This document shows, piece by piece, positions 1-64,000 of a stretch of 64,000 nt of DNA. The stretch is from the NCBI GenBank assembly GCA_965197645.1, contig OZ240219.1, positions 800,001 through 864,000 of the forward strand, written 5' to 3'. The number at the start of each line of letters is the position of its first letter. Positions within the stretch are counted from its first letter, which is position 1. The stretch is from Dehalococcoidia bacterium. GTDB taxonomy: Bacteria; Chloroflexota; Dehalococcoidia; Plut-88900. The notes beneath the pieces are model-generated. The model searched no databases and was not told the DNA's origin. It saw only the letters and a list, made by a program, of their open reading frames with translations. Position numbers and translations under genes: made by a program.

Positions 1-234
1 TTTCTTGAGGTTCCATTAGTTGCTAAAGCCTGCGCCGCCCCGAAAAAAACACAAAAGATCCCCCAAGGAGAAAGCGCATGCTTGAAAAAATCCGCCTCCT
101 ACAGGCCCCTTATCGACCGCACCGGAAGGCTCCTTCCGGACCTTCCGGACCCCTACGCTCCTGCCTCCCTGCCGACCTTTCGGAGGTCGATTTCTTGGGC
201 CATCCGACGAGCTTCAAAATCCGTCGGTATAGGG

Positions 235-265
235 AGGATACCACCCCCGCTTTCGTTGGTGTCAA
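235..265 (-). promoter_or_regulatory. Candidate sigma70 promoter driving leftward transcription through a structured leader
   Basis: Minus strand TTGACA (265-260), 19-nt spacer, TGG-TATCCT (240-235), AT-rich upstream; spacer is longer than optimal. Confidence 0.4.
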
Positions 266-367
266 TGGCATTAAAGGCCAATTTTTGCGCTCTTTTACAC
301 CGATTTTCGAGCCCTGTTCCCAGGCCCAATTTTGGCCCTTTTGTACTGCCGAAGCGCCGGCCATATA

Positions 368-1330
368 ATGACCTCAAGCGTGCTGGATACGGACTCCATA
401 AGAACGGTTTTCATGGGCACCCCGACCTTTGCGGTGCCTGCTCTGGAAGCCCTGATAGACTCGGGATATCGGGTGGTTGGCGCCTACACCCAGCCGGACC
501 GGGGTTCGGGTCGTGGCCGAAAACCCGTCGAGTCCCTAGTCAAAGAGCTGGCTCGACAACGAGGTGTCCCGGTCTACCAGACCGCCTCCTTCAAAATGGA
601 AGATGCCGTCGCTGAGCTGTCCTCTCTGGAGCCGGACCTCATCGTCGTAGCAGCTTACGGTCTGATTCTTCCTCAGGCTGTCCTGGAGATCCCCAGCCAC
701 GATGTGCTAAACGTCCATCCTTCCCTGCTTCCCCGCCACCGTGGCCCTTCCCCGGTAGCCGGCGCCCTCCTGGCCGGTGACGAAACAACCGGAGTGACGA
801 TAATGCTCGTCGAGATGCGTGTGGATGCGGGGCCAATACTCAGCCAGACCGAGGTCCCCATCCAGCCGGATGACAACGCCGGTTCGCTCACCGAAAAGCT
901 GGCCCAACGCGGCGCCGATCTGCTGGTCAAGACCCTGCCCGGCTGGCTGGGGGGCGAGATCGAGCCCCGTGTCCAGGACGATTCCCAGGCAACCTACAGC
1001 AGGATCATCAAGAAGGGGGACGGCGAGATCGACTGGAGTCTTCCCGCGGAGGATATCCGGCGTCGTATCCGTGCCTTCGATCCGTGGCCCGGCGCCTTCA
1101 CCCGATGGCAGGGAAAGCGGCTCAAGGTCCTGGACGCCATCCCCCTCCCCGACGCGCCCCAGCTTCCGCTCGGCAGTGTCTACAGGGGGAGTAACGATAA
1201 CGTCTCCGTGGGGACAGGCACGGGACCGTTGGCTCTTCGGCGGGTCCAGCTGGAGGGCCGTAGACCCGTCGACGTGGATGCCTTCGTCAGGGGATATCCG
1301 ACATTCCCCGGCAGCCTTCTGCCTTCCTGA
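368..1330 (+). CDS. fmt: Methionyl-tRNA formyltransferase
   Basis: FMGTPxFA, YTQPDR, VAAYGLILP, NVHPSLLPRHRGPSP motifs; start may be GTG 380 because TATAAT (364-369) overlaps the ATG. Confidence 0.96.
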   Translation: MTSSVLDTDSIRTVFMGTPTFAVPALEALIDSGYRVVGAYTQPDRGSGRGRKPVESLVKELARQRGVPVYQTASFKMEDAVAELSSLEPDLIVVAAYGLILPQAVLEIPSHDVLNVHPSLLPRHRGPSPVAGALLAGDETTGVTIMLVEMRVDAGPILSQTEVPIQPDDNAGSLTEKLAQRGADLLVKTLPGWLGGEIEPRVQDDSQATYSRIIKKGDGEIDWSLPAEDIRRRIRAFDPWPGAFTRWQGKRLKVLDAIPLPDAPQLPLGSVYRGSNDNVSVGTGTGPLALRRVQLEGRRPVDVDAFVRGYPTFPGSLLPS

Positions 1331-1419
1331 CCTGATCCGCGGTTCAGATTCCTGGTCAGCGCCTGTGTCGATGGAATGGTACCCCAGTCCCGACGGGTTC
1401 CGCCTGCCCTCCCGCCCGG

Positions 1420-1657
1420 CTTGCTTCGCTCCCTTCGACTGCCCTCAGGACTAACTCTCCCCGTCGCTCGCAACGACGGCCTCGTCATTGCGAGACCCGA
1501 CGAAGTCGGGGCGTGGCAATCTAGCCAGATCCGGCCGTTGACCCGGCGGAGTCGTATACCCCACCACCCCAGATTGCTTCGCTCCCACGGACTCCCCTCA
1601 GAACCAACTCCCCTTGTCGCTCGCAACGACGGCAACCGTTAGACTGAGTCCGTACTT
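1420..1657. repeat. Family A palindromic repeat cluster (L arm, R arm, linker, L arm, spacer, truncated R)
   Basis: TTGCTTCGCTCC...GCTCGCAACGAC and GTCATTGCGAG..CCCGACnAAGTCGGGGCGTGGCAATCT recur at 45.9, 50.5, 57.3, 58.6 and 62.0 kb. Confidence 0.9.
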
Positions 1658-2475
1658 CCGTCATTGCTCATCACGTGCTCGGCGATCTCCGAGGCCTTCC
1701 AGAACCCCACGTTGGGCTTGCCCAGCATGTGCCGGATGGTTCGCTCCAGGGCCGATATCCGGCCCGGATGGCCGGTGAGCTGGGGGTGCATCACCAGCGC
1801 CATGCACCGCCCGTCTTTGTACAGCCCGTCGAACTCGGCGATCCAGGTCTTGGCCACCGAGACGGGGCTTCGATTCGGTCCCCTGATGTCGAGGGCCGGG
1901 ACGTAGGCATAGTAGGAAAAATCGTCGAGCAGCCAGTGGAAGGGGATTTCCACCAGACTGCCCTTGTCGGTCTCGAGGATGTAGGGAGCATCGTCGTCGG
2001 ACAGGCTGCTGTCGTAGGCCAGGCCTCGTTCCGCTGCCAGGGTTGCGGTGTTCTTCCCCGGCTCACCCGGGCTCCGATAGCCCACAACCTTCACCCCGGC
2101 CGCCTTTTCCAGGGCCTCCAGTCCGCGGTCCATGTCCTCTGCCTCCTCCTCCAGGCTGATCTCCACCGGCCTCTTGTGCATGTAGCCGTGACCCGAGACC
2201 TCATGTCCCCGCGCGACTATCTCCACGACCATCTCCGGGTACTGCTCCGCGGTGTAACCGGGAGTGAAGAAGGTGCCCTTGAGTCCGTACTCGTCCAGCA
2301 GGTTGAGTATCCTGGGCACTCCCACCCTGGGGCCGTAGTCCCCCATGGTCATCATTACAGGCCGGTTGCGATTGTCCGGGTTGCGGCCTATCCAGCTGCT
2401 CTGCCCGTCGATATCGAAGCCCAAGTTCACAGCGCACTGCACGTCCCCCGGCCAAAGTCCCGTCATTTGGACCAC
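1639..2475 (-). CDS. Polysaccharide deacetylase (CE4, PgdA/PuuE-like) family protein
   Basis: GFDID, YGPRVGVPRIL, GHEVxxHGYxH, GYRSP, YDSS, MHP motifs. Confidence 0.9.
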   Translation of the reverse strand: MVQMTGLWPGDVQCAVNLGFDIDGQSSWIGRNPDNRNRPVMMTMGDYGPRVGVPRILNLLDEYGLKGTFFTPGYTAEQYPEMVVEIVARGHEVSGHGYMHKRPVEISLEEEAEDMDRGLEALEKAAGVKVVGYRSPGEPGKNTATLAAERGLAYDSSLSDDDAPYILETDKGSLVEIPFHWLLDDFSYYAYVPALDIRGPNRSPVSVAKTWIAEFDGLYKDGRCMALVMHPQLTGHPGRISALERTIRHMLGKPNVGFWKASEIAEHVMSNDGSTDSV

Positions 2476-2500
2476 CTCGCTCCCACTACTTTCAGGGTCC

Positions 2501-3367
2501 TTACTTAACCTTCGACTTGGGCCCGTAAGGCTCGGGCAGGAACGGCCCGTCGCGGGCCTCGAGGAAGGCCCTCATTCCACCCTTGGCCTGGGCTTCCAGC
2601 AACGCCTCCCGATCCTTGCCGTGGGAGCTGTGGGCAATCGAAGACAATGCAGCGTTGACCTTCATTGCGGCCCCCAGGCCCATCGCTTCCAGGCCCATCC
2701 AGGTGACCGCTTTGTTGATCCGAACCGACGCCTCCGGCACTTTGGAGATCCGCTCCGCCAACGTCCAGGTCTCTTCTTCCAGCTTATCGACGGGCACCAC
2801 CTTGTTGACGATCCCGAGCCGGTACGCCTCCTCTACTCCCATGTGATCACCGGTGAGCCCCCATCGGTGGGCCTGCTTCCAGTTGGTCAGCGCCGCCAGC
2901 AGGAACGACGTGTTGGACACGTGGCGCACCTCGGGCTGCCCGAACACCGCATCTTCGGCAGCGATGGTCATGTCGCAGGCCATGCTGTACCAGAAGCCGC
3001 CACCCAGGCAGTAACCCCGCACCGAAGCGATGACGGGCACACCCAGTTTCCAGATGTGTTGCAGGTTCTGGGTGTGGTCGCCGTCCTGGCCCCACCACCG
3101 TTTGAGATACTGGCCTATTTCAAGCCCCTCGGCATCGTTCATCGACTTGCCGTCCTCCGTGGGCTTGATGTCGTACCCGGCGGAGAAGGAGCGCCCTGCG
3201 CCGGTCAGGATCACGGCGCGGACCTCATCGTCCCGGTCCGCTTCGTCCAGGGCCGAGTGCACCTCCTGCACCAGCTCTTCGCTCAGAGCGTTCAAAGCCT
3301 CCGGTCTGTTCAGCGTAATCTTGGCGATCTTGTCCGCTTTCTCATACAAAATAGCTTCATATGCCAT
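2501..3367 (-). CDS. Enoyl-CoA hydratase/isomerase family protein
   Basis: ITLNRPEALNAL, FSAGYDI, PVIASVRGYCLGGG, FGQPE. Confidence 0.93.
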   Translation of the reverse strand: MAYEAILYEKADKIAKITLNRPEALNALSEELVQEVHSALDEADRDDEVRAVILTGAGRSFSAGYDIKPTEDGKSMNDAEGLEIGQYLKRWWGQDGDHTQNLQHIWKLGVPVIASVRGYCLGGGFWYSMACDMTIAAEDAVFGQPEVRHVSNTSFLLAALTNWKQAHRWGLTGDHMGVEEAYRLGIVNKVVPVDKLEEETWTLAERISKVPEASVRINKAVTWMGLEAMGLGAAMKVNAALSSIAHSSHGKDREALLEAQAKGGMRAFLEARDGPFLPEPYGPKSKVK

Positions 3368-3434
3368 GTGAACCTCCTAAGGTTGCTGAAGTTGACTGTT
3401 GCTCCTGTACCGTCGGCTTTATCAAACGACTCGC

Positions 3435-4220
3435 TCACGCCGCCGTCCAGCCGGCGTCTATCGTCAGCGTCTGGCCCGTGACCAGGTCCGACGCCGGGGC
3501 CGCCAGGTACACCGCCGCCCCGATCACGTCTTCCCACCTGCCCAGGCGCCCCAAGGGCATCTTCGGCACCATCTCTTCCATGAACGCCGGGTCCCGCACC
3601 CGGGGGCTGTTGGACGGCGTCTCGATGTGCGTAGGCGCCAGGGCGTTCACCGTGATGCCGTAGGGCGCCCACTCCAGCGCCAGAGTCCTGGTCAGAGCTA
3701 TCACCCCGCCCTTGGCCGCGCTGTAGGCCGATCGGTTGGGGTACCCGACCACGCCGAACTGGGAGGACATGTTGATCACCTTTCCAAAGCCCTGCTCTAT
3801 CATCACCTTGCCCACCGCCTTGCAGCAGTAGAACACCGAGGTCAGATTGACCTTGAGCAGCGCCTCCCATTCCTCGGGGTCGAGGTCGACGATCGCTCCA
3901 CCGGCCAGCGGCCTGCCGGCGTTGTTGACCAGGATGTCTATCCTCCCCAACTCCTCGACGGTACGGGCGGTCATCTGTTCGCACTGGGCCGGGTCGGTAA
4001 CGTCGGTGACCGAGACTACGGCTCTCCTGCCCATCCGTTCAACCTGGCGCGCCACCCTCTTCATCTCTTCCTCGCTGCGAGCGGCCAACACCACGTCGGC
4101 GCCGGCGTTGGCCAGGCCGATGGCTATAGCCTCGCCCAACCCACGGCTCGCTCCGGTGACGATGGCCGCCTTCCCGCCCAGGAAGAAGCTGGCCTTGCCC
4201 AGGTTTACTCTCTCTTCCAT
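3435..4220 (-). CDS. Short-chain dehydrogenase/reductase (KduD/FabG-like)
   Basis: TGASRGLG, NNAG, YSAAK catalytic motif. Confidence 0.94.
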   Translation of the reverse strand: MEERVNLGKASFFLGGKAAIVTGASRGLGEAIAIGLANAGADVVLAARSEEEMKRVARQVERMGRRAVVSVTDVTDPAQCEQMTARTVEELGRIDILVNNAGRPLAGGAIVDLDPEEWEALLKVNLTSVFYCCKAVGKVMIEQGFGKVINMSSQFGVVGYPNRSAYSAAKGGVIALTRTLALEWAPYGITVNALAPTHIETPSNSPRVRDPAFMEEMVPKMPLGRLGRWEDVIGAAVYLAAPASDLVTGQTLTIDAGWTAA

Positions 4221-4311
4221 TGGACTTACATCCTCGTCGATGGGACGTTATCATATCACGCAGCAGTCCAATTCATGGGACAGTCCAACAGACCCGGAGG
4301 GGAGGAACACC

Positions 4312-4752
4312 ATCAGCAGGGCTCGAACGTTCGGCGCTATCCTTCTGCTGGGTCTTCTGGCCGCGGCTCTCGCCGGATGCTGTCCGACCGGGTACGAAGC
4401 CGATCTGGCCGAGCAGATCACCGTTCCCAACTTCGACGCCTCCTATCCCGTTCACGGCGAGGTGCTGACCAAGCCTCCCGACCTGATCGACGTCAGCTTC
4501 AAGACGGAGCTCCAGGAAGGGTCCACCTTCAGCGTGTACCTGTACGATGAGGCCGTGTCCATCGGTGAGGTCGTGATTTCTGAAGACCCCTGGCTGTACG
4601 CCCTGTCCATGGGCGCTTCCTTCGAGGGAGATACGGGAGAGGAAGACTCAGCCGATGGCGTCTACCATGTCTATTACACCGCCTGTTGGGCCGACGGCTC
4701 CTGTGACGAGGGCTTGTTCGGGTTCATCGTTGACTCCACTTCGGCGCAATAA
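4312..4752 (+). CDS. CopC-like lipoprotein (possible non-canonical ATC start)
   Basis: Lipobox LAG-C; SYPxHGEVLTKPP...F and GVYHVYY..CWADGSC..G.F.F.V fit a CopC Ig-fold; SD GGAGG precedes ATC 4312; alternative ATG at 4240 lacks an SD. Confidence 0.6.
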   Translation: MSRARTFGAILLLGLLAAALAGCCPTGYEADLAEQITVPNFDASYPVHGEVLTKPPDLIDVSFKTELQEGSTFSVYLYDEAVSIGEVVISEDPWLYALSMGASFEGDTGEEDSADGVYHVYYTACWADGSCDEGLFGFIVDSTSAQ

Positions 4753-4832
4753 CACATCCTAGTCATTCGCGGGAGCGTCCCGCCAGGTGCCGCCCGGCAA
4801 GTGGAAGGTCGGGATGATAACCGAGCGCAGTC

Positions 4833-4841
4833 TGCTATAGT
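4833..4841 (+). promoter_or_regulatory. Extended -10 promoter candidate for the AhpD-like/amidohydrolase/OsmC operon
   Basis: TGcTATAGT ~45 nt upstream of ATG 4885. Confidence 0.4.
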
Positions 4842-4884
4842 TAGCGGCCGAGTCGAATCCATAAATCAAGGGGAGGAGCATCAC

Positions 4885-5436
4885 ATGTCCTGGATCAAGG
4901 AGCCCGGCGACAACCCGTGGAACGTCTACAATGTCATGTCCCTCAACCCAAAGGCGATGCAAGCCATGGCCCGGTTCGGTCAGGCCGCCGCCCATGGTGG
5001 GTCTCCGTTGACGCTGGCCCAGGAAGAGGCGATAGCGACGGTGGTCTCCGTCATCAACAGGTGCCGCTACTGAACCACTCACCACGGAAAGGCTTTCCGT
5101 GACGCCACCGAAGACAGCGAGGCCGCCAGCCACCTGATGCACGACTACACAACCGCCGACCTCGATCCGCAGACCCGGGGCATACTGGACTATGCAGCCA
5201 AGCTTACGCGGGAACCCTGGTCAGTCCGGGAGGAGGACGTGGTTGCGCTCAGGGATCTAGGCCTCACCGATGAGCAGGTGCTGGCGGTGGTCCTCATCGT
5301 CTGCTACTACTCGTTCCTCACCCGCATAGCCGATGGCCTCGGCATCGATATTGAGGGGGGAATCGCCGAGGAGGTCCAGTCCTGGCTCGCCGGCCCCGCC
5401 AAGGAACAGGACTGGCTGGTAAAAAGGCACGGCTAG
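4885..5436 (+). CDS. AhpD/carboxymuconolactone decarboxylase-like peroxidase-related selenoprotein (183 aa, Sec63)
   Basis: SD GGAGG then ATG 4885; ...VSVINRCRY-TGA(5071-5073)-TTHHG continues in frame into ORF 5137-5436; matches the AhpD NxCxYCxxHH motif. Confidence 0.9.
5083..5101 (+). promoter_or_regulatory. SECIS-like hairpin (AhpD-like gene)
   Basis: CACGGAA-AGGCT-TTCCGTG perfect stem starting 10 nt after the UGA. Confidence 0.7.
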
Positions 5437-5448
5437 AGGAGCGGCAGC

Positions 5449-6378
5449 GTGGTCATCGATATACATAACCACCTCTGGACCCGGGACGCCCTGCCCGATG
5501 CCTGGTGGAAGATGTACTCCACCTTCTTCTCCACCTACATCCCCGACTCTTCCTTCTCCGGCACCCCCGAGGAGATCGACGCCGGGCTCTTCGAAAAGGC
5601 CTTCGACCCCGACGGCGCCAGTTGTCTGCGAGAGATGGACGAGGCCGCAATCGATGTCACGGTCAACATGCCCGTAGACGTCGATTGCGCTATCGGCGCC
5701 CCCGTCAAGCCCATCGAGCAGCAGAACCAGGAGCTTTCCGACCTGGCTAGAAAGCACCCCGATAGGTATCGCTTCTTCTGCTCCATCGATCCTCGCAAAG
5801 AGAGAGCGCTGGAGTTCGTGGAGAGGGCCGTCGAAGACTGGGGGGCCACCGGTTTCAAGCTCCACCCCAACATGACGGGCCTCTATCCCTGGCACGAGAC
5901 GGCCTACCCCATATACGGAAGGCTCCAGGATCTGGGCCTGCCGGTCCTGGCGCACACCGGCCCCATGTTCGAGCCGCTGGAGCCCAAGTTCAGCCACCCC
6001 CGGGAGTTCGATAAGGTCCTTGCCGACTTCCCCGACCTCACCGTCATAGGCGCCCACATGGGACTGATGTACTGGCGAGACCTGGTCGAGATCGCCCAGC
6101 GGAGACACAACCTCCTCACCGACTTCTCGGCCTTCCAGCACGAGGCCGGCGGCAATCTGGGACGCTTTTGTGCGGTCCTGCGTCGCTGCATCGATGGCTT
6201 CGGTGTCGACCGGGTCCTCTTCGGCTGCGACGGCCCCGTTTGGACCATGTGGTACACCCGCAAGTGGTGGGTTGACCTGATAAAGGGCCTCCCCGACAAC
6301 GCCCCCGAGGGGTTCACCTTCACCCAGGATGAGGTCGACGCCTTGCTCTACGTTAATGCCGGGAGGATTCTGAAATAA
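5449..6378 (+). CDS. Amidohydrolase family 2 protein
   Basis: IDIHNH, GFKLHP, HTG, AHMG, LFGCDGP. Confidence 0.92.
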   Translation: MVIDIHNHLWTRDALPDAWWKMYSTFFSTYIPDSSFSGTPEEIDAGLFEKAFDPDGASCLREMDEAAIDVTVNMPVDVDCAIGAPVKPIEQQNQELSDLARKHPDRYRFFCSIDPRKERALEFVERAVEDWGATGFKLHPNMTGLYPWHETAYPIYGRLQDLGLPVLAHTGPMFEPLEPKFSHPREFDKVLADFPDLTVIGAHMGLMYWRDLVEIAQRRHNLLTDFSAFQHEAGGNLGRFCAVLRRCIDGFGVDRVLFGCDGPVWTMWYTRKWWVDLIKGLPDNAPEGFTFTQDEVDALLYVNAGRILK

Positions 6379-6380
6379 TA

Positions 6381-6809
6381 ATGGACACCGTAAGAGTCGA
6401 GACGTTCCGAAACCTCCAGCAGGTAGCCACCACCGTCAATCACTCGTTAGTGGCCGACGAGCCGCCCGGCGCCGGAGATGACCTGGGACCCAACCCCTAC
6501 GAGCTCCTCCTCAGCTCCCTGGGCACCTGAACCACCATCACCCTCTCGCTGTATGCGCGGAGAAAAGAGTGGCCCCTGGAGGGTGTTGTTGCCGAGCTCA
6601 GCCACGAGCGGGTCCACGCCAGGGACTGCCAGGAGTGCGAAGAGAACGATGACACCAGGCTGGACGTCATCCGCATCTATCTCCAGCTAAAAGGCCCTCT
6701 CTCCGAGGAGCAGGTCGAAAGGCTGCACCTGATCTCCCAGCGTTGCCCGGTCCATCGCACCTTGGAAGGCGGCCCCAGGATGTTCACCGAGACCGATCTG
6801 GTCTCATAA
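6381..6809 (+). CDS. OsmC/YhfA-like selenoprotein (142 aa, Sec50); absent from the ORF track
   Basis: ATG 6381 ..ADEP..GDDLGPNPYELLLSSLGT-TGA(6528-6530)-TTITLSLYARRKEWPLE..RCPVHRTL..TAA 6807-6809; UGA replaces the first catalytic Cys. Confidence 0.9.
6543..6562 (+). promoter_or_regulatory. SECIS-like hairpin (OsmC gene)
   Basis: CTCTCGC-TGTAT-GCGCGGAG, bulged stem starting 13 nt after the UGA. Confidence 0.5.
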
Positions 6810-6842
6810 CCCCTACAGCGACGCTGCAATCACCCGCAAACC

Positions 6843-6933
6843 GGGGAGTCCAGAGGGCTTCCCTCTGGCAGGGGGTTTGGGGGATGTGCCCCAAAAGCAA
6901 ATCGTCCCAGGGTGGTTGGGCGGGAAAACAAAC
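6843..6933 (+). repeat. Family B interspersed repeat
   Basis: GGGAGTCCAGAGGG..CCCTCTGGCAGGGGGTTTGGGGGATGTGCCCC..GGGTGGTTGGG; also at 20.6, 46.0 and 58.5 kb; partial extra copy ~7054-7075. Confidence 0.85.
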
Positions 6934-7201
6934 GCGGGAGACCCGTCGGATGCAGTCTGGGGTGAGAGGGTGGTGTCTTCAAAGCCAACAAAATGAACAC
7001 TCTTTCCGGTATAATCGACCCTGTCAGGAACACCTCATCATAGAGGCCTATCTCGGGCGGGCTGGGAAACAAACAGGTAGGAAATCCTCGAAGCGGACGT
7101 TGCTCTGAGACGGCACGTTTTACTGGACGCCACCACACATCCGGGTTAGCGCCCTTAGGAGATGGTCGTCATAATCTCTAAGGGCATCCAGGGGTATAGA
7201 G

Positions 7202-7945
7202 ATGCCGAATGACACGATAACGTTCGAATTGGGCGGCCGGGTAGCGATACAAAAGTTCTGTGACGGCGTTGGGCATTTAAAGCGCCTCGTTGACGCATTA
7301 ACTCAAGGCCGGGGCGTAACTTGGGTTGTAGAAGACTTACAGGCCAGTAGCGCCATTACAACTTTGCGCGGCGAGGCGGAAGATGGTGGGCTCGTTGAGC
7401 AAATCGTGAGGGATTACGCTGAAGTGGGAAGCGCCCTTGAACGTCATGAAATCCCACAGGATAGCCCACAGATAACTCAAGCTGCTAGCGCTATCCAATC
7501 GTTTGCCGGATCTATTGATTATGTGCGGTTTGAGACCCCCGAGAACGATTACACGATTCTTGGCAATAGTACCGGGGCAGAGCATCAGCATCGCACTCTG
7601 CAGACTAGCATTGGAGCCGTGGTCGGTCGAGTACAAACGCTAAGCAACCGAGGAGGACTCCGGTTCAATTTGTACGACACCATTCACGATAAAGCGGTTT
7701 CGTGTTACCTCCAACAAGGACAGGAAGAGCTTATACGGGAAGTCTGGGGGAAAAGGGTCACTGTTAGCGGGACTGTATCTAGAGAAAGGCACCTAGGCCG
7801 CCCGGTAGCCATTCGTCACATTTTGAGCATTGACGTCTTAGAAGACATCGCCCAAGGGTCTTATCATCGTGCCAGGGGAGCGGTCTTGTGGCGAGAGGGC
7901 GATAAGATGCCTGAGGAAATTATCCGGCATTTGAGAGATGCCTAA
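7202..7945 (+). CDS. Hypothetical protein (possible OB-fold C-terminus), partner of the PIN gene
   Basis: 247-aa ORF in a lower-GC stretch overlapping the next gene by 8 nt. Confidence 0.75.
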   Translation: MPNDTITFELGGRVAIQKFCDGVGHLKRLVDALTQGRGVTWVVEDLQASSAITTLRGEAEDGGLVEQIVRDYAEVGSALERHEIPQDSPQITQAASAIQSFAGSIDYVRFETPENDYTILGNSTGAEHQHRTLQTSIGAVVGRVQTLSNRGGLRFNLYDTIHDKAVSCYLQQGQEELIREVWGKRVTVSGTVSRERHLGRPVAIRHILSIDVLEDIAQGSYHRARGAVLWREGDKMPEEIIRHLRDA

Positions 7946-8447
7946 CAATCGCACCATCGTTTATTGGGATGCGTGTGTCCTTCTGTCGTATATCAACGGA
8001 ATTGCAGACCGCATGCCCATCTTAGATGCTCTGCTGGCAAGCAGTGCCAGCGATAATGGTGATATCAAACTGCACTCATCAGCCATAGCGAGAGTAGAGG
8101 TAGCTTTCGGTGTTGCTGAGAAAGAAAAGAAGGCTCTGGACCCGAAGGTAGAGCAGCAAATAGATGCCCTTTGGGCAGACCCGGCTGCTGTTGTTACAGT
8201 AGATTATCATGATGGGATAGGAACGATGGCGAGACGGCTAATCAGGGCTGCACTTACTAAGGGGTGGAGTCTGAAGCCAGCCGATGCTATTCACTTAGCC
8301 ACCGCCCAGTGGTTGGCAGAAGTTACTGGCCAAAAGGTTGAGTTTCATACTTACAGTAAAGACCTTCCACGATTCGCGACCCTAACTGATTACCAGATTA
8401 GCCAGCCGATTATCGCCCAACCACAGTTTGATTGGCCACCGGAGTAA
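7938..8447 (+). CDS. PIN domain (VapC-like) protein
   Basis: YWDACV, HSSAIARVEV, LKPADAIHLATA. Confidence 0.85.
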   Translation: MPNNRTIVYWDACVLLSYINGIADRMPILDALLASSASDNGDIKLHSSAIARVEVAFGVAEKEKKALDPKVEQQIDALWADPAAVVTVDYHDGIGTMARRLIRAALTKGWSLKPADAIHLATAQWLAEVTGQKVEFHTYSKDLPRFATLTDYQISQPIIAQPQFDWPPE

Positions 8448-8599
8448 AGCTAAAGCTTCTCTCGCACGATTGTACTGTCTACCACGTAGTACCTCGGAAC
8501 AGGCGCAGTACCGATCACTTGGACGACTTACATCTGCTGTGTGGGCCAAGCGGCTTTTTATAGTACACTTCCACCACTGACCGTCGCAGGAGGAGTGGG

Positions 8600-9154
8600 A
8601 TGACCACCAAGCAACGAGCCACCTACAAGAGCTTCGCTGAGAGCACTGCCGAGGACTGGGCGGCACAGGCTGCCTTCTCCCAGCAGAACGCCGACCGCTT
8701 GACCGACTCCCTCCTGGACATGCTCGTACGGCTGAAGGACATAGACGAGGGTGGCCCGATCTCCACTTACGATCACTCCCTGCAGTCGGCTACCCGCGCC
8801 TACGAGGACGGCGCCGACGACGAGACCATCTTCATAGCCCTCCTCCACGACGTCAGCCAGGACATATCGGGAGAGAACCATTCCGAGGTAGCCGCCGCCA
8901 TGCTGCGCCCCTACATCTCCGATAAAGCCCACTGGATAGTGCAGCATCACGGCATATTCCAGGGCTATTACTTCTGGCACTACATGGGCAGGGACCGGAA
9001 CGCCCGGGATGCCTACCGAGACCACCCCTACTTCGACGCCTGCCTGGAGTGGTGCGACAAATACGACCAGAACGCCTTCGACCCGGACTACCCCTCAAAG
9101 CCCCTGGAGTTCTTCGAACCCCTGGTCCGTCGCATCATGTCCCGGAAGCGTTAG
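8600..9154 (+). CDS. HD-domain protein (PhnZ/TmpB-like pattern)
   Basis: HSLQSATRA, ALLHD, NH, HH motifs; SD AGGAGG. Confidence 0.85.
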   Translation: MTTKQRATYKSFAESTAEDWAAQAAFSQQNADRLTDSLLDMLVRLKDIDEGGPISTYDHSLQSATRAYEDGADDETIFIALLHDVSQDISGENHSEVAAAMLRPYISDKAHWIVQHHGIFQGYYFWHYMGRDRNARDAYRDHPYFDACLEWCDKYDQNAFDPDYPSKPLEFFEPLVRRIMSRKR

Positions 9155-9257
9155 GCTTTGGATCGGCTCCCCCAAAACAGACTCCATCCCCAGCTTCGGC
9201 GCCGGTCGGTTATTCCGGCAAGCTCCGCCTCGGACGGACGACGAGGAGTCCGCTGAT

Positions 9258-10463
9258 ATGAAGCTGGTCCTTACCAACGCCAACCTGATCGACTGCGTGT
9301 CTCCCCAAGCGGCGCAGGAATCTACCGTCATCATCGAAGAGGGCCGGATCGTGGAGATATCGGGCGGCGGCCCCCCCACGTCCGTCGATGGCGTACGAGT
9401 AATCGACCTGGAAGGCTCCTACCTGTTGCCCGGCCTTTGGGATGTCCAGGTGCAGTGGATCCGAATACACGGTACGACTGCCGCCCAGGAGTCGGTCCGG
9501 TTCGGGCATGCCGCCTCCCAGGCGCTGACCGAGGCCGGCGTGGTCGGTCTGCGTACCGGAGGTGTACCCCATTTCGTCGATGTCGCTTGGAGGGACGCCT
9601 TCAACTCGGGCCAGTTCGTAGGGCCTAGAATCTACGCCTGCGGCAACTACCTTACCACCACCGGGGGCCACGCCCTGGAGTCGGGCTTCGCCGTCGAGTG
9701 CGATGGCCCTTTCGATTGGGTAAACGCCATCCGGCATCAGATCAAGAACGGGGTAGACCAGATAAAGCTGGACCTGACGGGAGGCGTTCTGGGACCACCC
9801 TGGGACCGGCACTGGCACTCCTTCCTACTCGAAGAGGAGATGGAAGCCGCTTTCGCCATCTGCCGCCAGCGAGGCTACAGGGTCATGGCCCACGCCTCCA
9901 ATCCCGATGCCATCAATGCGGCCATCCGGCTGGGAGCCCGGTCGATCGAGCACGGCTACATACTGGACGAGGAGACCGTGAATGCGATGGTCCAGTCGGG
10001 CATCTACTACGTGCCCACCCTCGGTCTGACCCACATGACCGCGGACAAGGTGACGACCCCCTGGGAAACGCAGTGGCTGGACGAACACAGGTGGGCCCCG
10101 GAGATCGCCCAGCGTCTAGAAGCGGCGGCAGACGTGCACCGTCAATGGTTCCAGAGCGCCCTTGGTGCGGGGGTTAAGATGGCCACCGGCTCCAACCTGA
10201 CCCCGTTGAAGGAGGGCGTACTGCTGGAGCTGGGTGTCTGGGTGAAGAACGGCGCAACCGCCTGGCAGGCCCTGTTGGCGGCTACCAGGAACGCAGCGGA
10301 GCTGTGCGGAGCGGGTGAGGACCTGGGCACCGTGGAAGTAGGTAAGCTGGCCGACCTCATCGTCGTAGCCGGTAACCCGCTGGACGACATCAATAATCTG
10401 CGCTCACTTGAGATGGTGATCAAAGAGGGCAGTGTGGTAGCCGACCACCGAGGCCGTTCCTAG
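9258..10463 (+). CDS. Amidohydrolase family 1 protein (metal-dependent hydrolase A-like) with altered metal ligands
   Basis: IDLEGSYLLPGLWD(VQVQ), TTGGH, IK, AHA, IEHG, GTVEVGKLADL; SD GAGGAG before ATG 9258. Confidence 0.88.
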   Translation: MKLVLTNANLIDCVSPQAAQESTVIIEEGRIVEISGGGPPTSVDGVRVIDLEGSYLLPGLWDVQVQWIRIHGTTAAQESVRFGHAASQALTEAGVVGLRTGGVPHFVDVAWRDAFNSGQFVGPRIYACGNYLTTTGGHALESGFAVECDGPFDWVNAIRHQIKNGVDQIKLDLTGGVLGPPWDRHWHSFLLEEEMEAAFAICRQRGYRVMAHASNPDAINAAIRLGARSIEHGYILDEETVNAMVQSGIYYVPTLGLTHMTADKVTTPWETQWLDEHRWAPEIAQRLEAAADVHRQWFQSALGAGVKMATGSNLTPLKEGVLLELGVWVKNGATAWQALLAATRNAAELCGAGEDLGTVEVGKLADLIVVAGNPLDDINNLRSLEMVIKEGSVVADHRGRS

Positions 10464-10543
10464 GACTCCGCTCCGTTTCCTTGTTCCCTCTTTACCTCTT
10501 ATGATAAGATTCCCCTTACCGCGCAAATCGTCAGGGGGTGTGC

Positions 10544-11578
10544 ATGACCAGTTCGTCATCGTTCGAAGTGCCCGATTCCGTCGAAGCCATTGAGTTCTAC
10601 TATCGCGAGGGCTTGACCGACGGACTTCCCGTGGTGCCTCCAACCCCCGAGAGAGTTGCCGAGTTTCTGAGCTACGTCAGAAAGGAACCTGGTGACGTCA
10701 TCGGCTCGGTGCCGGCCCGCCATAGAGTGATCACCGCCGATAAGATCGCCATCAACGCCATCATGGCCGGGTGCCTTCCCGAGTACATGCCTGTCCTGGT
10801 CACCGCCATCGAGGCCATGTCCGACGAGAGCTTCAATCTACACGGCACCTCCGCCAGTACTGCGGGCACGGGGCACATGGTCATAGTCCATGGGCCTATC
10901 TCCCGGGAACTGGACATCAATCACGCCAACAATCTGTTCGGGCCTACAAAGCGCTCCAACGCTACCATCGGGCGGGCGCTGCGCCTCATAATCATGAACG
11001 TAATCGGTTCCATCCCGGGGGTGCTGGACAAATCGACCTTCGGGCACCCGGGCAAGTACTCCTACTGCATAGCCGAGGACGAAGAACTGAGCCCCTGGGA
11101 GCCGTTGCACGTCGAGCGGGGGCTGCCCCTGGAGGCCAGCGCCGTCACTGTGTGGGCCGCCAATGCACCCCACCAGTTCGATGACCACGGGCACAACCAT
11201 GTGGAAGACATCTTGACCACTGTGGCCACCTCCATGCTGGGCCAGGCGTATCCCGGCGGCCCCGAGCACATGGTGATCCTCAGCCCCGAGCTCGTCGGTA
11301 ACATCCGTGAGTCGGGCTGGACCAAGCGGCAGGTCAAGGAGTTCCTCTACGAGAAGTCCAAGCGGCCCGCCTCCTTCTGGGCCGATCTTCGAGGCGACGG
11401 CAGCATCTTTAGCAGCGAGGGACCGGTGTCGGAGGGCGAAGAGATACCCGCCGTCGCAAGTCCGGACGGCATCATGGTACTGGTGGCCGGCGGCAGCGCC
11501 GGGGCCTTCTTCTGCAGCATCATCCCCTGGGGCGCCGGGTTCGGCACCAGGTCAGTAACCAGACAGATAACCGTCTAA
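10544..11578 (+). CDS. Uncharacterised partner protein of UGSC selenoprotein (copy 1)
   Basis: TDGLPVVPPT, AINAIMAGCLPEY, NATIGRA, STFGHPGKY, SPWEPLHVERG, VAGG; paralog at 24661. Confidence 0.85.
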   Translation: MTSSSSFEVPDSVEAIEFYYREGLTDGLPVVPPTPERVAEFLSYVRKEPGDVIGSVPARHRVITADKIAINAIMAGCLPEYMPVLVTAIEAMSDESFNLHGTSASTAGTGHMVIVHGPISRELDINHANNLFGPTKRSNATIGRALRLIIMNVIGSIPGVLDKSTFGHPGKYSYCIAEDEELSPWEPLHVERGLPLEASAVTVWAANAPHQFDDHGHNHVEDILTTVATSMLGQAYPGGPEHMVILSPELVGNIRESGWTKRQVKEFLYEKSKRPASFWADLRGDGSIFSSEGPVSEGEEIPAVASPDGIMVLVAGGSAGAFFCSIIPWGAGFGTRSVTRQITV

Positions 11579-11615
11579 CTTAATCAACCAGGGATCCAAG
11601 GAAAGGAGCAAACAG

Positions 11616-12164
11616 ATGGTAGTAGAGACAAGAGCCCCGTCCATCACCGTGATGGACCCCAGGGCCGAGCCCGTTCCTACCGAGGCCTCGATGGCCGCCA
11701 GGCCTGAGACCCTCCACGGCAAGGTGTTGGGCCTCCTGGACAACAGCAAGAACAACGCCAACGAGCTGGCAAAGGCGATCGGCGACCTGCTCCAAGAGCG
11801 GTTTGAGATCAAGGAGATCAAGGTTGCCACCAAGCCCGACGCCTCCAGGCCGGCCCCCGCCGAAATCATGGAGGACCTGGCCAACGGTGTCGACTTTGCC
11901 GTCGTCGCAGTCGGGGACTGAGGGTCCTGCAGTCAGTGCAGTTTGCACGACGGAATCGAGCTGGAAAAGCGGGGCGTGCCCGCAGCGGTGATCATCACCA
12001 GCGAGTTTATCGTTCCCGCCAAGGCCACGGCCAAGTCCCAAGGCATACCCGACTACCCCTTCGCCATTGTGCCCCATCCCATAGGCAGCCTCACCGATGA
12101 GGGCCTCAAAGAACGGGCCAGCGAGGCGCTTCCCCAGGTCCTGAGCATTCTGGACCAGAAGTAG
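11616..12164 (+). CDS. UGSC-motif selenoprotein (182 aa, Sec102)
   Basis: LLDNSKxNA...AVGD-TGA(11919-11921)-GSCSQCSLHD..EKRGVP..VPHPIG; the two ORF-track halves are in frame. Confidence 0.9.
11932..11951 (+). promoter_or_regulatory. SECIS-like hairpin (UGSC copy 1)
   Basis: GTC-A-GTGC-AGTTT-GCAC-GAC starting 11 nt after the UGA. Confidence 0.65.
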
Positions 12165-12244
12165 TACATCGCTGCTGCAACCTGGGAGGGGACAAGAGAC
12201 CTCTCTACAGACGTCTCATCCCCGGGACGCTGACGTATCGAAAC

Positions 12245-12301
12245 AGGCTCTTCGCAGGGCGGGACGGCCTTTGAGTCGCCTCGTCCTGCGAAGTTGAGCC
12301 T
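12245..12301. repeat. Long imperfect inverted repeat (hairpin)
   Basis: AGGCTC-TTCGCAGGGCGGGACGGC...GTCGCCTCGTCCTGCGAAG-TT-GAGCCT. Confidence 0.7.
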
Positions 12302-12377
12302 TAGTGCCCTTGACCTCAGGGGGCTCATTCACCCTGAGTGAGCAGTGTTCGCTCCACCGTGGTTCGTTATGGTTACC

Positions 12378-12414
12378 CTTGACGTTAGTAACCCAATGCA
12401 TTACTATCGTCAAG
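12378..12414 (+). promoter_or_regulatory. higBA promoter overlapped by a palindromic operator
   Basis: -35 TTGACG (12379), 17 nt, -10 TACTAT (12402); inverted repeat CTTGACGTTAGTAA/TTACTATCGTCAAG. Confidence 0.8.
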
Positions 12415-12415
12415 A

Positions 12416-12694
12416 GTGGATCGATTTAGAAATGGCGACACCGAACGCCTCTTTGCTGGACAGTCGGTCCGGCGACTTCCAGTCGACATCCAGCGCCAGG
12501 CACGAGTAAGACTGCAGCGAGTAGTGGCGGCCGTAGCGCTCACAGACCTTCGGCTGCCGCCGTCGCACCGACTCGAAGCTCTGCGGGGAGACCGGGAGGG
12601 CCAGCACAGCATCCGAGTCAATGACCAGTGGCGGGTGTGCTTTGTCTGGACAGGCCGGGGCGTTATGGAGGTCGAAGTCGTCGACTACCACTGA
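12416..12694 (+). CDS. higB: HigB-type (RelE/ParE superfamily) toxin
   Basis: DLRLPPSHRLEALRGDREGQHSIRVNDQWRVCF..VDYH. Confidence 0.92.
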   Translation: MDRFRNGDTERLFAGQSVRRLPVDIQRQARVRLQRVVAAVALTDLRLPPSHRLEALRGDREGQHSIRVNDQWRVCFVWTGRGVMEVEVVDYH

Positions 12695-12705
12695 GGAGGA
12701 AGCTG

Positions 12706-12990
12706 ATGACAGCCCCTGAACCCATACACCCGGGAGAGCACCTGGCGGAGATCATGGAGGAGTTGGGCATCACCCAATACAGATTGGCCAAGACGATAGG
12801 GGTGCCCCAGATACGCATCCACGACATCGTTCACCGCCGCAGATCCATCACTGCGGACACGGCGCTGCGTATCGGGCGAGCCCTGAGTATGACGCCCGAC
12901 TTCTGGTTGAACCTCCAGCGGATGTATGATCTGGATGTGGCTCGGGCCAAGACCGACGTGAGCGCCATCGAGCCGCTTGTCAAAACGTAA
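12706..12990 (+). CDS. higA: HigA antitoxin (Xre HTH)
   Basis: PIHPGEHL..ITQYRLA..ITADTALR..FWLNLQ..YDL; SD GAGGAGG. Confidence 0.93.
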   Translation: MTAPEPIHPGEHLAEIMEELGITQYRLAKTIGVPQIRIHDIVHRRRSITADTALRIGRALSMTPDFWLNLQRMYDLDVARAKTDVSAIEPLVKT

Positions 12991-13013
12991 GGCTGAGTGT
13001 AGCGGCCGGAGGG

Positions 13014-13049
13014 TTGAAGCGTTCCTGCCTCTACAAGGTCTGGGAGGCC
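13014..13049. repeat. 36-bp direct repeat, copy 1
   Basis: TTGAAGcGTTCCTGCCTCTACAAGGTCTggGAGGCC; 33/36 identical to 16657-16692. Confidence 0.85.
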
Positions 13050-13052
13050 TTC

Positions 13053-13931
13053 CTATTGACTATCGGCATTTTTTGCCTGTGAGGAAGGGTCCTTGGCTTC
13101 TGACGTCATCTCGTACTTGCGGGGTTTCGTTCTCAGCTGTTTGACTCCCCTCTCTTTGAGGATGGGCCAGAGCTTGTTGGCGAACTCCATCCCGAATTTT
13201 GGCCCCTGCATGCTCGCGATTCGATGATCAGGCCACCGCGATTTGACGATCCGGTGGCAGTCCACGCTTCTGAAAGGGCCGACTGGAATCTGTTGGACGA
13301 TAAGATCCGCCATTTCATCCCGCAGCTTGGAATCGTCCTCGTGCTCATTACTGGCGACAGAAGGACGAGTGGAAGCAGCTGGCATTTGCACTTCATGGAT
13401 GTGGTCGTTGGGGAAGAAGTTCGCGATGGTTGATGCCTTTGTCGTGGTACGATCGGTCATCACCCACAGGAAAGGGACTCTCGTTCCTCCCAGGTCCTTC
13501 AGCTTGGCGTAGAGTGGCATGAAATCGCTGTCGTCGCTCATCACGGCGACAAACTGGGTGGTCCCCGTCACGAAGTCCGCCACCGCGTCGATGGCGATAG
13601 CTATATCCGCCGAATTCTTGGATAGCGTTCTGGTGAAGTGCTGTATTCCTTTGACCGTTACGGTCAGGTGCGGAAAGTGGCTGCTGGCCCACACGTCCCA
13701 AAGCGAAACCCGGTCAGCGTGAACGTACAGGTTCAGCAGGGACAAGGGTGGAGTGTCCTCCGGCCACTGCCTTACAACGGTCTCAACTAGGAGTTGGGCG
13801 CTGCTTTGGAGATTCTCGGTGTCGACGTACAACGCCGTCCCGTGGGACTGGGATTTCATCTTGACATCGAGGGATGGAACTCCCGGCCGTCTGGCCTTTA
13901 TGCGTTTACGAAACTGCTTAAACATCGTCAT
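13053..13931 (-). CDS. NYN (LabA/DUF88, PIN-like) domain protein
   Basis: LYVDTENL, KNSADIAIAIDA, MSDDSDF; extra C-terminal domain. Confidence 0.85.
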   Translation of the reverse strand: MTMFKQFRKRIKARRPGVPSLDVKMKSQSHGTALYVDTENLQSSAQLLVETVVRQWPEDTPPLSLLNLYVHADRVSLWDVWASSHFPHLTVTVKGIQHFTRTLSKNSADIAIAIDAVADFVTGTTQFVAVMSDDSDFMPLYAKLKDLGGTRVPFLWVMTDRTTTKASTIANFFPNDHIHEVQMPAASTRPSVASNEHEDDSKLRDEMADLIVQQIPVGPFRSVDCHRIVKSRWPDHRIASMQGPKFGMEFANKLWPILKERGVKQLRTKPRKYEMTSEAKDPSSQAKNADSQ

Positions 13932-14529
13932 CCTCCTGTGGAGCTAAAGAGCGGGGCCACGGCTTCCAGTCCAACTCCAGCCGGCGACGACCGCCTGACA
14001 ACTCGCGGGATCGCTGACCGTTAACACGAGACTCGCCTCTTGAGAATCTCCCGTCAGGCCACCGGAACTCGTGTTGTATCCAACCGGACCCCATAAGCGA
14101 TGCAACAGGGCGGCGAATCGCCTCCCGAAACCTCCCGGCGGTTACGTTGTCGACCATCTCGGTGAGCCGTTCGATCTCGCCTTCGGCTGACTCATCGCAT
14201 GCGTCACAGCCACAGTCCGGAAACGGCTCGATGTGCCACCGCCCAAATCGGACATGAACGCCGGGAAAGGTCGAGAACGCCACTGCGATAGGTGCGGTGT
14301 CGGGATTCCTCGGGTTGAGTCCGACACTGGGACTGGCAAGCTCCTGACCCCTCTCGAGCTTCTCGTCAAGACCATACCCATCCTTACGCTCCACTTCGAA
14401 GTCGCTTTCCAGCCGGCTGATAATCTCCAGCATGGCCGTGTGCAACGGCCGGAAACGCTCGGCGTTGGTCACGCGGCTGTATGCCTCTGGAGGCGGTCCC
14501 TCAGGCCCCCATCTACCACGTTCAGACAT
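13918..14529 (-). CDS. Hypothetical protein (DUF6226-like)
   Basis: PPPEAYSRVTNAERFRPLH, FPDCGCDACDE. Confidence 0.7.
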   Translation of the reverse strand: MSERGRWGPEGPPPEAYSRVTNAERFRPLHTAMLEIISRLESDFEVERKDGYGLDEKLERGQELASPSVGLNPRNPDTAPIAVAFSTFPGVHVRFGRWHIEPFPDCGCDACDESAEGEIERLTEMVDNVTAGRFREAIRRPVASLMGSGWIQHEFRWPDGRFSRGESRVNGQRSRELSGGRRRLELDWKPWPRSLAPQEDDDV

Positions 14530-14739
14530 CCCTCAACGTTCCTTCCATAGGAGAATCCAGAGCATTATTATGAACAAATCGGGCGAGGTTTGGAAGAAGG
14601 TGGCTGTGGAATCGGTATAAATGCTCAATCAGGCGCCGGCTATGCTCTGGCTATGTGAGCCACTGTGCAGTCGGAGGAGTTTCCCCTACCTGCCCCCCAT
14701 CAGCTCGACGCTGTCGAAGCCTGTCGCACTTACGGCCAC

Positions 14740-16461
14740 CTAGAACAGCCCTTCCAGGTTGTCTAGCAGGTTCCGCCACCACCCCCGGCTCGATCCATGA
14801 TTCGGTATGAAATGGACATCGTGCGTACCGTCCTCCTCCACTTTGAGCCAGCCGGCCAGGGTCACCACGCGGCCAAGGGGGATTGCTTCAAGGACCTCCG
14901 ACGGGTCGCGCACGGTCACCCGCTGCACGTAATCCCCACGGTCAGTCTCCAGCACCAGCGTGGCGACGTCTTTGAACACCAGCGTGCCCCTGACCCTCAC
15001 GCACTCATCGCGGAACAGGTCGCCGGCCGACGCGATCTGCGCGGGCGTCGGGATCACGGGAGAGTCCAAGGAACACGGCTTGACGCGCGGTGAGACCACG
15101 TCGAGGCTGAACAGGACGACCAAGACCAGCGCCCCTATGCCCACCAGGCTTACCACCCATATGAAGCATTTGCGGAGGCGCCCGCCGCCTTTCGGCTCCT
15201 CAACCGTCCCCTCCAACCTGTACGTCTGATACCCCTCCGATGGCGGTCCAGGAGCAGTTTCCAGAGCACTGCTCTGTAAATCCGGCTCACTCTCTATGTC
15301 CTGGATTTCGTCGGCGGTCCCGCGGTGCACAGTCTTCCCGGCATCCGTCGAATCGAAATCGAGTGCCTCGAGATCCACTTCAGAGCCCCACTGCGCAGCC
15401 GCCTTCTCTGGATCTTCCCACCGTCCGGTCAGCCACCACTCCATCGCGTGCAGGAAGGCGTGATAGGCCGCGTCCAGGTCGGCGCCTTGTAGGGAGGATT
15501 CCCTGCCGGCTCCGAACCACGGCGGGGCCGGGGCCGAAACGTCGAGCCACGGCTGGGCCACATTGAACGCGACAGCGTAGGCCAGCATGGGATCCGATTG
15601 GTCCCGGGCGCCCATCGGCCCAGGTCCGGCCAGGGTCTCTTTCAAACCGAGCCACTGACCTATCTCAACTGCCCCCGCCTGCGTCGGCTTCAGCATGCCC
15701 GTCCGTACTTCAAGGGCCGGATCGGTCCACAAGAGAAATGTATATGCGAGGCAGACGAAGGCGCCGATCAGGGCGCTCGCCCACCACTGGTCCAGCCATA
15801 GAGCCGCCCAGAACCCGCCGCCAACGCCCATCAATACGCAGGCCAAAAGGTCCCAAGGGGTCTCGTCGTTGGAATTCTCCCTCCTGACCCGCACGGGATT
15901 GTCATGGAAAAGGCCGCGCTGCTGCAGGTAGGCACCTATCTGGTCGCCGATGGCGTCCTCGCGCTTCTTTATCGCTTCATGGAGTGCATCAACCGTTGTG
16001 GGACTCGACGGCAGGCTGTTGCATATCGTTCGCTCCCAGTCATACTGTGTGGGCTCCTGCCGAGACAGCCGGTACAGGAAGCCGACCCTTGTTCCGACGG
16101 CCTCGATTCGCAACGTGCCGCGCTGGCACATCTCGATGATGGAGGCCAGCAAAGTCGGGCTCCATGTCATGTGGCCTTCCAGGGTAGATACCGCCGCCGC
16201 GGGCATCGACCCGGGCCGCGGGGTCCCTGAGGGCCACGCCTCCGTTGCCTTCGGGGGCCGGTGCTTGGGCCACAGCCACAGCGCTATGATGAGCAGCTGC
16301 GCTACGACTACGCCTATCGTGCGGAAGCCCCAGGCCGTCAGCTGCACCAGGTCCATCTCCCGGAAGTTGGGAAAGCCACTCTCGGCAATTGCTCCGCCTG
16401 GGTCCATCGCGAACAGCAAGCCAATGGCGGCAAGGGCCGCCAGCACCTTCAGCACACTCAC
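14740..16461 (-). CDS. Membrane protein, DUF2207-like core with extra C-terminal TM and extracytoplasmic domain
   Basis: Signal peptide, TM helices, P.SMPAA.V..L, ASIIEMCQRG.L.I, LAYAVAFNV..PW. Confidence 0.65.
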   Translation of the reverse strand: MSVLKVLAALAAIGLLFAMDPGGAIAESGFPNFREMDLVQLTAWGFRTIGVVVAQLLIIALWLWPKHRPPKATEAWPSGTPRPGSMPAAAVSTLEGHMTWSPTLLASIIEMCQRGTLRIEAVGTRVGFLYRLSRQEPTQYDWERTICNSLPSSPTTVDALHEAIKKREDAIGDQIGAYLQQRGLFHDNPVRVRRENSNDETPWDLLACVLMGVGGGFWAALWLDQWWASALIGAFVCLAYTFLLWTDPALEVRTGMLKPTQAGAVEIGQWLGLKETLAGPGPMGARDQSDPMLAYAVAFNVAQPWLDVSAPAPPWFGAGRESSLQGADLDAAYHAFLHAMEWWLTGRWEDPEKAAAQWGSEVDLEALDFDSTDAGKTVHRGTADEIQDIESEPDLQSSALETAPGPPSEGYQTYRLEGTVEEPKGGGRLRKCFIWVVSLVGIGALVLVVLFSLDVVSPRVKPCSLDSPVIPTPAQIASAGDLFRDECVRVRGTLVFKDVATLVLETDRGDYVQRVTVRDPSEVLEAIPLGRVVTLAGWLKVEEDGTHDVHFIPNHGSSRGWWRNLLDNLEGLF

Positions 16462-16656
16462 AATGGCTTACCTTCCTTCTCGGGTCGCACTGCCGACTTG
16501 ACTCCGCCGGACAACCGCCCTTCACACCACTATCGGAGAATGACTGTCGCCGGGTGGTACCCTCGCCCAGCCACCTCGGAGGTGGCCCCTGGGGGCGTAG
16601 GACGGCGCTGAGACAGACCTCTCGGAGCGCCGAAGTGTCGCGCAACGGGTAGGCGT

Positions 16657-16692
16657 TTGAAGTGTTCCTGCCTCTACAAGGTCTACGAGGCC
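16657..16692. repeat. 36-bp direct repeat, copy 2
   Basis: TTGAAGtGTTCCTGCCTCTACAAGGTCTacGAGGCC. Confidence 0.85.
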
Positions 16693-16699
16693 ATAGCGT

Positions 16700-17689
16700 C
16701 TACTTGAACGCGGGCAGGACCTCTTCGCCAAACCGCTGCGCCTGCTCCATCATCTCCTCGAACCTGTCCACCATGACGTTGGTCAAGACGCAGTGGGTCA
16801 CTCCCTGCTCCTCCAGCGTTTTGATCTTGTTCACCACCTCGTCAGGGGTCCCCACCAGCATCTTGGGGATGAAAGCGTCGGGGGCCCTCTTTGCGAACCG
16901 CTTGCCCATCCACGTCTCCCGTGCCCTTTCCACCGCCTCCTCGTGGGTGTTAGCCAGGTACAGGTTCGTAGAGTACTGCCTATCGATCTCCGATATATCC
17001 CGGCCCGCCTTCTCCAGGTGAGGCAGCAGCGGCTCCACCGCCTCCCACGCCGAGTCCTTCACGTAGTAAGGCACTATCGACATCCCCGCCCCGTACTTGG
17101 CGATCCTTGGATACGTCTCCGGGGCGTGTCCCGAAACGTAGATGGGGAGGGGGTTCTGGACCGGCTTGGGGTGTATCTCGATGTCGTGGAACTCGTGGAA
17201 CTCCCCCTCGAAGCTCACCTTCCCCTCGCTGGTGAGCAACCGGTACAACGCCTCCATGGTCTCGTCGAGGATCTTGCCCCGGTGGGCCTTTCTCTGCTTG
17301 GTCCGTACCGCGGTAAACTCCTCGCGATAGGTGCCCAGCCCCCAACCGAACAGGAATCGGCCCTTGCTGAACTGGTCCAGAGTCGCCGCCTGCTTTGCCA
17401 GCACCACCGGGTCCCGGAAGGGCAGCAGCAGCACCCCGGTAGCCACCAGTATCCGCTCCGTTGCCCCCGCCAGGTAGGCCAGGGTGATCATCGCCTCCAG
17501 CCAGGTGGGCTTTTCCGAGTCCGGCAAACCCATCTGCGGTACGGGGGCCATGAAGTCGGTGGCCCACACCGAATCGAAACCGACCTTCTCCGCCAGCTGC
17601 GTGAGCCTGACCACGTCATCCGCCTCTGCGAAGGGTACCGGGTAGAAGACCCCTTCACGGCTGTTGGGTATGCCTATTCCAAATCTCAC
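16700..17689 (-). CDS. LLM class (luciferase-like, probably F420-dependent) oxidoreductase
   Basis: GFDSVW, LPFRDPVVLAKQAATLD..S.GR, PKPVQNPLPIY. Confidence 0.92.
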   Translation of the reverse strand: MRFGIGIPNSREGVFYPVPFAEADDVVRLTQLAEKVGFDSVWATDFMAPVPQMGLPDSEKPTWLEAMITLAYLAGATERILVATGVLLLPFRDPVVLAKQAATLDQFSKGRFLFGWGLGTYREEFTAVRTKQRKAHRGKILDETMEALYRLLTSEGKVSFEGEFHEFHDIEIHPKPVQNPLPIYVSGHAPETYPRIAKYGAGMSIVPYYVKDSAWEAVEPLLPHLEKAGRDISEIDRQYSTNLYLANTHEEAVERARETWMGKRFAKRAPDAFIPKMLVGTPDEVVNKIKTLEEQGVTHCVLTNVMVDRFEEMMEQAQRFGEEVLPAFK

Positions 17690-17831
17690 GGCTGACCTCC
17701 CCGCCCCACTTTCATTATTGAGAGCAGGCGCCTACTTGTTACAATGATACTCCGATCGTTGGCAACTCGTTTCCAGGGAAGGACAGCGCGCCCATCAAAC
17801 CTCGATACCCATCCCCCCACCCCGATTAGCA

Positions 17832-19139
17832 ATGCCACAGAACAGTCCAGCCTCCATCGCCCGCCCGCCCCGAGCCCCCTGGTACAGCCGGGTTCGAGCC
17901 TTTCGATCCCTGGAGCATCGAAACTGGCGCAAGCTCTGGATAGGCAGCCTGTTCTGGCACCTGCCCTTTTGGATGGACCACATCATCCTCGGGTGGGTGG
18001 TACTGTTGCGGACCGACTCTCCCGTCCTGGTCGCACTGGTAGGCGCGTTCCGGCTGCTGCCCATGGGCACGATAGGGTTGTTTGCCGGCGTCCAAGCCGA
18101 TAGATGGCCGAGAAAGCCGCTTCTCATCGGTGCGCAATCCGCCAACCTCGTTCTGTCGTCCATCATGGCCGTTACCCTCTACCTCGACGTCCTCGACCTG
18201 TGGCATATCTACCTGGGCGCGTTTCTGATCGGCGGCGCCTGGGCCACCGACTTCCCGGTGCGGCATTCCCTGATCAGAGACGTGGTCCCGGAGCATTCCG
18301 TGGTCAACGCCATGGCGCTGAACGCCGCCTCGATGATGGGTTCGGCGATGGTGGGGAGGTGGCTGGCGGGATCGATAACCGACGTGGCCGGTCCGGGCGC
18401 GGCCTACGGCTTCATCGCCCTGTCCCTCCTGGTGGGCCTATCGATAGTCATCCGTGTTCCCGTCTCGCCTCGTGAAAGCCCGGAGAGTCGCCCACAGCGG
18501 ATGGGGAGAGGAATTCTCGAGGGCCTGGGCTACGCTTGGCGGAACGCCGCCATCCGAGGCGTGATGATAGTGACCGTCGCCGCCAACTTCTTGATCTTCC
18601 CCGCTACCCAGCTTCATCCCGTTTTCGCTCGGGACGTTTTCGGGGTGGGCGCAACCGGGCTGGGTTTCATGAGCGGCATGGACGGTCTGGGCTCTCTTGT
18701 CGGTGCGATGAGCATAGCAATGGTCGCCGGTGATCGCCATCGGGGGCACGTACTTCTAATCGGATCGATGGTCCTGGGAACAGGAGTACTGCTGTTCAGC
18801 TTCGCTCCTTCCTATGGCCTGGCCCTACCACCGCTGCTTCTGTCCGGTCTCGGCTCGGCGGGTTTCGCCACGATGCAGACCGCCATCCCAGCCACGGCGG
18901 CCGCACCCGCAATGCGAGGTCGGGCCATGGGGGCCGTAGCGCTCGCTATCGGCGTTCTTCCCCTGGGAATGGTCTACATGGGCTCCCTTGCCGAGTGGCT
19001 GGGAGCGCCCAGGGCGGTCACCTACAGCTGCATAGCCTTTTTTCTCTTGATATTGCTCACCGCCGCTTCACAACCGGGTCTTCGCAAGGTAGCCCAGCAT
19101 GAAAAGGAGTCCTCACGATGCCAGAACCGTACGAGTTGA
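17832..19139 (+). CDS. MFS transporter
   Basis: ~12 hydrophobic segments, GVQADRWPRK, MRGRAMG. Confidence 0.92.
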   Translation: MPQNSPASIARPPRAPWYSRVRAFRSLEHRNWRKLWIGSLFWHLPFWMDHIILGWVVLLRTDSPVLVALVGAFRLLPMGTIGLFAGVQADRWPRKPLLIGAQSANLVLSSIMAVTLYLDVLDLWHIYLGAFLIGGAWATDFPVRHSLIRDVVPEHSVVNAMALNAASMMGSAMVGRWLAGSITDVAGPGAAYGFIALSLLVGLSIVIRVPVSPRESPESRPQRMGRGILEGLGYAWRNAAIRGVMIVTVAANFLIFPATQLHPVFARDVFGVGATGLGFMSGMDGLGSLVGAMSIAMVAGDRHRGHVLLIGSMVLGTGVLLFSFAPSYGLALPPLLLSGLGSAGFATMQTAIPATAAAPAMRGRAMGAVALAIGVLPLGMVYMGSLAEWLGAPRAVTYSCIAFFLLILLTAASQPGLRKVAQHEKESSRCQNRTS

Positions 19140-20473
19140 CCGTGACCGAAGCCACCCGGCGCATCCGCCGCGGCGAACTCTCTCCAACGGGGCTGGCGGA
19201 ATCTGTCCTAGATAGAATCGATTCCCTGGACCCGGAGCTCAAGGCATGGGTGTTCGTGGACCGGGATGCGGTGCTGGCCGATGCGGAACAAAAGTCGGCG
19301 AAGCCGGGCCGAGGTACAGACCTCGGTGTCCTCCACGGCGTGCCCATGGGAATCAAAGACATCTTCTACACGGAAGGAGTTCCTACAACGGCCTGCTCCA
19401 AGCTCTACGCCGACTTCGTTCCAGACCACGATGCCACCGCCGTGTCTCTGCTTAAGCAGGCCGGGGCCATCGTTCTGGGCAAGACCGTCACCTGTGAATT
19501 TGCCGGCGCCGATCCGTCGCCTACGTTGAACCCCTGGAACCCAGCCCACACGCCTGGAGGTTCCAGCAGCGGCTCGGCCGTAGCCGTGGCTGCCGGCATG
19601 TGCCCTGCCGCCCTGGGTTCACAGACCGTCGGTTCGGTGCTGCGACCTGCGTCCTACAACGGGGTTGTCGGCTTCAAGCCGACCTATGGACGGGTGAGCC
19701 GGTACGGGGTGATCCCTTTGAGCTGGTCTCTGGACCACGTAGGTTGGATGACCCGCAGCGTCGAGGACGCAGCCCTCCTTCTGCAGGTCCTGTCCAGGCC
19801 GGACCCCCGCGAGCCGGTTACCTTGGGGCAACCGTCCTCGGATTACATGGTGGGACTGGATGAACCGACGCCCCCGCGTATCGGTCTCGTCCGGCCCTTC
19901 TTCTACGACCATGCCGATGACGAGACGAGGCGGCACACTGACCAGATGGCGGAGCGATTGAGCCGGGCGGGAGCAGCAGTCGAGGAGGTGTCCCTGCCCG
20001 CCAGCCTCGACGCCGAGGTCGATGACCAGGAGGTGATCATGGAGGTGGAGGCCACGGCCTTTCACCAGCAGATGTTCGCTGACCGGGGGGACGAGTACCA
20101 ACCCGGTATGCGTGAGATGCTCCAGCGGGGGCTGGATGCAGATGCCCTGAGCTACTCTCGGGCGATGGAACGCCACCGGCAGTTCACCGCGGCAATGCAT
20201 AGCTTCGCCGGCACAGTAGACGTGCTGATGACCCCCTCCACTCCGGCGCCGGCTCCGGCCGACCTGACAAGCACCGGCAACCCCCTGTTTCAGGGGCCGT
20301 GGACATCAAGCGGGTTGCCGGCCATCACGATTCCCTCCGGCTTGTCGGCTGCCGGGCTTCCTTTCGGCATTCAGCTGGCCGCCGCCCCCTTCGCCGAGTC
20401 CCGTCTGCTGGAGGCGGCAGCCTGGTGCGAGACGGTAACTGACGTCCAGCTGAACCCGATGGCCCCTAGATAG
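19118..20473 (+). CDS. Amidase signature family protein
   Basis: GIKD, TPGGSSSGSA, GSQTVGSVLRPA. Confidence 0.94.
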   Translation: MPEPYELTVTEATRRIRRGELSPTGLAESVLDRIDSLDPELKAWVFVDRDAVLADAEQKSAKPGRGTDLGVLHGVPMGIKDIFYTEGVPTTACSKLYADFVPDHDATAVSLLKQAGAIVLGKTVTCEFAGADPSPTLNPWNPAHTPGGSSSGSAVAVAAGMCPAALGSQTVGSVLRPASYNGVVGFKPTYGRVSRYGVIPLSWSLDHVGWMTRSVEDAALLLQVLSRPDPREPVTLGQPSSDYMVGLDEPTPPRIGLVRPFFYDHADDETRRHTDQMAERLSRAGAAVEEVSLPASLDAEVDDQEVIMEVEATAFHQQMFADRGDEYQPGMREMLQRGLDADALSYSRAMERHRQFTAAMHSFAGTVDVLMTPSTPAPAPADLTSTGNPLFQGPWTSSGLPAITIPSGLSAAGLPFGIQLAAAPFAESRLLEAAAWCETVTDVQLNPMAPR

Positions 20474-20574
20474 CCCCTCGATTTGGTATAGTTGGGCACC
20501 TGGCAAGCGTTCGAAGGGAGTGTCAACGAACGGAAGGATGCTTTCATGTAGCTTGTCCCAGAACCTCGTATTGA

Positions 20575-20665
20575 GGGAGTCCAGAGGGAAACTTCCCTCT
20601 GGCAGGGGGTATGGGAGATGTGCCCCCAGCTACAAAAACGTCCGAGGGCGGGTGGTTGGGACAAA
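20575..20665 (+). repeat. Family B interspersed repeat
   Basis: GGGAGTCCAGAGGGAAACTTCCCTCTGGCAGGGGGTATGGGAGATGTGCCCCC..GGGCGGGTGGTTGGGA. Confidence 0.85.
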
Positions 20666-20797
20666 GACATCTCTCCATTTGAGACAAGCTAACATATGGC
20701 CTCGGTAGGCGGGAAAAGAGAGCCAGAGCAACGCACGGGGTGTGTGGCAGTCCGAAGGGGAACGATCAGGGCTGTACAGGAAGGGTAAGGAGAAGCG

Positions 20798-22363
20798 ATG
20801 AGTAAAGAACACGATATCCTAATCATCGGAGGCGGGCACAACGGCCTGGTATCGGCGGCATATCTCGCCGAAGAGGGCCTGGACGTCCTGGTCCTGGAAC
20901 GAAGGGACATAGTCGGTGGCGCATGCGTTACCGAGGAGCTTATTCCGGGCTTCAAATTCTCCACGGCTTCCATGATCTGCGGCCTTCTCCAGCCCAAGGT
21001 GATCGAAGAGCTGCAGCTCCGAGACCACGGCCTCGATATCTACGCCCCCGATCCCAGCAACACCGTTGTTCTCCCCGGTGGCCGGCATCTGTGCGCATGG
21101 CTGGACCAGGCTAAGACGGTGGCGGAGATAGAGCAGTACTCTAAGCAGGACGCCAAGGCGTTCGTAGAGGTGACGAGATTTCTTCAAAAGTACCAGAGCT
21201 ACATAACGCCTCTCTGGCTGCGCAACCCTCCAACGATGGCGGAGATGGCAGCCCGTTTTGAGACCCCTGAAGACCAGGAGGCCTTTCGCACCATCTTCAT
21301 GGGCAGCGTCGATCAGTACGCGAACAGCAATTTCGAGTCCGATGCCGTCAAGGTGATGATGACCACCCTAGCCGCCACCGGTCACAACATGAGCCTCGAT
21401 AACAAGGGGAATATGTACAAGATGTTCTGGGCCAACATGGCTGAGGCCACGGGTGACCTGGGAGTGTGGGGCCTGGTGCGAGGAGGCATGGGTGGCATTA
21501 CCCAGGCGCTGGCTCGCTCGGCCAAGTCCCGGGGCGCAGACATCCGCACCGGCGCCGAGATAGACCACATCCGGGTAGAGGACGGCCGGGCCGTGGGCGT
21601 GGCCTTGACCACCGGCGAGGAGCTGCGAGCTAAGGCCTTAGCCTCCAACGCCGATGCCAAGCGGACCTTTCTGAACCTCTTGGCGCCTGAGCACCTGCCG
21701 GAGGACTTTGTCGGGCGGGTGGAGGACATACCCCAGAAGGGTCACTTCGCCAAGCTGTTCCTCGCTCTCGATGACAGGCCCGAGTGGGACTGCTTCCAGG
21801 GCGAAGATCCCGGCACCCGGGACAACGGGTTCATGCTGTTCGTACGGTCGCTGGAGCATATCGAAATGACCCGCCGGGAGGCGACGGAGGGCCGCCTGCC
21901 GGAGGAGCCATGGTTCGGCCTTCACATTCAATCCCTTACCGACCCATCGATGGCGCCGCCCGGACAGCACGGCGCCACGGTCTACGTTCAGTACGCCCCC
22001 TTCGATCTGGCGGAGGGCACCTGGGATGAGGTGGGAGACGACTTCGCCAAGCGCTGCATCGATACCCTGGCCAGCTACAGCCCCAACCTGAAGGACATTC
22101 TGCTGGACTACGTGTTCTTCAGCCCCAGGGACATCGAGAGCCGGTTCTACCTCACCGAGGGAACCATGCATCACGGCCACATGTTCGCCGACCAGATGTT
22201 CTCCCACCGACCCCTGGTTGGTTGGTCCGAGTACCGCACCCCCGTCCGAAACCTCTACCTCTGCGGTTCCGGCGCTCATCCGGGAGGAGGGGTTACGGGT
22301 GCGCCGGGGCACAACGCCGCCCAGGCGATTATTCAAGACTGGCGCGAAGGCGTGATCGAGTGA
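20798..22363 (+). CDS. Phytoene desaturase-family FAD-dependent oxidoreductase (PYROXD2-like)
   Basis: IIGGGHNGLV, GGACVTEE, GGMG, LYLCGSGAHPGGGVTGAPGHNAA. Confidence 0.92.
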   Translation: MSKEHDILIIGGGHNGLVSAAYLAEEGLDVLVLERRDIVGGACVTEELIPGFKFSTASMICGLLQPKVIEELQLRDHGLDIYAPDPSNTVVLPGGRHLCAWLDQAKTVAEIEQYSKQDAKAFVEVTRFLQKYQSYITPLWLRNPPTMAEMAARFETPEDQEAFRTIFMGSVDQYANSNFESDAVKVMMTTLAATGHNMSLDNKGNMYKMFWANMAEATGDLGVWGLVRGGMGGITQALARSAKSRGADIRTGAEIDHIRVEDGRAVGVALTTGEELRAKALASNADAKRTFLNLLAPEHLPEDFVGRVEDIPQKGHFAKLFLALDDRPEWDCFQGEDPGTRDNGFMLFVRSLEHIEMTRREATEGRLPEEPWFGLHIQSLTDPSMAPPGQHGATVYVQYAPFDLAEGTWDEVGDDFAKRCIDTLASYSPNLKDILLDYVFFSPRDIESRFYLTEGTMHHGHMFADQMFSHRPLVGWSEYRTPVRNLYLCGSGAHPGGGVTGAPGHNAAQAIIQDWREGVIE

Positions 22364-22392
22364 GAGGGAATCGTTAGATCGAGGAGTATGAG

Positions 22393-23412
22393 ATGAAGGT
22401 CGGTTTACTGTATGACCTGCGCAATCCACCCCAGTGGTACAGACCCTTCCCGGACCTGTACGCCGAAACGCTCGAGCACATCGTTGCCGTGGAGGCCCTG
22501 GGCTTCGATGCCGTCATGTTCACGGAGCATCATTTCGATCCCGACGGCTATCTGCCCTCCCTGTTGCCCATGATGGCGGCCGCAGCAGCCAGGACCAGTT
22601 TGGTCACCATCGGGACCGATGTGTTTCTCGCGCCCTTCGTTCACCCCGTCCGATTCGCAGAGGACTGTGCGGTGGTGGACATCCTCTCCAACGGTCGGCT
22701 CCTCCTCCAGGCGGGGGAGGCCTATCGGCCCCAGGAGTTCGAGGCCCTGGGAGTTGAGAAGACGCATCGTGGAAGCCTGACGGAAGAGACCCTGGACATC
22801 ATCCGGCGTTGCTGGACGGAAGACACCTTCGACTACGAAGGGCGTCATTACCGGCTCAAGGGGGTGCACGTTTCGCCGAAGCCGGTCCAGCAGCCCCATC
22901 CACCCCTCTACTTTACAGCCGACACCGGCAGGCCGTTGGAGCGAGCGGTGCGCATGGGTTTCCATGCCGCTACAGCCCACGGCGTGACCAGCGGGCCGGA
23001 CCCCTCCGAGTGGAAGCGCTGGCATGATGGGTGGACGGACAAGCTGAGGGAGTTCGGACGGGACCCTCGGGAGTTCAAGTGCAGCACTATCCTGAACCTC
23101 TTCGCCGCCGAGGACCCGGAGAAGGCGTGGGAGGAACACAAGGAGGGAATACTGCACGTGTTGAACTCCTACAGCGTGGAAGGCGGAGACTCTACGCCGC
23201 CATTGGAAACACCCGAGGCGATCCCCAACTGGCGTAAGATTTTCCAGACCCCCAGCGACTGCGTAAAGTATATAAACGAGGTGTACGGGTCGGCGCCCCC
23301 CGATTACGTGCTGCTATGGGGTACGAGGCCCGGGATGTCCTACAACAAGAGCCTGGAGTACCATCGACTATTTGCCCAGCAGGTGCTCCCTGGCATTCGG
23401 GGTCCAACCTAG
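22393..23412 (+). CDS. LLM class flavin-dependent oxidoreductase
   Basis: EHHF..DGYLPS, HPVRFAED..VDILSNGR, PKPVQQPHPP. Confidence 0.92.
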   Translation: MKVGLLYDLRNPPQWYRPFPDLYAETLEHIVAVEALGFDAVMFTEHHFDPDGYLPSLLPMMAAAAARTSLVTIGTDVFLAPFVHPVRFAEDCAVVDILSNGRLLLQAGEAYRPQEFEALGVEKTHRGSLTEETLDIIRRCWTEDTFDYEGRHYRLKGVHVSPKPVQQPHPPLYFTADTGRPLERAVRMGFHAATAHGVTSGPDPSEWKRWHDGWTDKLREFGRDPREFKCSTILNLFAAEDPEKAWEEHKEGILHVLNSYSVEGGDSTPPLETPEAIPNWRKIFQTPSDCVKYINEVYGSAPPDYVLLWGTRPGMSYNKSLEYHRLFAQQVLPGIRGPT

Positions 23413-23502
23413 CAGGAGACGGCCTCAAGGGACCGGGTCGACGGGCCGACGCCGGCAGATGGATTACGGACTTTAAAGTTAAAGCATCAGCAGGAGGAGC
23501 TT

Positions 23503-23862
23503 ATGAAGGTCTTCAACATCGATGATGTCCAAAAAGAGGACGCTAGCGCGCCTATCTTCACCGGGGGGAGCGTAACCATGCAACGCCTGCTGGTGGCGGG
23601 GGACTCGGAGGACTTCGCCGTAGGGCTGGTCAACTTCAGCCCCGGGGCCAGGACCAAGCTCCACATTCACGAATCCGATCAGATAGTCTTCGCCACCGCC
23701 GGTCGGGGCACCTACGCCACCGAGCATGAGGAGAATGAGGCTGTCGCCGGCACCATGGTCCTCTTCCCCAAAGGTGAGCGACACTGGCATGGGGCCACCC
23801 CCGACTCCTCCTTTTCACAGATCTCCTTCCTCCTGCCGGGTGAAACTACCGTCGTGGAGTAG
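23503..23862 (+). CDS. Cupin domain protein
   Basis: FSPGARTKLHIHESDQ, FPKGERHWHGA. Confidence 0.9.
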   Translation: MKVFNIDDVQKEDASAPIFTGGSVTMQRLLVAGDSEDFAVGLVNFSPGARTKLHIHESDQIVFATAGRGTYATEHEENEAVAGTMVLFPKGERHWHGATPDSSFSQISFLLPGETTVVE

Positions 23863-23946
23863 GTCGGCGCCCACGACGTCTATGACCGGGTCTAAAATAA
23901 AGTCTTAACGTCTGTGCCGGGCCTGATTACAGGGAGGAGACGACCA

Positions 23947-24471
23947 ATCGCAACCAACAATGTTCCCATAACCAACTCTTACTGGGTTGCCCACGGGCAG
24001 CTGCTGGCTGGGGGATATCCGGGTGGACTCGATGGAAAGGACATGGACCGGGAAGTTCGAGCCATAGTGGAAGCGGGAGTAAGGGTCTTTGTCGATCTGA
24101 CCCAGGAGGCCGAACAGCCTCCCTATTCTCCGACCCTCTCCGATATCGGCCGGCAGCTGGAAACGCCCGTTCAGCACCTTAGAGTGCCTGTCAAAGACCT
24201 GGGGATACCGACCGCCTCGGAGATGGACGGTATCTTGAGGGTCATCGATGAGTCGGTGCGAGACGACAAGCCGGTATACGTCCACTGCGTGGGTGGTATA
24301 GGCAGGACGGGCACCGTGGTCGGGTGCTATATGGTCGAGCAGGGAATGACCGGCTCGGAAGCGCTGCAGGAAATAGAGGCTCTCCGCAAGCCCACCCCCT
24401 ACAGCCGGGTAAACTCCCCGGACAACCCCGGCCAACGTGAAATGGTCCTCTCTTGGAGCGGGCGCGGATAG
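23947..24471 (+). CDS. Dual-specificity/tyrosine protein phosphatase family (possible ATC start)
   Basis: HCVGGIGRTG (CX5R), SYWV, LLAGGYP; SD GGGAGGAG precedes ATC 23947; alternative GTG at 23914. Confidence 0.85.
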   Translation: MATNNVPITNSYWVAHGQLLAGGYPGGLDGKDMDREVRAIVEAGVRVFVDLTQEAEQPPYSPTLSDIGRQLETPVQHLRVPVKDLGIPTASEMDGILRVIDESVRDDKPVYVHCVGGIGRTGTVVGCYMVEQGMTGSEALQEIEALRKPTPYSRVNSPDNPGQREMVLSWSGRG

Positions 24472-24660
24472 CCGATAGGCGGCCAAGATGCAAGCGCTAG
24501 CAACAAGACCCGCCGAACGCAAGACTACCCATCCCCTTGCCGTCCTCACCCCTCTCAGCTATTTTTATAATACCCGGATGTCCAAACGGTCGCTGGAACA
24601 ATGCAATCAAAAACAAGCACCTCCAGCCACAAAACAATCAGACCCGATAAGAGGTAAGCC

Positions 24661-25746
24661 TTGACATCGTCACCGGACTCCCGTTTTGAGCTTCCCGATA
24701 CAGTCGAGGCCATCGAGTTCTACTACGAACAGGGCCTCACCGATGGCCTTCCAGTAATACCTCCCACCGAGGAACGGGTGCTTCAGTTCCTGGAAGCCGC
24801 AGGGGTGGAGCCGACCGAGGTGATAGGCACCCGGCCCAGCCGCAACTGGATCGTAACTGCCGATAAGGTTGCCATTAACGCCATCATGGCCGGCTGCCTC
24901 CCGGAGTATGCCCCTGTTGTCGTAGCCTCCATCAGAGCTCTACTGCGCCCCGAGTTCAACGCCTCAGCCATTTCCGAGACTGCCGGCACCTCCGCGCCAA
25001 TGATCATGGTCAACGGGCCCATTCGCCACGAGCTCGATATCAACTCCGGTTGGAACCTGTTCGGGCCTGGCTGGAGAGCCAACGCCACTATCGGCCGCGC
25101 CCTCCGGTTGGTCCTCATCAACGTCTGCAACGAGGTGCCGGGGGTGAGGGACAAGTCCACCTTCGGCCAAGCCGGACGCTACACCTCCTGCATCGCTGAA
25201 AACGAGGAGGCCAGTCCCTGGCAGCCCTATCACGTCGAGAAAGGCTTCCCGATAGAGTCCAACACTACAGGCCTCTTCGCCGTGTTTCCTCCCATGGAGA
25301 TCTACAATCAGTCGGACAACCAGCCGGAGCAGATCCTGGAGAGCCTGTGCCATATCATAGCCGCCGACGACAATTGCCAAGGCGAACTGGTTCTTATCCT
25401 CAGCCCTGAGCATGCCCAGACCATAGCCTCTGCAGGGTGGAGCAAAGACCAGGTAAAGGAATATATGGTTGGGAGGATCACCGACTTGTACCCCAAACTG
25501 TCGATCCAGGCCGAAAAGGTCGGCCCGGCCGCCGCGCGGTTCGGCAGTACCCCAACAGAAGCAAGAGACACAGGAGGCAGACGTAGCTCGGGTGATAGCG
25601 GCCCGGTTGTCCCAATCCGTGCCGAGGGTATCATCCTTCTGGTGGCTGGCGGCGAAGGTGGTGGCCACTCCTCAATTCTTCCTACATGGGGCAGATCAGC
25701 GATAGCCCACTCCGTCATCGAGCCCATTACGATTGCACCAAGGTGA
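24661..25746 (+). CDS. Uncharacterised partner protein of UGSC selenoprotein (copy 2)
   Basis: TDGLPVIPPT, AINAIMAGCLPEY, NATIGRA, STFGQAGRY, SPWQPYHVEKG; TTG start after GAGGT. Confidence 0.85.
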   Translation: MTSSPDSRFELPDTVEAIEFYYEQGLTDGLPVIPPTEERVLQFLEAAGVEPTEVIGTRPSRNWIVTADKVAINAIMAGCLPEYAPVVVASIRALLRPEFNASAISETAGTSAPMIMVNGPIRHELDINSGWNLFGPGWRANATIGRALRLVLINVCNEVPGVRDKSTFGQAGRYTSCIAENEEASPWQPYHVEKGFPIESNTTGLFAVFPPMEIYNQSDNQPEQILESLCHIIAADDNCQGELVLILSPEHAQTIASAGWSKDQVKEYMVGRITDLYPKLSIQAEKVGPAAARFGSTPTEARDTGGRRSSGDSGPVVPIRAEGIILLVAGGEGGGHSSILPTWGRSAIAHSVIEPITIAPR

Positions 25747-25796
25747 TGTAACCTGCCCGCTGGACCGTTACGGTTCTCACACCCAATTGCTCAACT

Positions 25797-25805
25797 TGGT
25801 ATAAT
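25797..25805 (+). promoter_or_regulatory. Extended -10 promoter candidate
   Basis: TGgTATAAT upstream of 25853. Confidence 0.5.
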
Positions 25806-25852
25806 CCGTCTAGTGACGAGCTATTTCGGGTAGCGGGTCAAGGAGGCGAAAG

Positions 25853-26983
25853 ATGAAGAACGGATTCAAGATCATAGACGGCGACGGCCACATGCAAGAG
25901 CCCATGGATATATGGGAGAACTTCACGGAGCCCGCCTTCAAAGATAGGATCCCCAAGGTTATCGGGCACGTGGGCAAGACGGAGTTTCAATACGGTCCCT
26001 GCGAGATCTTTCCAGAGGGCCAAGCGACCGCCTTCACCCAGGAGGTCTACGAGGACGTGGAAGAGCGCTACGGCGAAGCGTACCGTAGCTGGTGGAGCCT
26101 GCCCAGCCGCCTGGACCACATGGACGACGAAGGTGTGGACGTCCAGGTCTGCTTCCCCACCAACGGAGCCCTGGCCACGGGCAACTCCGTCAAGGACATC
26201 GATCTGCAGTCGGCCCTGGTGCGAGCCTACAACAACTGGGCCATCGATTTCTGCCGGGACTCCTCGGGCAGGGTACTCTTCGTGGCGCTGGCAAGTCCGG
26301 GTGGCGGTGAAGAGGCCCTGCGAGAGGTGAAGCGCGTCGCCTCCAATCCGGCGGTGGCGGCGGTGACCCTGGCGGGGTTCATAGACCTGTCGGAAGGCCA
26401 GAAGTGGTGTGATGAGAAGTTCGAGGGCCTATGGCAGCTGCTGGAGAGCGAGGGCCTGCCCGCCGCCTTCCATGGCGGAGGCTCCCAGCGTTCCCTCTTT
26501 GGCCAGTACCAGGGAGAGATGGCTACGGTAGCCCACGCCATCTCCTTCCCCGTGGACCTGATGTTGTCCCTGGCCGACCTGATCTTCGGCGACGTGCTGG
26601 AGCGCTATCCCAACCTGCGGTGCGGGTTCTACGAGGCCAACGCCGGGTGGGTGCCCTACTGGCTGGCCCGCCTGGACGACCACGGCACCGGCAGACAGGC
26701 CCGCTTTATGCACGGAGCCTCGGTATCGATGAAGCCCAGCGACTACTTCTACCGTCAGTGCTCGGTATCATGCGACGCCGATGAGGGCACGCTGCCCCTG
26801 GTGGTAGACTATCTGGAGGGTAGTAACATAATCTTCAACACGGACTACCCCCACCCGGACGCTCCCTTCCCGGGTGCGGTGGACGAGCTGCTGGAGCGGC
26901 CTATCCCCGAGGATGCAAAGCGAAAGATCCTGTGGGACAACTCGGTGGACCTGTACAGGGACCGGATACAGGTCAGTGTTTGA
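25853..26983 (+). CDS. Amidohydrolase family 2 protein
   Basis: IIDGDGH, FH, EAN.GW, NTDYPHPD. Confidence 0.92.
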   Translation: MKNGFKIIDGDGHMQEPMDIWENFTEPAFKDRIPKVIGHVGKTEFQYGPCEIFPEGQATAFTQEVYEDVEERYGEAYRSWWSLPSRLDHMDDEGVDVQVCFPTNGALATGNSVKDIDLQSALVRAYNNWAIDFCRDSSGRVLFVALASPGGGEEALREVKRVASNPAVAAVTLAGFIDLSEGQKWCDEKFEGLWQLLESEGLPAAFHGGGSQRSLFGQYQGEMATVAHAISFPVDLMLSLADLIFGDVLERYPNLRCGFYEANAGWVPYWLARLDDHGTGRQARFMHGASVSMKPSDYFYRQCSVSCDADEGTLPLVVDYLEGSNIIFNTDYPHPDAPFPGAVDELLERPIPEDAKRKILWDNSVDLYRDRIQVSV

Positions 26984-27103
26984 ACAGTGTTCTGGCAGCG
27001 TTTAAACGGCGTTCCGGCGAGCTGTAGAAGCCTACAGGCATAAAAGAGGTTAGAACGCAGCGGAAAGCCGTGAACGGCCCGGCGGATGCCGGTAAGCACC
27101 GTC

Positions 27104-27112
27104 TGTTATAAT
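27104..27112 (+). promoter_or_regulatory. Extended -10 promoter candidate for UGSC copy 2
   Basis: TGtTATAAT ~40 nt upstream of ATG 27152. Confidence 0.5.
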
Positions 27113-27151
27113 CTGAAGTCGATAGGAATGGCAATTTGATAGGAGGGTGGT

Positions 27152-27703
27152 ATGACTACAGGCTCTCTCAACAAGCTGATAGCCCTGGACCCCAGGGGTG
27201 ATACCGGCCCAGCCGAGTCGATCTCCATGGCCCCCAGGCCCGACTCGCTGGACGGAAAGCGCATCGGCCTGCTCCACGATCAGCGGCTCAACGGCGACAA
27301 TCTTCTGTGGATGGTCACCGACCTGATCAAAGAGCAGTACGAGACCGGTGAGGTCAACTTCTGGGCCAGGCCCAACATATCGGACATCTCCCCACCGGAC
27401 CTCATGGCGGAGATGGCCGCCAAGGCTGACGTGAGCTTGATAGCGATCGGGGACTGAGGGTCCTGCAGCACGTGCTGTATGCACGACGCACTCACCCTCG
27501 AAGACATGGGCGTCCCCACTGCGGTAATCATAAGCGACCAGTTCTTACCGGGCGTTCAGGAGATATCCAAGTCTCGCGGCGCCCCTGATTACCCCTACGT
27601 GGTGGTCAAGCACCCCATCGGCAGCCTTGACGAGGATACCTTGAAGGAACGGGCCAGGGACGCCCTGCCCCAGGTGTTGAACATCCTTCTCAACGGCAAG
27701 TAG
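27152..27703 (+). CDS. UGSC-motif selenoprotein (183 aa, Sec102)
   Basis: AIGD-TGA(27455-27457)-GSCSTCCMHD..EDMGVP..VKHPIG; halves in frame; paralog of 11616. Confidence 0.9.
27471..27485 (+). promoter_or_regulatory. SECIS-like hairpin (UGSC copy 2)
   Basis: CGTGC-TGTAT-GCACG starting 14 nt after the UGA. Confidence 0.6.
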
Positions 27704-27776
27704 CCCTAACCTGTCGCACCGCGGTCCCCGGTATTTTGGGGAGGGAAATCGGATTCAGCTAGTCTGCTGTTTCGAG

Positions 27777-27808
27777 AGCTGGTGAATTTCACGTGAAATT
27801 CACCAGCT
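27777..27808. repeat. Perfect 32-bp palindrome upstream of argJ
   Basis: AGCTGGTGAATTTCAC-GTGAAATTCACCAGCT followed by TTT. Confidence 0.9.
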
Positions 27809-27904
27809 TTTCCTTCCCTGTCGCTGAATGGGAACCACCGAGCAAAAAATGCTATACTCCACGATGTTCTACGAGGGGGATCCGTTCCTGAATCGTTCCA
27901 TGCT

Positions 27905-29125
27905 ATGAGTCCCAATCCGTCCTCCATTCCAGGCGGCACCATCACCAGCCCGCAAGGCTTCAAGGCCGGAGGCGTCTACTGCGGCGTCAAGCCCTACGGC
28001 GAAGACAAGATGGACCTGGGCCTACTCTATTCCGAAACGATGGCCAGCGCCGCCGCGGTCTTCACCAAGAACAGGGTCACCGCCCCCGGTGTCCTGGTCT
28101 CTCGTGAACACATCGCCGATGGGAGTGCGCAGGCGGTCGTGGTGAACAGCGGCATAGCCAACGTGGCCGTCGGGTTCCACGGTCGAGAAGACGCCGAATC
28201 CATGACTCGGCTTGCCGCAGAGAAGCTTGGGCTGGACCCAGCGAACGTACTGGTAGCTAGCACCGGCGTCATCGGCGTCGAGCTGCCCATGGCCCGTATC
28301 CGCTCCGGCATCGAGGAGGTCCAGGTGACCGAGGATGGAGGTCACGACCTGGCTCGAGCTATCCTGACCACCGATAGCCACACCAAGGAGATTGCCGTCT
28401 CCATCGATCTGTCCGGCGGGGAGACGATAACCATCGGGGGAATATCCAAGGGCGCCGGTATGATTCACCCGGACATGGCCACCATGCTCAGCTTTCTGAC
28501 CACCGACGCCGCCGTCGACCCGGCGTTCCTTCAGAGCTCCCTCAGCGCTGCCACTGAAGTCTCCTACAACATGATCAGCGTGGACGGCGATACCAGCACC
28601 AGCGATACCGTAGCCATCTTGGCCAATGGGATGGCCGGCAACGACGCGATAATGGCCTCTTCGCCCGATGGGCCGGCCTTCCAAGAGGCCTTGACCCACG
28701 TCTGTACCTACCTGGCCAAACAGGTAGCCGCCGACGGCGAGGGCGCCACCAAGCTCATTGGGATCACCATCGAGAAGGCCAAGAAGCTGGAGGATGCCAG
28801 GCAAGCCGCCCGGGTAATATCCACGTCCAACCTGGTGAAAACGGCGATCCACGGCAACGATCCCAACTGGGGCCGGCTCATGGCAGCCCTGGGACGCACG
28901 GGCGTGGACATCGTGGAGACCAAAGTCGATCTCTTCATCAACGATATCTTCCTCCTCAACGATGGCGTCCCCGTACCCTTCTACCCGGACGCCGTCTCTC
29001 AGTCCCTGGACCAGAAAGAGGTCAACATCCGCATCGTTCTGAACCTGGGCGAAGCGTCGGCCACCGCCTGGACCTGCGATATGTCCGAGGAATACGTACG
29101 TTTCAACAGCGAGTACACCACCTGA
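27905..29125 (+). CDS. argJ: Bifunctional ornithine acetyltransferase/N-acetylglutamate synthase
   Basis: STGVIG, KGAGMIHPDMATML, DGDTSTSD, DGEGATK, DPNWGR. Confidence 0.97.
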   Translation: MSPNPSSIPGGTITSPQGFKAGGVYCGVKPYGEDKMDLGLLYSETMASAAAVFTKNRVTAPGVLVSREHIADGSAQAVVVNSGIANVAVGFHGREDAESMTRLAAEKLGLDPANVLVASTGVIGVELPMARIRSGIEEVQVTEDGGHDLARAILTTDSHTKEIAVSIDLSGGETITIGGISKGAGMIHPDMATMLSFLTTDAAVDPAFLQSSLSAATEVSYNMISVDGDTSTSDTVAILANGMAGNDAIMASSPDGPAFQEALTHVCTYLAKQVAADGEGATKLIGITIEKAKKLEDARQAARVISTSNLVKTAIHGNDPNWGRLMAALGRTGVDIVETKVDLFINDIFLLNDGVPVPFYPDAVSQSLDQKEVNIRIVLNLGEASATAWTCDMSEEYVRFNSEYTT

Positions 29126-29913
29126 TGGCCGAGAGACCCATCGTCGCCAAGATAGGGGCGGGGGTGCTGGGGGCGGGAGACACCCTCTTTGCCGATCTGG
29201 CCTCGCTGCAGAAGCAGGGCGTGCACACCGTCCTGGTGCACGGGGGCGGAGCCCTCATCTCCAAGTGGCAGGAGAACCTGGAGATCGAAACCACGTTCGT
29301 GCGGGGCCTGAGGGTGACCGATGGTCCCAGCCTGGAGGTGGCCACCGCCGTCCTCGCTGGGTTGGTGAACAAGGTGTTGGTCTCCTGCCTGCAGGGCGAG
29401 GGCGCCAAGGCAGTAGGACTCAGTGGCGTCGACGGGGGTATCCTGCAGGCCGACGTCCTGGACCCCGAGCTGGGGTTCGTCGGCAAGATCAAGCGGGTTG
29501 ACGTCAGCTCCTTGAGTGCACTGATGAAAGAGGGATTCCTGCCCGTAATAGCGCCGCTGGCCCTGCAGACCGGCCCCGGCGAAAGGGCCTTGGGGGGCAT
29601 ACTGAACATTAACGCCGATACTGCGGCCGCGGAGGTCGGCGCCGCTCTGAATGCTTGCCGCCTGATCTATCTGACCGACGTGCCGGGCGTCCGGGACGCG
29701 GCCCAAAACACCATAGCCAGACTATCCCGGGAGCAGGCCACGGAGCTGGTGGAGACCGGGGTGATATCCCAAGGCATGATCCCCAAGGTCGAGGCCTGCC
29801 TGGGTGCGGCGGGAGCCTCGGTCGATTCCTGGATTGTGGACGGCCGCCAACCCCACGCTCTGCTGGAGGCCCTGTCCGGAAACGGCGTCGGCACACGGTT
29901 CGGAGCCGCCTGA
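29125..29913 (+). CDS. argB: Acetylglutamate kinase
   Basis: VHGGG, GLRVTD, NINADTAA, GMIPK. Confidence 0.95.
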   Translation: MAERPIVAKIGAGVLGAGDTLFADLASLQKQGVHTVLVHGGGALISKWQENLEIETTFVRGLRVTDGPSLEVATAVLAGLVNKVLVSCLQGEGAKAVGLSGVDGGILQADVLDPELGFVGKIKRVDVSSLSALMKEGFLPVIAPLALQTGPGERALGGILNINADTAAAEVGAALNACRLIYLTDVPGVRDAAQNTIARLSREQATELVETGVISQGMIPKVEACLGAAGASVDSWIVDGRQPHALLEALSGNGVGTRFGAA

Positions 29914-29916
29914 CCC

Positions 29917-31086
29917 ATGTCCCTCGAGAACGCGATCGTCGATGTGGACAGCCACGTCTGGGAGCGGCTCGACCTGATAGAGGAGCATCTCGAGCCTGAG
30001 TACAGGGGCCTCGCTCCCAGAATAGAGACCGACGAGCGGGGCCTGGAGTACATGCTGGTCGAGGGCCGTAAGCCGCTGAACATCCTCCTCAGGGAGGGCC
30101 GGTTCGGTCGCATGTCGGCGGGAGAGTCTATCGAGGCCAAGCGGGACAAGTATCTGAAACCGGGCGCCGTAACCTACGAGGAAGGCCTTGAGCTCGCCCC
30201 CGCCTCCCACGACCCCCACGAGCGGATCAAGCTCATGGACGATGAGAAGGTCGACGTTTCCTTCCTCTACCCGACCCTCTGGCTCCACCTGGAATCCGAG
30301 TGCCGCAAGCCTGAGATGGCCGCCGTCTACGTTCGGGCCTACAACAACTATCTGATGGACTTCTGCGGCCACTACCCGGAGCGGCTAACCCCGGTGGCCC
30401 ACGTCTCGGTGATGGACGTGGAGGAGGGCATCAGCGAGTTGCATCGCGTAGCTGATATGGGAGTCAAGGCCGCCATGCTTTCCGGGTACCCCCTGAGCGG
30501 ACGCTCCTACGGTGATCCCTACTTCGACCCCTTCTGGGAAGCCGCCCAGGAGATTGGCCTCCCTATCACCTTTCACGTAGTGGGCAATCTCCACCCCTTC
30601 AGCAACCCCTATTTCGAAAACACGTCGCTGAACAGGTTGGCCGAATCGGACCTGTGGTTCTACATACTGCTGGAGGCGCCCGGCGTCCACTTGGGGCTGG
30701 CGAGCCTTCTGGCCGGTGGCGTCTTCGATCGCTTCCCCGGACTGAAGATCGTCCTGCTGGAGACCGGCTGTAGCTGGATGCTCTACTGGTTCGACCGGGC
30801 CGATCACATAATGGACGCCTATCCCGGCACCACCATGATGAAATCCTATCCCAGCGAGTATATGAAGACCAACATCTGGACATCCATGGACCCGGACGAG
30901 GACCTGGCGCCGGTGGTCGTGGACCGGTTTGGAGCGGAGAGGTTTATGTGGGGCGCCGACTACCCTCATTCCGAGGGCCAGACCGGAGCGGTGGAAAGCC
31001 TCAAGCAAAGCCTGAGCAATCTTCCCGAAGATGCTCGCAGGAAGATAATCGGTGAAAACGCTATCAGGCTGTACGGCCTGAGCTGA
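29917..31086 (+). CDS. Amidohydrolase family 2 protein within the arg cluster
   Basis: VDVDSH, FH, LETGCSW, GADYPHSE. Confidence 0.9.
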   Translation: MSLENAIVDVDSHVWERLDLIEEHLEPEYRGLAPRIETDERGLEYMLVEGRKPLNILLREGRFGRMSAGESIEAKRDKYLKPGAVTYEEGLELAPASHDPHERIKLMDDEKVDVSFLYPTLWLHLESECRKPEMAAVYVRAYNNYLMDFCGHYPERLTPVAHVSVMDVEEGISELHRVADMGVKAAMLSGYPLSGRSYGDPYFDPFWEAAQEIGLPITFHVVGNLHPFSNPYFENTSLNRLAESDLWFYILLEAPGVHLGLASLLAGGVFDRFPGLKIVLLETGCSWMLYWFDRADHIMDAYPGTTMMKSYPSEYMKTNIWTSMDPDEDLAPVVVDRFGAERFMWGADYPHSEGQTGAVESLKQSLSNLPEDARRKIIGENAIRLYGLS

Positions 31087-31101
31087 CGGAGGAGCGGGTA
31101 C

Positions 31102-32295
31102 ATGCCGAACTGGCAGGAGCTGGAAAGCGAATACTTCATGAAGACCGGGCGGCGTCAGCCCATCACCCTGGTGCGAGGCGAAGGCCTCAGGGTGTGGGAC
31201 GAAGATGGCAAAGAGTACCTGGACTTCGTCGCAGGCATAGCCGTCACCGGGCTGGGGCACTGTCATCCGGCCATCGTCAGCGCCATCGAGGAGCAGAGCC
31301 GCACCCTGTGGCACGTGTCCAACCTCTACTACACCACCCCGCAGGTGGAGTTGGCCCGGCTCCTCGTCGAGAACAGCTGCATGGACGAGGTCTACTTCCA
31401 GAATAGCGGCACCGAAGCCAACGAGGCGGCAATCAAGCTAGCCCGAAAGTACGGCCGGGTCCACCTCAACGGCGCCTACGAAGTGATCTCGACGATGGAC
31501 TCTTTCCACGGGCGCACCTTCGCCATGGTGGCTGCAACCGGCCAACCCGATCATCAGAACACCTATACGCCGCTTCCCCAGGGCTTCGTGAACGTACCCT
31601 ACAACGACATAGAGGCGATCATGGCGGCCACCAGCCAGGACACCTGCGCCGTGATGCTCGAACCGATCCAGGGCGAGGGTGGGGTCAACGTCCCATCCCC
31701 CGAGTATCTCCAGCAGGTAAGGAAGTGGTGTGATGACAGAGGCCTGCTGCTGATCTTCGATGAGGTACAGACCGGCATCGGGCGTACGGGCAATCTGTTC
31801 GCCTATCAACATTTCGGCGTCGAGCCCGACGTGATGACCCTCGCCAAGGCCCTGGGAGGGGGCATACCCATTGGGGCGATCATGGCGAAGAAGTCCGCTT
31901 CCGCCTTTGAGCCCGGCGACCACGGATCGACCTTCAGCGGCAACCCACTGGCCACTGGCGTGGCATTTGCCAATATGCGGTACATCCTGGAAAACGATGT
32001 GGTGGGGAACGCCAGGCGAGTGGGGGAACGGCTGAAGAACCAGCTCGAAGGCCTGGTGGAGAAGCACGATATGGCAACGGAGGTGCGGGGCATGGGGCTT
32101 CTCTTGGCCCTCGCCCTGAGCAGGGACGCGGCGGTCTCGATAGTCAACGAATGCCGGGACAACGGCCTCTTGGTGAACCCGGTGCGGCCCAACGCTGTGC
32201 GCTTGATGCCTCCTCTGATAGTCACCGACGCCGACGTGGACCAGGCGATATCCATCCTCGATGCTGCGCTGGACAAGGTGGCAAAGGAAGCCTGA
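31102..32295 (+). CDS. argD: Acetylornithine aminotransferase
   Basis: NSGTEANE, SFHGRT, EPIQGEGG, DEVQTG, AKALGGG. Confidence 0.96.
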   Translation: MPNWQELESEYFMKTGRRQPITLVRGEGLRVWDEDGKEYLDFVAGIAVTGLGHCHPAIVSAIEEQSRTLWHVSNLYYTTPQVELARLLVENSCMDEVYFQNSGTEANEAAIKLARKYGRVHLNGAYEVISTMDSFHGRTFAMVAATGQPDHQNTYTPLPQGFVNVPYNDIEAIMAATSQDTCAVMLEPIQGEGGVNVPSPEYLQQVRKWCDDRGLLLIFDEVQTGIGRTGNLFAYQHFGVEPDVMTLAKALGGGIPIGAIMAKKSASAFEPGDHGSTFSGNPLATGVAFANMRYILENDVVGNARRVGERLKNQLEGLVEKHDMATEVRGMGLLLALALSRDAAVSIVNECRDNGLLVNPVRPNAVRLMPPLIVTDADVDQAISILDAALDKVAKEA

Positions 32296-32319
32296 TTCAT
32301 CACCGGAGGGGAACAACTA

Positions 32320-33561
32320 GTGGCTGAAAAAGCGGTACTGGCTTACAGCGGCGGGCTGGATACATCGGTGGCCATAAAGTGGCTCAATGATGCGTACGGC
32401 GTCGACGTCGTCACCCTGTCCATCGACGTGGGAGGTGATATCGACTACGACGGCGTCAAGGAAAAAGCCCTGAACAGCGGCGCCATTGACGCCCGTGTCA
32501 TAGACGCCCGAGACCTCTTCGTGCGCTATTTCGTCTTTCCGGCCCTGCAGGCCAACGCCATGTACGAAGGCAAGTACCCTCTGGCTACCGCCCTGGCCAG
32601 GCCGCTGATGGCCAAGCTGCTGGTGGACGTGGCCCACGAGGTCGACGCCAATGCCGTGGCCCACGGTTGTACCGGCAAGGGCAACGACCAGGTGCGGTTC
32701 GACGTTAGCGTAGGCGCCTTGGACCCTGAGCTGAGGATCATCGCCCCGGCTCGTGAGTGGGGCATGACCCGAGAGCAGGAGATAGAGTACGCCATCGAGC
32801 ACGGCATTCCCGTGCCGGTGACGAAAGAGAGCTCCTACTCCACCGACGAGAACCTGTGGGGCCGCAGCATAGAATCGGGAGTGCTGGAGGACCCCTGGGT
32901 CGAGCCGCCGGAAGAGGTATACCTGTGGACCACCGCCCCCGCCAACGCGCCCGACGAACCTCGCTACATCGAGGTCGGCTTCGAACAGGGCATTCCGGTA
33001 CGCCTCGACGGAGTAGAGATGGACGGGCTGGCCTTGGTCCAGGAGATACACCGGATCGGCGGAGAGCACGGGGTGGGTCGGATCGATCACCTGGAGAACC
33101 GGCTGGTGGGGATCAAGTCCAGGGAGATCTACGAGGCCCCCGCCGCGGTTGTGCTGACGGCCGCTCATCGAGCGCTGGAAGACATGACACTGACCAAGGA
33201 GCAGATGCGCTTCAAGGAAAGGGTAACCCAGGAGTACGCCGACCTGGTCTACAACGGGCTGTGGTTCACGACGTTGCACCAAGACCTGGCCGCCTACGTG
33301 CAGAGCACCCAGCGACACGTCACCGGCGTCATACGGGTTAGGCTTCACAAGGGCCAGGCCGAGGTGGTGGGCAGAAAGGCCGATAGGGCCCTCTACAGGA
33401 TGGAGCTTGCCACCTACGAGAAAGGCGATATGTTCGATCAGAGCGCGTCACCGGGCTTCATCCACATTTGGGGTCTTCCAGTGAGGGTCCAGGCCCGAGA
33501 GCAGCTATTGGACCAGCCCGAAGGCCCATTGGGAATCACCGGACCACTGTCTAGCGATTAG
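32320..33561 (+). CDS. argG: Argininosuccinate synthase
   Basis: AYSGGLDTS, HGCTGKGNDQVRF, GIKSREIYEAP. Confidence 0.98.
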   Translation: MAEKAVLAYSGGLDTSVAIKWLNDAYGVDVVTLSIDVGGDIDYDGVKEKALNSGAIDARVIDARDLFVRYFVFPALQANAMYEGKYPLATALARPLMAKLLVDVAHEVDANAVAHGCTGKGNDQVRFDVSVGALDPELRIIAPAREWGMTREQEIEYAIEHGIPVPVTKESSYSTDENLWGRSIESGVLEDPWVEPPEEVYLWTTAPANAPDEPRYIEVGFEQGIPVRLDGVEMDGLALVQEIHRIGGEHGVGRIDHLENRLVGIKSREIYEAPAAVVLTAAHRALEDMTLTKEQMRFKERVTQEYADLVYNGLWFTTLHQDLAAYVQSTQRHVTGVIRVRLHKGQAEVVGRKADRALYRMELATYEKGDMFDQSASPGFIHIWGLPVRVQAREQLLDQPEGPLGITGPLSSD

Positions 33562-33570
33562 GGGACACAC

Positions 33571-34728
33571 ATGCAACAGGAACTGACTGATCAACAGAAA
33601 CAGATGGTCGGCGCTGTTCGAGACTTCGTTCAGCGGGAAGTGGTGCCGGTGGCGTCCAAGTATGATCACGGCGACGAGTACCCGGCCGACCTGGTGGACA
33701 AGCTGGCCGAGATGGGCCTGTTCGGCGCCGTCGTGCCCAAGGAGTACGGAGGCCTTGAGCTGGACAACGTCACCTTCGCCATGATCATCGAGGAGCTGTG
33801 CAAGGGTTGGATGAGCCTCAGCGGCACCCTGGGCAGCCACTCCATCATGACCTACTGTATCGCCAACTTCGGCACTCCCGAGCAGAAGGAACGGTTCCTG
33901 CCGGCCATCGCAAGGGGAGAGCGGCGGGGCGGCATCGGGCTTACCGAGCCCGGCGGCGGGAGCGATCTCCAGAACATCCAGACCAACGCCGTCCGTGATG
34001 GCGACGACTACGTTATCAACGGGTCCAAGATGTTCGTCACCAACGGCGCCAACGGCAACACCTTCGCCCTGCTCACCAAGACCGATCCCAATGCCGAGCC
34101 GGCACACAAGGGCATCAGCCTGGTCATCATCGAAAAAGACGGGCCCGGGTTTACCGTGGGCAAGAACATCAAGAAGATGGGTTACCGGGGCATCGACACC
34201 ACCGAGTTCGCCTTCCAGGACTTCCGGGTCCCGGTTACCAACCTGCTGGGAGGGGTGGAAGGCGATGGATTCAAGCAGATCATGTCGGGCCTGGAGGGCG
34301 GGCGGATCAACGTAGCCTCCAGGGCCGTGGGAGTCGCCCAGGCGGCCTTCGAGGCGGCGATACACTACGCCCAGCAGCGGGAGACCTTCGGCAAGCCCAT
34401 CGGGCAGCACCAGGCCATCCAGCTGAAGCTGGCGGACATGGCCACGAAGATCGAGGCCGCCCGATTATTGACCATGTCAGCGGCAGCCAAGAAGGACCGG
34501 GGCGAAAGGTGCGACCTGGAAGCGGGCATGGCTAAGCTCTTCGCCAGCGAGACCTGCCACGAGGTCACCATGGAGGCGATGAGGGTGCACGGCGGCTACG
34601 GCTTCACCGAGGAGTTTCCGGTGGAGCGGTACTTCCGGGATGCGCCGTTGATGATGATCGGCGAGGGCACCAACGAGATCCAGAGGCTGGTAATCGCCCG
34701 GAACCTGCTCAAGAAGTACCAGATCTAA
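33571..34728 (+). CDS. Acyl-CoA dehydrogenase
   Basis: LTEPGGGSD, NGSKMFVTNG, RETFGKPI, HGGYG, IGEGTNEIQR. Confidence 0.95.
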   Translation: MQQELTDQQKQMVGAVRDFVQREVVPVASKYDHGDEYPADLVDKLAEMGLFGAVVPKEYGGLELDNVTFAMIIEELCKGWMSLSGTLGSHSIMTYCIANFGTPEQKERFLPAIARGERRGGIGLTEPGGGSDLQNIQTNAVRDGDDYVINGSKMFVTNGANGNTFALLTKTDPNAEPAHKGISLVIIEKDGPGFTVGKNIKKMGYRGIDTTEFAFQDFRVPVTNLLGGVEGDGFKQIMSGLEGGRINVASRAVGVAQAAFEAAIHYAQQRETFGKPIGQHQAIQLKLADMATKIEAARLLTMSAAAKKDRGERCDLEAGMAKLFASETCHEVTMEAMRVHGGYGFTEEFPVERYFRDAPLMMIGEGTNEIQRLVIARNLLKKYQI

Positions 34729-34834
34729 GCCTGCTTTCCGCCTGCAGCCTCTGTCCTACTTGCCAAGGACTTGGCATCGCTGCCATTTGGGAGTACGCAT
34801 CCAGAACAGCCTCTGAGGGGAAGGGTGCTGTCGT

Positions 34835-34875
34835 ATGCAATCCCGGGCGGGTGACAGGATAAACCAACCTGGGGT
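34835..34875 (+). repeat. Partial family B-related repeat
   Basis: ATGCAATCCCGGGCGGGTG..AAACCAACCTGGG matches the minus strand of ~57213-57250. Confidence 0.5.
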
Positions 34876-34960
34876 GGGGCGAGTATGACAGCGGGTCATC
34901 CAGACCACCCTCATCCAATCTGCTATCCTTACACAGTATTTCTGACCCTGGGAGGTGCTG

Positions 34961-35446
34961 ATGATATACAACGATCGAGACACCTTTGGTTCCTGGTTCG
35001 AGGAGTACCAGGTAGGCGACATCTACAAGCATTGGCCCGGCCGTACCATCAACGAGTACGACGACACCCTGTTCAGCATGATCACGATGAACCATCAGCC
35101 GTTGCACATCGATGCTCACTACATGAAGGACAGTCAGTTCGGGCAGCGGCTGGTCAACGGCCTCTTGGTCATAAGTCTGGTGGTGGGCATGACTGTGCGG
35201 GACATCAGCGGCAAGGCCGTCGCCAACCTGGAGTACGAGAGCATAAAGCACCTGGGTCCCACTTTTCACGGGGATACCGTGTACGCCGAGACGGAGATCC
35301 TGGAGAAGAAAGAGTCCAGGAGCAAGCCGGACCGCGGCGTCCTGTACGTCGAGACCCGGGCCTGGAACCAAAAGGACCAGCAGATACTGACCCTCAGGCG
35401 CCGGGTGATGATCAGGAAGAGGAATGGAGCGGATGGCTCCGGCTGA
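34961..35446 (+). CDS. MaoC family dehydratase
   Basis: HWPGRTI, MNHQPLHID, PTFHGDT; SD GGAGG. Confidence 0.92.
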   Translation: MIYNDRDTFGSWFEEYQVGDIYKHWPGRTINEYDDTLFSMITMNHQPLHIDAHYMKDSQFGQRLVNGLLVISLVVGMTVRDISGKAVANLEYESIKHLGPTFHGDTVYAETEILEKKESRSKPDRGVLYVETRAWNQKDQQILTLRRRVMIRKRNGADGSG

Positions 35447-35472
35447 CAGCAATAGGGCCCCTTGGCCAAACG

Positions 35473-35967
35473 ATGCGGATGTCTACGCGCTTGACTGACA
35501 GCGAAATAGCTGAGCTAATCGAAATAGCGAAGCCCTTAGATGCTAACTTTCGCAACAGGTTGAACCGACGCCCGAAAAGGGGTCATGAGGAGAGCGGCCT
35601 CGATTTCCGCGGTGAAGATGGATCTAGATTCAGGATGATCTTGAGGAGGAGCCTGTCAAATCCTCTGTCTTTCTCCGCTATCCTGGCCTATCGGGTGCCC
35701 GGGTCGAATCAAATCTTCAGGCTGAGGCGTTACAATGGAAGGGCACATGAACACACAAACGTTATAGAGCGTGAGACTTTCTACGCCTTTCACATCCATG
35801 AAGCTACCGAACGCTACCAAGAACTCGGTGGGAAAGAGGACGGGTACGCTCAGTCTACGGACAGGTTTGTAGACCTAGACGGGGCTATCGACTGTTTGAT
35901 CGAGGACTGTAATCTTGTGCTACCCCCGGATCCCCAGCTAACAATGCCTTTGGAGCTATCCAAGTGA
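35473..35967 (+). CDS. Hypothetical His-motif protein (DUF6978-like)
   Basis: RLRRYNGRAHEHTN..FHIH..TERY; overlaps the next gene (GTGA). Confidence 0.7.
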   Translation: MRMSTRLTDSEIAELIEIAKPLDANFRNRLNRRPKRGHEESGLDFRGEDGSRFRMILRRSLSNPLSFSAILAYRVPGSNQIFRLRRYNGRAHEHTNVIERETFYAFHIHEATERYQELGGKEDGYAQSTDRFVDLDGAIDCLIEDCNLVLPPDPQLTMPLELSK

Positions 35968-36749
35968 ATGTCGAAGAGGTCGTAGACCGGTTCCGGGAAA
36001 GGGTTCACTCCCAAATCGCCCTAGTGCCCGAGGGTATTGAACGCTACCGCGTCTCTACTCCCTTCAGGTTCGATGATGGAGACCATCTGTCTATCGTACT
36101 GAAACGGGATATCGGCGACTGGTATCTGTCCGACGAAGGCGCAACTTTCATGCATCTGACCTATGATATGGACGAACAGGACTTTCTACGTGGCAACCGC
36201 CAGACCATTATCGAGAATTCACTCTCGATGTTCGGGGTCAACGACAACGAAGGTGAACTCAAGTTAGTCGTTTCCGACGAGGGTTACGGGGATGCTCTGT
36301 ACAGCTTCGTCCAAGCGTTGCTCAAGATCAGCGACGTCACCTTTCTAAGCAGGGAAATCCCGCAGACTACCTTCAAGGACGACTGCCGTGAACTCATAAA
36401 GGACGCTGTGCCCGAGAGAAATCTGCACCCACATTGGCACGATCCGGTACGTGACCCGGAAGGCAAGTACGTCGTGACCTATAGGATCAACAGGCCAGCC
36501 AGACCACTTTTCGTCTACCCTCTGCCTAATGACGACCACACTAGGGACGCCAATATCGCCCTTCAGTGTTTTCAAGCGTGGGAGATGGAGTTTACTTCTG
36601 TTGGAATCTTTTATGACCAGACCCAGATAAACCGTAAGGTTCTAGCCCGGTTCACCGATGTCTGCGATAGGCAATTCTCGAGCTTGGCAACCAACAAGGA
36701 ACGCATAGCCCAATACCTTCGACAAGAAAACGGTGCCGGGACCATTTAA
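35964..36749 (+). CDS. DUF1828 domain protein
   Basis: VSTPFRFDDGDHLSI...LSDEG.T..L.. Confidence 0.8.
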   Translation: MNVEEVVDRFRERVHSQIALVPEGIERYRVSTPFRFDDGDHLSIVLKRDIGDWYLSDEGATFMHLTYDMDEQDFLRGNRQTIIENSLSMFGVNDNEGELKLVVSDEGYGDALYSFVQALLKISDVTFLSREIPQTTFKDDCRELIKDAVPERNLHPHWHDPVRDPEGKYVVTYRINRPARPLFVYPLPNDDHTRDANIALQCFQAWEMEFTSVGIFYDQTQINRKVLARFTDVCDRQFSSLATNKERIAQYLRQENGAGTI

Positions 36750-36794
36750 TGTTTCGAGCTGATTTAGCGATAAATCAGGATTCGCCCGCACAAG

Positions 36795-38142
<1,348 letters not shown>

Positions 38143-38150
<8 letters not shown>

Positions 38151-38823
38151 CACAAGCTCCGTGAAGTACGCTCCATCGATCCTCTCGGCCGACTTTGCTC
38201 GGCTGGGCGAGGAGATTGCCGAGGCTACGGAAGCCGGCGCCGACTACATCCACGTCGACGTGATGGACGGCCGGTTCGTGCCCAACCTCACAGCCGGGCC
38301 GGTCGTGGTCCAGGCCGTGAGATCGTGGACCGGGCTTCCCCTGGACGTGCATATGATGGTAGAGGAACCGGACCGTTTGATACCCCAGTTCGCCGAGGCT
38401 GGTGCCGACATCATGACCGTCCACCCCGAAGCTTGCTATCACCTGCACAGGGTCATATACCAAATAAAGGACCTGGGCGCCAGAGCCGGCGTGGCCTTGA
38501 ATCCGGGAACTTCCATATCGGCCATCGAGGACGTGCTGCCGGACCTGGACCTGGTACTGGTGATGACCGTAAACCCGGGCTTCGGCGGTCAGAAATTCAT
38601 CGAATCCCTGGTGGGCAAGATAGCCCGCATGCGCCAGCGATTGGACGAACTGGGGGTCAAGGCGGAGCTGGAGGTGGACGGGGGCATCTCGGCGGTCACG
38701 GCGCCTCTAGTGGTGGAAGCAGGGGCCAGGGTGCTGGTAGCCGGTTCCGCGGTCTTCAACGATAGAGAACCGGTGGCTGATGCGCTGGCCAGGATCAAAG
38801 CCAGCGTAGAGAACGCTAGCTAG
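38143..38823 (+). CDS. rpe: Ribulose-phosphate 3-epimerase
   Basis: APSILSADF, HVDVMDG, MTVNPGFGGQ, VDGGI. Confidence 0.97.
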
Positions 38824-39692
38824 CCTTCCAACTCGGCGAGAAGCCGATCGAGGATGACCTTCACCTGCTCGAAGGAGGCCGCTCCCTGTATCTTCTCGTC
38901 GCCCACGAAGATCGTAGGGGTGCTGCTCACGCCCCTGTCAATAGCCAGAGCATTTCCGTCCCGAACTATCTGCAGGTGCCTCTGGGAGTCCAGGCAGGCT
39001 GAGAAATCGTCTGCATCGAGCTCCAACTCACCAGCGAAACCCTTGAGGTTGTCGTTTGAGTATGCGCCCGCGTTGTAGCCTCGCTGATTTTCGAACAGCA
39101 GGTCGTGGTAGTCCCAGAAGGAGCCCTGCTCGCCGGCGCACTCAACCGCCAGGGCGGCGCCGGTCGATTCCGGCCCGATGAAGGTGTAGTGGTAGTAGAC
39201 GATCTTGACCTTGCCGGTATCTACGTACTCCTGTTTGATCTGGGGCACCGTCCCGCGGGCCCATCTTCCGCAGTGCGGTCACTGGAAGTCGGAGAACTCC
39301 AGCATAGTCAGAGGTGCGTCGGCCGAGCCGAGGACGTTCCAACCCTGGGTGTCTGGGGTTGCAGGCTGGGGTGTCGAGGTGGCCTCGGAAATGGGAGTAG
39401 AGGCGGGCTGCTGTGTCGGCGTTGGGGTAGCGGCGACGTGTGTGGACATGGGCTGCTCAGTCGACGTTGGGGTGGCGGCAGCGTGTGTGGACGTAGGCTG
39501 CTCAGTCGACGTTGGGGTGGCGGCAGCGTGTGTGGACGTAGGCTGCTCAGTCGACGTCGGGGTAGCGGCAACAGGCGTGGAATCGGGTTGCTGCGTCGGG
39601 GTCGTAGTACCATCGCCGGACGTGCAGGCGACTATGACCGCCGCCAGAAGCAACAGTAGCGGGAACGCGAGTAGACGGTAGCGGGAGGGCAT
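38820..39692 (-). CDS. DsbA-family lipoprotein selenoprotein (290 aa, Sec138, UxxC)
   Basis: Signal ..VIVA-C, T/P-rich linker, LGSADAPLTMLEFSDFQ-TGA(39281-39279)-PHC, then YVDTGKV..GVSSTPT; halves in frame. Confidence 0.9.
39421..39569. repeat. 45-bp coding tandem repeat (~3.3 units, TPTSTEQPTSTHAAA)
   Basis: Units start at 39421, 39466 and 39511, with a partial unit at 39556. Confidence 0.9.
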
Positions 39693-39714
39693 GAGAATAA
39701 TGGCCTGACTGGAG

Positions 39715-39900
39715 CTAGACAGCGACCTTGTACTGGGTCCGGAGGCAGCGGGTGCATAGCTTCATCCGCTGTCGTTTGCCATCGACCCACAGGGTGACCG
39801 GGTGGACGTTGGGCTTGAACTGCCGGGGCGTGTGCCTCTTGGAGTGGCTCACGTTCCGTCCCATCCGGGGCACCTTGTCACATATTTCGCACTTGGCCAC
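39715..39900 (-). CDS. rpmB: 50S ribosomal protein L28
   Basis: CEIC..GRNVSHSKRHT.R.FKPN..CTRCLR. Confidence 0.96.
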   Translation of the reverse strand: MAKCEICDKVPRMGRNVSHSKRHTPRQFKPNVHPVTLWVDGKRQRMKLCTRCLRTQYKVAV

Positions 39901-39987
39901 TGGGTCCCTCTTTGACTGAGCCTGAAGGTTCTTGTAGAATCCGGAGCATACCGTAACATAACTTATCCCGCCCTACAACCGCTTCAA

Positions 39988-41598
39988 ATGCAAGAACTCC
40001 ACGATGGCCAGCGGGTAAGGGAGATGTTCGCTGCCGGTACCCGATGGCTGGAATCCAACGTCGATGCCATCAACTCCCTGAACGTCTTCCCCGTTCCCGA
40101 TGGCGATACCGGCACCAACATGCTGTTCACCATGCGTGAAGCCATGCGGGCTGTCGACGAGTGCGACGACACCTCGCTGGACGCCGTGCTCCAGGCGATA
40201 GCCCGAGGGGCCTTGATGGGTGCTCGAGGCAACAGCGGCGTGATCCTCTCCCAGGTGCTGCGGGGGTTCGCCAAGGGAGCCGAGGGGAGTCCCAACCTGG
40301 ATGGCCCGACCCTTGGATCGGCCCTGAAGGAGGCTTCGTCGTCGGCGTACAAAGCGGTGAGCAACCCGGTGGAGGGCACGATGCTCACCGTTGCCAGGGA
40401 GTGCTCCGAAGCCGCCGAGAGGGCCGCCGGCGAGAGTCCCGACCTGGAGGAAGTGCTACAGGCCGCCGTCGAGGGCGCCCAGGAGTCCGTCGCCCGGACG
40501 CCGGAACTGCTGCCCGTGCTGCAGGAGGCGGGAGTGGTGGATGCCGGCGGACAGGGTCTGGTCACGCTGCTGGAAGGCGCCCTCAAATCCCTACGCAACG
40601 AGCCCATCGAGTCCGCACCCAGGCTGGCAATGAGCGAGGGCATAATCCGCCTGGCCCGAGGGACTACCGAGGAAGTAGAGAAAGAGCTGGGCTTCTGCGT
40701 GCAGTATCTCATCGAGGGACGAGACTTGGATCTGGCAGCCGTGCGTGAGGGGATAAACCGGGTGGGAACCTCTACCGTGGTGGTGGGAGACTCCGACACC
40801 GTCCGGGTGCATACCCATAGCCTGGAACCCGACGCAGCCATGGAGTTCGGAGAATCGATGGGGAGCCTATCCCGGATCAGCGTGGAGAACATAGATGACC
40901 AGCACGCCGACCTCCTCCTTTCCAAGCAGAACGCACAGGACGCTGCCGTATCCATTGTAGTCGTTGCCTCGGGGGACGGGTTCAAGGAGCTGTTCGCCGG
41001 TCTCGGCGCTTTCGCCGTGGTAGACGGCGGCCAGACGATGAATCCCAGTACAGAGGACCTTCTAACCGCCATCGAAGCGGCCCCGGCGCCCGAGGTGATC
41101 GTGCTTCCCAACAACAAGAACATCGTGCCGGCGGCCCGTCAGGCCGCATCCCTGTCTCAGAAGGCCGTGGAGGTGGTGCCGACGACGACCGTTCCCCAGG
41201 GCGTGGCATCCGTGCTGGCCTTCAACGCCGAGCTGAGCTTCGCCGATAACGTTGCCGCTGTCAAAGAAGCCTTCAGCGAAGTAACGACCCTGGAGATAAC
41301 CAACGCTGTCAGACCGTCCAGGCTAAACGGACTGAACATTGAACAGGGCGATGCCATCGGCCTGCTGGACGGGAAGCTGCTTGCCTCGGGCCGGAGCGCG
41401 GTTGAGGTGGTAGCCTCCCTGGCGAAGCTTTGCGATCCCGAGACCTCTCTGCTGGCGACCGTCTACTACGGAGCCCAGACCGGTTCCGACAACGTCGACA
41501 CCATCGTCGAGTCGTTGGAGCGGAGTTTGCCGGGAATCGAGGTGGAGACCGTTGCCGGCGGCCAGCCCGACTACGAGTTCGTCATCTCGCTGGAATAG
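39988..41598 (+). CDS. DAK2 domain fatty acid kinase subunit A (YloV/FakA-like)
   Basis: LNVFPVPDGDTGTNM, GARGNSGVILSQ, GGQTMNPS, GGQP; divergent from rpmB and upstream of recG. Confidence 0.95.
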   Translation: MQELHDGQRVREMFAAGTRWLESNVDAINSLNVFPVPDGDTGTNMLFTMREAMRAVDECDDTSLDAVLQAIARGALMGARGNSGVILSQVLRGFAKGAEGSPNLDGPTLGSALKEASSSAYKAVSNPVEGTMLTVARECSEAAERAAGESPDLEEVLQAAVEGAQESVARTPELLPVLQEAGVVDAGGQGLVTLLEGALKSLRNEPIESAPRLAMSEGIIRLARGTTEEVEKELGFCVQYLIEGRDLDLAAVREGINRVGTSTVVVGDSDTVRVHTHSLEPDAAMEFGESMGSLSRISVENIDDQHADLLLSKQNAQDAAVSIVVVASGDGFKELFAGLGAFAVVDGGQTMNPSTEDLLTAIEAAPAPEVIVLPNNKNIVPAARQAASLSQKAVEVVPTTTVPQGVASVLAFNAELSFADNVAAVKEAFSEVTTLEITNAVRPSRLNGLNIEQGDAIGLLDGKLLASGRSAVEVVASLAKLCDPETSLLATVYYGAQTGSDNVDTIVESLERSLPGIEVETVAGGQPDYEFVISLE

Positions 41599-41733
41599 CC
41601 CCTTCGCCGCGACTCCCAATATGGCCGTCAGGACAGCAACCGATAGCACTGCAGACCTCTCATCCTGCCAGCTTGAACCGGCCCTGAGCGCCCCCGTAGG
41701 CCTCGTTGCTATGGGCATGACTAAGACCCGCGA

Positions 41734-44163
41734 GTGACCGGCATGGATGCTGGACGGGAACAGCTCAAGAAAGTCCTGGAGCTGGAGCGGCAAAAGGGCT
41801 GTGAGGACGAAGCGGTCATGGGCGGGCTGGACGGCTTTCTGGAGCGGTGGAACCGAGGCCTGACCAACGGTGGGAACGCTCCGGAGACGGGAATCGAGGC
41901 GCAGCCCAGCTACGGGGCCATGTCGGTGGGGCAACGGCGGGAATGGATCGAAGGGCTGCTGGAACGGCTGGGGGGCACGATAACGACCGCTTCATCCAGG
42001 AAGAAGACCGCTCCAAAGGCAAAAAAACCTCCCTCGGCGGACGGTCTCACCCTGGACTCGCCCGTTACATCGATCAAGGGTGTTCAGGACACCACTGCCA
42101 AGAGGCTGGCCAAGCTGGGGGTCTCCGTCATCAGAGACCTAATCTATCATTTTCCTCACAAGCACAACGATTTCCGGTCGATAGTGCCGATAGCCGACCT
42201 GGTGCCGGGAGCCGAGCAGACGACGGTCGGCATCGTGTGGGAAGCATCGGTGAAGAAGCTGGGGCCCAGAAGGCAGAACACCGAGGCGATTATCGGCGAC
42301 GAGACGGGCAACATGCGGGCGGTCTGGTTCAACAACCCCCACATGGTCAGTAATCTCAAACCCCAACAACGAATAGCCCTCAGCGGCCGGGTCGGCCTTT
42401 TTCGAGGGCAGAAGGTGTTCGAGTCGCCCGACTACGAGGTCCTATCCGGCGAAAGCCGGGTTCACACAGGGCGGCTGGTTCCCGTCTACCCCCTGACCGA
42501 CGGTCTGTACCAACGGTCCATGCGGAACCTGATAAAACGGACCCTGGATATCTGGGCTGACGGGCTGCCCGACTATCTGCCGGCGTCCATCAGAGAGGCC
42601 AACGGGCTGCTTGGCCTATCCGATGCCGTGGTACAGGCCCACTACCCGGAGGACGACGAGTCCAAAGCCGAGGCTCGCCGCCGCCTGGCCTTCGACGAGC
42701 TGTTTCTGATACAGCTTCGGGTGCTGGCTCGCAAGCAGGAGTGGCAGGAGGGCCAGCAGGCCTACGAGCTTGCCAGGGACCCGGGGCTGCTCGACAAGTT
42801 CGTCCAGTCGTTGCCCTTCTCCCTCACCGGCGCACAGACACGGACCCTGGATGAGGTACTCTCGGACCTGGAGAGTTCCCGGCCGATGAGCCGGCTGCTC
42901 CAGGGCGAGGTGGGCAGCGGCAAGACGGTGGTGGCGGCGGGCGCACTCCTGGCGGCGGTTGCCCAGGGCTACCAGGGCGCAATCATGGTGCCGACGGAAA
43001 TCCTCGCCGAACAGCACTTCCGCACCATCTGCGGGCTCCTGGGCGCGGTCCCCGATACGGTGTGGGGTGATGAGAGCATCCAGGTCTTCGATTCCTTCCT
43101 GCAGCGGCCCGTGCGGGTGGGATTCCTCATCAGCGAAGTGCGGGGCAAAGCCAAGCGCGCCCTGAAGACCGCCGTTTCCCAGGGCGGAGTGGACATAGTC
43201 ATCGGGACTCACGCCCTGATCCAGAAGGAGGTGGAGTTTCACAATCTGGCGGTGGCCGTGGTGGACGAGCAGCACCGGTTCGGGGTGATGCAGCGTTCGG
43301 CGCTGCGGCAGAAGGGGGCCAGCCCCCATCTGCTCGTGATGACGGCCACCCCTATTCCTCGCACCCTGGCTCTGACTCTGTACGGCGACCTCGATATATC
43401 GGTGTTGGATGAGCTGCCGCCGGGCAGGCAGGAGATCAAGACCAAGTGGGTATCGCCCCGCCAGCGGCCCAAGGCATATGAGTTCGTTCGCAAGCAGGTC
43501 TCGGAAGGGCGGCAGGCCTTTATCATATGCCCTCTCATCGATGAGTCGGAGGTGCTGGAGACGCGGGCCGCCACCAAGGAGTACGAACGGCTATCCCAGG
43601 AGGTCTTCCCGGACATCCGCATGGGCCTGCTTCACGGCAGATTGCCGGCCGGCGAGAAGGACCAGGTGATGGAGAGCTTTCGCAAGGGCGAGCTTCAGGT
43701 CCTGGTGTCCACGCCGGTAGTGGAGGTGGGCATCGATATCCCCAACGCCACCGTCATGATGGTCGAAGGAGCGGAGCGGTTCGGGCTATCCCAGCTTCAC
43801 CAGTTCAGGGGCCGGGTGGGCAGGGGGCCCGAAAAGAGCTACTGCCTGCTCTTGACCGACAAACCTTCAGCCGAGGTAAGGGAACGGCTATCGCTGATGG
43901 AAAGCACCAACGATGGCTTCAATCTGGCGGAGGAAGACCTGCGCCTGCGGGGCCCCGGCGAGTTCTTCGGTACACGGCAGAGCGGCCTCCCCGACATGCG
44001 AATGGCCCGCCTCAGCGACATGCCGCTGCTGGAGCTGGCCCGGGAGGAGGCGTCTCACCTCTTCTCCGCCGATCCGGAGCTGAAGAGACCCGAGCACAAA
44101 GCCCTATACAAAGAGCTGGCCCGATTCGGGGAAAGCTGGTTCGTGGGCGGCGCCGAGGCGTGA
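41734..44163 (+). CDS. recG: ATP-dependent DNA helicase RecG
   Basis: RLLQGEVGSGKT, DEQHRFG, MTATPIPRTL, QLHQFRGRVGRG. Confidence 0.97.
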   Translation: MTGMDAGREQLKKVLELERQKGCEDEAVMGGLDGFLERWNRGLTNGGNAPETGIEAQPSYGAMSVGQRREWIEGLLERLGGTITTASSRKKTAPKAKKPPSADGLTLDSPVTSIKGVQDTTAKRLAKLGVSVIRDLIYHFPHKHNDFRSIVPIADLVPGAEQTTVGIVWEASVKKLGPRRQNTEAIIGDETGNMRAVWFNNPHMVSNLKPQQRIALSGRVGLFRGQKVFESPDYEVLSGESRVHTGRLVPVYPLTDGLYQRSMRNLIKRTLDIWADGLPDYLPASIREANGLLGLSDAVVQAHYPEDDESKAEARRRLAFDELFLIQLRVLARKQEWQEGQQAYELARDPGLLDKFVQSLPFSLTGAQTRTLDEVLSDLESSRPMSRLLQGEVGSGKTVVAAGALLAAVAQGYQGAIMVPTEILAEQHFRTICGLLGAVPDTVWGDESIQVFDSFLQRPVRVGFLISEVRGKAKRALKTAVSQGGVDIVIGTHALIQKEVEFHNLAVAVVDEQHRFGVMQRSALRQKGASPHLLVMTATPIPRTLALTLYGDLDISVLDELPPGRQEIKTKWVSPRQRPKAYEFVRKQVSEGRQAFIICPLIDESEVLETRAATKEYERLSQEVFPDIRMGLLHGRLPAGEKDQVMESFRKGELQVLVSTPVVEVGIDIPNATVMMVEGAERFGLSQLHQFRGRVGRGPEKSYCLLLTDKPSAEVRERLSLMESTNDGFNLAEEDLRLRGPGEFFGTRQSGLPDMRMARLSDMPLLELAREEASHLFSADPELKRPEHKALYKELARFGESWFVGGAEA

Positions 44164-44230
44164 TGGACAAGCGAGATACAACTCCCTTCTTCGACAAGCC
44201 GGTGACGAACCGCTAGACTTCCAGGCTGAG

Positions 44231-45892
44231 ATGATTATCAAGGACAAGATCGATCGGATGGTACGGGAGGCCTCGCAGGAGGCCCAGGACAAGGGGCTGC
44301 TGCCCCAGGTCACCCTGCCCGACGTGCTGGTGGAGCGGCCCCAGAACCCGGACCACGGCGACTACGCCGCCACCGCGCCACTCAAGCTGGCCCGCTCCGC
44401 TCGCATGAAGCCCATGACCATTGCGGAGCACCTGTTAGGACTCCTCCAGCCCATGGAGGAGATCGAATCGGTGACCCTGGCTCCGCCCGGCTTCATCAAC
44501 TTCTCTTTGAAGCGGGGATGGTTGAACTCACAGGTCGACTCCATCCTGGAAACGGGTGCCGGCTACGGAGACATAGACCTGGGCGCCGGCCAGAAAGTGC
44601 AGGTGGAGTACGTCAGCGTGAATCCCACGGGCCCGCTGCACGTGGGCCATGGCCGGGGCGCCATACTGGGCAGCGCTCTTTCCCGGGTGCTGCAATCGGC
44701 GGGCTTCGATGTCCAGCAGGAGTACTACATCAACGACGCCGGCACCCAGATGGACTCCTTCTATCGGAGCCTCCACGCCCGGTACCTCCAACAGCTGGGC
44801 ATCGATGCTCAGGTCCCCTCCGAAGGCTACAAGGGCGACTACATGGTGGACCTGGCTAAGGAGGTGGTCTCAGAAGAGGGGGACCGGTTCAAGGATATGC
44901 CCCAGGAACAGGCCATGGTCGAGCTGGGTGCCATAGGTCTGGACAAGATGCTCGCCTCCATCAGGAGCACCCTGGAGGAGATGGGTGTCAACCACGACGT
45001 CTGGTTCAGCGAGCAGCACCTATTCGATAGCGGGGAGTACGATAGGGCGTTAAATGCCATCAAGGCGGGGGGCTACTCCCGGGAGAACGAGGGAGCCATC
45101 TGGTTTGCTTCCACCGCCCTCGGCGAGGACAAGGACAACGTTCTCGTACGAAGCAGCGGACATCCTACCTACTTCGCGTCGGACATCGCTTATCACTACA
45201 ACAAGTTCGTAGAGCGGGGCTTCGATCGGGTGATCAACGTCTGGGGAGCGGACCACCAGGGGCACATCTCTCGCATGAAGGCCGCGGTGACGGCCCTGGG
45301 AGTCGACCCGGACCGGCTGGAGATAATAGTCTCCCAGATGGTCAGCCTGCGCCGCGGCGACGAAGTGGTCAAGGTCTCGAAGCGCAGCGGGGACATCATT
45401 ACGCTGCAGGAGGTGGTCGACGAGGTGGGCGCTGATCCATGCCGGTTCTTCTTCCTCGCCCGCTCTGCAGACAGCCAGATGGACTTCGACCTGGAGCTGG
45501 CTAAAACGCAATCCAACGACAATCCCGCCTACTACCTTCAGTACGCCCACGCCCGGGTCGCCAGCATTCTCAGACTGGCCGAGGAGCGAGGAATCGACTA
45601 CGGAGACGGCAACGTCCGACTCCTGGGCCACGAGGCTGAGCTGGCCCTGGTCCGCCAGATGCTCCGCCTGCCCGAGGTGGTGGAGCTGATAGCCAGGACA
45701 CTGGAGCCCCAGCACCTCCCCCACTACACCCAGGAGCTGGCCACCCATTTCCACAGCTTCTACGAGAAGTGTCGCGTCATCGGCGAAGATGAGGCCATGA
45801 ACAAGGCCCGCCTGAAGCTGGTAAAGGCGGTGCAGGTGGTGCTGGCCAAGGGGTTGGACCTGATGGGCATGTCCGCACCCGAGCGGATGTAG
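44231..45892 (+). CDS. argS: Arginine--tRNA ligase
   Basis: EYVSVNPTGPLHVGH, GADHQG, SKRSG, YLQYAHAR. Confidence 0.98.
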   Translation: MIIKDKIDRMVREASQEAQDKGLLPQVTLPDVLVERPQNPDHGDYAATAPLKLARSARMKPMTIAEHLLGLLQPMEEIESVTLAPPGFINFSLKRGWLNSQVDSILETGAGYGDIDLGAGQKVQVEYVSVNPTGPLHVGHGRGAILGSALSRVLQSAGFDVQQEYYINDAGTQMDSFYRSLHARYLQQLGIDAQVPSEGYKGDYMVDLAKEVVSEEGDRFKDMPQEQAMVELGAIGLDKMLASIRSTLEEMGVNHDVWFSEQHLFDSGEYDRALNAIKAGGYSRENEGAIWFASTALGEDKDNVLVRSSGHPTYFASDIAYHYNKFVERGFDRVINVWGADHQGHISRMKAAVTALGVDPDRLEIIVSQMVSLRRGDEVVKVSKRSGDIITLQEVVDEVGADPCRFFFLARSADSQMDFDLELAKTQSNDNPAYYLQYAHARVASILRLAEERGIDYGDGNVRLLGHEAELALVRQMLRLPEVVELIARTLEPQHLPHYTQELATHFHSFYEKCRVIGEDEAMNKARLKLVKAVQVVLAKGLDLMGMSAPERM

Positions 45893-45904
45893 GTCTATAC
45901 CCTC

Positions 45905-45980
45905 GTCATTGCCACGCCCCGACAAAGTCGGGGCGTGGCAATCTAGCCACGTCTGGCCGTTGACCCGGCAGAGTCGTATC
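45905..45980. repeat. Family A right arm (palindromic variant) plus linker
   Basis: ATTGCCACGCCCCGAC-AAA-GTCGGGGCGTGGCAAT, then the linker GGCCGTTGACCCGGCnGAGTCGTAT shared with ~1533-1557. Confidence 0.9.
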
Positions 45981-45981
45981 C

Positions 45982-46064
45982 TCCCACCCACCCGCCCTAG
46001 GATGAGTTAGTAGCTGGGGGCACATCCCCCAACCCCCTGCCAGATGGTTTCCCTCTGGACTCCC
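45982..46064 (-). repeat. Family B interspersed repeat
   Basis: Reverse complement of GGGAGTCCAGAGGGAAAC..TCTGGCAGGGGGTTGGGGGATGTGCCCCC..GGGCGGGTGGGTGGGA. Confidence 0.85.
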
Positions 46065-46131
46065 TGGATACGGTGTCCTGGGATAGGATCGCCGCCTGCA
46101 CAGAATTGTCGTTGACATATCGATGAACCAC

Positions 46132-46263
46132 GGGGTGTGCAGAGGGGCGAATTCAATTCTTCTGAGACTGCCTACTGGGGGCCGGGAGTCTGAGGGTGTC
46201 CCTCAGAACTTATCTCTTCTTCTGCCCCCTTCGGGGTCAGGAAGGGGGCCAGGGGGATGGTCG
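46132..46263 (+). repeat. Multi-hairpin element of similar architecture to family B
   Basis: GGGGTGTGCAGAGGGG..., hairpins TCTGAGGG-TGT-CCCTCAGA and GCCCCCTTC..GAAGGGGGC. Confidence 0.5.
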
Positions 46264-46358
46264 CGAGTTTGTTGAGTAATCCACCGTGCCTATGCTAGAC
46301 TGCAACGGCATTTCGGCCTGAGAACTCGGCTCCACCGACATGGGGTAAAGCTCCAAAA

Positions 46359-47354
46359 ATGTCATCCACCAAGAAGGGTACAGTCTTCTCCGGCGCTCGA
46401 CCTACGGGTAGGCAGCACATAGGCAACTACCTGGGCGCCATAAAGAATTACGTGGCGCTGCAAGACGACTACGACTGCATCTACTGCGCCGTCGATGTTC
46501 ACGCCCTGACCACCCTACAGGACACCGACAAGCTCCAGGACAACATCAAGGAGATGCTGCTGGACTGGCTGGCCGCCGGCCTGGATCCGGAGCGAAGCAT
46601 CCTCTTCGTCCAGTCCCACGTCCCCGAAGTCATGGTCCTGCACACCCTTCTCAGCATGGTCACGCCCCACGGCTGGCTGACCCGTGTGCCCACCTTCAAG
46701 GACAAGGCGCGGCAGCAGCCGGAGAACATCAACTACGGCCTGGTGGGATATCCGGTGTTGATGACGGCGGACATAGTCATCTACAAGGCGGATACGGTCC
46801 CCGTGGGCGAGGACCAGCTTCCCCACCTGGAGCTGGCGAGGGAGATCGTGAGGCGATTCAATCACATCTTTACGCCCACCTTTCCCGAGCCCAAGGCCAA
46901 GCTGACCGAAACCCCCCTCATCCTCGGCCTTGATGGCGCTCAGAAGATGAGCAAGAGCGTGGATAATCACATCGAGTTGGCCCTGACGCCGGAGGAGACC
47001 AAGAAGCGGGTGATGACCGCCGTCACCGACCCACAGCGCCGGTACAAGTCCGATCCGGGCCGGCCCGAAGTCTGCAACGTCTATAGTCTCCACTCCCACT
47101 TCAACCCCGACCAGGTGGAGGACATCGCCGACCAGTGCCGGAGCGCTCAGAGGGGGTGCGTGGACTGCAAAGGCATCCTCGCCGAGGGGATCAATCGAGA
47201 GCTGGCCTCTTTCAGGGAACGCAGGCAGGAGCTCTCCGAAAAACCGGACCACCTTACCGACGTATTGGCCCATGGCGCAGACCGGGCCCGGGTAATAGCC
47301 AGGGAGACGCTGGCCGAGGCCGAAGAGAAGATGGGCCTCAAGCCCGAGGCCTAG
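46359..47354 (+). CDS. trpS: Tryptophan--tRNA ligase
   Basis: SGARPTG..HIGN, YPVLMTADI, VPVGEDQ, KMSKS. Confidence 0.98.
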   Translation: MSSTKKGTVFSGARPTGRQHIGNYLGAIKNYVALQDDYDCIYCAVDVHALTTLQDTDKLQDNIKEMLLDWLAAGLDPERSILFVQSHVPEVMVLHTLLSMVTPHGWLTRVPTFKDKARQQPENINYGLVGYPVLMTADIVIYKADTVPVGEDQLPHLELAREIVRRFNHIFTPTFPEPKAKLTETPLILGLDGAQKMSKSVDNHIELALTPEETKKRVMTAVTDPQRRYKSDPGRPEVCNVYSLHSHFNPDQVEDIADQCRSAQRGCVDCKGILAEGINRELASFRERRQELSEKPDHLTDVLAHGADRARVIARETLAEAEEKMGLKPEA

Positions 47355-47356
47355 AC

Positions 47357-48205
47357 GTGGAGCTGCCCCTCTCCGCAAGCGGCTTGTCCATATCTGACGT
47401 CGCCGTCGAAGCCGTAAAAGAGGCCGGGCGTGTGCTGGCGGAGAACCTACCCAGGGACAAAGAGATCACCTTCAAGGGCAGGGGCAACGTCGTGACCAAC
47501 CTGGACGTCCAGGTGGAGGAGATGCTAAAGGACCGTCTGCTTCGGGAGCTACCAGGTTTCGGCGTCCTGTGCGAGGAGGGTGAGGCCATCGAGGGGGAGA
47601 CGGGATACACTTGGGTCATGGATCCCCTGGACGGCACCCGAAATTACGCCTCGGGGAGTCCTATCTTCACTGTAAACCTGGGACTGGCCTACGAAGGCGA
47701 AGTGGTGATGGGCCTCACCTACGATCCGATGCGCGGGGAGCTGTTCCACTCGATAAAGGGCCAGGGTGCCTTCGTGAACGACACACCGATCACCGTGGCC
47801 GACCGATCGTCGGTCCAGGACTCGGTGGTGGCACTGGACATGGGGTACAGCGATGAGCGGGCCGAGAAGGCGCTGAGGATTCTGGCCGATATCTGGCCCG
47901 GTATGCAGTCGATACGGATCATGGGCTCGGCGGCGCTGGCCCTGGCATACGTGGCCGCCGGTCGTATCGACCTCTATTTTCATCACAATCTGGCCCCCTG
48001 GGACCTGGTAAGCGGCATCCTGCTGGTGAAAGAGGCCGGTGGGGTGATAACCCAGGGCGATGGGTCCGAGATAAGCTATATGAGCACCAGCGTAGTGGCC
48101 TCCAACGAGGCCGCGCACTCCGATTTCCTTCGCCTGACCGAAGGGAGCGAATACAGGGCGGCTCTAGAGGTATCGCCAATCAATGCTTCAGTTGAAACCC
48201 AATAA
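47357..48205 (+). CDS. Inositol monophosphatase family (SuhB-like)
   Basis: CEE, WVMDPLDGTRNY, GSAAL, PWDLVSG; GTG start right after trpS. Confidence 0.92.
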   Translation: MELPLSASGLSISDVAVEAVKEAGRVLAENLPRDKEITFKGRGNVVTNLDVQVEEMLKDRLLRELPGFGVLCEEGEAIEGETGYTWVMDPLDGTRNYASGSPIFTVNLGLAYEGEVVMGLTYDPMRGELFHSIKGQGAFVNDTPITVADRSSVQDSVVALDMGYSDERAEKALRILADIWPGMQSIRIMGSAALALAYVAAGRIDLYFHHNLAPWDLVSGILLVKEAGGVITQGDGSEISYMSTSVVASNEAAHSDFLRLTEGSEYRAALEVSPINASVETQ

Positions 48206-48238
48206 TGCCGTAGCTGAAAAACAAGGATGAGGTGAGCA

Positions 48239-49687
48239 ATGGGCTTGAGGACCGGAGAGGAGTATCGAGAGTCTATCCGCGATGGCCGGGAGGTCTTTTA
48301 CGACGGTGAGCTGGTCACGGATATCACCCGACATCCCGCCTTCAAACCCATCATCGATGTGCGCTCGCGCATGTACGACATGCAGTCCGAGACCGAGTTT
48401 CAGGAGACGCTCACCTTCAGGCAGGATGACGGGTCCATAGCCTGCCGGTCCTTGAAGCCGCCGGTAAGCCAGGATGACCTGCTGGCCCAGCGAAGGTACG
48501 TCGAGACCGTCCTGGGGGAGATAGGCGGCGTGGTCGAGCGGGTCGGTGATGACACGGCCGGCGAGATGTGGTCCATGTACGATGCCAGGGAGATGTTGCG
48601 GGGATTCAATCCCCTCTTCGCTGAGAACGTCGAGCGGCACGTCAAGCGGCTGATGGACAGAGACCTGTTCCACGTCAGCGGCAATACCGATCCCAAGGGA
48701 GACCGCAGCCTGTCGCCCCAGGAGCAAGACCCGGACATGCTCCTGCACGTGGTGGAGGAACGGGACGATGGCATCGTGGTGAGGGGCGCCAAGTACGAAA
48801 CGGCCGCCTGCTACGCGAACCAGGGTTTCGTCAAGCCCACCATCGCCCAGTGGGACGCGGCGCTGAAGGACTACGCCGTGGGGTTCATCACCGATATGAA
48901 CGCCAAGGGACTCAAGCACATATGCCGCACGGCCTTGGCGGTGGGCAAAGACCCCAAGGACTATCCCATCGGCACACGGTTTGACGAGATAGATACCCTG
49001 CTCATCTTCGACGATGTTCTGGTGCCGTGGGAAAACGTGTTCTTTTCCAGGCTTCCCGAGGCGGCAGGTTACATAAGAGGCACGCTGCACCGGTACGTGG
49101 TCTTCCCCTTCGTCATGCGCACGTTGTTCAGGGCGGACATGCTGCTGGGGACGGCCTTTCTCAACGTGGAGCAGACGGGGCTGGAGAGAAATCCGGTGGT
49201 ACGGGAGAAGCTGGTCCAGCTGATGTGCTACAGGGAGACGTTGAACGCACACCTCCACGCCGCTGTGTACACGTCCGAGCCCAGCCCGGGCGGGCTCTGC
49301 ATGCCCAACCAGGCCATAATCTACGCCGGTAGGATATTCGGGTCCAGCAACCTGCCCAACATGATCGCCATCGTGCGGGAGCTGGCGGGAGGGCAGCTGG
49401 AGCTTACCCCGGATACGGCGTCGTGGAACAACCCCGAGGTGAGAGGATACCTGGAGAAGTACTATTCGATTGGCGAGTGGGGCATGGAGGATCGGATCCG
49501 GCTGCTCCATTTCACTCGAGACCTGGTCAACTCCTCGATGGCCGGGCACAAGCTGGCATTTCAGCTCTTCGCCCAGAGCCCTCCGTACGCCAACGCGCTG
49601 GCCCTCTTCCACAACTTCGACCCGACACCCATGAAGAAGCTGGTCAAGAAGGCCGCCGACCTGTCCGAGGCCATCGCAACGGGGTAA
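48239..49687 (+). CDS. 4-hydroxyphenylacetate 3-hydroxylase (HpaB/PvcC) family flavin monooxygenase oxygenase subunit
   Basis: RTGEEYRESIRDGR, TDPKGDRS, GIVVRGAK, RFDEID.L.IFDDVLVPWENVF. Confidence 0.92.
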   Translation: MGLRTGEEYRESIRDGREVFYDGELVTDITRHPAFKPIIDVRSRMYDMQSETEFQETLTFRQDDGSIACRSLKPPVSQDDLLAQRRYVETVLGEIGGVVERVGDDTAGEMWSMYDAREMLRGFNPLFAENVERHVKRLMDRDLFHVSGNTDPKGDRSLSPQEQDPDMLLHVVEERDDGIVVRGAKYETAACYANQGFVKPTIAQWDAALKDYAVGFITDMNAKGLKHICRTALAVGKDPKDYPIGTRFDEIDTLLIFDDVLVPWENVFFSRLPEAAGYIRGTLHRYVVFPFVMRTLFRADMLLGTAFLNVEQTGLERNPVVREKLVQLMCYRETLNAHLHAAVYTSEPSPGGLCMPNQAIIYAGRIFGSSNLPNMIAIVRELAGGQLELTPDTASWNNPEVRGYLEKYYSIGEWGMEDRIRLLHFTRDLVNSSMAGHKLAFQLFAQSPPYANALALFHNFDPTPMKKLVKKAADLSEAIATG

Positions 49688-49720
49688 GATAGAGAGGAAC
49701 GCCTAGATAGAGGTGACGCT

Positions 49721-50392
49721 ATGACCTTTTCACTGGTCGGGCACTGCGAACGGACAGGCATGGTGGGCATGGCCGTCTCCACCAGCAGCATCTGCGTCGG
49801 CGCCCGGTGCGTCTGGGTGAGGGCCAACGTGGGCGCCGTTGCGACCCAACATCTAACCGATCCTCGACTGGGCCAGCTGGGACTCGATCTGCTCAGTCGT
49901 GGATACTCGGCCCAGGCTACCCTCGATGAGCTGGTTAAGGCCGGCGCGTACCCCGAGTACCGGCAGATCGGTGTGATCGACTGCGATGGACACTCCGCCG
50001 GCTACACCGGGGACCAGGTGATGTTGGAGCGGCGCCACTACACGGGGGAGCACGTGACCGCGGTGGGCAACCTCCTGAAGACCGAGGAGGTCGCTATAGC
50101 GATGGGCCAAAGCTTCGAGGCGAACCCGGACCTGCACGTCGCAGAGCGGTTGATGCTGGCCCTGGAAGCGGGCAAGGATGCCGGCGGCGAGGTCGGGGGC
50201 AACGAGCATTCGGCCGCTTTATGGGTCGCCGATAGACAGCCCTTCCCCCTGGTGGACCTGAGGGTGGACTGGCACGATGCCCCGATAGTCGAGCTGCGCA
50301 AGCTGTGGGAGAGGTACGAGCCCGAGATGAACGACTTCATAAACCGGGCCGTACACCCCAACAAGGCCGCCCCACACCCCATATCCCGATAG
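49721..50392 (+). CDS. DUF1028 (Ntn-hydrolase fold) protein
   Basis: N-terminal TFSLV, GAVATQ, GNLL, SAAL, DLRVDWH. Confidence 0.9.
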   Translation: MTFSLVGHCERTGMVGMAVSTSSICVGARCVWVRANVGAVATQHLTDPRLGQLGLDLLSRGYSAQATLDELVKAGAYPEYRQIGVIDCDGHSAGYTGDQVMLERRHYTGEHVTAVGNLLKTEEVAIAMGQSFEANPDLHVAERLMLALEAGKDAGGEVGGNEHSAALWVADRQPFPLVDLRVDWHDAPIVELRKLWERYEPEMNDFINRAVHPNKAAPHPISR

Positions 50393-50474
50393 AGGAGTCA
50401 GGTTGTACTGCCGGGTCCGGAGGAGGTACGCCTCTTCCTAGCTAGGATGGGGCTACGGGGATGCTCCAAGCAGA

Positions 50475-50602
50475 CTAGATTGCTTCGCTCCCTTCAACCT
50501 CCACAGGACGCACTCCCCCCCGCTCGCAACGACGACCACGGTTAGATTGGATCCTTACCTTCGTCATTGCGAGGCCCGACAAAGTCGGGACGTGGCAATC
50601 TA
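50475..50602. repeat. Family A composite element (L arm, spacer, R arm)
   Basis: CTAGATTGCTTCG..CTCGCAACGAC-GACCACGGTTAGATTGGATCC..-GTCATTGCGAG..GTGGCAATCTA. Confidence 0.9.
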
Positions 50603-50869
50603 ACGAGAATGGTTAGGGCCACTTCTTGAGAGGATGAGGGTTTCTTCCAAGTGAGCGGGGACTAGGACATGCGTCCCCTGAGACAGGCTCCCAGCGGTTC
50701 ATGTTTGACTTACGTCGAGTCGCAATGCGAATGAGTGTATCTTTGATCTAAGCTTTGCGGGATACTCATAGGATTGCCAGTGCATTAAAGATGGTGGTAC
50801 ATTGGATTTCTTGTTGCAGGTGACAACAAAAACCAGCACGATGACGAGGGCGAAGGGAGAAAGGTCATA

Positions 50870-51202
50870 GTGGCAACGAATCGTCAACGATTGATACGTT
50901 TGCTGGTACAACTCGAACCACAGCCGGAGGGAGGGTACACGGTAACATCACCGGTGTTGCCGGAACTTGTAACAGAGGGCGATACCATCGCCGAAGTTAA
51001 CACCAACGTCGCAGACGCTTTCCGGGCCGTCGCCGAGCTTTACCAGGACCGCGGACAGGAGTTGCCCGGGGAATTGTATGTAGAGGCGCTTGACGAACCG
51101 TTCACGTTGGTACATACGGAGACACCTAACGAACCACGCACCTTAGTATATGTGGGGACATCTAACGATTCCTTCGCGTTAGAATCAGTTACCACACGGT
51201 GA
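50870..51202 (+). CDS. hicB: HicB-like antitoxin
   Basis: EGGYTVTSPVLPELVTEGDTI.E...N..DA. Confidence 0.85.
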   Translation: MATNRQRLIRLLVQLEPQPEGGYTVTSPVLPELVTEGDTIAEVNTNVADAFRAVAELYQDRGQELPGELYVEALDEPFTLVHTETPNEPRTLVYVGTSNDSFALESVTTR

Positions 51203-51411
51203 AGTACAAGGACGTCGCTCGGCGTCTCAAGTCCTTGGGGTGTACGGAGATTCCTCGGAGAGGTGGAGGATCTCATCGCAAGTGGGTTAACCCCGCCACT
51301 AATAAGGGCACATCCGTTCCCGATTGGGGCAGTAAAGATTTGAAAGAAGGAACCCTCCGTGCCGTAGTGCGTAAGTTGGGCTTAGCTTGGCCTGACTTCC
51401 GTTCCGCCTGA
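51199..51411 (+). CDS. hicA: HicA-like toxin
   Basis: L..LGC..RGGGSHRKW.NP..VP..DLKEGTLR.V.R.LG. Confidence 0.88.
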   Translation: MKYKDVARRLKSLGCTEIPRRGGGSHRKWVNPATNKGTSVPDWGSKDLKEGTLRAVVRKLGLAWPDFRSA

Positions 51412-51448
51412 TTTTTCTGACTGAAGAGCGGCCCGCACGGTCTTGTCC

Positions 51449-51478
51449 TTGACACCCCATGCGCTTACGGTCTAAGAT
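51449..51478 (+). promoter_or_regulatory. sigma70 promoter for the rny operon
   Basis: TTGACA-18 nt-TAAGAT. Confidence 0.65.
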
Positions 51479-51539
51479 AAATCGTTAAGCTGGGACGTTC
51501 TATCAGTTCTTTAACAAATCGATAGAAAGCGAGGAGAAG

Positions 51540-53072
51540 ATGGACATACCCATTTTCGTGTCCATCTTGAGTCTGATAGGGGCCGTTCTTCTTGGGGGAC
51601 TTACCGGATTTACTGTCAGGTACGTGGTTTTGGGCCAACGCCGACGAGCGGCAGAGGCCAAGGCTGCTGCCATAATCTCTGAAGCTGAGAATAGCCAGAA
51701 GGAGATACTGCTGGAAGCAAAAGAGGAGGCCATCCAGGCCCGCTCCGCAGTCGAGTCAGAGAACCGGGAACGCCGCAATGAGCTGAGACGACAGGAAAAC
51801 CGCCTCACCCAGAAAGAAGAGACCCTGGACCGCAAGGTGGACGGAGTTGAGCGCCGCCAACGCAATATGGCGGCAAAAGAGGAAGACCTTAAGAAACGAG
51901 CTCTAGAAACAGAAGAGCTGAGAGACCAGGAGCTGCAGAGGCTCGAGGAGATCAGCAGCCTATCCCTCCAAGAGGCCAATGACCGGCTGATGGCCCAGGC
52001 CGAAGATACCATCCAGGGAGAGGTAGATAGACGCCACTATGAGCTAGAGCAGGCCATGAAAGAGGAGGTCAAGGTTAAGGCCAGAAAGGCCATAGCCCTG
52101 GCCATTCAGCGCCTGACCAATGACGTAGTCTCCGAGACCACGTCGACCGTCGTCAGTCTCCCCAGCGACGATATGAAGGGCCGCCTGATCGGGCGGGAGG
52201 GCCGCAACATCAGGGCCCTGGAGAAGGCTACGGGGGTGGACCTGATCATAGACGACACCCCTGAGGCCGTCACCCTTTCCACCTTCGATCCCGTGCGCCG
52301 CGAGATTGCCCGTGTCGCTGTCTCCAACCTGGTGAGCGATGGACGCATCCATCCCGCTCGTATCGAGGAGATGGTCGTCAAGGCCAAAGTCGAGGTGGAG
52401 GAGTCCATCAAGACTTCCGGCGAAGAGGCGATGTACGACCTGGGTATTACTGGCTTTCATCCGGAGCTGGTGAAGCTGATTGGCCAGCTAAAGTTCCGGT
52501 TCAGCTATGGCCACAACATACTGAAGCACAGTGTCGAAGTGGCCCAGCTTGCCGGGATGATGGCCGGCGAGATTGGCGCAAACGCGGACATAGCGATGAA
52601 GGCCGGCCTTCTCCATGACATCGGCAAGGCATTGACCCACGAGGTCCAGGGCCCCCATGCCGAGATCGGCGCCGAGATAGCTCGGAAGTTCAAGATCCGG
52701 CCGGAGGTGGTGAAGGCGGTGGAGGAGCACCACGAGGAGGACAGGGTCAACGTCGAGGCGTTCATCGTGGCCGCGGCGGATGCGGTAAGCGGCGCTCGGC
52801 CGGGCTCCAGGCGCGACTCCGTAGAGAACTACATCAAGCGTCTTCAAGCCCTGGAGGGAGTGGCCAACAGCTTCGACGGCGTCGAGAAGTCCTATGCCAT
52901 CCAGGCTGGTCGCGAGATCAGGATCATGGTCAAGCCCCAGCAGATAGATGACGTCGCCGCCGCTCGCATGGCCCGAGAGGTGGCTAAGAAGATAGAGAAA
53001 GAGCTGGTCTATCCCGGCGAGTTGAAGGTAACGGTCATCCGGGAAACCAGGTCTATAGAAACAGCGCGGTAG
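51540..53072 (+). CDS. rny: Ribonuclease Y
   Basis: N-terminal TM, coiled coil, KH ([13 protein letters not shown]), HD (LLHDIGK). Confidence 0.98.
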
Positions 53073-53167
53073 GCCAGTCCTACGCCCGCTCACGGGTGGT
53101 ACTGCATCGAGTCATGAGGGACGGCACGGCGCGCAGACAAAGTCTGGAAGGGTAGTTTTACGGCAAA

Positions 53168-53935
53168 TTGCGCATCTTGATGATAGGCGATGTCGTCGGG
53201 AAACCCGGCAGGAGGGCCGTAAAGACATTCGTGCCCGAACTTCGCAAGGAACACAAAGTCGACTTTGTCATCGCCAACGGCGAGAACAGCGCCGGTGGCT
53301 ACGGTATCACCGTGGAGACGGCGGAGGAGCTGATCGGCGCCGGCGTGGACGTGATCACCACGGGCAACCACGTCTGGGACCAGAAGGAGATAATCCCGCA
53401 CCTGGATGGAGACCTGCCCCTTCTGCGGCCCATCAACTTCCCACCCGGTGAGCCGGGGCGAGGGTACATGACCAGCGGCAAGGTGATGGTGGTGAATCTC
53501 GTGGGCCGGGTGTTTATGGGCCAGTCCGATTGTCCCTTCCGAGCCATGGAGTCCCTCCTATCTTCGATGACCGACGTCCCTCCCATAGTGTTCCTAGACT
53601 TTCACACCGAGGCCACCTCTGAGATCGGGGCCATGGGCTGGTACATGGACGGGCGGGCCAGCGCTGTCGTTGGGACCCACACCCACGTGGGTACTGTGGA
53701 TGCCCAGATCCTTCCCAGGGGCACTGCGTTTCTGAGCGACGTTGGCATGGTGGGCCCCATTCAGGGCGTCATCGGAGACGACCCTCAGACCGTCCTGAGC
53801 CGCTTTCTCAGCGTCCGACATTCCCGTCTATCGGTGGCCAAGGGGCCGGTACGCTTCAACTCGGTCATGGTTGACGTCAACGACGCCGACGGGAAAGCCA
53901 CCTCGATCCAGCGCATCGACATGGAGATGGACTAG
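53168..53935 (+). CDS. YmdB/TIGR00282 family metallophosphoesterase
   Basis: GDVVGKPGR, NGEN, GNH, DFH.EATSE, GTHTH; follows rny. Confidence 0.95.
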   Translation: MRILMIGDVVGKPGRRAVKTFVPELRKEHKVDFVIANGENSAGGYGITVETAEELIGAGVDVITTGNHVWDQKEIIPHLDGDLPLLRPINFPPGEPGRGYMTSGKVMVVNLVGRVFMGQSDCPFRAMESLLSSMTDVPPIVFLDFHTEATSEIGAMGWYMDGRASAVVGTHTHVGTVDAQILPRGTAFLSDVGMVGPIQGVIGDDPQTVLSRFLSVRHSRLSVAKGPVRFNSVMVDVNDADGKATSIQRIDMEMD

Positions 53936-53938
53936 GCG

Positions 53939-54787
53939 ATGGCGGTAGACCTGCACAGCCACACCACCGAATCCGACGGCGTTTTGGAGCCAGAAGACCT
54001 GGTGGAGCTGGCCGTCAAGCAGGGTGTCGAGTACCTGGCCATTACCGACCACGACACCACTGACGGTCTGGATAGGGCCTTCGCCAAGGCTAGCGAATAT
54101 CCCTCCTTCACCGTGATACCCGGCATTGAGCTGGGCACCGACGTTCCCGGCGGCGAGATACACCTCCTTGGCTACTACATCGACTACAAGGACGCCGATT
54201 TTCAGGTCATTCTCAGCAAGTTTCGAGAGGGAAGGGTGGGCAGGGCTGCCAGCATGGTGGAGAAGCTGGCCGCGCTGGGCATGCCGTTGGAATGGAGCAG
54301 GGTGCAGGAGCTTGCGGGCGATGGCGCCATCGGCCGGCCCCACGTCGCCCAGGCGCTCGTGGAGAAGGGGTACATCAAGGACGTCCAGGAGGCTTTCGCA
54401 AAGTACATCGGTCGGGAGGGTCCCGCTTACGCCGAGAGGGATAAGCTGAGCCCTGCCGAAGCGGTGGAGATGGTAGTCGCCGTGGGCGGGCTTCCCGTCG
54501 TCGCTCATCCCGGCGAGATCGCCGGCCTGGACAACCTGTTGGCAGAGTTGAAGCAGGCGGGACTGGTGGGCATGGAGGTCTACTATGCTTACTACCCGGG
54601 CGACCTCGTCCGCCGTCTGAAACAGCTGGCAGATAAGCACGATCTAATACCGTGTGGCGGCAGCGATTATCACGGTGAGGGGCTTGCCTCAAGGACCGAT
54701 CTTGGCTCGGTAGATGTCCCGGTGGAGTCGGTGAAAAGGCTGATGGCCCTGTCCAAACAGCATCGGAGCAGAACGGGCCCGGCGTGA
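53939..54787 (+). CDS. PHP domain protein (TrpH/YciV-like)
   Basis: [30 protein letters not shown]. Confidence 0.93.
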
Positions 54788-55221
54788 TCCTCGATGCCCG
54801 GGCCATCCAGTCCATCATTCCCCACAGATGGCCCTTTCTTCTGGTAGACTGTATCGACGAGTTGGAGCCTGGGGTGAGAGCGGTGGGCGTCAAGAACGTC
54901 ACCATCAACGAGCCGTTCTTCCAGGGCCACTTTCCAGGTCACCCGATTATGCCCGGCGTCCTCATAGTCGAAGCTCTCGCCCAGGTGGGCTCGGTGGCCA
55001 TCCTGAGCAAAGAGGAGAACAAGGGGAAGGTGGGCTATTTCGCCGGTATAGACTCCTTCCGGTTTCGCAAGCCGGTACAGCCGGGGGACGTCCTGCGGCT
55101 GGAGGTGAGCCTCACCAGGGTGCGGGGTCCGGTGGGCAAAGGTTCGGCACGCGCCGAGGTTGACGGGCAGACCGTCGCCGAAGGGGAGCTCACCTTTGCT
55201 CTGGGGGACCTACCCGGCTAA
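54784..55221 (+). CDS. fabZ: 3-hydroxyacyl-ACP dehydratase
   Basis: [35 protein letters not shown]. Confidence 0.97.
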
Positions 55222-55336
55222 TCTCTGGCGTGTCCAGGCTTCTACCCTCCTTCGTTTGGAATCGTTACAGCTTTCGGAGGCTCACTGGTTGACCGCGGAC
55301 ATCGAGCAAAACACCAGTCCAGCACCCGGCGGAGCC

Positions 55337-55843
55337 ATGCGGTGCGCAACCCACCCACAGACCGAGACCTACCTGTCCTGCGGCAGGTGCGATAAGCCCA
55401 TCTGCCCCCGGTGCCTGGTGCAGACTCCCGTAGGCGCCAAGTGCAAGAAGTGCGCCAACGTGAGGCCGGACCCTGTGTATCACATCTCGACCCCCTACCT
55501 GCTGAGGGCGGCGGCAGCCGCGGTGGGTCTGGCCGTGGGCGGAGGCATCCTGTGGGCCGTGCTGCGAGGGATCCCCTTGATATCCTTCTTTGCCGCCATC
55601 GGTGTCGGCATAGCTATAGGCGAGGGGATATCCTGGGCCACCAATCGCAAGCGGGGCCGGGGACTGCAGATCGTCGCTGCCGTCACGGTGGTGGCCAGCT
55701 ACTTCATGGGCCAGGTCTTCCGGGGCCTCTTCATACATAATCTGCCGGGAAGAATCCTGGACGACTACGTGCTTTCGGTGGACATCTTCATGCTGCTTGC
55801 GCTGGCCATTGGCGTTATGTACGCGGTGGGCCGCCTGAGGTGA
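55337..55843 (+). CDS. B-box-like zinc finger membrane protein
   Basis: CATHP..CGRCDKPICPRC..VGAKCKKC followed by ~4 TM segments. Confidence 0.8.
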   Translation: MRCATHPQTETYLSCGRCDKPICPRCLVQTPVGAKCKKCANVRPDPVYHISTPYLLRAAAAAVGLAVGGGILWAVLRGIPLISFFAAIGVGIAIGEGISWATNRKRGRGLQIVAAVTVVASYFMGQVFRGLFIHNLPGRILDDYVLSVDIFMLLALAIGVMYAVGRLR

Positions 55844-55926
55844 GCAGGGTATACTGAGGGAGAGAAGCCCCCACTATTCCTCGCATCGACCCTTCTCGAC
55901 TCTCGACTGGAACTGGAGCGAACGGT

Positions 55927-57159
55927 ATGAGCGAAAAAAGGGTCCTGAAAGCCGTAGATGCCAGGCATGATGAGATAGTCGAGTTCACCCGCCGGATCCT
56001 GAAGCTTCCCTCGGAAAATCCTCCCGGCAGTGAGCGGAGAGTGGCCGAGGCGATTAGGGACGTTGCCGAGCAGTATGGCCTGGGAAGGGTTGAGATGCCG
56101 GCCCGGGACGAGGAACGTCCCAGCGTGGTCATCACCCTGGAAGGCTCAGGTCCGGGGAAGACCCTCCTCTACAACGGCCACACCGACGTTGTCCTTGTCG
56201 GTGAGGACGAGCGGCTCCAGTGGAAGGCAGACCCCTACGCAGCCGAAATCATCGACGGCGAGATCTACGGCCGGGGAGCGGCCGATATGAAGGGCCCGGT
56301 TGCGTCCATGCTCTACGGGGCTATAGCCCTCAAGGAAGCAGGCTCGCCCTTTAACGGCAAGCTGGTCCTGGCCTTCACCGCCGACGAGGAGGAAGGGGGC
56401 TACTACGGCGCCCAGTACGTCTGCGAACAGGGCCTCGCTACCGCCGACGCCGCACTCATCGGCGAGCCATCCGGGATGGACTCGGGGTTCGACTACCTGG
56501 CAACCGCCTCCCGCGGCGCCACCTGTTTCAAGCTGGTGGTCCGGGGGACCCAGATGCACAGCAGCCAGTCCGACATCCGAGGCGCGGTCAACGCCGGCCT
56601 CAAGCTGGCCAAGGTGCTGCACAGGATGGAAGAGGAGCTGGTGATACACCACGAGCCTCATCCCCTCTATCCTCAAGGCCCCACCATAAACCTGGGGACC
56701 ACCCTGGAAGGCGGGGTCAACTACTGCATAATACCGGGCTACGCCGAGGCTACCAACGACATACGGGTCCACCCGGGCATGACCAGGGAGTCGGTAATGA
56801 GGGACCTGAACGACTTCCTGGACAAGCTCCGGAAGGAGGACCTCAAGCTGGACGTGGAACTGGCGCCCGATGTCCGCACCGGCTGGATAGCCCCGGCCGA
56901 GCTATCGAGCGGTCATCCCCTGGTGGAGACTATCCTGGACTCCACCGAGAGCGTACTGGGGTTTCGGCCCGAAACGGGCGGGTTCACCGGCGGCACCGAT
57001 GCTCAGCACTTCGAGGGGATTGCCGGCACGCCGACGATCTCGGCCTTCGGTCCCGGGCTACTGAAGCTGGCCCACGGCCCTAACGAGCGGGTCCCCGTCG
57101 AGGAACTGGTAGCCGGGGCCAAGATATACGCCGTCGCTGCGATGAGGTATCTGGGGTAG
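55927..57159 (+). CDS. M20 family metallopeptidase (ArgE/DapE-like)
   Basis: NGHTDVV, YGRGAADMKG, ADEE, GEP, AHGPNE. Confidence 0.92.
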   Translation: MSEKRVLKAVDARHDEIVEFTRRILKLPSENPPGSERRVAEAIRDVAEQYGLGRVEMPARDEERPSVVITLEGSGPGKTLLYNGHTDVVLVGEDERLQWKADPYAAEIIDGEIYGRGAADMKGPVASMLYGAIALKEAGSPFNGKLVLAFTADEEEGGYYGAQYVCEQGLATADAALIGEPSGMDSGFDYLATASRGATCFKLVVRGTQMHSSQSDIRGAVNAGLKLAKVLHRMEEELVIHHEPHPLYPQGPTINLGTTLEGGVNYCIIPGYAEATNDIRVHPGMTRESVMRDLNDFLDKLRKEDLKLDVELAPDVRTGWIAPAELSSGHPLVETILDSTESVLGFRPETGGFTGGTDAQHFEGIAGTPTISAFGPGLLKLAHGPNERVPVEELVAGAKIYAVAAMRYLG

Positions 57160-57212
57160 GGTTGTGCCCTTTACAGCTACTTCAAACGGGCAAGACGTCT
57201 TTGACCCACGAC

Positions 57213-57282
57213 GTCCCAGATTGGTTTGCCCGCCCGCCCTGGATTGCATCCGCAGGCTCCCAACCCCCACGAAGGGGGTTTG
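57213..57282 (-). repeat. Degenerate family B-related repeat
   Basis: Minus strand GGGGGTTGGGAG..ATGCAATCCAGGGCGGGCGGGCAAACCAATCTGGGA. Confidence 0.55.
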
Positions 57283-57300
57283 TGGGATAGTCTAAGCGGA

Positions 57301-57428
57301 CTAGATTGCTTCGCTCCTCCCAACCCCTCAGGATGAACTCCCCCTCGCTCGCAATGACGACCACGGTTGGATTGAATCCACACCTTCGTCATTGCGGGCC
57401 CCGGCAGAGGCGGGGCGTGGCAATCTAG
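57301..57428. repeat. Family A composite element
   Basis: Same arms and same GACCACGGTT.GATTG.ATCC spacer as the 50475 copy. Confidence 0.9.
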
Positions 57429-57439
57429 CGGGGGGGGGT

Positions 57440-58435
57440 CTATCGGAACCGGGGCATTACCTCCCTGGACAGGGTGCGGATCATGTCCACGAAGGAGTCC
57501 AGGTCCTCGGCCCAGCACCGCAACCCGATCATGGTGGCGCCCGATTCCTCGTAGGTCTCCACCCTCCTGCATAGCGTGTCCACCGAACCGATGAGGGACT
57601 CACTGAGGCCTTCCTCGAAGGAGAGGATCTCGGCCTCCAGGCTCTTGCGGGACTTCTGCTGGGCAACGGCGTCGTCTCCCACGTAGAGAGGAATGTAGGG
57701 CACAATCTCCATCTCGACATCCCCCCGCCCCTCCTCTTGGGCCAGCTGTTTGATCTCGGCCAGCCCTTCCTTGATCAGCCTCGGGTTTCCCTCGGGGACC
57801 CAGCCGTGACACCAGCGGGCCAGCCTTCTCAACGAAGGGCGGAACAGCTCCGCGCCACGAGGCTCGGGGTGATGGACGATGCCCCCGCCGTACAGGATGG
57901 GGATCTCGGGCACCCTGGGGTAGTAGGAGGCGTTGCGGAAGGAGATGGTCTCGCCCTGATAATCGACGTTGCCGCCCCGAAAGGCGGTTGTTAGCACGTC
58001 CAGGTACTCGTCGGTCAGCGCTATCCGGTCCATGTAGGGGATGTTCATAACCTGGAAATCGTTGTGATAGTCCCCCAGCCCCACGCCCAGCAGCAGCCGG
58101 CCCTTGGACAACGCCTGCAGGGTCATGGCCTGCCGAGCCAGCACCCTGGGATCCCGCAGGGGCAGCACCAGGACGGCGATGCCCAGCCTGACCCGCTCCG
58201 TGAACCCGGCCACCCATGTGAGAGTGGACAGCGACTCGTAGAAATCGGGCTCTATGCCCTCGGTCTGCTCGATGGTGCCCGAGGCCCGGTGCACGAACCA
58301 ATCGGTGTCGTAGGTGACGTGGTCATGCACCCACACCGTATCGTAACCCAGGTCTTCGGCCTCCAGAGCGATCCGCTTGATGGCATCGACGCCGGCCAGG
58401 GCGCCTGAATGGGGCAGCTTGATACCGAATTTCAT
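57440..58435 (-). CDS. LLM class (probably F420-dependent) oxidoreductase
   Basis: GYDTVWVHDH, LPLRDPRVLARQ..LS.GRL.LGVG.G. Confidence 0.92.
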   Translation of the reverse strand: MKFGIKLPHSGALAGVDAIKRIALEAEDLGYDTVWVHDHVTYDTDWFVHRASGTIEQTEGIEPDFYESLSTLTWVAGFTERVRLGIAVLVLPLRDPRVLARQAMTLQALSKGRLLLGVGLGDYHNDFQVMNIPYMDRIALTDEYLDVLTTAFRGGNVDYQGETISFRNASYYPRVPEIPILYGGGIVHHPEPRGAELFRPSLRRLARWCHGWVPEGNPRLIKEGLAEIKQLAQEEGRGDVEMEIVPYIPLYVGDDAVAQQKSRKSLEAEILSFEEGLSESLIGSVDTLCRRVETYEESGATMIGLRCWAEDLDSFVDMIRTLSREVMPRFR

Positions 58436-58500
58436 GATTGCATCCTACTAGGCATGGGCCGACTATTGTGGGGGTATCTCACGAGACCGGATGTAGTTGC

Positions 58501-58586
58501 CCTAACCACCCACCCTCGGATGGTTTTGTAGTTGTGGGAACTTCCCCCATGCTCCCTGCCGGAGGGAAGTTTCTCACTGGACTCCC
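58501..58586 (-). repeat. Family B interspersed repeat
   Basis: Reverse complement of GGGAGTCCAGTGAGAAACTTCCCTCCGGCAGGGAGCATGGGGG..TCCGAGGGTGGGTGGTTAGG. Confidence 0.8.
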
Positions 58587-58601
58587 TTGCCCCACTGCCT
58601 C

Positions 58602-58728
58602 AGATTGCTTCGCTCTCGTCCACTCCCCTCAAGAACGCCCTCCTCGGTCGCAATGACGGTAACCGTTCGACCGAGTCCGTACCCTCGTCATTGCGAGCCT
58701 CGACAACGTCGGGGCGTGGCAATCTAGA
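58602..58728. repeat. Family A composite element
   Basis: AGATTGCTTCG..GCAATGAC-GGTAACCGTTCGACCGAGTCCGTACCCTC-GTCATTGCGAG..GGCAATCTAG. Confidence 0.9.
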
Positions 58729-58742
58729 TTATATCGCCGGGG

Positions 58743-59903
58743 CTACTTCACGAACAGCTTTCTCTCGACGCCCTGGGTCAGTGTCTCGCAGCCGTCCTCG
58801 GTTACCAGGATAGTGTCGCTGCAAGCAATGGATCCCATCCCGGGCACCCGCACCCCGGGAATCAGGTGGAAGGTCATTCCTGCCTGCAGCGGCCGGGTTT
58901 CGCCCTTGGTGATGCTGATTATATGCCCTTCTCCCCAATCGGGGGCGAAGGCGATACCGATGGAGTAGGCCGCTCTCCGTTCCAGCTTGGAACCGAGATT
59001 GGCGTCATCCAGGCTCTCCCGCACCACCTCGAAGACGTCTCCGGCCGCCACGCCGGGCTTGATGCAGCTCTTGGCCTTGGCCAGGGTATCGACGACCACC
59101 TCCATGCCCCGGAGCATGACCTCCGGCGGCTCGCCGAGGTAGGCCTGACGCATGATGGCGGCGTGGTAGCGGTTGATGCAGCCGGGAATCTCGAAGAAGA
59201 CCACCTCGCCCTGCTCCAGCCCTCTCCGGTACCAGGAGGAGTGGGCCATGGTGGACCGCACACCGGAGGCGACGAACACGGGCAGGCCGGTATACTCGCT
59301 GCCGGCGAGGATCTGGGCGCGATGCACCTCGGCGGCCACTTCGTTCTCCGTAGCCCCGACCACCGCTGCCTCGATCCCGGCGAGGGTGCCCGCGTCGGCG
59401 GCTTTGCCTGCCTGGCGAATGTACTCGATCTCTCGGTCCGACTTGATGACCCTGCCCTCCTCGACCAGCCCGGAGCAGTCCACGAACTCGGTGTTGGGTA
59501 GGGCATCGGTCAGCCGGAGATAGTCCCTGGCGGTGAGGAACCACGAGCCATACTCCAGCCCGATTCGCTTACCGTCGAGGCCCAGATCGACGAGGGCGTC
59601 CTTGGTCTTTTCGACCCAGTCGTCGTGGTCCCGATAGGGGCGCCGGTCTTCCACCCACGAGAGGTGCTCAGCGTTGGCGTCCTCTATCAGCCGGGTGATG
59701 AACACGGGCTCCCTGTCCAGGGGAACGATGAGGGTCTGGTACCAGTAGTAGCCCGGGGTCTGGTAGCCGGTCAGGTAGCAGAGGTTCTCGGGAGTGTGGA
59801 TGAGCATGGCGTCGGCGCCCCTGGCCTGGATGCGGCGACGCAGGGCATCGAGGCGCTGCCGGTACTCATCGAGGCTGAAGTACTGCCAGGTGGCCGTCTT
59901 CAT
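58743..59903 (-). CDS. M24 family hydrolase (ectoine hydrolase DoeA/creatinase-like)
   Basis: FSLDEY..R, ENLCYLTGY, IKS..EI, FFEIPGCINRYH, YSIG, FHLIP. Confidence 0.88.
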   Translation of the reverse strand: MKTATWQYFSLDEYRQRLDALRRRIQARGADAMLIHTPENLCYLTGYQTPGYYWYQTLIVPLDREPVFITRLIEDANAEHLSWVEDRRPYRDHDDWVEKTKDALVDLGLDGKRIGLEYGSWFLTARDYLRLTDALPNTEFVDCSGLVEEGRVIKSDREIEYIRQAGKAADAGTLAGIEAAVVGATENEVAAEVHRAQILAGSEYTGLPVFVASGVRSTMAHSSWYRRGLEQGEVVFFEIPGCINRYHAAIMRQAYLGEPPEVMLRGMEVVVDTLAKAKSCIKPGVAAGDVFEVVRESLDDANLGSKLERRAAYSIGIAFAPDWGEGHIISITKGETRPLQAGMTFHLIPGVRVPGMGSIACSDTILVTEDGCETLTQGVERKLFVK

Positions 59904-59917
59904 TGCCCGCCTCCGGT

Positions 59918-61078
59918 CTAGTTGGAGAACAGCTTCCGTTCGATGTTGGGCGTTAGAGACTCGCAGCCCGTTTCGGTTACCAGGATCGTCTCGCTGACCC
60001 CCACGGAAGATAGGCCCGGTATGAACACCAGGGGGATCAGGTGGAAGGTCATGCCCGCTCTGAGCTCTCGTTGCTCGCCCTCTTTCATGCTTATGATGTA
60101 GCCCTCGCCCCAGTCCGGCGCGAACCCGATCCCGATGCTGTAAGCGGCCCGGTGGTCCATGGTGACGCCCAGGCCGGCGTCGTCGATGACCTTTCGGCAG
60201 TACTCATGGGCATCGTGGGCGGTAATGCCGGGCTTGATGAACTTGATGCTCTCCTCCAGGGCCTCCACCATCACATCGGTGGCCTTGACCATGCGCTCCG
60301 GCGGATCGCCCAAGTGGCAGTTGCGCATCAGGGCCGAGTGGTAGCGGTTGATGCATCCAGGTATCTCGAAGAACACGGTATCTCCGGCCTTCAGCGTCTC
60401 CCGGTACCATGTCACGTGGCCCAGGAAGGACCTTTCGCCGGCGGAGACGAAGCAGGGAAGCCCGGTGTACTCGCTGCCCGCCTTGATCTGGGCCTCGTGC
60501 ACCGCCGCAGCTACGTCGTTTTCCGACACCCCGACCTGACTGGCCGCTATCCCGGCAGCTATTCCCGCCTCTGCGGCGGCAGCCGCTTGCCGCATGTACT
60601 CCAGCTCCGCCTCCGACTTGATCATCCTGCCCTCCTCCACCAGCATGGAGCAGTCGACGAAGGTGGCGTCAGGGAGCATCTCCTGAAGTCTGTCGAAGTC
60701 GGAGATGGTGATGAACCAGGAGGACTTTTCGATGCCGATCCTCTTGTTGCCGAGACCGAGATCCTTGATAACGTCACTGGTCCTGGCGACCCAGTCTTCC
60801 GAGTCGCCGTAGGGCCTACGCTCCTCGACCCAGGTCAGGTGCTCGGCGTTGGAGTCTTCCAGCAGCCTGGTGATGATCACGGGCTCCCGGTCCAGGGGGA
60901 CGACGAGGGTCTGGTACCAGTAGTAGCCCGGGGTCTGGTAGCCGGTCAGATAGCACAGGTTCTCCGGGGTGTGGATGAGCATGGCATCGGCGCCTTTGGC
61001 CTGGACACGACGGCGCAGGGCGTCGAGACGCTGCTGGTACTCATCGAGGCTGAAGTACTGCCAGGTGGGATTCTTCAA
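59918..61078 (-). CDS. M24 family hydrolase (DoeA/creatinase-like), tandem paralog
   Basis: SD AAGGAGG then TTG at 61078; same motifs and same 386-aa length as its neighbour. Confidence 0.88.
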   Translation of the reverse strand: MKNPTWQYFSLDEYQQRLDALRRRVQAKGADAMLIHTPENLCYLTGYQTPGYYWYQTLVVPLDREPVIITRLLEDSNAEHLTWVEERRPYGDSEDWVARTSDVIKDLGLGNKRIGIEKSSWFITISDFDRLQEMLPDATFVDCSMLVEEGRMIKSEAELEYMRQAAAAAEAGIAAGIAASQVGVSENDVAAAVHEAQIKAGSEYTGLPCFVSAGERSFLGHVTWYRETLKAGDTVFFEIPGCINRYHSALMRNCHLGDPPERMVKATDVMVEALEESIKFIKPGITAHDAHEYCRKVIDDAGLGVTMDHRAAYSIGIGFAPDWGEGYIISMKEGEQRELRAGMTFHLIPLVFIPGLSSVGVSETILVTETGCESLTPNIERKLFSN

Positions 61079-61209
61079 TGGGGTCCTCCTTTCGGAACAC
61101 AAGGGCAGGAAAGACACAGCCACGGAAAGCTGAGGCTCCGGCGCCCGTGAGTATACCAGAACACCCCGAATGCTCACCAGGCGAGAAGAGGTGGGAAGAA
61201 GCCGGTCTG

Positions 61210-61998
61210 TCAGCTCTCCGGCATCCCGAAGAGCTGGACCCTTTGGGAGCGCATGTAGCGTTCGCTGAGGACGTTCAGCGCCAGGCGGGCCAGGGTGAAA
61301 TGCTCCGACAGGGTGCGAAACACGGGGCCGAGGCCGGGCTCGTGGGACTCCCTGGCCGCCAGCCCATAGAAGGTCTGACCCTCTCGCTCGTAGTCGTCCA
61401 TCGTGCGGCCCCTGGTGCGCCTCCTGGCCGGTCTAGCGGCGAAGTAGGTCGCCTGGTCGGGGAAAATGCCGGCGAGGAACAGAGCGATATCGGCGATGCG
61501 CTTGTAGTAGGCCGGCCGTATCTCGGGGTCGGCCTGATTGCAGAGGTGGATCATATCGTCCATGTCCACGTCGCTGAACTTGCGCCTGTGCAGCCTACCC
61601 CGCTCCATCCAGTAGGTGACGGTGCTCTGGGTCTTGGCGAAGGAGGATAGCATGTCTATCAGGTAGTCCCTGGCGCCCTCCTCGTCCAGAAGCTCGACCA
61701 CGTTGGGCGCCTCGAAGATGGGGATTCTCTGGCCGCGCAGACCCACCTCGTTGATGTAGGTCTCGTTCTCCAGCTCCCGGCGGATCTGGCGCATCAGAAC
61801 GGAGAACATCATGAAGGGCGAGATTCGAACGAAGGCCTCATCGTCGTTCATGATCCGGGTCACCAGCTTGGGGTCGTCGAGCATCTTGTCGAGGAAGTCA
61901 TCCTTATCCTTGATAAGCTCGATGACCCTCTCGCTGTCGGGCCGCCGGGTAGCGACCGTTTCCGCCAGGAAGTTGAGGTCGGCTGGGCTGAGCTTCAT
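61210..61998 (-). CDS. Hypothetical protein
   Basis: Long ORF with native codon usage; the ORF-track 5' extension runs into a repeat, so the start is likely ATG 61998 or slightly upstream. Confidence 0.7.
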   Translation of the reverse strand: MKLSPADLNFLAETVATRRPDSERVIELIKDKDDFLDKMLDDPKLVTRIMNDDEAFVRISPFMMFSVLMRQIRRELENETYINEVGLRGQRIPIFEAPNVVELLDEEGARDYLIDMLSSFAKTQSTVTYWMERGRLHRRKFSDVDMDDMIHLCNQADPEIRPAYYKRIADIALFLAGIFPDQATYFAARPARRRTRGRTMDDYEREGQTFYGLAARESHEPGLGPVFRTLSEHFTLARLALNVLSERYMRSQRVQLFGMPES

Positions 61999-62040
61999 CG
62001 CTAACGTGCTTCCGGTTTCAGGCATGTTGGTCACTGCTGA

Positions 62041-62116
62041 ATTGCCACGCCCCGACGTTGTCGGGGCTCGCAATGACAAGGGTACGGACTCGGTCTAAGT
62101 GAGTGCTCGCAATGAC
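62041..62116 (-). repeat. Family A element (inverted) directly downstream of tRNA-Gly
   Basis: ATTGCCACGCCCCGACGTTGTCGGGGCTCGCAATGAC-AAGGGTACGGACTCGGTCTAA..GCTCGCAATGAC. Confidence 0.85.
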
Positions 62117-62128
62117 GGTGGAAGATGG

Positions 62129-62203
62129 TGGAGCGGGCGATGGGATTCGAACCCACGACTTTTTGCTTGGGAAGCAAACACTCTACCACTGAGTTACGCC
62201 CGC
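62129..62203 (-). tRNA. tRNA-Gly (CCC)
   Basis: GCGGGCG acceptor stem, D-loop AGTGGTA, anticodon arm TTTGC-TTCCCAA-GCAAA, T-loop GTTCGAATC, encoded CCA. Confidence 0.97.
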
Positions 62204-62254
62204 TCGGTAGAAGGGATTCTAGCTATGCGCCGGCTGTCGTGTCAAGTTGGTGGT

Positions 62255-63730
62255 CTAGGGGTACAGTAGCTCATCGGCGGCCTTTTGGAGATCGGCACGG
62301 AAGTCGGGGTGGGCCACGGCTATCAGCTCCCTGGCCCGCTCCCTGATGGGCTTTCCCAGAAGCTGGGCCACGCCGTACTCGGTGACAACCGTATCGGCGA
62401 AGGTCCTGGGCACGGTCACGACCAATCCCTCCTCCAGCTGGGGGACGATCCGGGATACGGCGCCGCCCAGAGCGGTCGATCTGAGCAGGGTGATGCCCCG
62501 TCCTCCCTTGGACAGGACGGCGCCCATCTGGAAGTCCAGCTGTCCGCCTGTGCCGCTGATCTGCCGCGGCCCCATGACCGATTCGGAGTTGATCTGGCCG
62601 TTGAAGTCGATGGAGACGGCGTTGTTGATGGAGACCATGTTGTCGTTGCGGGATACCGCTACCACGTTGGCCACGTAGTCGGCGTCGTACAGCTCGATGA
62701 GGGGGTTGTTGTGGGACCATCTGATCTCCGATGGCCTGGCGCCGGTCAGAGCAGCGAAGACGGCCTTGTCGGGATGGTAGCTCTTTCGAGCCCCCGTTAT
62801 GATGCCTCGCTGGATCAGGTCGACTATGCCGGGTGGGGTTAGCTCCGAGTGCCACCCCAGGTCCGTCTTATCGTCGAACACACCCATGTTGGCTAGCATC
62901 ATCGAAGGTATGCCCATCCCTATCTGCATCGTAGCGCCGTCTTCGACCAGCTCCGACACGTACTCACCGATACGTCTCGGCACCTCGGGGGCCTCGGCGA
63001 GGCCGCGTTCAACAGCGAAGTGCCGGACCTGCGCGGTGGTAAGGCCGGCCAACTCGGGTAGATAGGCCCCTCTCTCCTCGGGTTCCATCAGCCCCATCAG
63101 CTCCTTTAGCTGGGTGCGGGTTTCCGGATCGGGGTTGGCCTCGATGGTGCGGGATATCTCGTCGTCGGAAAGGGTCGCCTCTTCCTGCTCGACGAAGTAG
63201 TCGAACTCGGTAACGTGGGCGTAGTTTGCGCCGTAGGTACGGATCTGGCTGGCGTCCACCCCGGCCAGGACTTTTTTGGACACCCGCATCAGGGCCTTCT
63301 TGTTCCACAGGTGCCCCCCGAAGCTGCAAAGGCCCCTTTCGTCGGGAGGCGACACCGCGACCATCAGCACGTCGATGGGCCGCTCCTCTCGATTGGGACT
63401 CCGGTAGCCCTTCGGCTGGAGGGAGAAGATCATGGGTGAGTAATCGATGACGTGGGCGTCCAACTGAGGCTGTGCCAACGCGCCTATAATCTGGTCGGCT
63501 ACTACGTTGAAGGAGTCCTGCCAGTCCGCCTGGAGCCAGCCGGGATCGTAGTCCGGGGCGTCGATCCATAGATCGATGTCCTGGAGCTCATCCCTGCGCC
63601 GTGCCAGGGCCTCCAGCAGGCTTTGGGGATGGGGATACACGGGCACGTTTATGAAGTCGCCGGACTTGACGATCTTGACCGCCTCGTCGGGGGTTACGAG
63701 CCTGTCCTTGTAGTACTCTCGCCAGTCCAT
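62255..63730 (-). CDS. Acetyl-CoA hydrolase/4-hydroxybutyrate CoA-transferase family protein
   Basis: VSPPDERG, GATMQIGMG, HSE, SINNA..ID..GQ, SGTGGQLDF, VVTEYGVA.L. Confidence 0.92.
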   Translation of the reverse strand: MDWREYYKDRLVTPDEAVKIVKSGDFINVPVYPHPQSLLEALARRRDELQDIDLWIDAPDYDPGWLQADWQDSFNVVADQIIGALAQPQLDAHVIDYSPMIFSLQPKGYRSPNREERPIDVLMVAVSPPDERGLCSFGGHLWNKKALMRVSKKVLAGVDASQIRTYGANYAHVTEFDYFVEQEEATLSDDEISRTIEANPDPETRTQLKELMGLMEPEERGAYLPELAGLTTAQVRHFAVERGLAEAPEVPRRIGEYVSELVEDGATMQIGMGIPSMMLANMGVFDDKTDLGWHSELTPPGIVDLIQRGIITGARKSYHPDKAVFAALTGARPSEIRWSHNNPLIELYDADYVANVVAVSRNDNMVSINNAVSIDFNGQINSESVMGPRQISGTGGQLDFQMGAVLSKGGRGITLLRSTALGGAVSRIVPQLEEGLVVTVPRTFADTVVTEYGVAQLLGKPIRERARELIAVAHPDFRADLQKAADELLYP

Positions 63731-63737
63731 GACGACC

Positions 63738-64000
63738 TTAGAACTGGACCCGGCCGGGCCACTTGAGCTCCCAGAACGTAGCGGTGGGCATCTCTTCGAA
63801 CACGTCCCGCATCCCGTTCACCAGTCCAGGGTAGACTTCGTTCAGGTACCTGTCGCAATCTTCCTTGGACTCCCACCCGGATACCTGGGAGCCCCTCCTC
63901 TCCTCCTCGGTGGAAAGGAGAACGAAGATGAACTTGTTGCCTTTGTGGTCGAACACAGGGTTTATGACCCCCTCATCGTAGGAGGCTTTTACGACGGCGA
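63738..64000 (-). CDS. Hypothetical protein, 5'-truncated by the window edge (possibly ABM-like barrel)
   Basis: Open frame to the window end; S.WESKED..RY pattern. Confidence 0.5.
   Translation of the reverse strand, partial: AVVKASYDEGVINPVFDHKGNKFIFVLLSTEEERRGSQVSGWESKEDCDRYLNEVYPGLVNGMRDVFEEMPTATFWELKWPGRVQF

What the first reader, a model, noticed from the sequence alone, without database searches (positions are those of the whole stretch)
10544..12164. Uncharacterised two-component selenoenzyme: UGSC selenoprotein plus ~345-aa partner, resembling glycine/proline reductase B chemistry
Seen: two in-frame ORFs joined by UGA give GD-U-GSCSQC..HD..E..GVP..PHPIG, with a SECIS-like hairpin, directly after a conserved partner gene (TDGLPVVPPT/MAGC/NATIGRA). 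Knowledge: UGSC-motif selenoproteins are a named family without established function; GrdB has the pattern T-U-GTCTRC..KEIERAGIP..IPHP.G. Inference: partner plus Sec subunit form a Grd/Prd-like reductase or lyase that uses a selenolate on a catabolic substrate, possibly one released by the upstream HD protein or amidohydrolase.
Basis: partly seen in the sequence, partly recalled or inferred. Interest (0 to 1): 0.85.

Follow-up and report, generated by a model that had tools for sequence, protein, structure and literature searches.

The report
UGSC selenoprotein and its partner enzyme
A real selenocysteine-containing gene of the long-known but function-less "UGSC" family sits next to an unannotated 344-residue protein to which it is linked or fused in many other bacteria, so the two most likely work as one enzyme whose chemistry is still unknown.

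Summary
Window 11616-12164 (+) is one gene with an in-frame TGA (11919-11921) that gives a 182-aa UGSC-family selenoprotein (NF041046, 151 bits against a cut-off of 125). The hairpin after the TGA is conserved and covaries in 24 Sec-type UGSC genes. The genome has selA, selB, selD and tRNA-Sec.

The upstream 344-aa gene (10544-11578) belongs to a very large family with no Pfam or NCBIfam model. No solved structure resembles its model (best Z 4.9).

The link between the two genes is strong:
- In a 201-genome phylum sample, all 21 genomes with UGSC have the partner.
- In that sample, 34 of 38 UGSC genes lie within 2 kb of a partner gene on the same strand.
- Natural fusions occur in both orders, one of them in this genome.
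- Other partner proteins carry a Redoxin or a ferredoxin:thioredoxin-reductase-beta domain instead of UGSC, and one carries both UGSC and the latter.

UGSC is a remote relative of the Sec loop of GrdB/PrdB only. The partner is unrelated to GrdB, and no Pfam family matched it, so no Grd/Prd proenzyme model did.

Best reading: the partner is a Cys77-dependent catalytic subunit that is re-reduced by a dedicated selenol/thiol module. The substrate is unknown. The proposed link to the HD protein or amidohydrolase is not supported.

The parts
10544..11578 (+). Partner gene, 344 aa (an alternative GTG start lies at 10538). It belongs to an unannotated family. Near-invariant residues are D26, G76, C77 (the MAGC motif), R137, N139, R144, C175, E178 and W185.
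   Evidence: no Pfam or NCBIfam hit. (family size). (conservation). (AF2 pLDDT 95.7). (no PDB neighbour with Z >= 5).
11603..11608 (+). Shine-Dalgarno AAGGAG, 7 nt before the UGSC start codon.
   Evidence: Read directly.
11616..12164 (+). UGSC-family selenoprotein gene, 182 aa with U102 and C105 in GD-U-GSC. The predicted fold is flavodoxin-like, with five beta-alpha units.
11919..11921 (+). In-frame TGA read as selenocysteine (U102).
   Evidence: Cys in all 26 Cys-form homologues. (1 TGA in 36 of 38 UGSC matches in the phylum sample).
11932..11951 (+). SECIS hairpin starting 13 nt after the first base of the TGA codon, with apical loop GUU at 11941-11943.
   Evidence: fold. (conserved and covarying in 24 Sec-type UGSC genes).
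24661..25746 (+). Second partner paralogue in the window (49% identical to the first).
25853..26983 (+). Amidohydro_2 gene lying between the second partner and the second UGSC. Its membership of the unit is doubtful.
   Evidence: (86 such matches in the genome).
27152..27703 (+). Second UGSC selenoprotein gene, with TGA at 27455-27457 and a SECIS stem at about 27471-27485.

Best explanation
The two genes encode a two-component enzyme.

The 344-aa partner is the catalytic subunit. It belongs to a large, unannotated family whose predicted structure resembles no solved one. Its active site is built around the nearly invariant Cys77 (MAGC), with R137, N139, R144, E178 and usually Cys175.

UGSC is its dedicated two-electron redox module:
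- It is a small flavodoxin-like protein whose Sec102/Cys105 pair (U-G-S-C) sits at the end of a beta-strand and the start of a helix.
- It is remotely homologous to the Sec loop of GrdB/PrdB.
- In each turnover the selenolate would attack the oxidised or substrate-loaded Cys77, and Cys105 would resolve the adduct into an intramolecular Se-S bond.
- That Se-S bond would then be re-reduced by a general thiol system or, in some lineages, by a fused ferredoxin:thioredoxin-reductase-type domain.

The UGA is decoded as Sec through a SelB-type hairpin just downstream.

Shown here: the selenoprotein gene and its SECIS, the genomic and fusion linkage, the interchangeable redox modules, the conserved residues and the fold predictions. 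Inferred: physical binding, the direction of electron flow, the role of Cys77, and a small carboxylate-type substrate suggested by the two invariant arginines and the catabolic surroundings.
For: (1) A real selenoprotein. Family scores are above cut-off. Cys aligns with Sec in 26 of 26 Cys forms. The SECIS covaries. The Sec machinery is present.

(2) Linkage within this genome. All 4 UGSC genes have a partner paralogue within 1.6 kb, and one is a single-frame UGSC-partner fusion.

(3) Linkage in the phylum sample of 201 genomes.
- UGSC is in 21 genomes and the partner in 24. All 21 UGSC genomes have the partner, and none has UGSC alone.
- Of 38 UGSC matches, 28 lie within 200 nt and 6 more within 2 kb of a partner, all on the same strand. 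Without the unpublished genome G038 this is 32 of 36.
- Both gene orders occur: UGSC first in 25 cases, partner first in 10.

(4) Linkage in other phyla. All 22 UGSC loci outside the Poribacteria type have the partner adjacent. They are 16 Dehalococcoidia, 1 Bacillota, 2 Acidimicrobiales/-aceae, Nonomuraea sediminis, 1 Streptosporangiaceae and 1 Alphaproteobacteria. The one Streptosporangiaceae hit (L115) is only a 73-aa partial match at the locus end (E 2e-12). All 5 Cys-form loci are among them. All 5 Poribacteria genomes checked have exactly one partner homologue elsewhere on the chromosome.

(5) Fusions among the 150 best partner representatives. Thirty-two are fused to UGSC, many of them gene calls cut at the Sec codon. 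Six are fused to Redoxin/AhpC-TSA (the one read has a CPTC motif) and 1 to FeThRed_B with its CPC..CPC..CHC motif. P0206 is UGSC-partner-FeThRed_B.

(6) Partner conservation over 276 sequences: C77 in 270, G76 in 275, R144 in 276, E178 in 275, N139 in 273, C175 in 264.

(7) Remote homology of UGSC to the Sec loop of GrdB.
Against: - In 58 of 80 loci from genome contigs (the Poribacteria type) no partner lies within 6 kb of UGSC, so adjacency is not universal.
- In this genome 3 of 7 partner paralogues have no UGSC nearby. Ninety of the 150 representatives are stand-alone or fragments.
- Two UGSC-partner fusions (P0157, P0223) have lost the Cys/Sec motif while keeping C77. The UGSC domain can therefore persist without redox chemistry.
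- C175 is Val in 10 of 276 sequences.
- No coordinates were available, so I could not test whether Sec102 can reach Cys77 or whether C77 and C175 are close.
- No conserved neighbouring genes point to a substrate.
Confidence: 0.6

Rival explanations
1. Grd/Prd-type reductase. The partner would be a proenzyme that cleaves itself between G76 and C77, turning Cys77 into an N-terminal pyruvoyl group that binds an amine substrate. The Sec of UGSC would then attack the bound substrate as PrdB does, and Cys105 would resolve the selenoether.
For: - UGSC is the size of PrdB's core and shares the Sec loop with GrdB/PrdB.
- G76-C77 is nearly invariant, and the 5 exceptions at position 77 are Ala, Gly or Ile, never Ser.
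- Recalled knowledge: Grd/Prd pyruvoyl groups derive from Cys, and some pyruvoyl enzymes cleave at Gly|Ser.
- This genome already uses GrdB-family selenoproteins: 3 full-length and 2 short ones. One short one lies between a UGSC gene and a partner gene.
Against: - The partner shows no sequence likeness to any Pfam family, including the Grd/Prd proenzyme family (0 of 76 members share a hit), nor to GrdB.
- Position 77 is predicted in a helix-loop-helix of a compact, confident single-chain model.
- Replacement of UGSC by Redoxin or FTR-beta modules fits disulfide exchange better than attack on a carbon centre.
- The PrdB-like neighbour is not found in any other fetched locus.
Confidence: 0.12
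2. Reverse roles. UGSC, or the Redoxin domain in other lineages, would be the terminal enzyme, for example a selenol peroxidase or reductase. The partner would be its recycling or electron-relay protein through a C77/C175 disulfide.
For: - The Redoxin/AhpC-TSA domains fused to the partner belong to a family that includes peroxidases.
- Two conserved cysteines in the partner could form a relay disulfide.
- FTR-beta fused to the partner could feed it electrons.
Against: - A 344-aa protein with invariant R144, E178, N139, D26 and W185 looks like a small-molecule pocket rather than a relay.
- C175 is dispensable in 10 of 276 sequences, including the Cys-form fusion P0177.
- Tandem partner-partner proteins occur without any redox module.
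Confidence: 0.12
3. Non-redox pairing. UGSC would be mainly a structural or regulatory subunit of the partner, and the Sec/Cys pair would sense redox state rather than take part in catalysis.
For: The fusions P0157 and P0223 keep the UGSC fold signature but lack the Cys/Sec motif.
Against: - GD[C/U]GSC is invariant in 28 of 28 stand-alone UGSC proteins aligned.
- Costly Sec is kept in 36 of 38 phylum matches and in 75 of 80 loci.
- Redox modules of two other kinds replace UGSC.
Confidence: 0.08
4. There is no functional pair. UGSC would be an independent thiol oxidoreductase that merely neighbours an unrelated gene.
For: UGSC and the partner are unlinked in Poribacteria.
Against: - Fusions occur in both orders.
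- Co-occurrence is 21 of 21 genomes, and adjacency is 34 of 38 matches.
- All 5 Poribacteria genomes checked still hold one partner copy.
Confidence: 0.03

Closest known systems
UGSC family (seleno)protein (NCBIfam NF041046, Pfam PF24696); the 'UGSC-containing protein' of Zhang and Gladyshev
   Same: Full membership. The scores are above cut-off, the U-G-S-C motif is present, and the gene has an in-frame TGA with a SECIS. [quoted passage not shown] I read only passages of PMC1976440, PMC2398784, PMC9312934 and PMC13188914.
   Different: Nothing differs in the protein itself. Added here are the near-obligate partner family, the alternative redox-module fusions, the remote link to GrdB, and a predicted flavodoxin-like fold rather than the 'likely Trx-like fold' stated in PMC2398784. 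I could not check whether 'Unknown_1' is this partner, because Figure S1A is a closed supplement.
Selenoprotein B of the glycine/sarcosine/betaine/D-proline reductases (GrdB, GrdF, GrdH, PrdB; TIGR01917, TIGR01918, TIGR04483)
   Same: The Sec-bearing strand-loop-helix and the following ELE[KR]xG[IV]P strand align with Sec on Sec. In both systems the selenoprotein works with a second, larger subunit.
   Different: Scores are 15-22 bits against cut-offs of 65-602 bits. Only about 50-80 residues align. UGSC has 182 aa against about 430 (GrdB) or about 240 (PrdB). The motif is U-G-S-C, whereas this genome's own GrdB has U-G-T-G-T-R-S-G. The partner is unrelated to GrdB and matches no Pfam family. 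True GrdB-family genes exist elsewhere in the same genome.
Thiol-dependent reductases fused to their thioredoxin-type reductant (for example Trx-MsrA/B fusions, recalled) and ferredoxin:thioredoxin reductase beta (PF02943)
   Same: A catalytic domain with an essential Cys is serviced by an exchangeable dithiol module. Redoxin and FeThRed_B domains are found fused to the partner in the position of UGSC or beside it.
   Different: The catalytic domain belongs to no known reductase family, and the usual module is a Sec-containing flavodoxin-like protein, not a thioredoxin fold.
Class I (Fe-S) fumarate hydratase and L-serine dehydratase; the MmgE/PrpD family (structural neighbours only)
   Same: These give the longest, though weak, structural alignments to the partner model. 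Examples are 6mso_A (Z 4.3, 195 residues, rmsd 5.9), 7xky_A (Z 4.2, 182 residues), 4rqo_B (Z 3.8) and 2hp0_A (Z 3.6), and Foldseek E 2e-3 with TM 0.27-0.30. All of them act on small carboxylates.
   Different: The scores are below what chance arrangements give; the tool's own note puts a typical best Z at 7-8. There is no sequence likeness. Only two conserved cysteines are present, not a three-Cys cluster site.

Membership tests
UGSC family (NF041046 / PF24696) | Profile score above the curated cut-off | tested here: met
   NF041046 scores 151.1 bits against 125. PF24696 scores 195 bits against 25.
UGSC family (NF041046 / PF24696) | U/C-G-S-C motif with Sec or Cys at the first position | tested here: met
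   GD-U-GSC at residues 100-105. The column is Cys in all 26 Cys-form rows, and the motif is invariant in 28 of 28 rows.
Bacterial selenoprotein gene (SelB-dependent recoding) | In-frame UGA followed closely by a conserved stem-loop | tested here: met
   The hairpin occupies columns 15-33 counted from the U of UGA, with G23 and U24 in the loop. It is 80.2% paired against at most 50.5% when slid, and 6 of 8 pairs change on both sides. That G23/U24 are the SelB contacts in E. coli fdhF is recalled, not tested.
Bacterial selenoprotein gene (SelB-dependent recoding) | selA, selB, selD and tRNA-Sec present in the genome | tested here: met
   selB 346.8 bits, selA 547.7 bits, selD 379.7 bits, all above cut-off. 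tRNA-SeC(tca) was found by ARAGORN.
Bacterial selenoprotein gene (SelB-dependent recoding) | Selenium actually incorporated, so that the full-length 182-aa product is made | not testable with these tools
   This needs 75Se labelling or mass spectrometry. The sequencing-run tool could not be reached.
GrdB/PrdB selenoprotein B family (TIGR01917/TIGR01918/TIGR04483) | Profile score above the family cut-off over the whole protein | tested here: not met
   The scores are 21.8, 18.0 and 14.9 bits against cut-offs of 602.2, 65.45 and 300. Only residues of about 79-163 match.
GrdB/PrdB selenoprotein B family (TIGR01917/TIGR01918/TIGR04483) | Sec at the homologous position of the Sec loop | tested here: met
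   hhalign of 26 UGSC sequences against this genome's GrdB puts the Sec/Cys column on the GrdB Sec (E 6.5e-5, probability 64%, 50 columns). Thirteen of 28 UGSC sequences hit TIGR01917.
GrdB/PrdB selenoprotein B family (TIGR01917/TIGR01918/TIGR04483) | A companion pyruvoyl proenzyme (GrdE/PrdA type) encoded alongside | tested here: not met
   The companion gene matches no Pfam or NCBIfam model. Self-cleavage of the partner itself was not testable.
Thioredoxin-fold oxidoreductases (proposed for UGSC in PMC2398784) | Thioredoxin fold | tested here: inconclusive
   The AF2 model (pLDDT 92.8) has five beta-alpha units. The Foldseek hits shown (about 40 rows) are three-layer alpha/beta folds, among them flavodoxin-like proteins (AzoR, WrbA, flavodoxin), RpiB and GTPase-like proteins, with TM 0.27-0.49. 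No thioredoxin-fold entry is among the rows shown. This rests on a prediction only.
Class I fumarate hydratase / Fe-S hydro-lyase fold (for the partner) | Clear structural match and a three-Cys cluster site | tested here: inconclusive
   Z is 4.2-4.3 and Foldseek gives E 2e-3 with TM about 0.3. Only C77 and C175 are conserved.

The most novel reading that the evidence does not exclude
The partner is a self-processing enzyme that cleaves at G76|C77 to form a pyruvoyl group, and UGSC is its minimal PrdB-type selenosubunit. Together they would be a compact, unrecognised lineage of Grd/Prd-type reductases. It would act on an unknown amine or carboxylate and would be spread through Chloroflexota, Poribacteria, Actinomycetota and other bacteria. 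In some lineages it would be wired directly to ferredoxin through a fused FTR-beta domain.
Probability: 0.12. Interest if true: 0.9.

Novelty: new variant of a known kind. Interest (0 to 1): 0.68.

Why it matters
UGSC has been listed as one of the most abundant selenoprotein families of ocean metagenomes, "of unknown function", from 2007 up to a 2026 review. I read only passages of PMC1976440, PMC2398784 and PMC13188914.

This work ties UGSC to one specific partner family:
- The family is very large: 5,074 clusters at 50% identity reach E <= 0.001, and 1,218 reach E <= 1e-30.
- It has no family model and no structural neighbour in the PDB.
- Thioredoxin-type and FTR-type modules can stand in for UGSC.

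The open question therefore becomes a testable one: what does the Cys77 enzyme reduce?

The work also points to workable material. One option is the Cys-form pair in a cultured actinomycete, Nonomuraea sediminis (L101). Natural single-chain fusions are another.

If the partner proves to be a new reductase class, it would add a selenium-dependent step to the carbon or sulfur metabolism of Chloroflexota and of sponge symbionts.

Tried and rejected
Complex prediction. A run on the two halves of the natural Cys-form fusion P0177 (residues 222-561 against 1-180) gave "no answer", with ipSAE 0.16 and 0.14 against a mark of 0.34. This counts neither for nor against binding.

Partner identity.
- Pfam and NCBIfam found nothing for P0002. 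A Pfam scan of 76 family members found no shared family.
- PDB sequence searches with P0002 and with a 7-paralogue profile found nothing usable.
- Foldseek against the PDB gave no hit at E <= 1e-3.
- VIA-align against 48,161 chains gave no Z >= 5.
- The Atlas returned only the family's own unnamed clusters. One was auto-named "Thioredoxin family protein". The named-only search gave nothing.
- The idea that the partner is the N-terminal part of GrdB was rejected (hhalign probability 0.2%).

UGSC and solved structures. A PDB profile search found nothing.

Substrate from gene context.
- I clustered 270 neighbouring ORFs from 27 loci.
- Beyond the partner itself, only generic catabolic families recur: luciferase-like monooxygenase, Amidohydro_2, SDR, ABC transporter, CoA-transferase III, Iso_dh, MaoC, IclR, AMP-binding and ECH.
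- With 86 Amidohydro_2 matches in this genome, about 7 in about 95 kb of partner surroundings compares with about 2.5 expected (my own tally, not a tool output).
- I therefore dropped the link to the HD protein and the amidohydrolase.
- The PrdB-like selenoprotein gene between UGSC2 and partner 5 occurs in no other fetched locus, so it is not part of the unit.

Other.
- The promoter and terminator scan gave nothing useful.
- Rfam has no SECIS match in the region.
- The single-sequence fold of the hairpin is not significant; only the comparative test is.
- Searches for "UGSC" (9 and 17 papers) found no paper on function or partner within that library.
- Figure S1A of PMC2398784 (the UGSC/Unknown_1 fusion) is a supplement and was closed. 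It may already show this partner.
- The look-up of sequencing runs could not be reached, so there is no expression evidence.
Full report
**What is in the sequence**

The partner ORF runs from ATG 10544 (an alternative GTG lies at 10538) to the stop at 11578.

Thirty-seven bases downstream, after an AAGGAG Shine-Dalgarno at 11603-11608, an ORF starts at 11616. It meets TGA at 11919-11921 and stays open in the same frame to TAG at 12164. Read with TGA as Sec, it gives a 182-aa protein with GD-U-GSCSQC, ELEKRGVP and PHPIG.

That product scores 195 bits on Pfam PF24696 (UGSC, cut-off 25) and 151.1 bits on NCBIfam NF041046 (cut-off 125).

**Is it really a selenoprotein?**

- In an alignment with 26 full-length homologues, every one has Cys at the position of the TGA. 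GD[C/U]GSC, E117, G120, P122, F131, H154 and P155 are invariant in 28 of 28 rows.
- The nearest database relatives are 101-aa proteins, the length of the stretch before the TGA.
- The genome (one 3.21-Mb contig) has selB, selA and selD above their cut-offs. Its selD itself contains a TGA. It also has a tRNA-SeC.
- The hairpin after the TGA (11932-11951, loop GUU) is not significant when folded alone (z 0.05).
- I collected 24 Sec-type UGSC genes: 4 from this genome and 20 from relatives. I aligned the 48 nt that start at the TGA, without gaps.
- The 8-pair helix at columns 15-22/26-33 is 80.2% paired, against 25.5-50.5% when the 3' arm is slid. Six of 8 pairs change on both sides. The covariation score is 0.354 against at most 0.133, and 0 of 500 shuffles reach it.
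- G23 and U24 sit in the loop. From memory, these are the SelB contact positions of the E. coli fdhF SECIS.
- Caveat: these are coding columns from related genes, so the shuffle control overstates. The slid controls are the fairer comparison.

**The partner family**

- P0002 matches no Pfam or NCBIfam model even at E <= 1. A scan of 76 family members found no shared Pfam family.
- The family is nevertheless very large. A word-index search scored 7,422 proteins at E <= 0.001 among 8,000 candidates, and every name in the listed rows was "hypothetical protein".
- An exhaustive search of 1.84 billion representatives found 5,074 clusters at E <= 0.001 and 1,218 at E <= 1e-30.
- Over 276 aligned sequences the near-invariant residues are D26 (265), G76 (275), C77 (270; the others are 3 Ala, 1 Gly, 1 Ile and 1 gap, no Ser), R137 (262), N139 (273), R144 (276), C175 (264; 10 Val), E178 (275) and W185 (274).
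- AlphaFold2 with a 76-row alignment gives a confident single-chain model (pLDDT 95.7, pTM 0.93).
- Foldseek against the PDB gives no hit at E <= 1e-3.
- VIA-align against 48,161 representative chains gives no Z >= 5. The top rows (Z 4.9) cover only a small alpha/beta subdomain (residues about 206-328).
- The longest alignments are to class I fumarate hydratase (Z 4.3, 195 residues, rmsd 5.9; Z 4.2, 182 residues), L-serine dehydratase beta (Z 3.8) and MmgE/PrpD-family enzymes (Z 3.4-3.6).
- The tool's own note says a typical best Z for hard models is 7-8. This model is therefore unusually far from solved structures, and I take these rows only as a faint hint towards enzymes of small carboxylates.

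**The linkage**

This genome has 4 UGSC genes, each with one TGA, and 7 partner paralogues.

- Every UGSC gene has a partner within 1.6 kb: 811616/810544 are adjacent, 827152/824661 and 2775276/2776941 have one gene between them, and the fourth pair is fused.
- The fourth pair, on the minus strand near 2.2516-2.2532 Mb, is one continuous frame: UGSC with its TGA, followed by the partner.
- The second and third pairs are close copies of each other (their UGSC proteins are nearly identical).

In a 201-genome sample of the phylum:

- UGSC is in 21 genomes and the partner (E <= 1e-10) in 24.
- All 21 UGSC genomes have the partner. Three have the partner only (one of these is a weak partial match), and none has UGSC only.
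- Of 38 UGSC matches, 36 contain one TGA.
- Twenty-eight lie within 200 nt of a partner match and 6 more within 2 kb, all on the same strand.
- One lies 5.2 kb away. Three have no partner on their contig, and one of those three is a contig-edge fragment.
- Without the unpublished genome G038 the figure is 32 of 36.
- Kin are not independent, but both gene orders occur (UGSC first 25 times, partner first 10 times). That argues against a single inherited arrangement.

Outside the phylum, a scan of GTDB species genomes returned 80 loci. Seventy-five are Sec forms and 5 are Cys forms.

- All 22 loci not of the Poribacteria type have the partner adjacent. They are 16 Dehalococcoidia, 1 Bacillota, 2 Acidimicrobiales/-aceae, Nonomuraea sediminis, 1 Streptosporangiaceae (only a 73-aa partial match at the locus end, E 2e-12) and 1 Alphaproteobacteria.
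- These 22 include all 5 Cys forms.
- The 58 Poribacteria-type loci have no partner within 6 kb, and their neighbours look unrelated.
- All 5 Poribacteria genomes I checked nevertheless have exactly one partner homologue elsewhere on the chromosome (45-48% identity).
- So co-occurrence holds there, but adjacency does not.

**Fusions**

Among the 150 best partner representatives:

- 32 carry a UGSC domain. Some are full N-terminal UGSC. Many start just after the Sec position or stop just before it, which is the mark of gene calls broken at a TGA.
- 6 carry an N-terminal Redoxin/AhpC-TSA domain.
- 1 carries a ferredoxin:thioredoxin reductase beta domain.
- 7 are tandem partner-partner proteins.
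- 14 have other extensions.
- 90 are stand-alone or fragments.

Pfam confirms these on the examples scanned. The sequences show GDCGSC in P0177, CPTC in P0162, and the CPC..CPC..CHC motif in P0153.

P0206 (MBI4334987.1, a Chloroflexi MAG, "hypothetical protein") is UGSC-partner-FeThRed_B in one chain.

Two fusions (P0157, P0223) keep the UGSC fold signature but have lost the Cys/Sec motif.

PMC2398784 mentions a UGSC fusion to a conserved domain called "Unknown_1" (passage). This is probably the same partner. The figure is a supplement I could not open, so that stays unverified.

**What UGSC is like**

- The AF2 model (pLDDT 92.8) has five beta-alpha units.
- The Foldseek hits shown are three-layer alpha/beta folds, among them flavodoxin-like proteins (AzoR, WrbA, flavodoxin), RpiB and GTPase-like proteins, at TM 0.27-0.49. 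This does not match the thioredoxin fold suggested in 2008.
- At sequence level, the only families other than UGSC_fam hit by more than one member are selenoprotein B families. Of 28 members at E <= 0.01, 13 hit GrdB, 7 GrdF, 5 GrdH, 5 TIGR01918 and 4 PrdB.
- hhalign of 26 Cys-form UGSC sequences against this genome's own GrdB aligns 50 columns with Sec on the Sec/Cys column (E 6.5e-5, probability 64%).
UGSC fails the Grd/Prd family cut-offs by a wide margin.
- The genome has separate, true GrdB-family genes: three full-length and two short.

**How it most likely works**

A catalytic protein whose one nearly invariant Cys sits among invariant Arg, Asn and Glu residues is encoded beside, or fused to, one of three kinds of dithiol or selenol-thiol module. 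That is the pattern of a thiol-dependent reductase with its own reductant.

I therefore read UGSC as the dedicated redox module of a Cys77 enzyme. The U102/C105 pair would cycle through a Se-S bond. Electrons would come from the general thiol pool or, where FTR-beta is fused, from ferredoxin.

- The pairing itself I put at about 0.9.
- This mechanism I put at about 0.6.
- A small carboxylate-type substrate I put at about 0.3. It rests only on the two invariant arginines, the faint structural hints and the catabolic surroundings.

The strict Grd/Prd reading, with a pyruvoyl group made by cleavage at G76|C77, remains possible (0.12) and is easy to test by mass spectrometry.

**What argues against this reading**

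- The genes are unlinked in Poribacteria.
- Three of the 7 paralogues here, and most family representatives, have no UGSC nearby.
- Some fusions have degenerate, non-redox UGSC domains.
- No coordinates were available, so the distance between Sec102 and Cys77 is untested.
- No conserved neighbour points to a substrate.
- The HD and amidohydrolase genes upstream are not conserved companions. With 86 Amidohydro_2 matches in this genome, one nearby means little.

**Novelty**

The UGSC gene itself is a new member of a known family. The unit of UGSC plus partner, with interchangeable Redoxin or FTR-beta modules, is not described in any paper found by two searches of the held library. The one exception is the brief mention of an "Unknown_1" fusion. 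I rate it a new variant of a known kind, namely a thiol/selenol-serviced reductase built on an uncharacterised catalytic family.

Noticed in passing
Own genome outside the window: C1:2856099-2857394(+), 256551-257843(+), 401069-402352(-); short forms at 2793597-2794061(-) and 2775920-2776525(+): There are three full-length GrdB-family selenoprotein genes (448-508 bits, one TGA each, motif T-U-GTGTRSG) and two short PrdB-like genes with a TGA. One short gene lies between the second UGSC gene and a partner paralogue. It is not seen in any other fetched locus.
   Followed up: partly
Own genome C1:941844-942767(+): selD itself carries an in-frame TGA, so it is a selenoprotein form of SelD.
   Followed up: no
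Whole genome; in the window for example 5449-6378, 25853-26983 and 29917-31086: There are 86 matches to Amidohydro_2 (PF04909) in a 3.2-Mb genome, a very large paralogue expansion. Luciferase-like monooxygenases recur near them.
   Followed up: partly
Window 27152-27703 and own genome C1:2775065-2775731: The two UGSC genes are nearly identical in protein sequence but sit in differently arranged loci (partner-amidohydrolase-UGSC against UGSC-PrdB-like-partner). This suggests a recent duplication followed by rearrangement.
   Followed up: partly
Window 7202-8447 and 12628-14529: A PIN-domain gene (7938-8447) follows a 247-aa ORF with no family. Downstream of the pair lie an HTH_3 gene (12628-12990), a NYN-domain gene (13053-13931, -) and a DUF6226 gene (13918-14529, -). 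These look like mobile or defence-type surroundings rather than metabolic ones.
   Followed up: no
Window 8600-9154 and 9009-10463: The HD-domain ORF and the Amidohydro_1 ORF overlap by 146 nt as listed. The true amidohydrolase start is probably further downstream.
   Followed up: no
Proteins P0125, P0129, P0138, P0147, P0173, P0186, P0251: These are tandem partner-partner proteins of about 616-741 aa without any redox domain. They suggest that the partner works as a dimer.
   Followed up: no
L029:9669-12155(-) (G101): Here the partner domain is the C-terminal part of an 828-aa ORF. Its N-terminal stretch of about 480 aa has no Pfam match.
   Followed up: no
L062:8008-9099(-): An IS605 OrfB/TnpB-type gene lies 1.5 kb from the unlinked Poribacteria UGSC gene.
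   Followed up: no

Follow-up and report, generated by a model that had tools for sequence, protein, structure and literature searches.

The second module of the window, the whole stretch of 64,000 nucleotides analysed here, is another copy of a two-gene unit made up of a selenoprotein of the UGSC family and a partner enzyme without a family name, and the two proteins probably bind each other. We consider it rather probable that this unit encodes a two-component selenoenzyme, present in four copies in the genome, whose core of a 350-aa partner and UGSC works as a redox relay.

The partner protein gene of the second module was an ORF at 24661..25746 on the + strand (361 aa, TTG start), and an AAGAGG box lay 6-11 nt 5' of the TTG. 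The UGSC gene at 27152..27703 (+, 183 aa, PF24696/NF041046) carried a GGAGGG box 5' of its ATG and contained one TGA that is read through, at 27455..27457 (+), giving selenocysteine (Sec) U102 in the motif GD-U-GSCSTCC. Between them lay the gene of an Amidohydro_2 metal-dependent hydrolase (P0005, 25853..26983, +, 376 aa; PF04909, E 2.7e-22). The first module consisted of a partner gene at 10538..11578 (+, 346 aa) and a UGSC gene at 11616..12164 (+, 182 aa), in which the Sec codon at 11919-11921 (+) gives U102 in GD-U-GSCSQCS. The partner starts of the two modules were 14.1 kb apart, and the identity between the modules was 44% for the partners and 43% for the UGSC proteins. Directly upstream of the first module, an Amidohydro_1 hydrolase gene (Xaa-Pro dipeptidase-like) was located at 9009..10463 (+); its family match starts only at residue 84-88, and the true gene start is therefore probably near 9258. 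The translations of the paralogs differed at partner residues 102-110 (HGTSASTAG vs SAISETAGT) and at UGSC residues 40-48 (LLDNSKNNA vs LLHDQRLNG). The gene features, the Sec residue 102 and the motifs described in the earlier note were all found at their coordinates.

The decoding of UGA as selenocysteine agreed with the equipment of the host genome, in which selA, selB and selD were detected with TIGR00474 (547.7 bits), TIGR00475 (346.8 bits) and TIGR00476 (379.7 bits), all above the cut-offs. Exactly one TGA was present in each of the four UGSC matches of this genome, and one TGA was kept in 67 of the 69 UGSC matches of 41 related genomes. The reading frame 3' of the TGA stayed open and conserved, and the full-length Pfam match crossed the TGA. 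In an alignment of 44 UGSC homologues, U or C at the Sec position and C at +3 were invariant. Furthermore, at partner loci across phyla, 68 of the 70 UGSC domains were Sec forms and two had Cys instead. A SECIS-like hairpin was placed 14-32 nt past the U of the UGA in the second module (27469..27487, +), and the same covarying alignment placed one past the UGA of the first module (11933-11951, +). This helix was evident only from the alignment of 40 homologues, in which its eight pairs had 77.2% of cells paired compared with 62.3% in shuffles (0/500 as high), and the covariation score was 0.345 compared with 0.114 in shuffles (0/500 as high) and at most 0.136 in slid controls. Changes on both sides were seen in seven of the eight pairs, and the apical loop held a near-invariant U (alignment column 24). 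Folding of the single sequences, 66 nt past each of the two UGAs, was not significant (z -1.82 and +0.17). In addition, no match was obtained when 10000-28500 was compared with Rfam at E<=1, and hence no curated SECIS family applies. The Sec machinery, the covarying hairpin and the conservation of the TGA bear out the claim that the UGA is a genuine Sec codon and not the lesion of a pseudogene.

The association of the two genes has been conserved well beyond the window. The host genome contained four UGSC and seven partner copies, and up to 12 and 14, respectively, were counted in one relative, which confirmed that the modules belong to an expanded family of paralogs. UGSC and partner occurred in the same 20 of the 41 related genomes. 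For 64 of the 69 UGSC matches, a same-strand partner lay no more than 5 kb away, and for 49 of these the distance was at most 300 bp. Across phyla, a UGSC domain was found at 63 of 80 partner loci, and 65 of the 70 UGSC domains there lay at most 300 bp from a partner on the same strand. Adjacent pairs number in the thousands, and at least 615 loci were counted. The linkage that the earlier note wanted examined in relatives thus holds, and it extends across phyla. Fusions were also frequent: one copy of the host genome was a UGSC-partner fusion, and this copy included, 8 of the 43 pairs examined were fused. Among 52 long partner representatives, seven were full UGSC-partner fusions, three were partner-UGSC fusions, and 24 were UGSC-partner fusions that the gene caller had ended at the UGA. 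Two others had an N-terminal AhpC/Redoxin domain in place of UGSC, and one had an additional C-terminal FeThRed_B domain. Some fused UGSC domains (P0167, P0188) had lost both redox residues.

The paired copies have also diverged together. The patristic distances of 43 UGSC/partner pairs were correlated with r=0.835, a value reached by none of 2000 full permutations and none of 2000 within-genome permutations. A co-phylogeny of the two genes had been suggested as a check in the earlier note. Since the paralogous pairs diverged jointly, interface included, every UGSC is probably dedicated to the partner with which it is paired. It is noted that co-divergence of neighbouring genes is also expected from plain co-duplication.

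Both UGSC proteins of the window scored above the curated cut-offs of NF041046 (125 bits) and PF24696 (25 bits), with 141.1 and 180.9 bits for P0001 and 151.1 and 195 bits for P0002. The AF2 model of the UGSC protein of the second module (27152-27703) had a pLDDT of 93.6 and showed five strands with a helix after each; the Sec was located in the loop that links strand 94-100 to helix 103-118. The best fold matches were flavodoxin-like (Foldseek E 2.3e-4 and up; VIA Z at most 11.2), and no thioredoxin was among the 50 matches listed by either of the two programs. As modelled, UGSC is a small flavodoxin-like protein, whereas a thioredoxin-like fold had been guessed for it in PMC2398784. Searches of PDB sequences with UGSC and partner, as single proteins and as profiles, gave nothing below E 0.05, and the 30 nearest clusters in the ESM Atlas had no common Pfam family.

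The partner (24661..25746) gave no family match in a Pfam/NCBIfam scan. It belongs to the 'Unknown_1' or GLTDGLPxxPPT...MAGC family, which has no database accession, and its relatives formed 4945 clusters at 50% identity (E<=1e-3). These proteins of about 350 aa shared the blocks DGLPxxPPT and NAxMAGCxPEY, and the residues C79 (MAGC), R139, R146, C177 (xCIAE) and E180 were near-invariant. The AF2 model had a pLDDT of 90.1. The best Foldseek match was class I fumarate hydratase (E 4.6e-3, TM 0.25), the best VIA-align match had Z 5.4 (rmsd 5.5, 126 aligned), and L-serine dehydratase was matched by VIA with Z 4.2 (rmsd 3.5, 100 aligned). All of these were below the reliable level, and neither Foldseek nor VIA-align gave a convincing solved fold for the partner. 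Both cysteines were kept in the partner copies without a nearby UGSC, which made up 3 of 7 in the host genome and, outside it, 17 of 80 loci, indicating that the partner can work with no UGSC beside it.

The complex was modelled on P0159, a natural Cys-type fusion that was split into its two domains and is 41% identical to the window partner; it stands in for the window's own pair. The ipSAE was 0.78 (0.78, 0.78 and 0.79 in the runs), and the best of three controls gave 0.00; of 157 solved complexes, 116 attained the mark used for ipSAE, and of 215 mismatched pairs, 2 did so. At least 85% of contacts were common to the runs, with a pLDDT of at least 81 for the partner chain. The predicted interface comprised the C/U-G-S-C motif and the partner equivalents of K69, I72, N73, M76 and 102-109, and neither C79 nor C177 was listed as a contact residue. 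The model supports the docking of UGSC on the partner at the Sec motif. When mapped on this homologous fusion, the variable motifs, of which the earlier note had asked whether they lie near the Sec, fell near it and at the interface. In this modelled position, these motifs may set the pairing of partner and UGSC, instead of or besides the choice of substrate.

We infer the following relay, including the part played in it by each cysteine and by the donor. The partner would be the catalytic, substrate-binding subunit carrying C79, C177, R139, R146 and E180. The N-terminal strand of UGSC and its U102-x-x-C105 loop would dock beside the partner helix whose last residue is C79. In the catalytic cycle, the U102 selenolate might exchange with the cysteine site of the partner or attack a species held there, and C105 would then resolve the intermediate to give an internal selenenylsulfide. 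The latter would be re-reduced by an external donor of the thioredoxin type or of the ferredoxin:thioredoxin-reductase type. As for such donors, no thioredoxin reductase of the host genome exceeded the curated cut-off of TIGR01292 (best 73 bits vs 343), and two thioredoxin/thioredoxin-reductase motifs were found in none of 586 neighbouring ORFs at the 80 loci. Partners without UGSC, fused UGSC domains without redox residues, the missing contacts of C79 and C177 in the model, the absence of a thioredoxin reductase over the cut-off and that of the two motifs among the neighbouring ORFs count against a relay.

A relation to the selenoprotein B of glycine reductase was apparent in profile comparisons. 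By hhalign, the UGSC profile aligned with three GrdB-like proteins of the host over 95 columns, Sec on Sec (Prob 93.1, E 3.2e-7), and with a single GrdB-like sequence at Prob 56.6 (E 1.1e-4). Weak matches of UGSC members were obtained with the GrdB, PrdB and GrdH models (6/44) and with the GrdF model (5/44). Judged from these alignments, the Sec domain of UGSC is remotely homologous to the C-terminal Sec domain of the GrdB type. The GRDB domain (PF07355) was found in 0/44 UGSC members, the best UGSC score on TIGR01917 was 21.8 bits compared with a cut-off of 602.2, and a 280-aa PrdB-like selenoprotein gave Prob 0.7 with UGSC. A PDB search with a GrdB-like query returned no solved relative.

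On this basis, the unit might be a GrdB/GrdE-like reductive bond-cleaving enzyme, in which the partner would be the substrate-activating subunit, possibly self-processed at G78/C79, and the Sec of UGSC would directly attack the bound substrate and cleave a C-N or C-X bond in the manner of the glycine, betaine and D-proline reductases. The homology of the two Sec domains agrees with such an enzyme, as do the three GrdE+GrdB(Sec) pairs of the host genome, the PrdB-like selenoprotein that separates UGSC from the partner in module 3, the conserved arginines, which suit a carboxylate substrate, and the amidases, hydrolases and solute transporters recurring nearby. However, the partner had no detectable homology to the GrdE, GrdB and PrdB-like proteins of the host (hhalign Prob 0.1-2.2; 0.1 for GrdE-like) and no match to PF09338 (GrdE/PrdA proprotein). 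Moreover, GrdB has no Cys at U+3, where UxxC is invariant in UGSC, a disulfide relay accounts better for the fusions with redoxin and FeThRed_B domains, and the self-cleavage is pure conjecture. This type of catalysis is therefore unlikely. A slightly less doubtful, though likewise unlikely, proposal is that UGSC and partner form an unrecognised class of selenium-dependent reductases with the architecture of 'protein B' of the glycine/betaine/proline reductases, in which a freed GrdB-type Sec domain has been placed on a new substrate-binding enzyme. The paralogous pairs would be insulated from one another, and each would reduce a different small compound from dissolved organic matter that bears N or a carboxylate; amidases and hydrolases encoded in the vicinity would feed or clear the reactions.

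A reading along the lines of the earlier note would be an enzyme of three subunits, with the amidohydrolase integral and the variable motifs as determinants of substrate specificity. The hydrolase gene does separate the two core genes and shares their strand. Hydrolases were also found near other copies: the Amidohydro_1 gene at module 1, an Amidohydro_2 gene adjoining the fused UGSC-partner copy of the host genome, and, in the G004 orthologue, a 335-aa ORF with GGDH and DSHPD motifs that is arginase-like by eye only. The neighbourhoods were catabolic and variable, with recurring amidases, hydrolases and solute transporters. However, a homologue of P0005 was absent from both orthologous modules checked (L017, L019), and an Amidohydro_2-like neighbour cluster occurred at only 2 of the 80 partner loci. 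The top neighbour clusters were present at 10, 9, 8, 7, 6 and 6 of the 80 loci and belonged to the families NHL/SGL, luciferase-like monooxygenase, CoA-transferase III, enoyl-CoA hydratase, MFS and amidase; there was no conserved third gene across the 80 loci, the commonest neighbour family reaching only 10. P0005 itself (80.3 bits on PF04909, gathering cut-off 26.4) had at least 76 Amidohydro_2 paralogs in the 3.2 Mb of the host genome, the nearest being 88% identical (G000:2803098-2804225). With so many paralogs, proximity to a module is cheap. The variable motifs, moreover, lie on the predicted subunit interface. A three-subunit enzyme is thus quite improbable: the hydrolase gene has been inserted locally and stems from a very large family of paralogs, and the conserved unit is the pair of UGSC and partner, not a trio with the hydrolase. 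As to the suggested diversification of substrates, the expansion of the family and the co-divergence of its pairs were found, and the diversification itself is suggested only by the variable catabolic neighbourhoods.

A metal or iron-sulfur site at the interface might also be shared by the two subunits, with U102 and C105 supplied by UGSC and C79 and C177 by the partner, so that the unit would be a metalloenzyme with a Sec ligand and not a disulfide relay. There are exactly four conserved Cys/Sec residues, two per subunit, and the weak best folds of the partner were Fe-S hydro-lyases (class I fumarate hydratase and L-serine dehydratase). Nevertheless, these matches are below the reliable level, both cysteines persist in partner copies that have no UGSC, some fused UGSC domains are without both redox residues, and C79 and C177 were not named in the modelled interface, which makes a metal site very improbable. 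Finally, the possibility that the TGA is a true stop, leaving two short ORFs or a pseudogene in a chance neighbourhood, agrees with the database entries, most of which were ended at the TGA by gene callers (11 of 16 homologues had 100-101 aa), and with the Rfam and single-sequence folding results, but it is practically refuted by the conserved frame spanned by the Pfam match, the retention of the TGA in relatives with Cys as its rare substitute, the covarying hairpin and the presence of selA, selB and selD.

The very large uncatalogued partner family without a clear solved fold, the docking model, the link to the GrdB Sec domain and the redoxin fusions point one way. UGSC has been without an assigned function since 2007, and a fixed partner gives a concrete way to look for the reduced substrate. 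The gain from the window is modest and consists of two further copies, of an interposed hydrolase shown to be incidental, and of the suggestion that the motifs varying between paralogs lie at the subunit interface.

The UGSC family goes back to Zhang and Gladyshev in 2007/2008 (PMC1976440, PMC2398784), and it is listed as uncharacterised in the passages on it in reviews up to 2026 (PMC13188914, PMC9312934). Both window proteins are full members of the family (PF24696/NF041046) by score, U-x-x-C, UGA-encoded Sec and length, and they do not differ in kind; the host genome has four copies. The fusion of UGSC to 'Unknown_1' has already been printed in the text and Figure S1A of PMC2398784, so neither the family nor its fusion to the partner domain is new, both having been in print since 2007-2008. 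The block printed there from ocean metagenome reads, AVNGVMAGCRPEYMP...FN.....TT......VNGP, and residues 71-120 of the partner, AINAIMAGCLPEYAP...FNASAISETAG...VNGP, are the same conserved block, matched by eye. The text and figure give a block of 60 columns and the fusion, without a family definition, neighbour statistics, structure or function. The middle gene of the second module is an ordinary member of the Amidohydro_2 (PF04909) hydrolases/decarboxylases.

Compared with GrdB, GrdF, GrdH and PrdB, UGSC has a homologous Sec-bearing strand-loop-helix domain, and in both systems a Sec subunit goes with a larger second protein, GrdB/PrdB with GrdE/PrdA and UGSC with its partner. The two systems differ in that GrdB has a 350-residue GRDB domain, which UGSC is without, and no Cys at U+3, and in that GrdE/PrdA is unrelated to the partner of UGSC. 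In thiol-disulfide relays, thioredoxin-fold or peroxiredoxin-fold domains are fused to the enzymes that they reduce. Their thioredoxin fold differs from the flavodoxin-like fold modelled for UGSC. The redox CxxC motifs, however, are located at the start of a helix past a strand, as is the Sec of UGSC, and the partner is likewise joined with either UGSC or an AhpC/Redoxin-type CxxC domain and, in one case, additionally with the catalytic domain of ferredoxin:thioredoxin reductase.

The partner gene of the second module encodes 361 aa (24661-25746, +) from a TTG start with an AAGAGG box upstream. It is followed by an Amidohydro_2 gene of 376 aa (25853-26983, +; PF04909, E 2.7e-22) and by the UGSC gene of 183 aa (27152-27703, +), whose frame was open only with the TGA at 27455 read through. 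The read-through translation placed U at residue 102 in GD-U-GSCSTCC. The first module lies about 14 kb upstream, with the partner at 10538-11578 (+) and the UGSC, also with U102, at 11616-12164 (+). No gene separates these two, and an Amidohydro_1 gene precedes the pair. The identity between the modules was 43% for UGSC and 44% for the partners. The three genes, the recurring pair and all the motifs quoted in the earlier note were found in the window translations. Upstream of the second-module partner, window 19118-24471 carried amidase, FAD amine oxidoreductase, luciferase-like monooxygenase, cupin and dual-specificity phosphatase-like genes, all on the plus strand. Directly after the second-module UGSC came ArgJ and then an amino-acid kinase, in an arginine-biosynthesis run (27905-33561) with an additional Amidohydro_2 gene inserted behind the kinase gene (29917-31086); its later ORFs were aminotransferase- and argininosuccinate synthase-like by eye. 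Downstream of the first module (12628-13931) were an HTH_3 (antitoxin-like) ORF and an NYN-domain protein on the minus strand.

The curated UGSC family includes both small proteins of the window as full members, with 141 and 151 bits against NF041046 (cut-off 125) and 181 and 195 bits against PF24696 (cut-off 25). SelA, SelB and SelD were all above their cut-offs in the genome (G000), and an in-frame TGA was also present within its SelD gene. Exactly one TGA occurred in all four UGSC matches of G000 and in 67 of the 69 matches in 41 related genomes. Moreover, 44 aligned homologues invariably had U or C at the Sec position and Cys at +3. Rfam gave no family match for a SECIS, and single-sequence folding after the UGA was not significant. 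When 40 genes were aligned without gaps over the 45 nt beginning at the UGA, an 8-pair hairpin appeared 14-32 nt downstream of that codon, with 77.2% of its cells paired versus 62.3% in shuffles and both-sided changes in seven of the eight pairs. Its covariation score was 0.345 versus 0.114, which none of 500 shuffles reached, and slid controls gave at most 0.136. The UGA is a selenocysteine codon; the family scores, the Sec machinery, the kept TGA and the covarying hairpin show the selenoprotein reading of the module to be correct.

The conserved unit is the pair of partner and UGSC. The two families matched in the identical 20 of the 41 related genomes, the partner match of one genome, G015, being limited to a fragment of 46 residues where a contig ends. 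The linkage holds in these relatives: a partner lay within 5 kb of 64 of the 69 UGSC matches, always on the same strand (within 300 bp for 49), and the rest were four matches on (short) contigs without a partner and one far from it. A cross-phylum scan with one genome per species yielded at least 615 partner loci in Chloroflexota, Methylomirabilota, Poribacteria, Binatia, Acidobacteriota, Proteobacteria, Actinomycetota and one haloarchaeon. Among the best 80 of these loci, 63 had a UGSC domain; 65 of the 70 domains were on the same strand as the partner and no more than 300 bp away, and the redox residue was U in 68 and C in two. The expansion of paralogs that had been proposed was borne out by four UGSC and seven partner copies in G000, four of the latter adjoining or fused to UGSC and three solitary. 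The fourth UGSC copy, G000:C1:2251577-2253284 (-), was a single frame with UGSC then partner (about 510 aa when counted from the probable ATG, in an open frame of 599 aa; motif GDUGSCTSW), and a divergently oriented Amidohydro_2 gene adjoins it. In relatives, two partner genes were also seen in tandem upstream of one UGSC. Furthermore, the partner-family proteins P0126, P0127 and P0128 (713-741 aa) aligned with the partner over two or three segments, which for P0126 and P0127 at least suggests tandem partner-partner fusions.

Fusions were surveyed in 52 partner-family representatives of at least 407 aa each. Seven were complete UGSC-partner fusions, some with Cys for Sec and two in which both redox residues were lost. 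Another 24 started inside the UGSC domain just past the Sec position and represent Sec-type fusions that the gene caller had truncated; three had a C-terminal UGSC domain within which the protein ended, and 16 had no named extra domain. One of the 24, P0258 (549 aa), combined a C-terminal UGSC half, truncated at the UGA, with a partner domain and the catalytic chain of ferredoxin:thioredoxin reductase (FeThRed, PF02943, residues 467-546). In two representatives, an N-terminal AhpC/Redoxin CxxC domain took the place of UGSC. This replacement by a thioredoxin-fold redoxin is the strongest hint that UGSC acts as a reductant-carrying subunit. In addition, the co-phylogeny called for in the earlier note was run with FastTree, several long branches being flagged. 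The pairs co-diverge, with a correlation of patristic distances of r=0.835 over 43 adjacent or fused pairs, which was unreached in 2000 full permutations (maximum 0.26) and 2000 within-genome permutations (mean 0.25, maximum 0.60), although co-duplication alone would also yield it.

P0159, a homologous natural Cys-type UGSC-partner fusion, was divided into its two domains (residues 192-528 and 1-178), which were docked using an alignment of search-derived proteins. The ipSAE values were 0.78, 0.78 and 0.79, against 0.00 for the best control, and the runs shared at least 85% of contacts with a partner-chain pLDDT of at least 81. Among solved complexes, 116 of 157 attained this mark, as did 2 of 215 mismatched pairs; these counts are approximate here because an own alignment was used. 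Profile searches of the PDB found no solved complex resembling the pair, and the score is therefore unlikely to reflect a memorised structure. Transfer of the model contacts onto the window proteins gave a predicted UGSC interface of the N-terminal strand 3-20 (with invariant P14), Q44 within LLHDQRLNG, 75-80, U102-G-S-C-S-T-C108 and H111. The predicted partner interface comprised P34-E38, 57-66, K69, I72, N73, M76 (at -3 from C79), N100, 102-109 and 150-165; neither C79 nor C177 was listed as a contact. The SAISETAG / HGTSASTA segment coincides exactly with residues 102-109. Thus, the variable motifs are not far from the Sec in the model, which places them on the subunit interface. In a genome with several paralogous pairs, these motifs may determine the pairing of subunits no less than the substrate bound.

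The reading we favour, with somewhat better than even confidence, is that the partner would be the catalytic subunit and the UxxC loop of UGSC a redox relay served by an external donor. The loop would dock beside the Cys79 site of the partner, an oxidised or covalent state would pass from the partner to the selenolate, and C105 would resolve that state to a selenenylsulfide. UGSC would then be re-reduced by a thioredoxin-type or ferredoxin-dependent donor. Results that may count against this relay are the solitary partner copies and the fused UGSC domains without redox residues. Furthermore, no thioredoxin reductase was above the TIGR01292 cut-off in G000, which is 94% complete (best 73 bits versus 343), and thioredoxin and TrxR motifs were found in none of 586 neighbouring ORFs.

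The AF2 model of UGSC (pLDDT 93.6) had five strands with a helix after each, and the Sec was in the loop joining strand 94-100 to helix 103-118. A thioredoxin-like fold, guessed in the literature, may yet apply but gets no support here, because the matches were unspecific ones to flavodoxin-like proteins (Foldseek E of 2.3e-4 or higher; VIA Z no more than 11.2), with no thioredoxin among the 50 listed by Foldseek or by VIA. Weak matches were obtained to the GrdB, PrdB and GrdH models (6 of 44 UGSC members), the GrdF model (5 of 44) and a broader selenoprotein-B group model (3 of 44), and to no other family by more than one member. Three loci of G000:C1, L051, L052 and L053 (near 2856093, 256545 and 401324), carried GrdB-like genes whose Sec lies in ILT(G/A)T-U-GTG, preceded in L051 by a GrdE-like gene (PF09338). 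Such gene content suggests glycine/sarcosine/betaine-type reductases in this Dehalococcoidia-like genome. UGSC is a free-standing, remote relative of the selenoprotein B Sec domain, since hhalign aligned its profile Sec on Sec with the three GrdB-like proteins (Prob 93.1, E 3.2e-7, 95 columns); with a single GrdB sequence, Prob was 56.6. Alongside this homology, a GrdB/GrdE-like reaction, in which the Sec directly attacks a bound substrate, was weighed and considered unlikely; the partner had no detectable relation to GrdE, GrdB or the PrdB-like protein. A third module encodes two selenoproteins, because a 280-aa PrdB/GrdB-like selenoprotein (G000:C1:2775824-2776666 (+), L054:1426-2268; PF07355 positions 210-341; U163 in VPA-U-PLDH) sits between UGSC and partner.

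The Amidohydro_2 gene in the middle of the second module had suggested a three-subunit enzyme with the hydrolase included. This trio fails at the middle gene, which had at least 76 paralogs in the 3.2-Mb genome (tblastn, at least 200 residues aligned), the closest being 88% identical and located elsewhere, and which had no homologue in the orthologous modules L017 and L019 of two relatives. The gap between partner and UGSC in L017 held other ORFs instead, by eye one arginase-like and one short-chain dehydrogenase-like. Moreover, no third conserved gene was found among the neighbours of the best 80 partner loci, where the commonest clusters were NHL/SGL (10), luciferase-like monooxygenase (9) and CoA-transferase III (8), followed by enoyl-CoA hydratase (7), MFS transporter (6) and amidase (6). 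The amidohydrolase is incidental, and the three-subunit version is improbable.

The partner had 4945 clusters of relatives at 50% identity (E<=1e-3), but no Pfam or NCBIfam family match, and neither sequence nor profile searches of the PDB yielded a relative. Its model was confident (pLDDT 90.1, pTM 0.89), with weak fold matches (Foldseek E 4.6e-3 to class I fumarate hydratase; VIA Z 5.4). Its near-invariant residues include D28-G-L-P, P34-P-T, N73, C79, R139, N141, R146, C177, E180 and W187. Both cysteines were retained also where no UGSC adjoins the partner, and a metal or Fe-S site shared by the two proteins is very improbable.

UGSC received its name in 2007, as a selenoprotein with no assigned function (PMC1976440), and in 2008 it was reported among the most abundant GOS selenoproteins, with a 'UGSC/Unknown_1' fusion and the MAGC block of the partner printed in Figure S1A (PMC2398784). 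It is still described as uncharacterised in passages of 2022 and 2026 reviews (PMC9312934, PMC13188914); no function is assigned to it in the UGSC passages of these papers, and no biochemistry is in print. The second module thus belongs to a known, still unexplained kind, within a paralog expansion. Compared with selenoprotein B, UGSC differs in the missing GRDB domain, found in none of 44 members, and in its resolving Cys at U+3, whereas the two share a homologous Sec domain.
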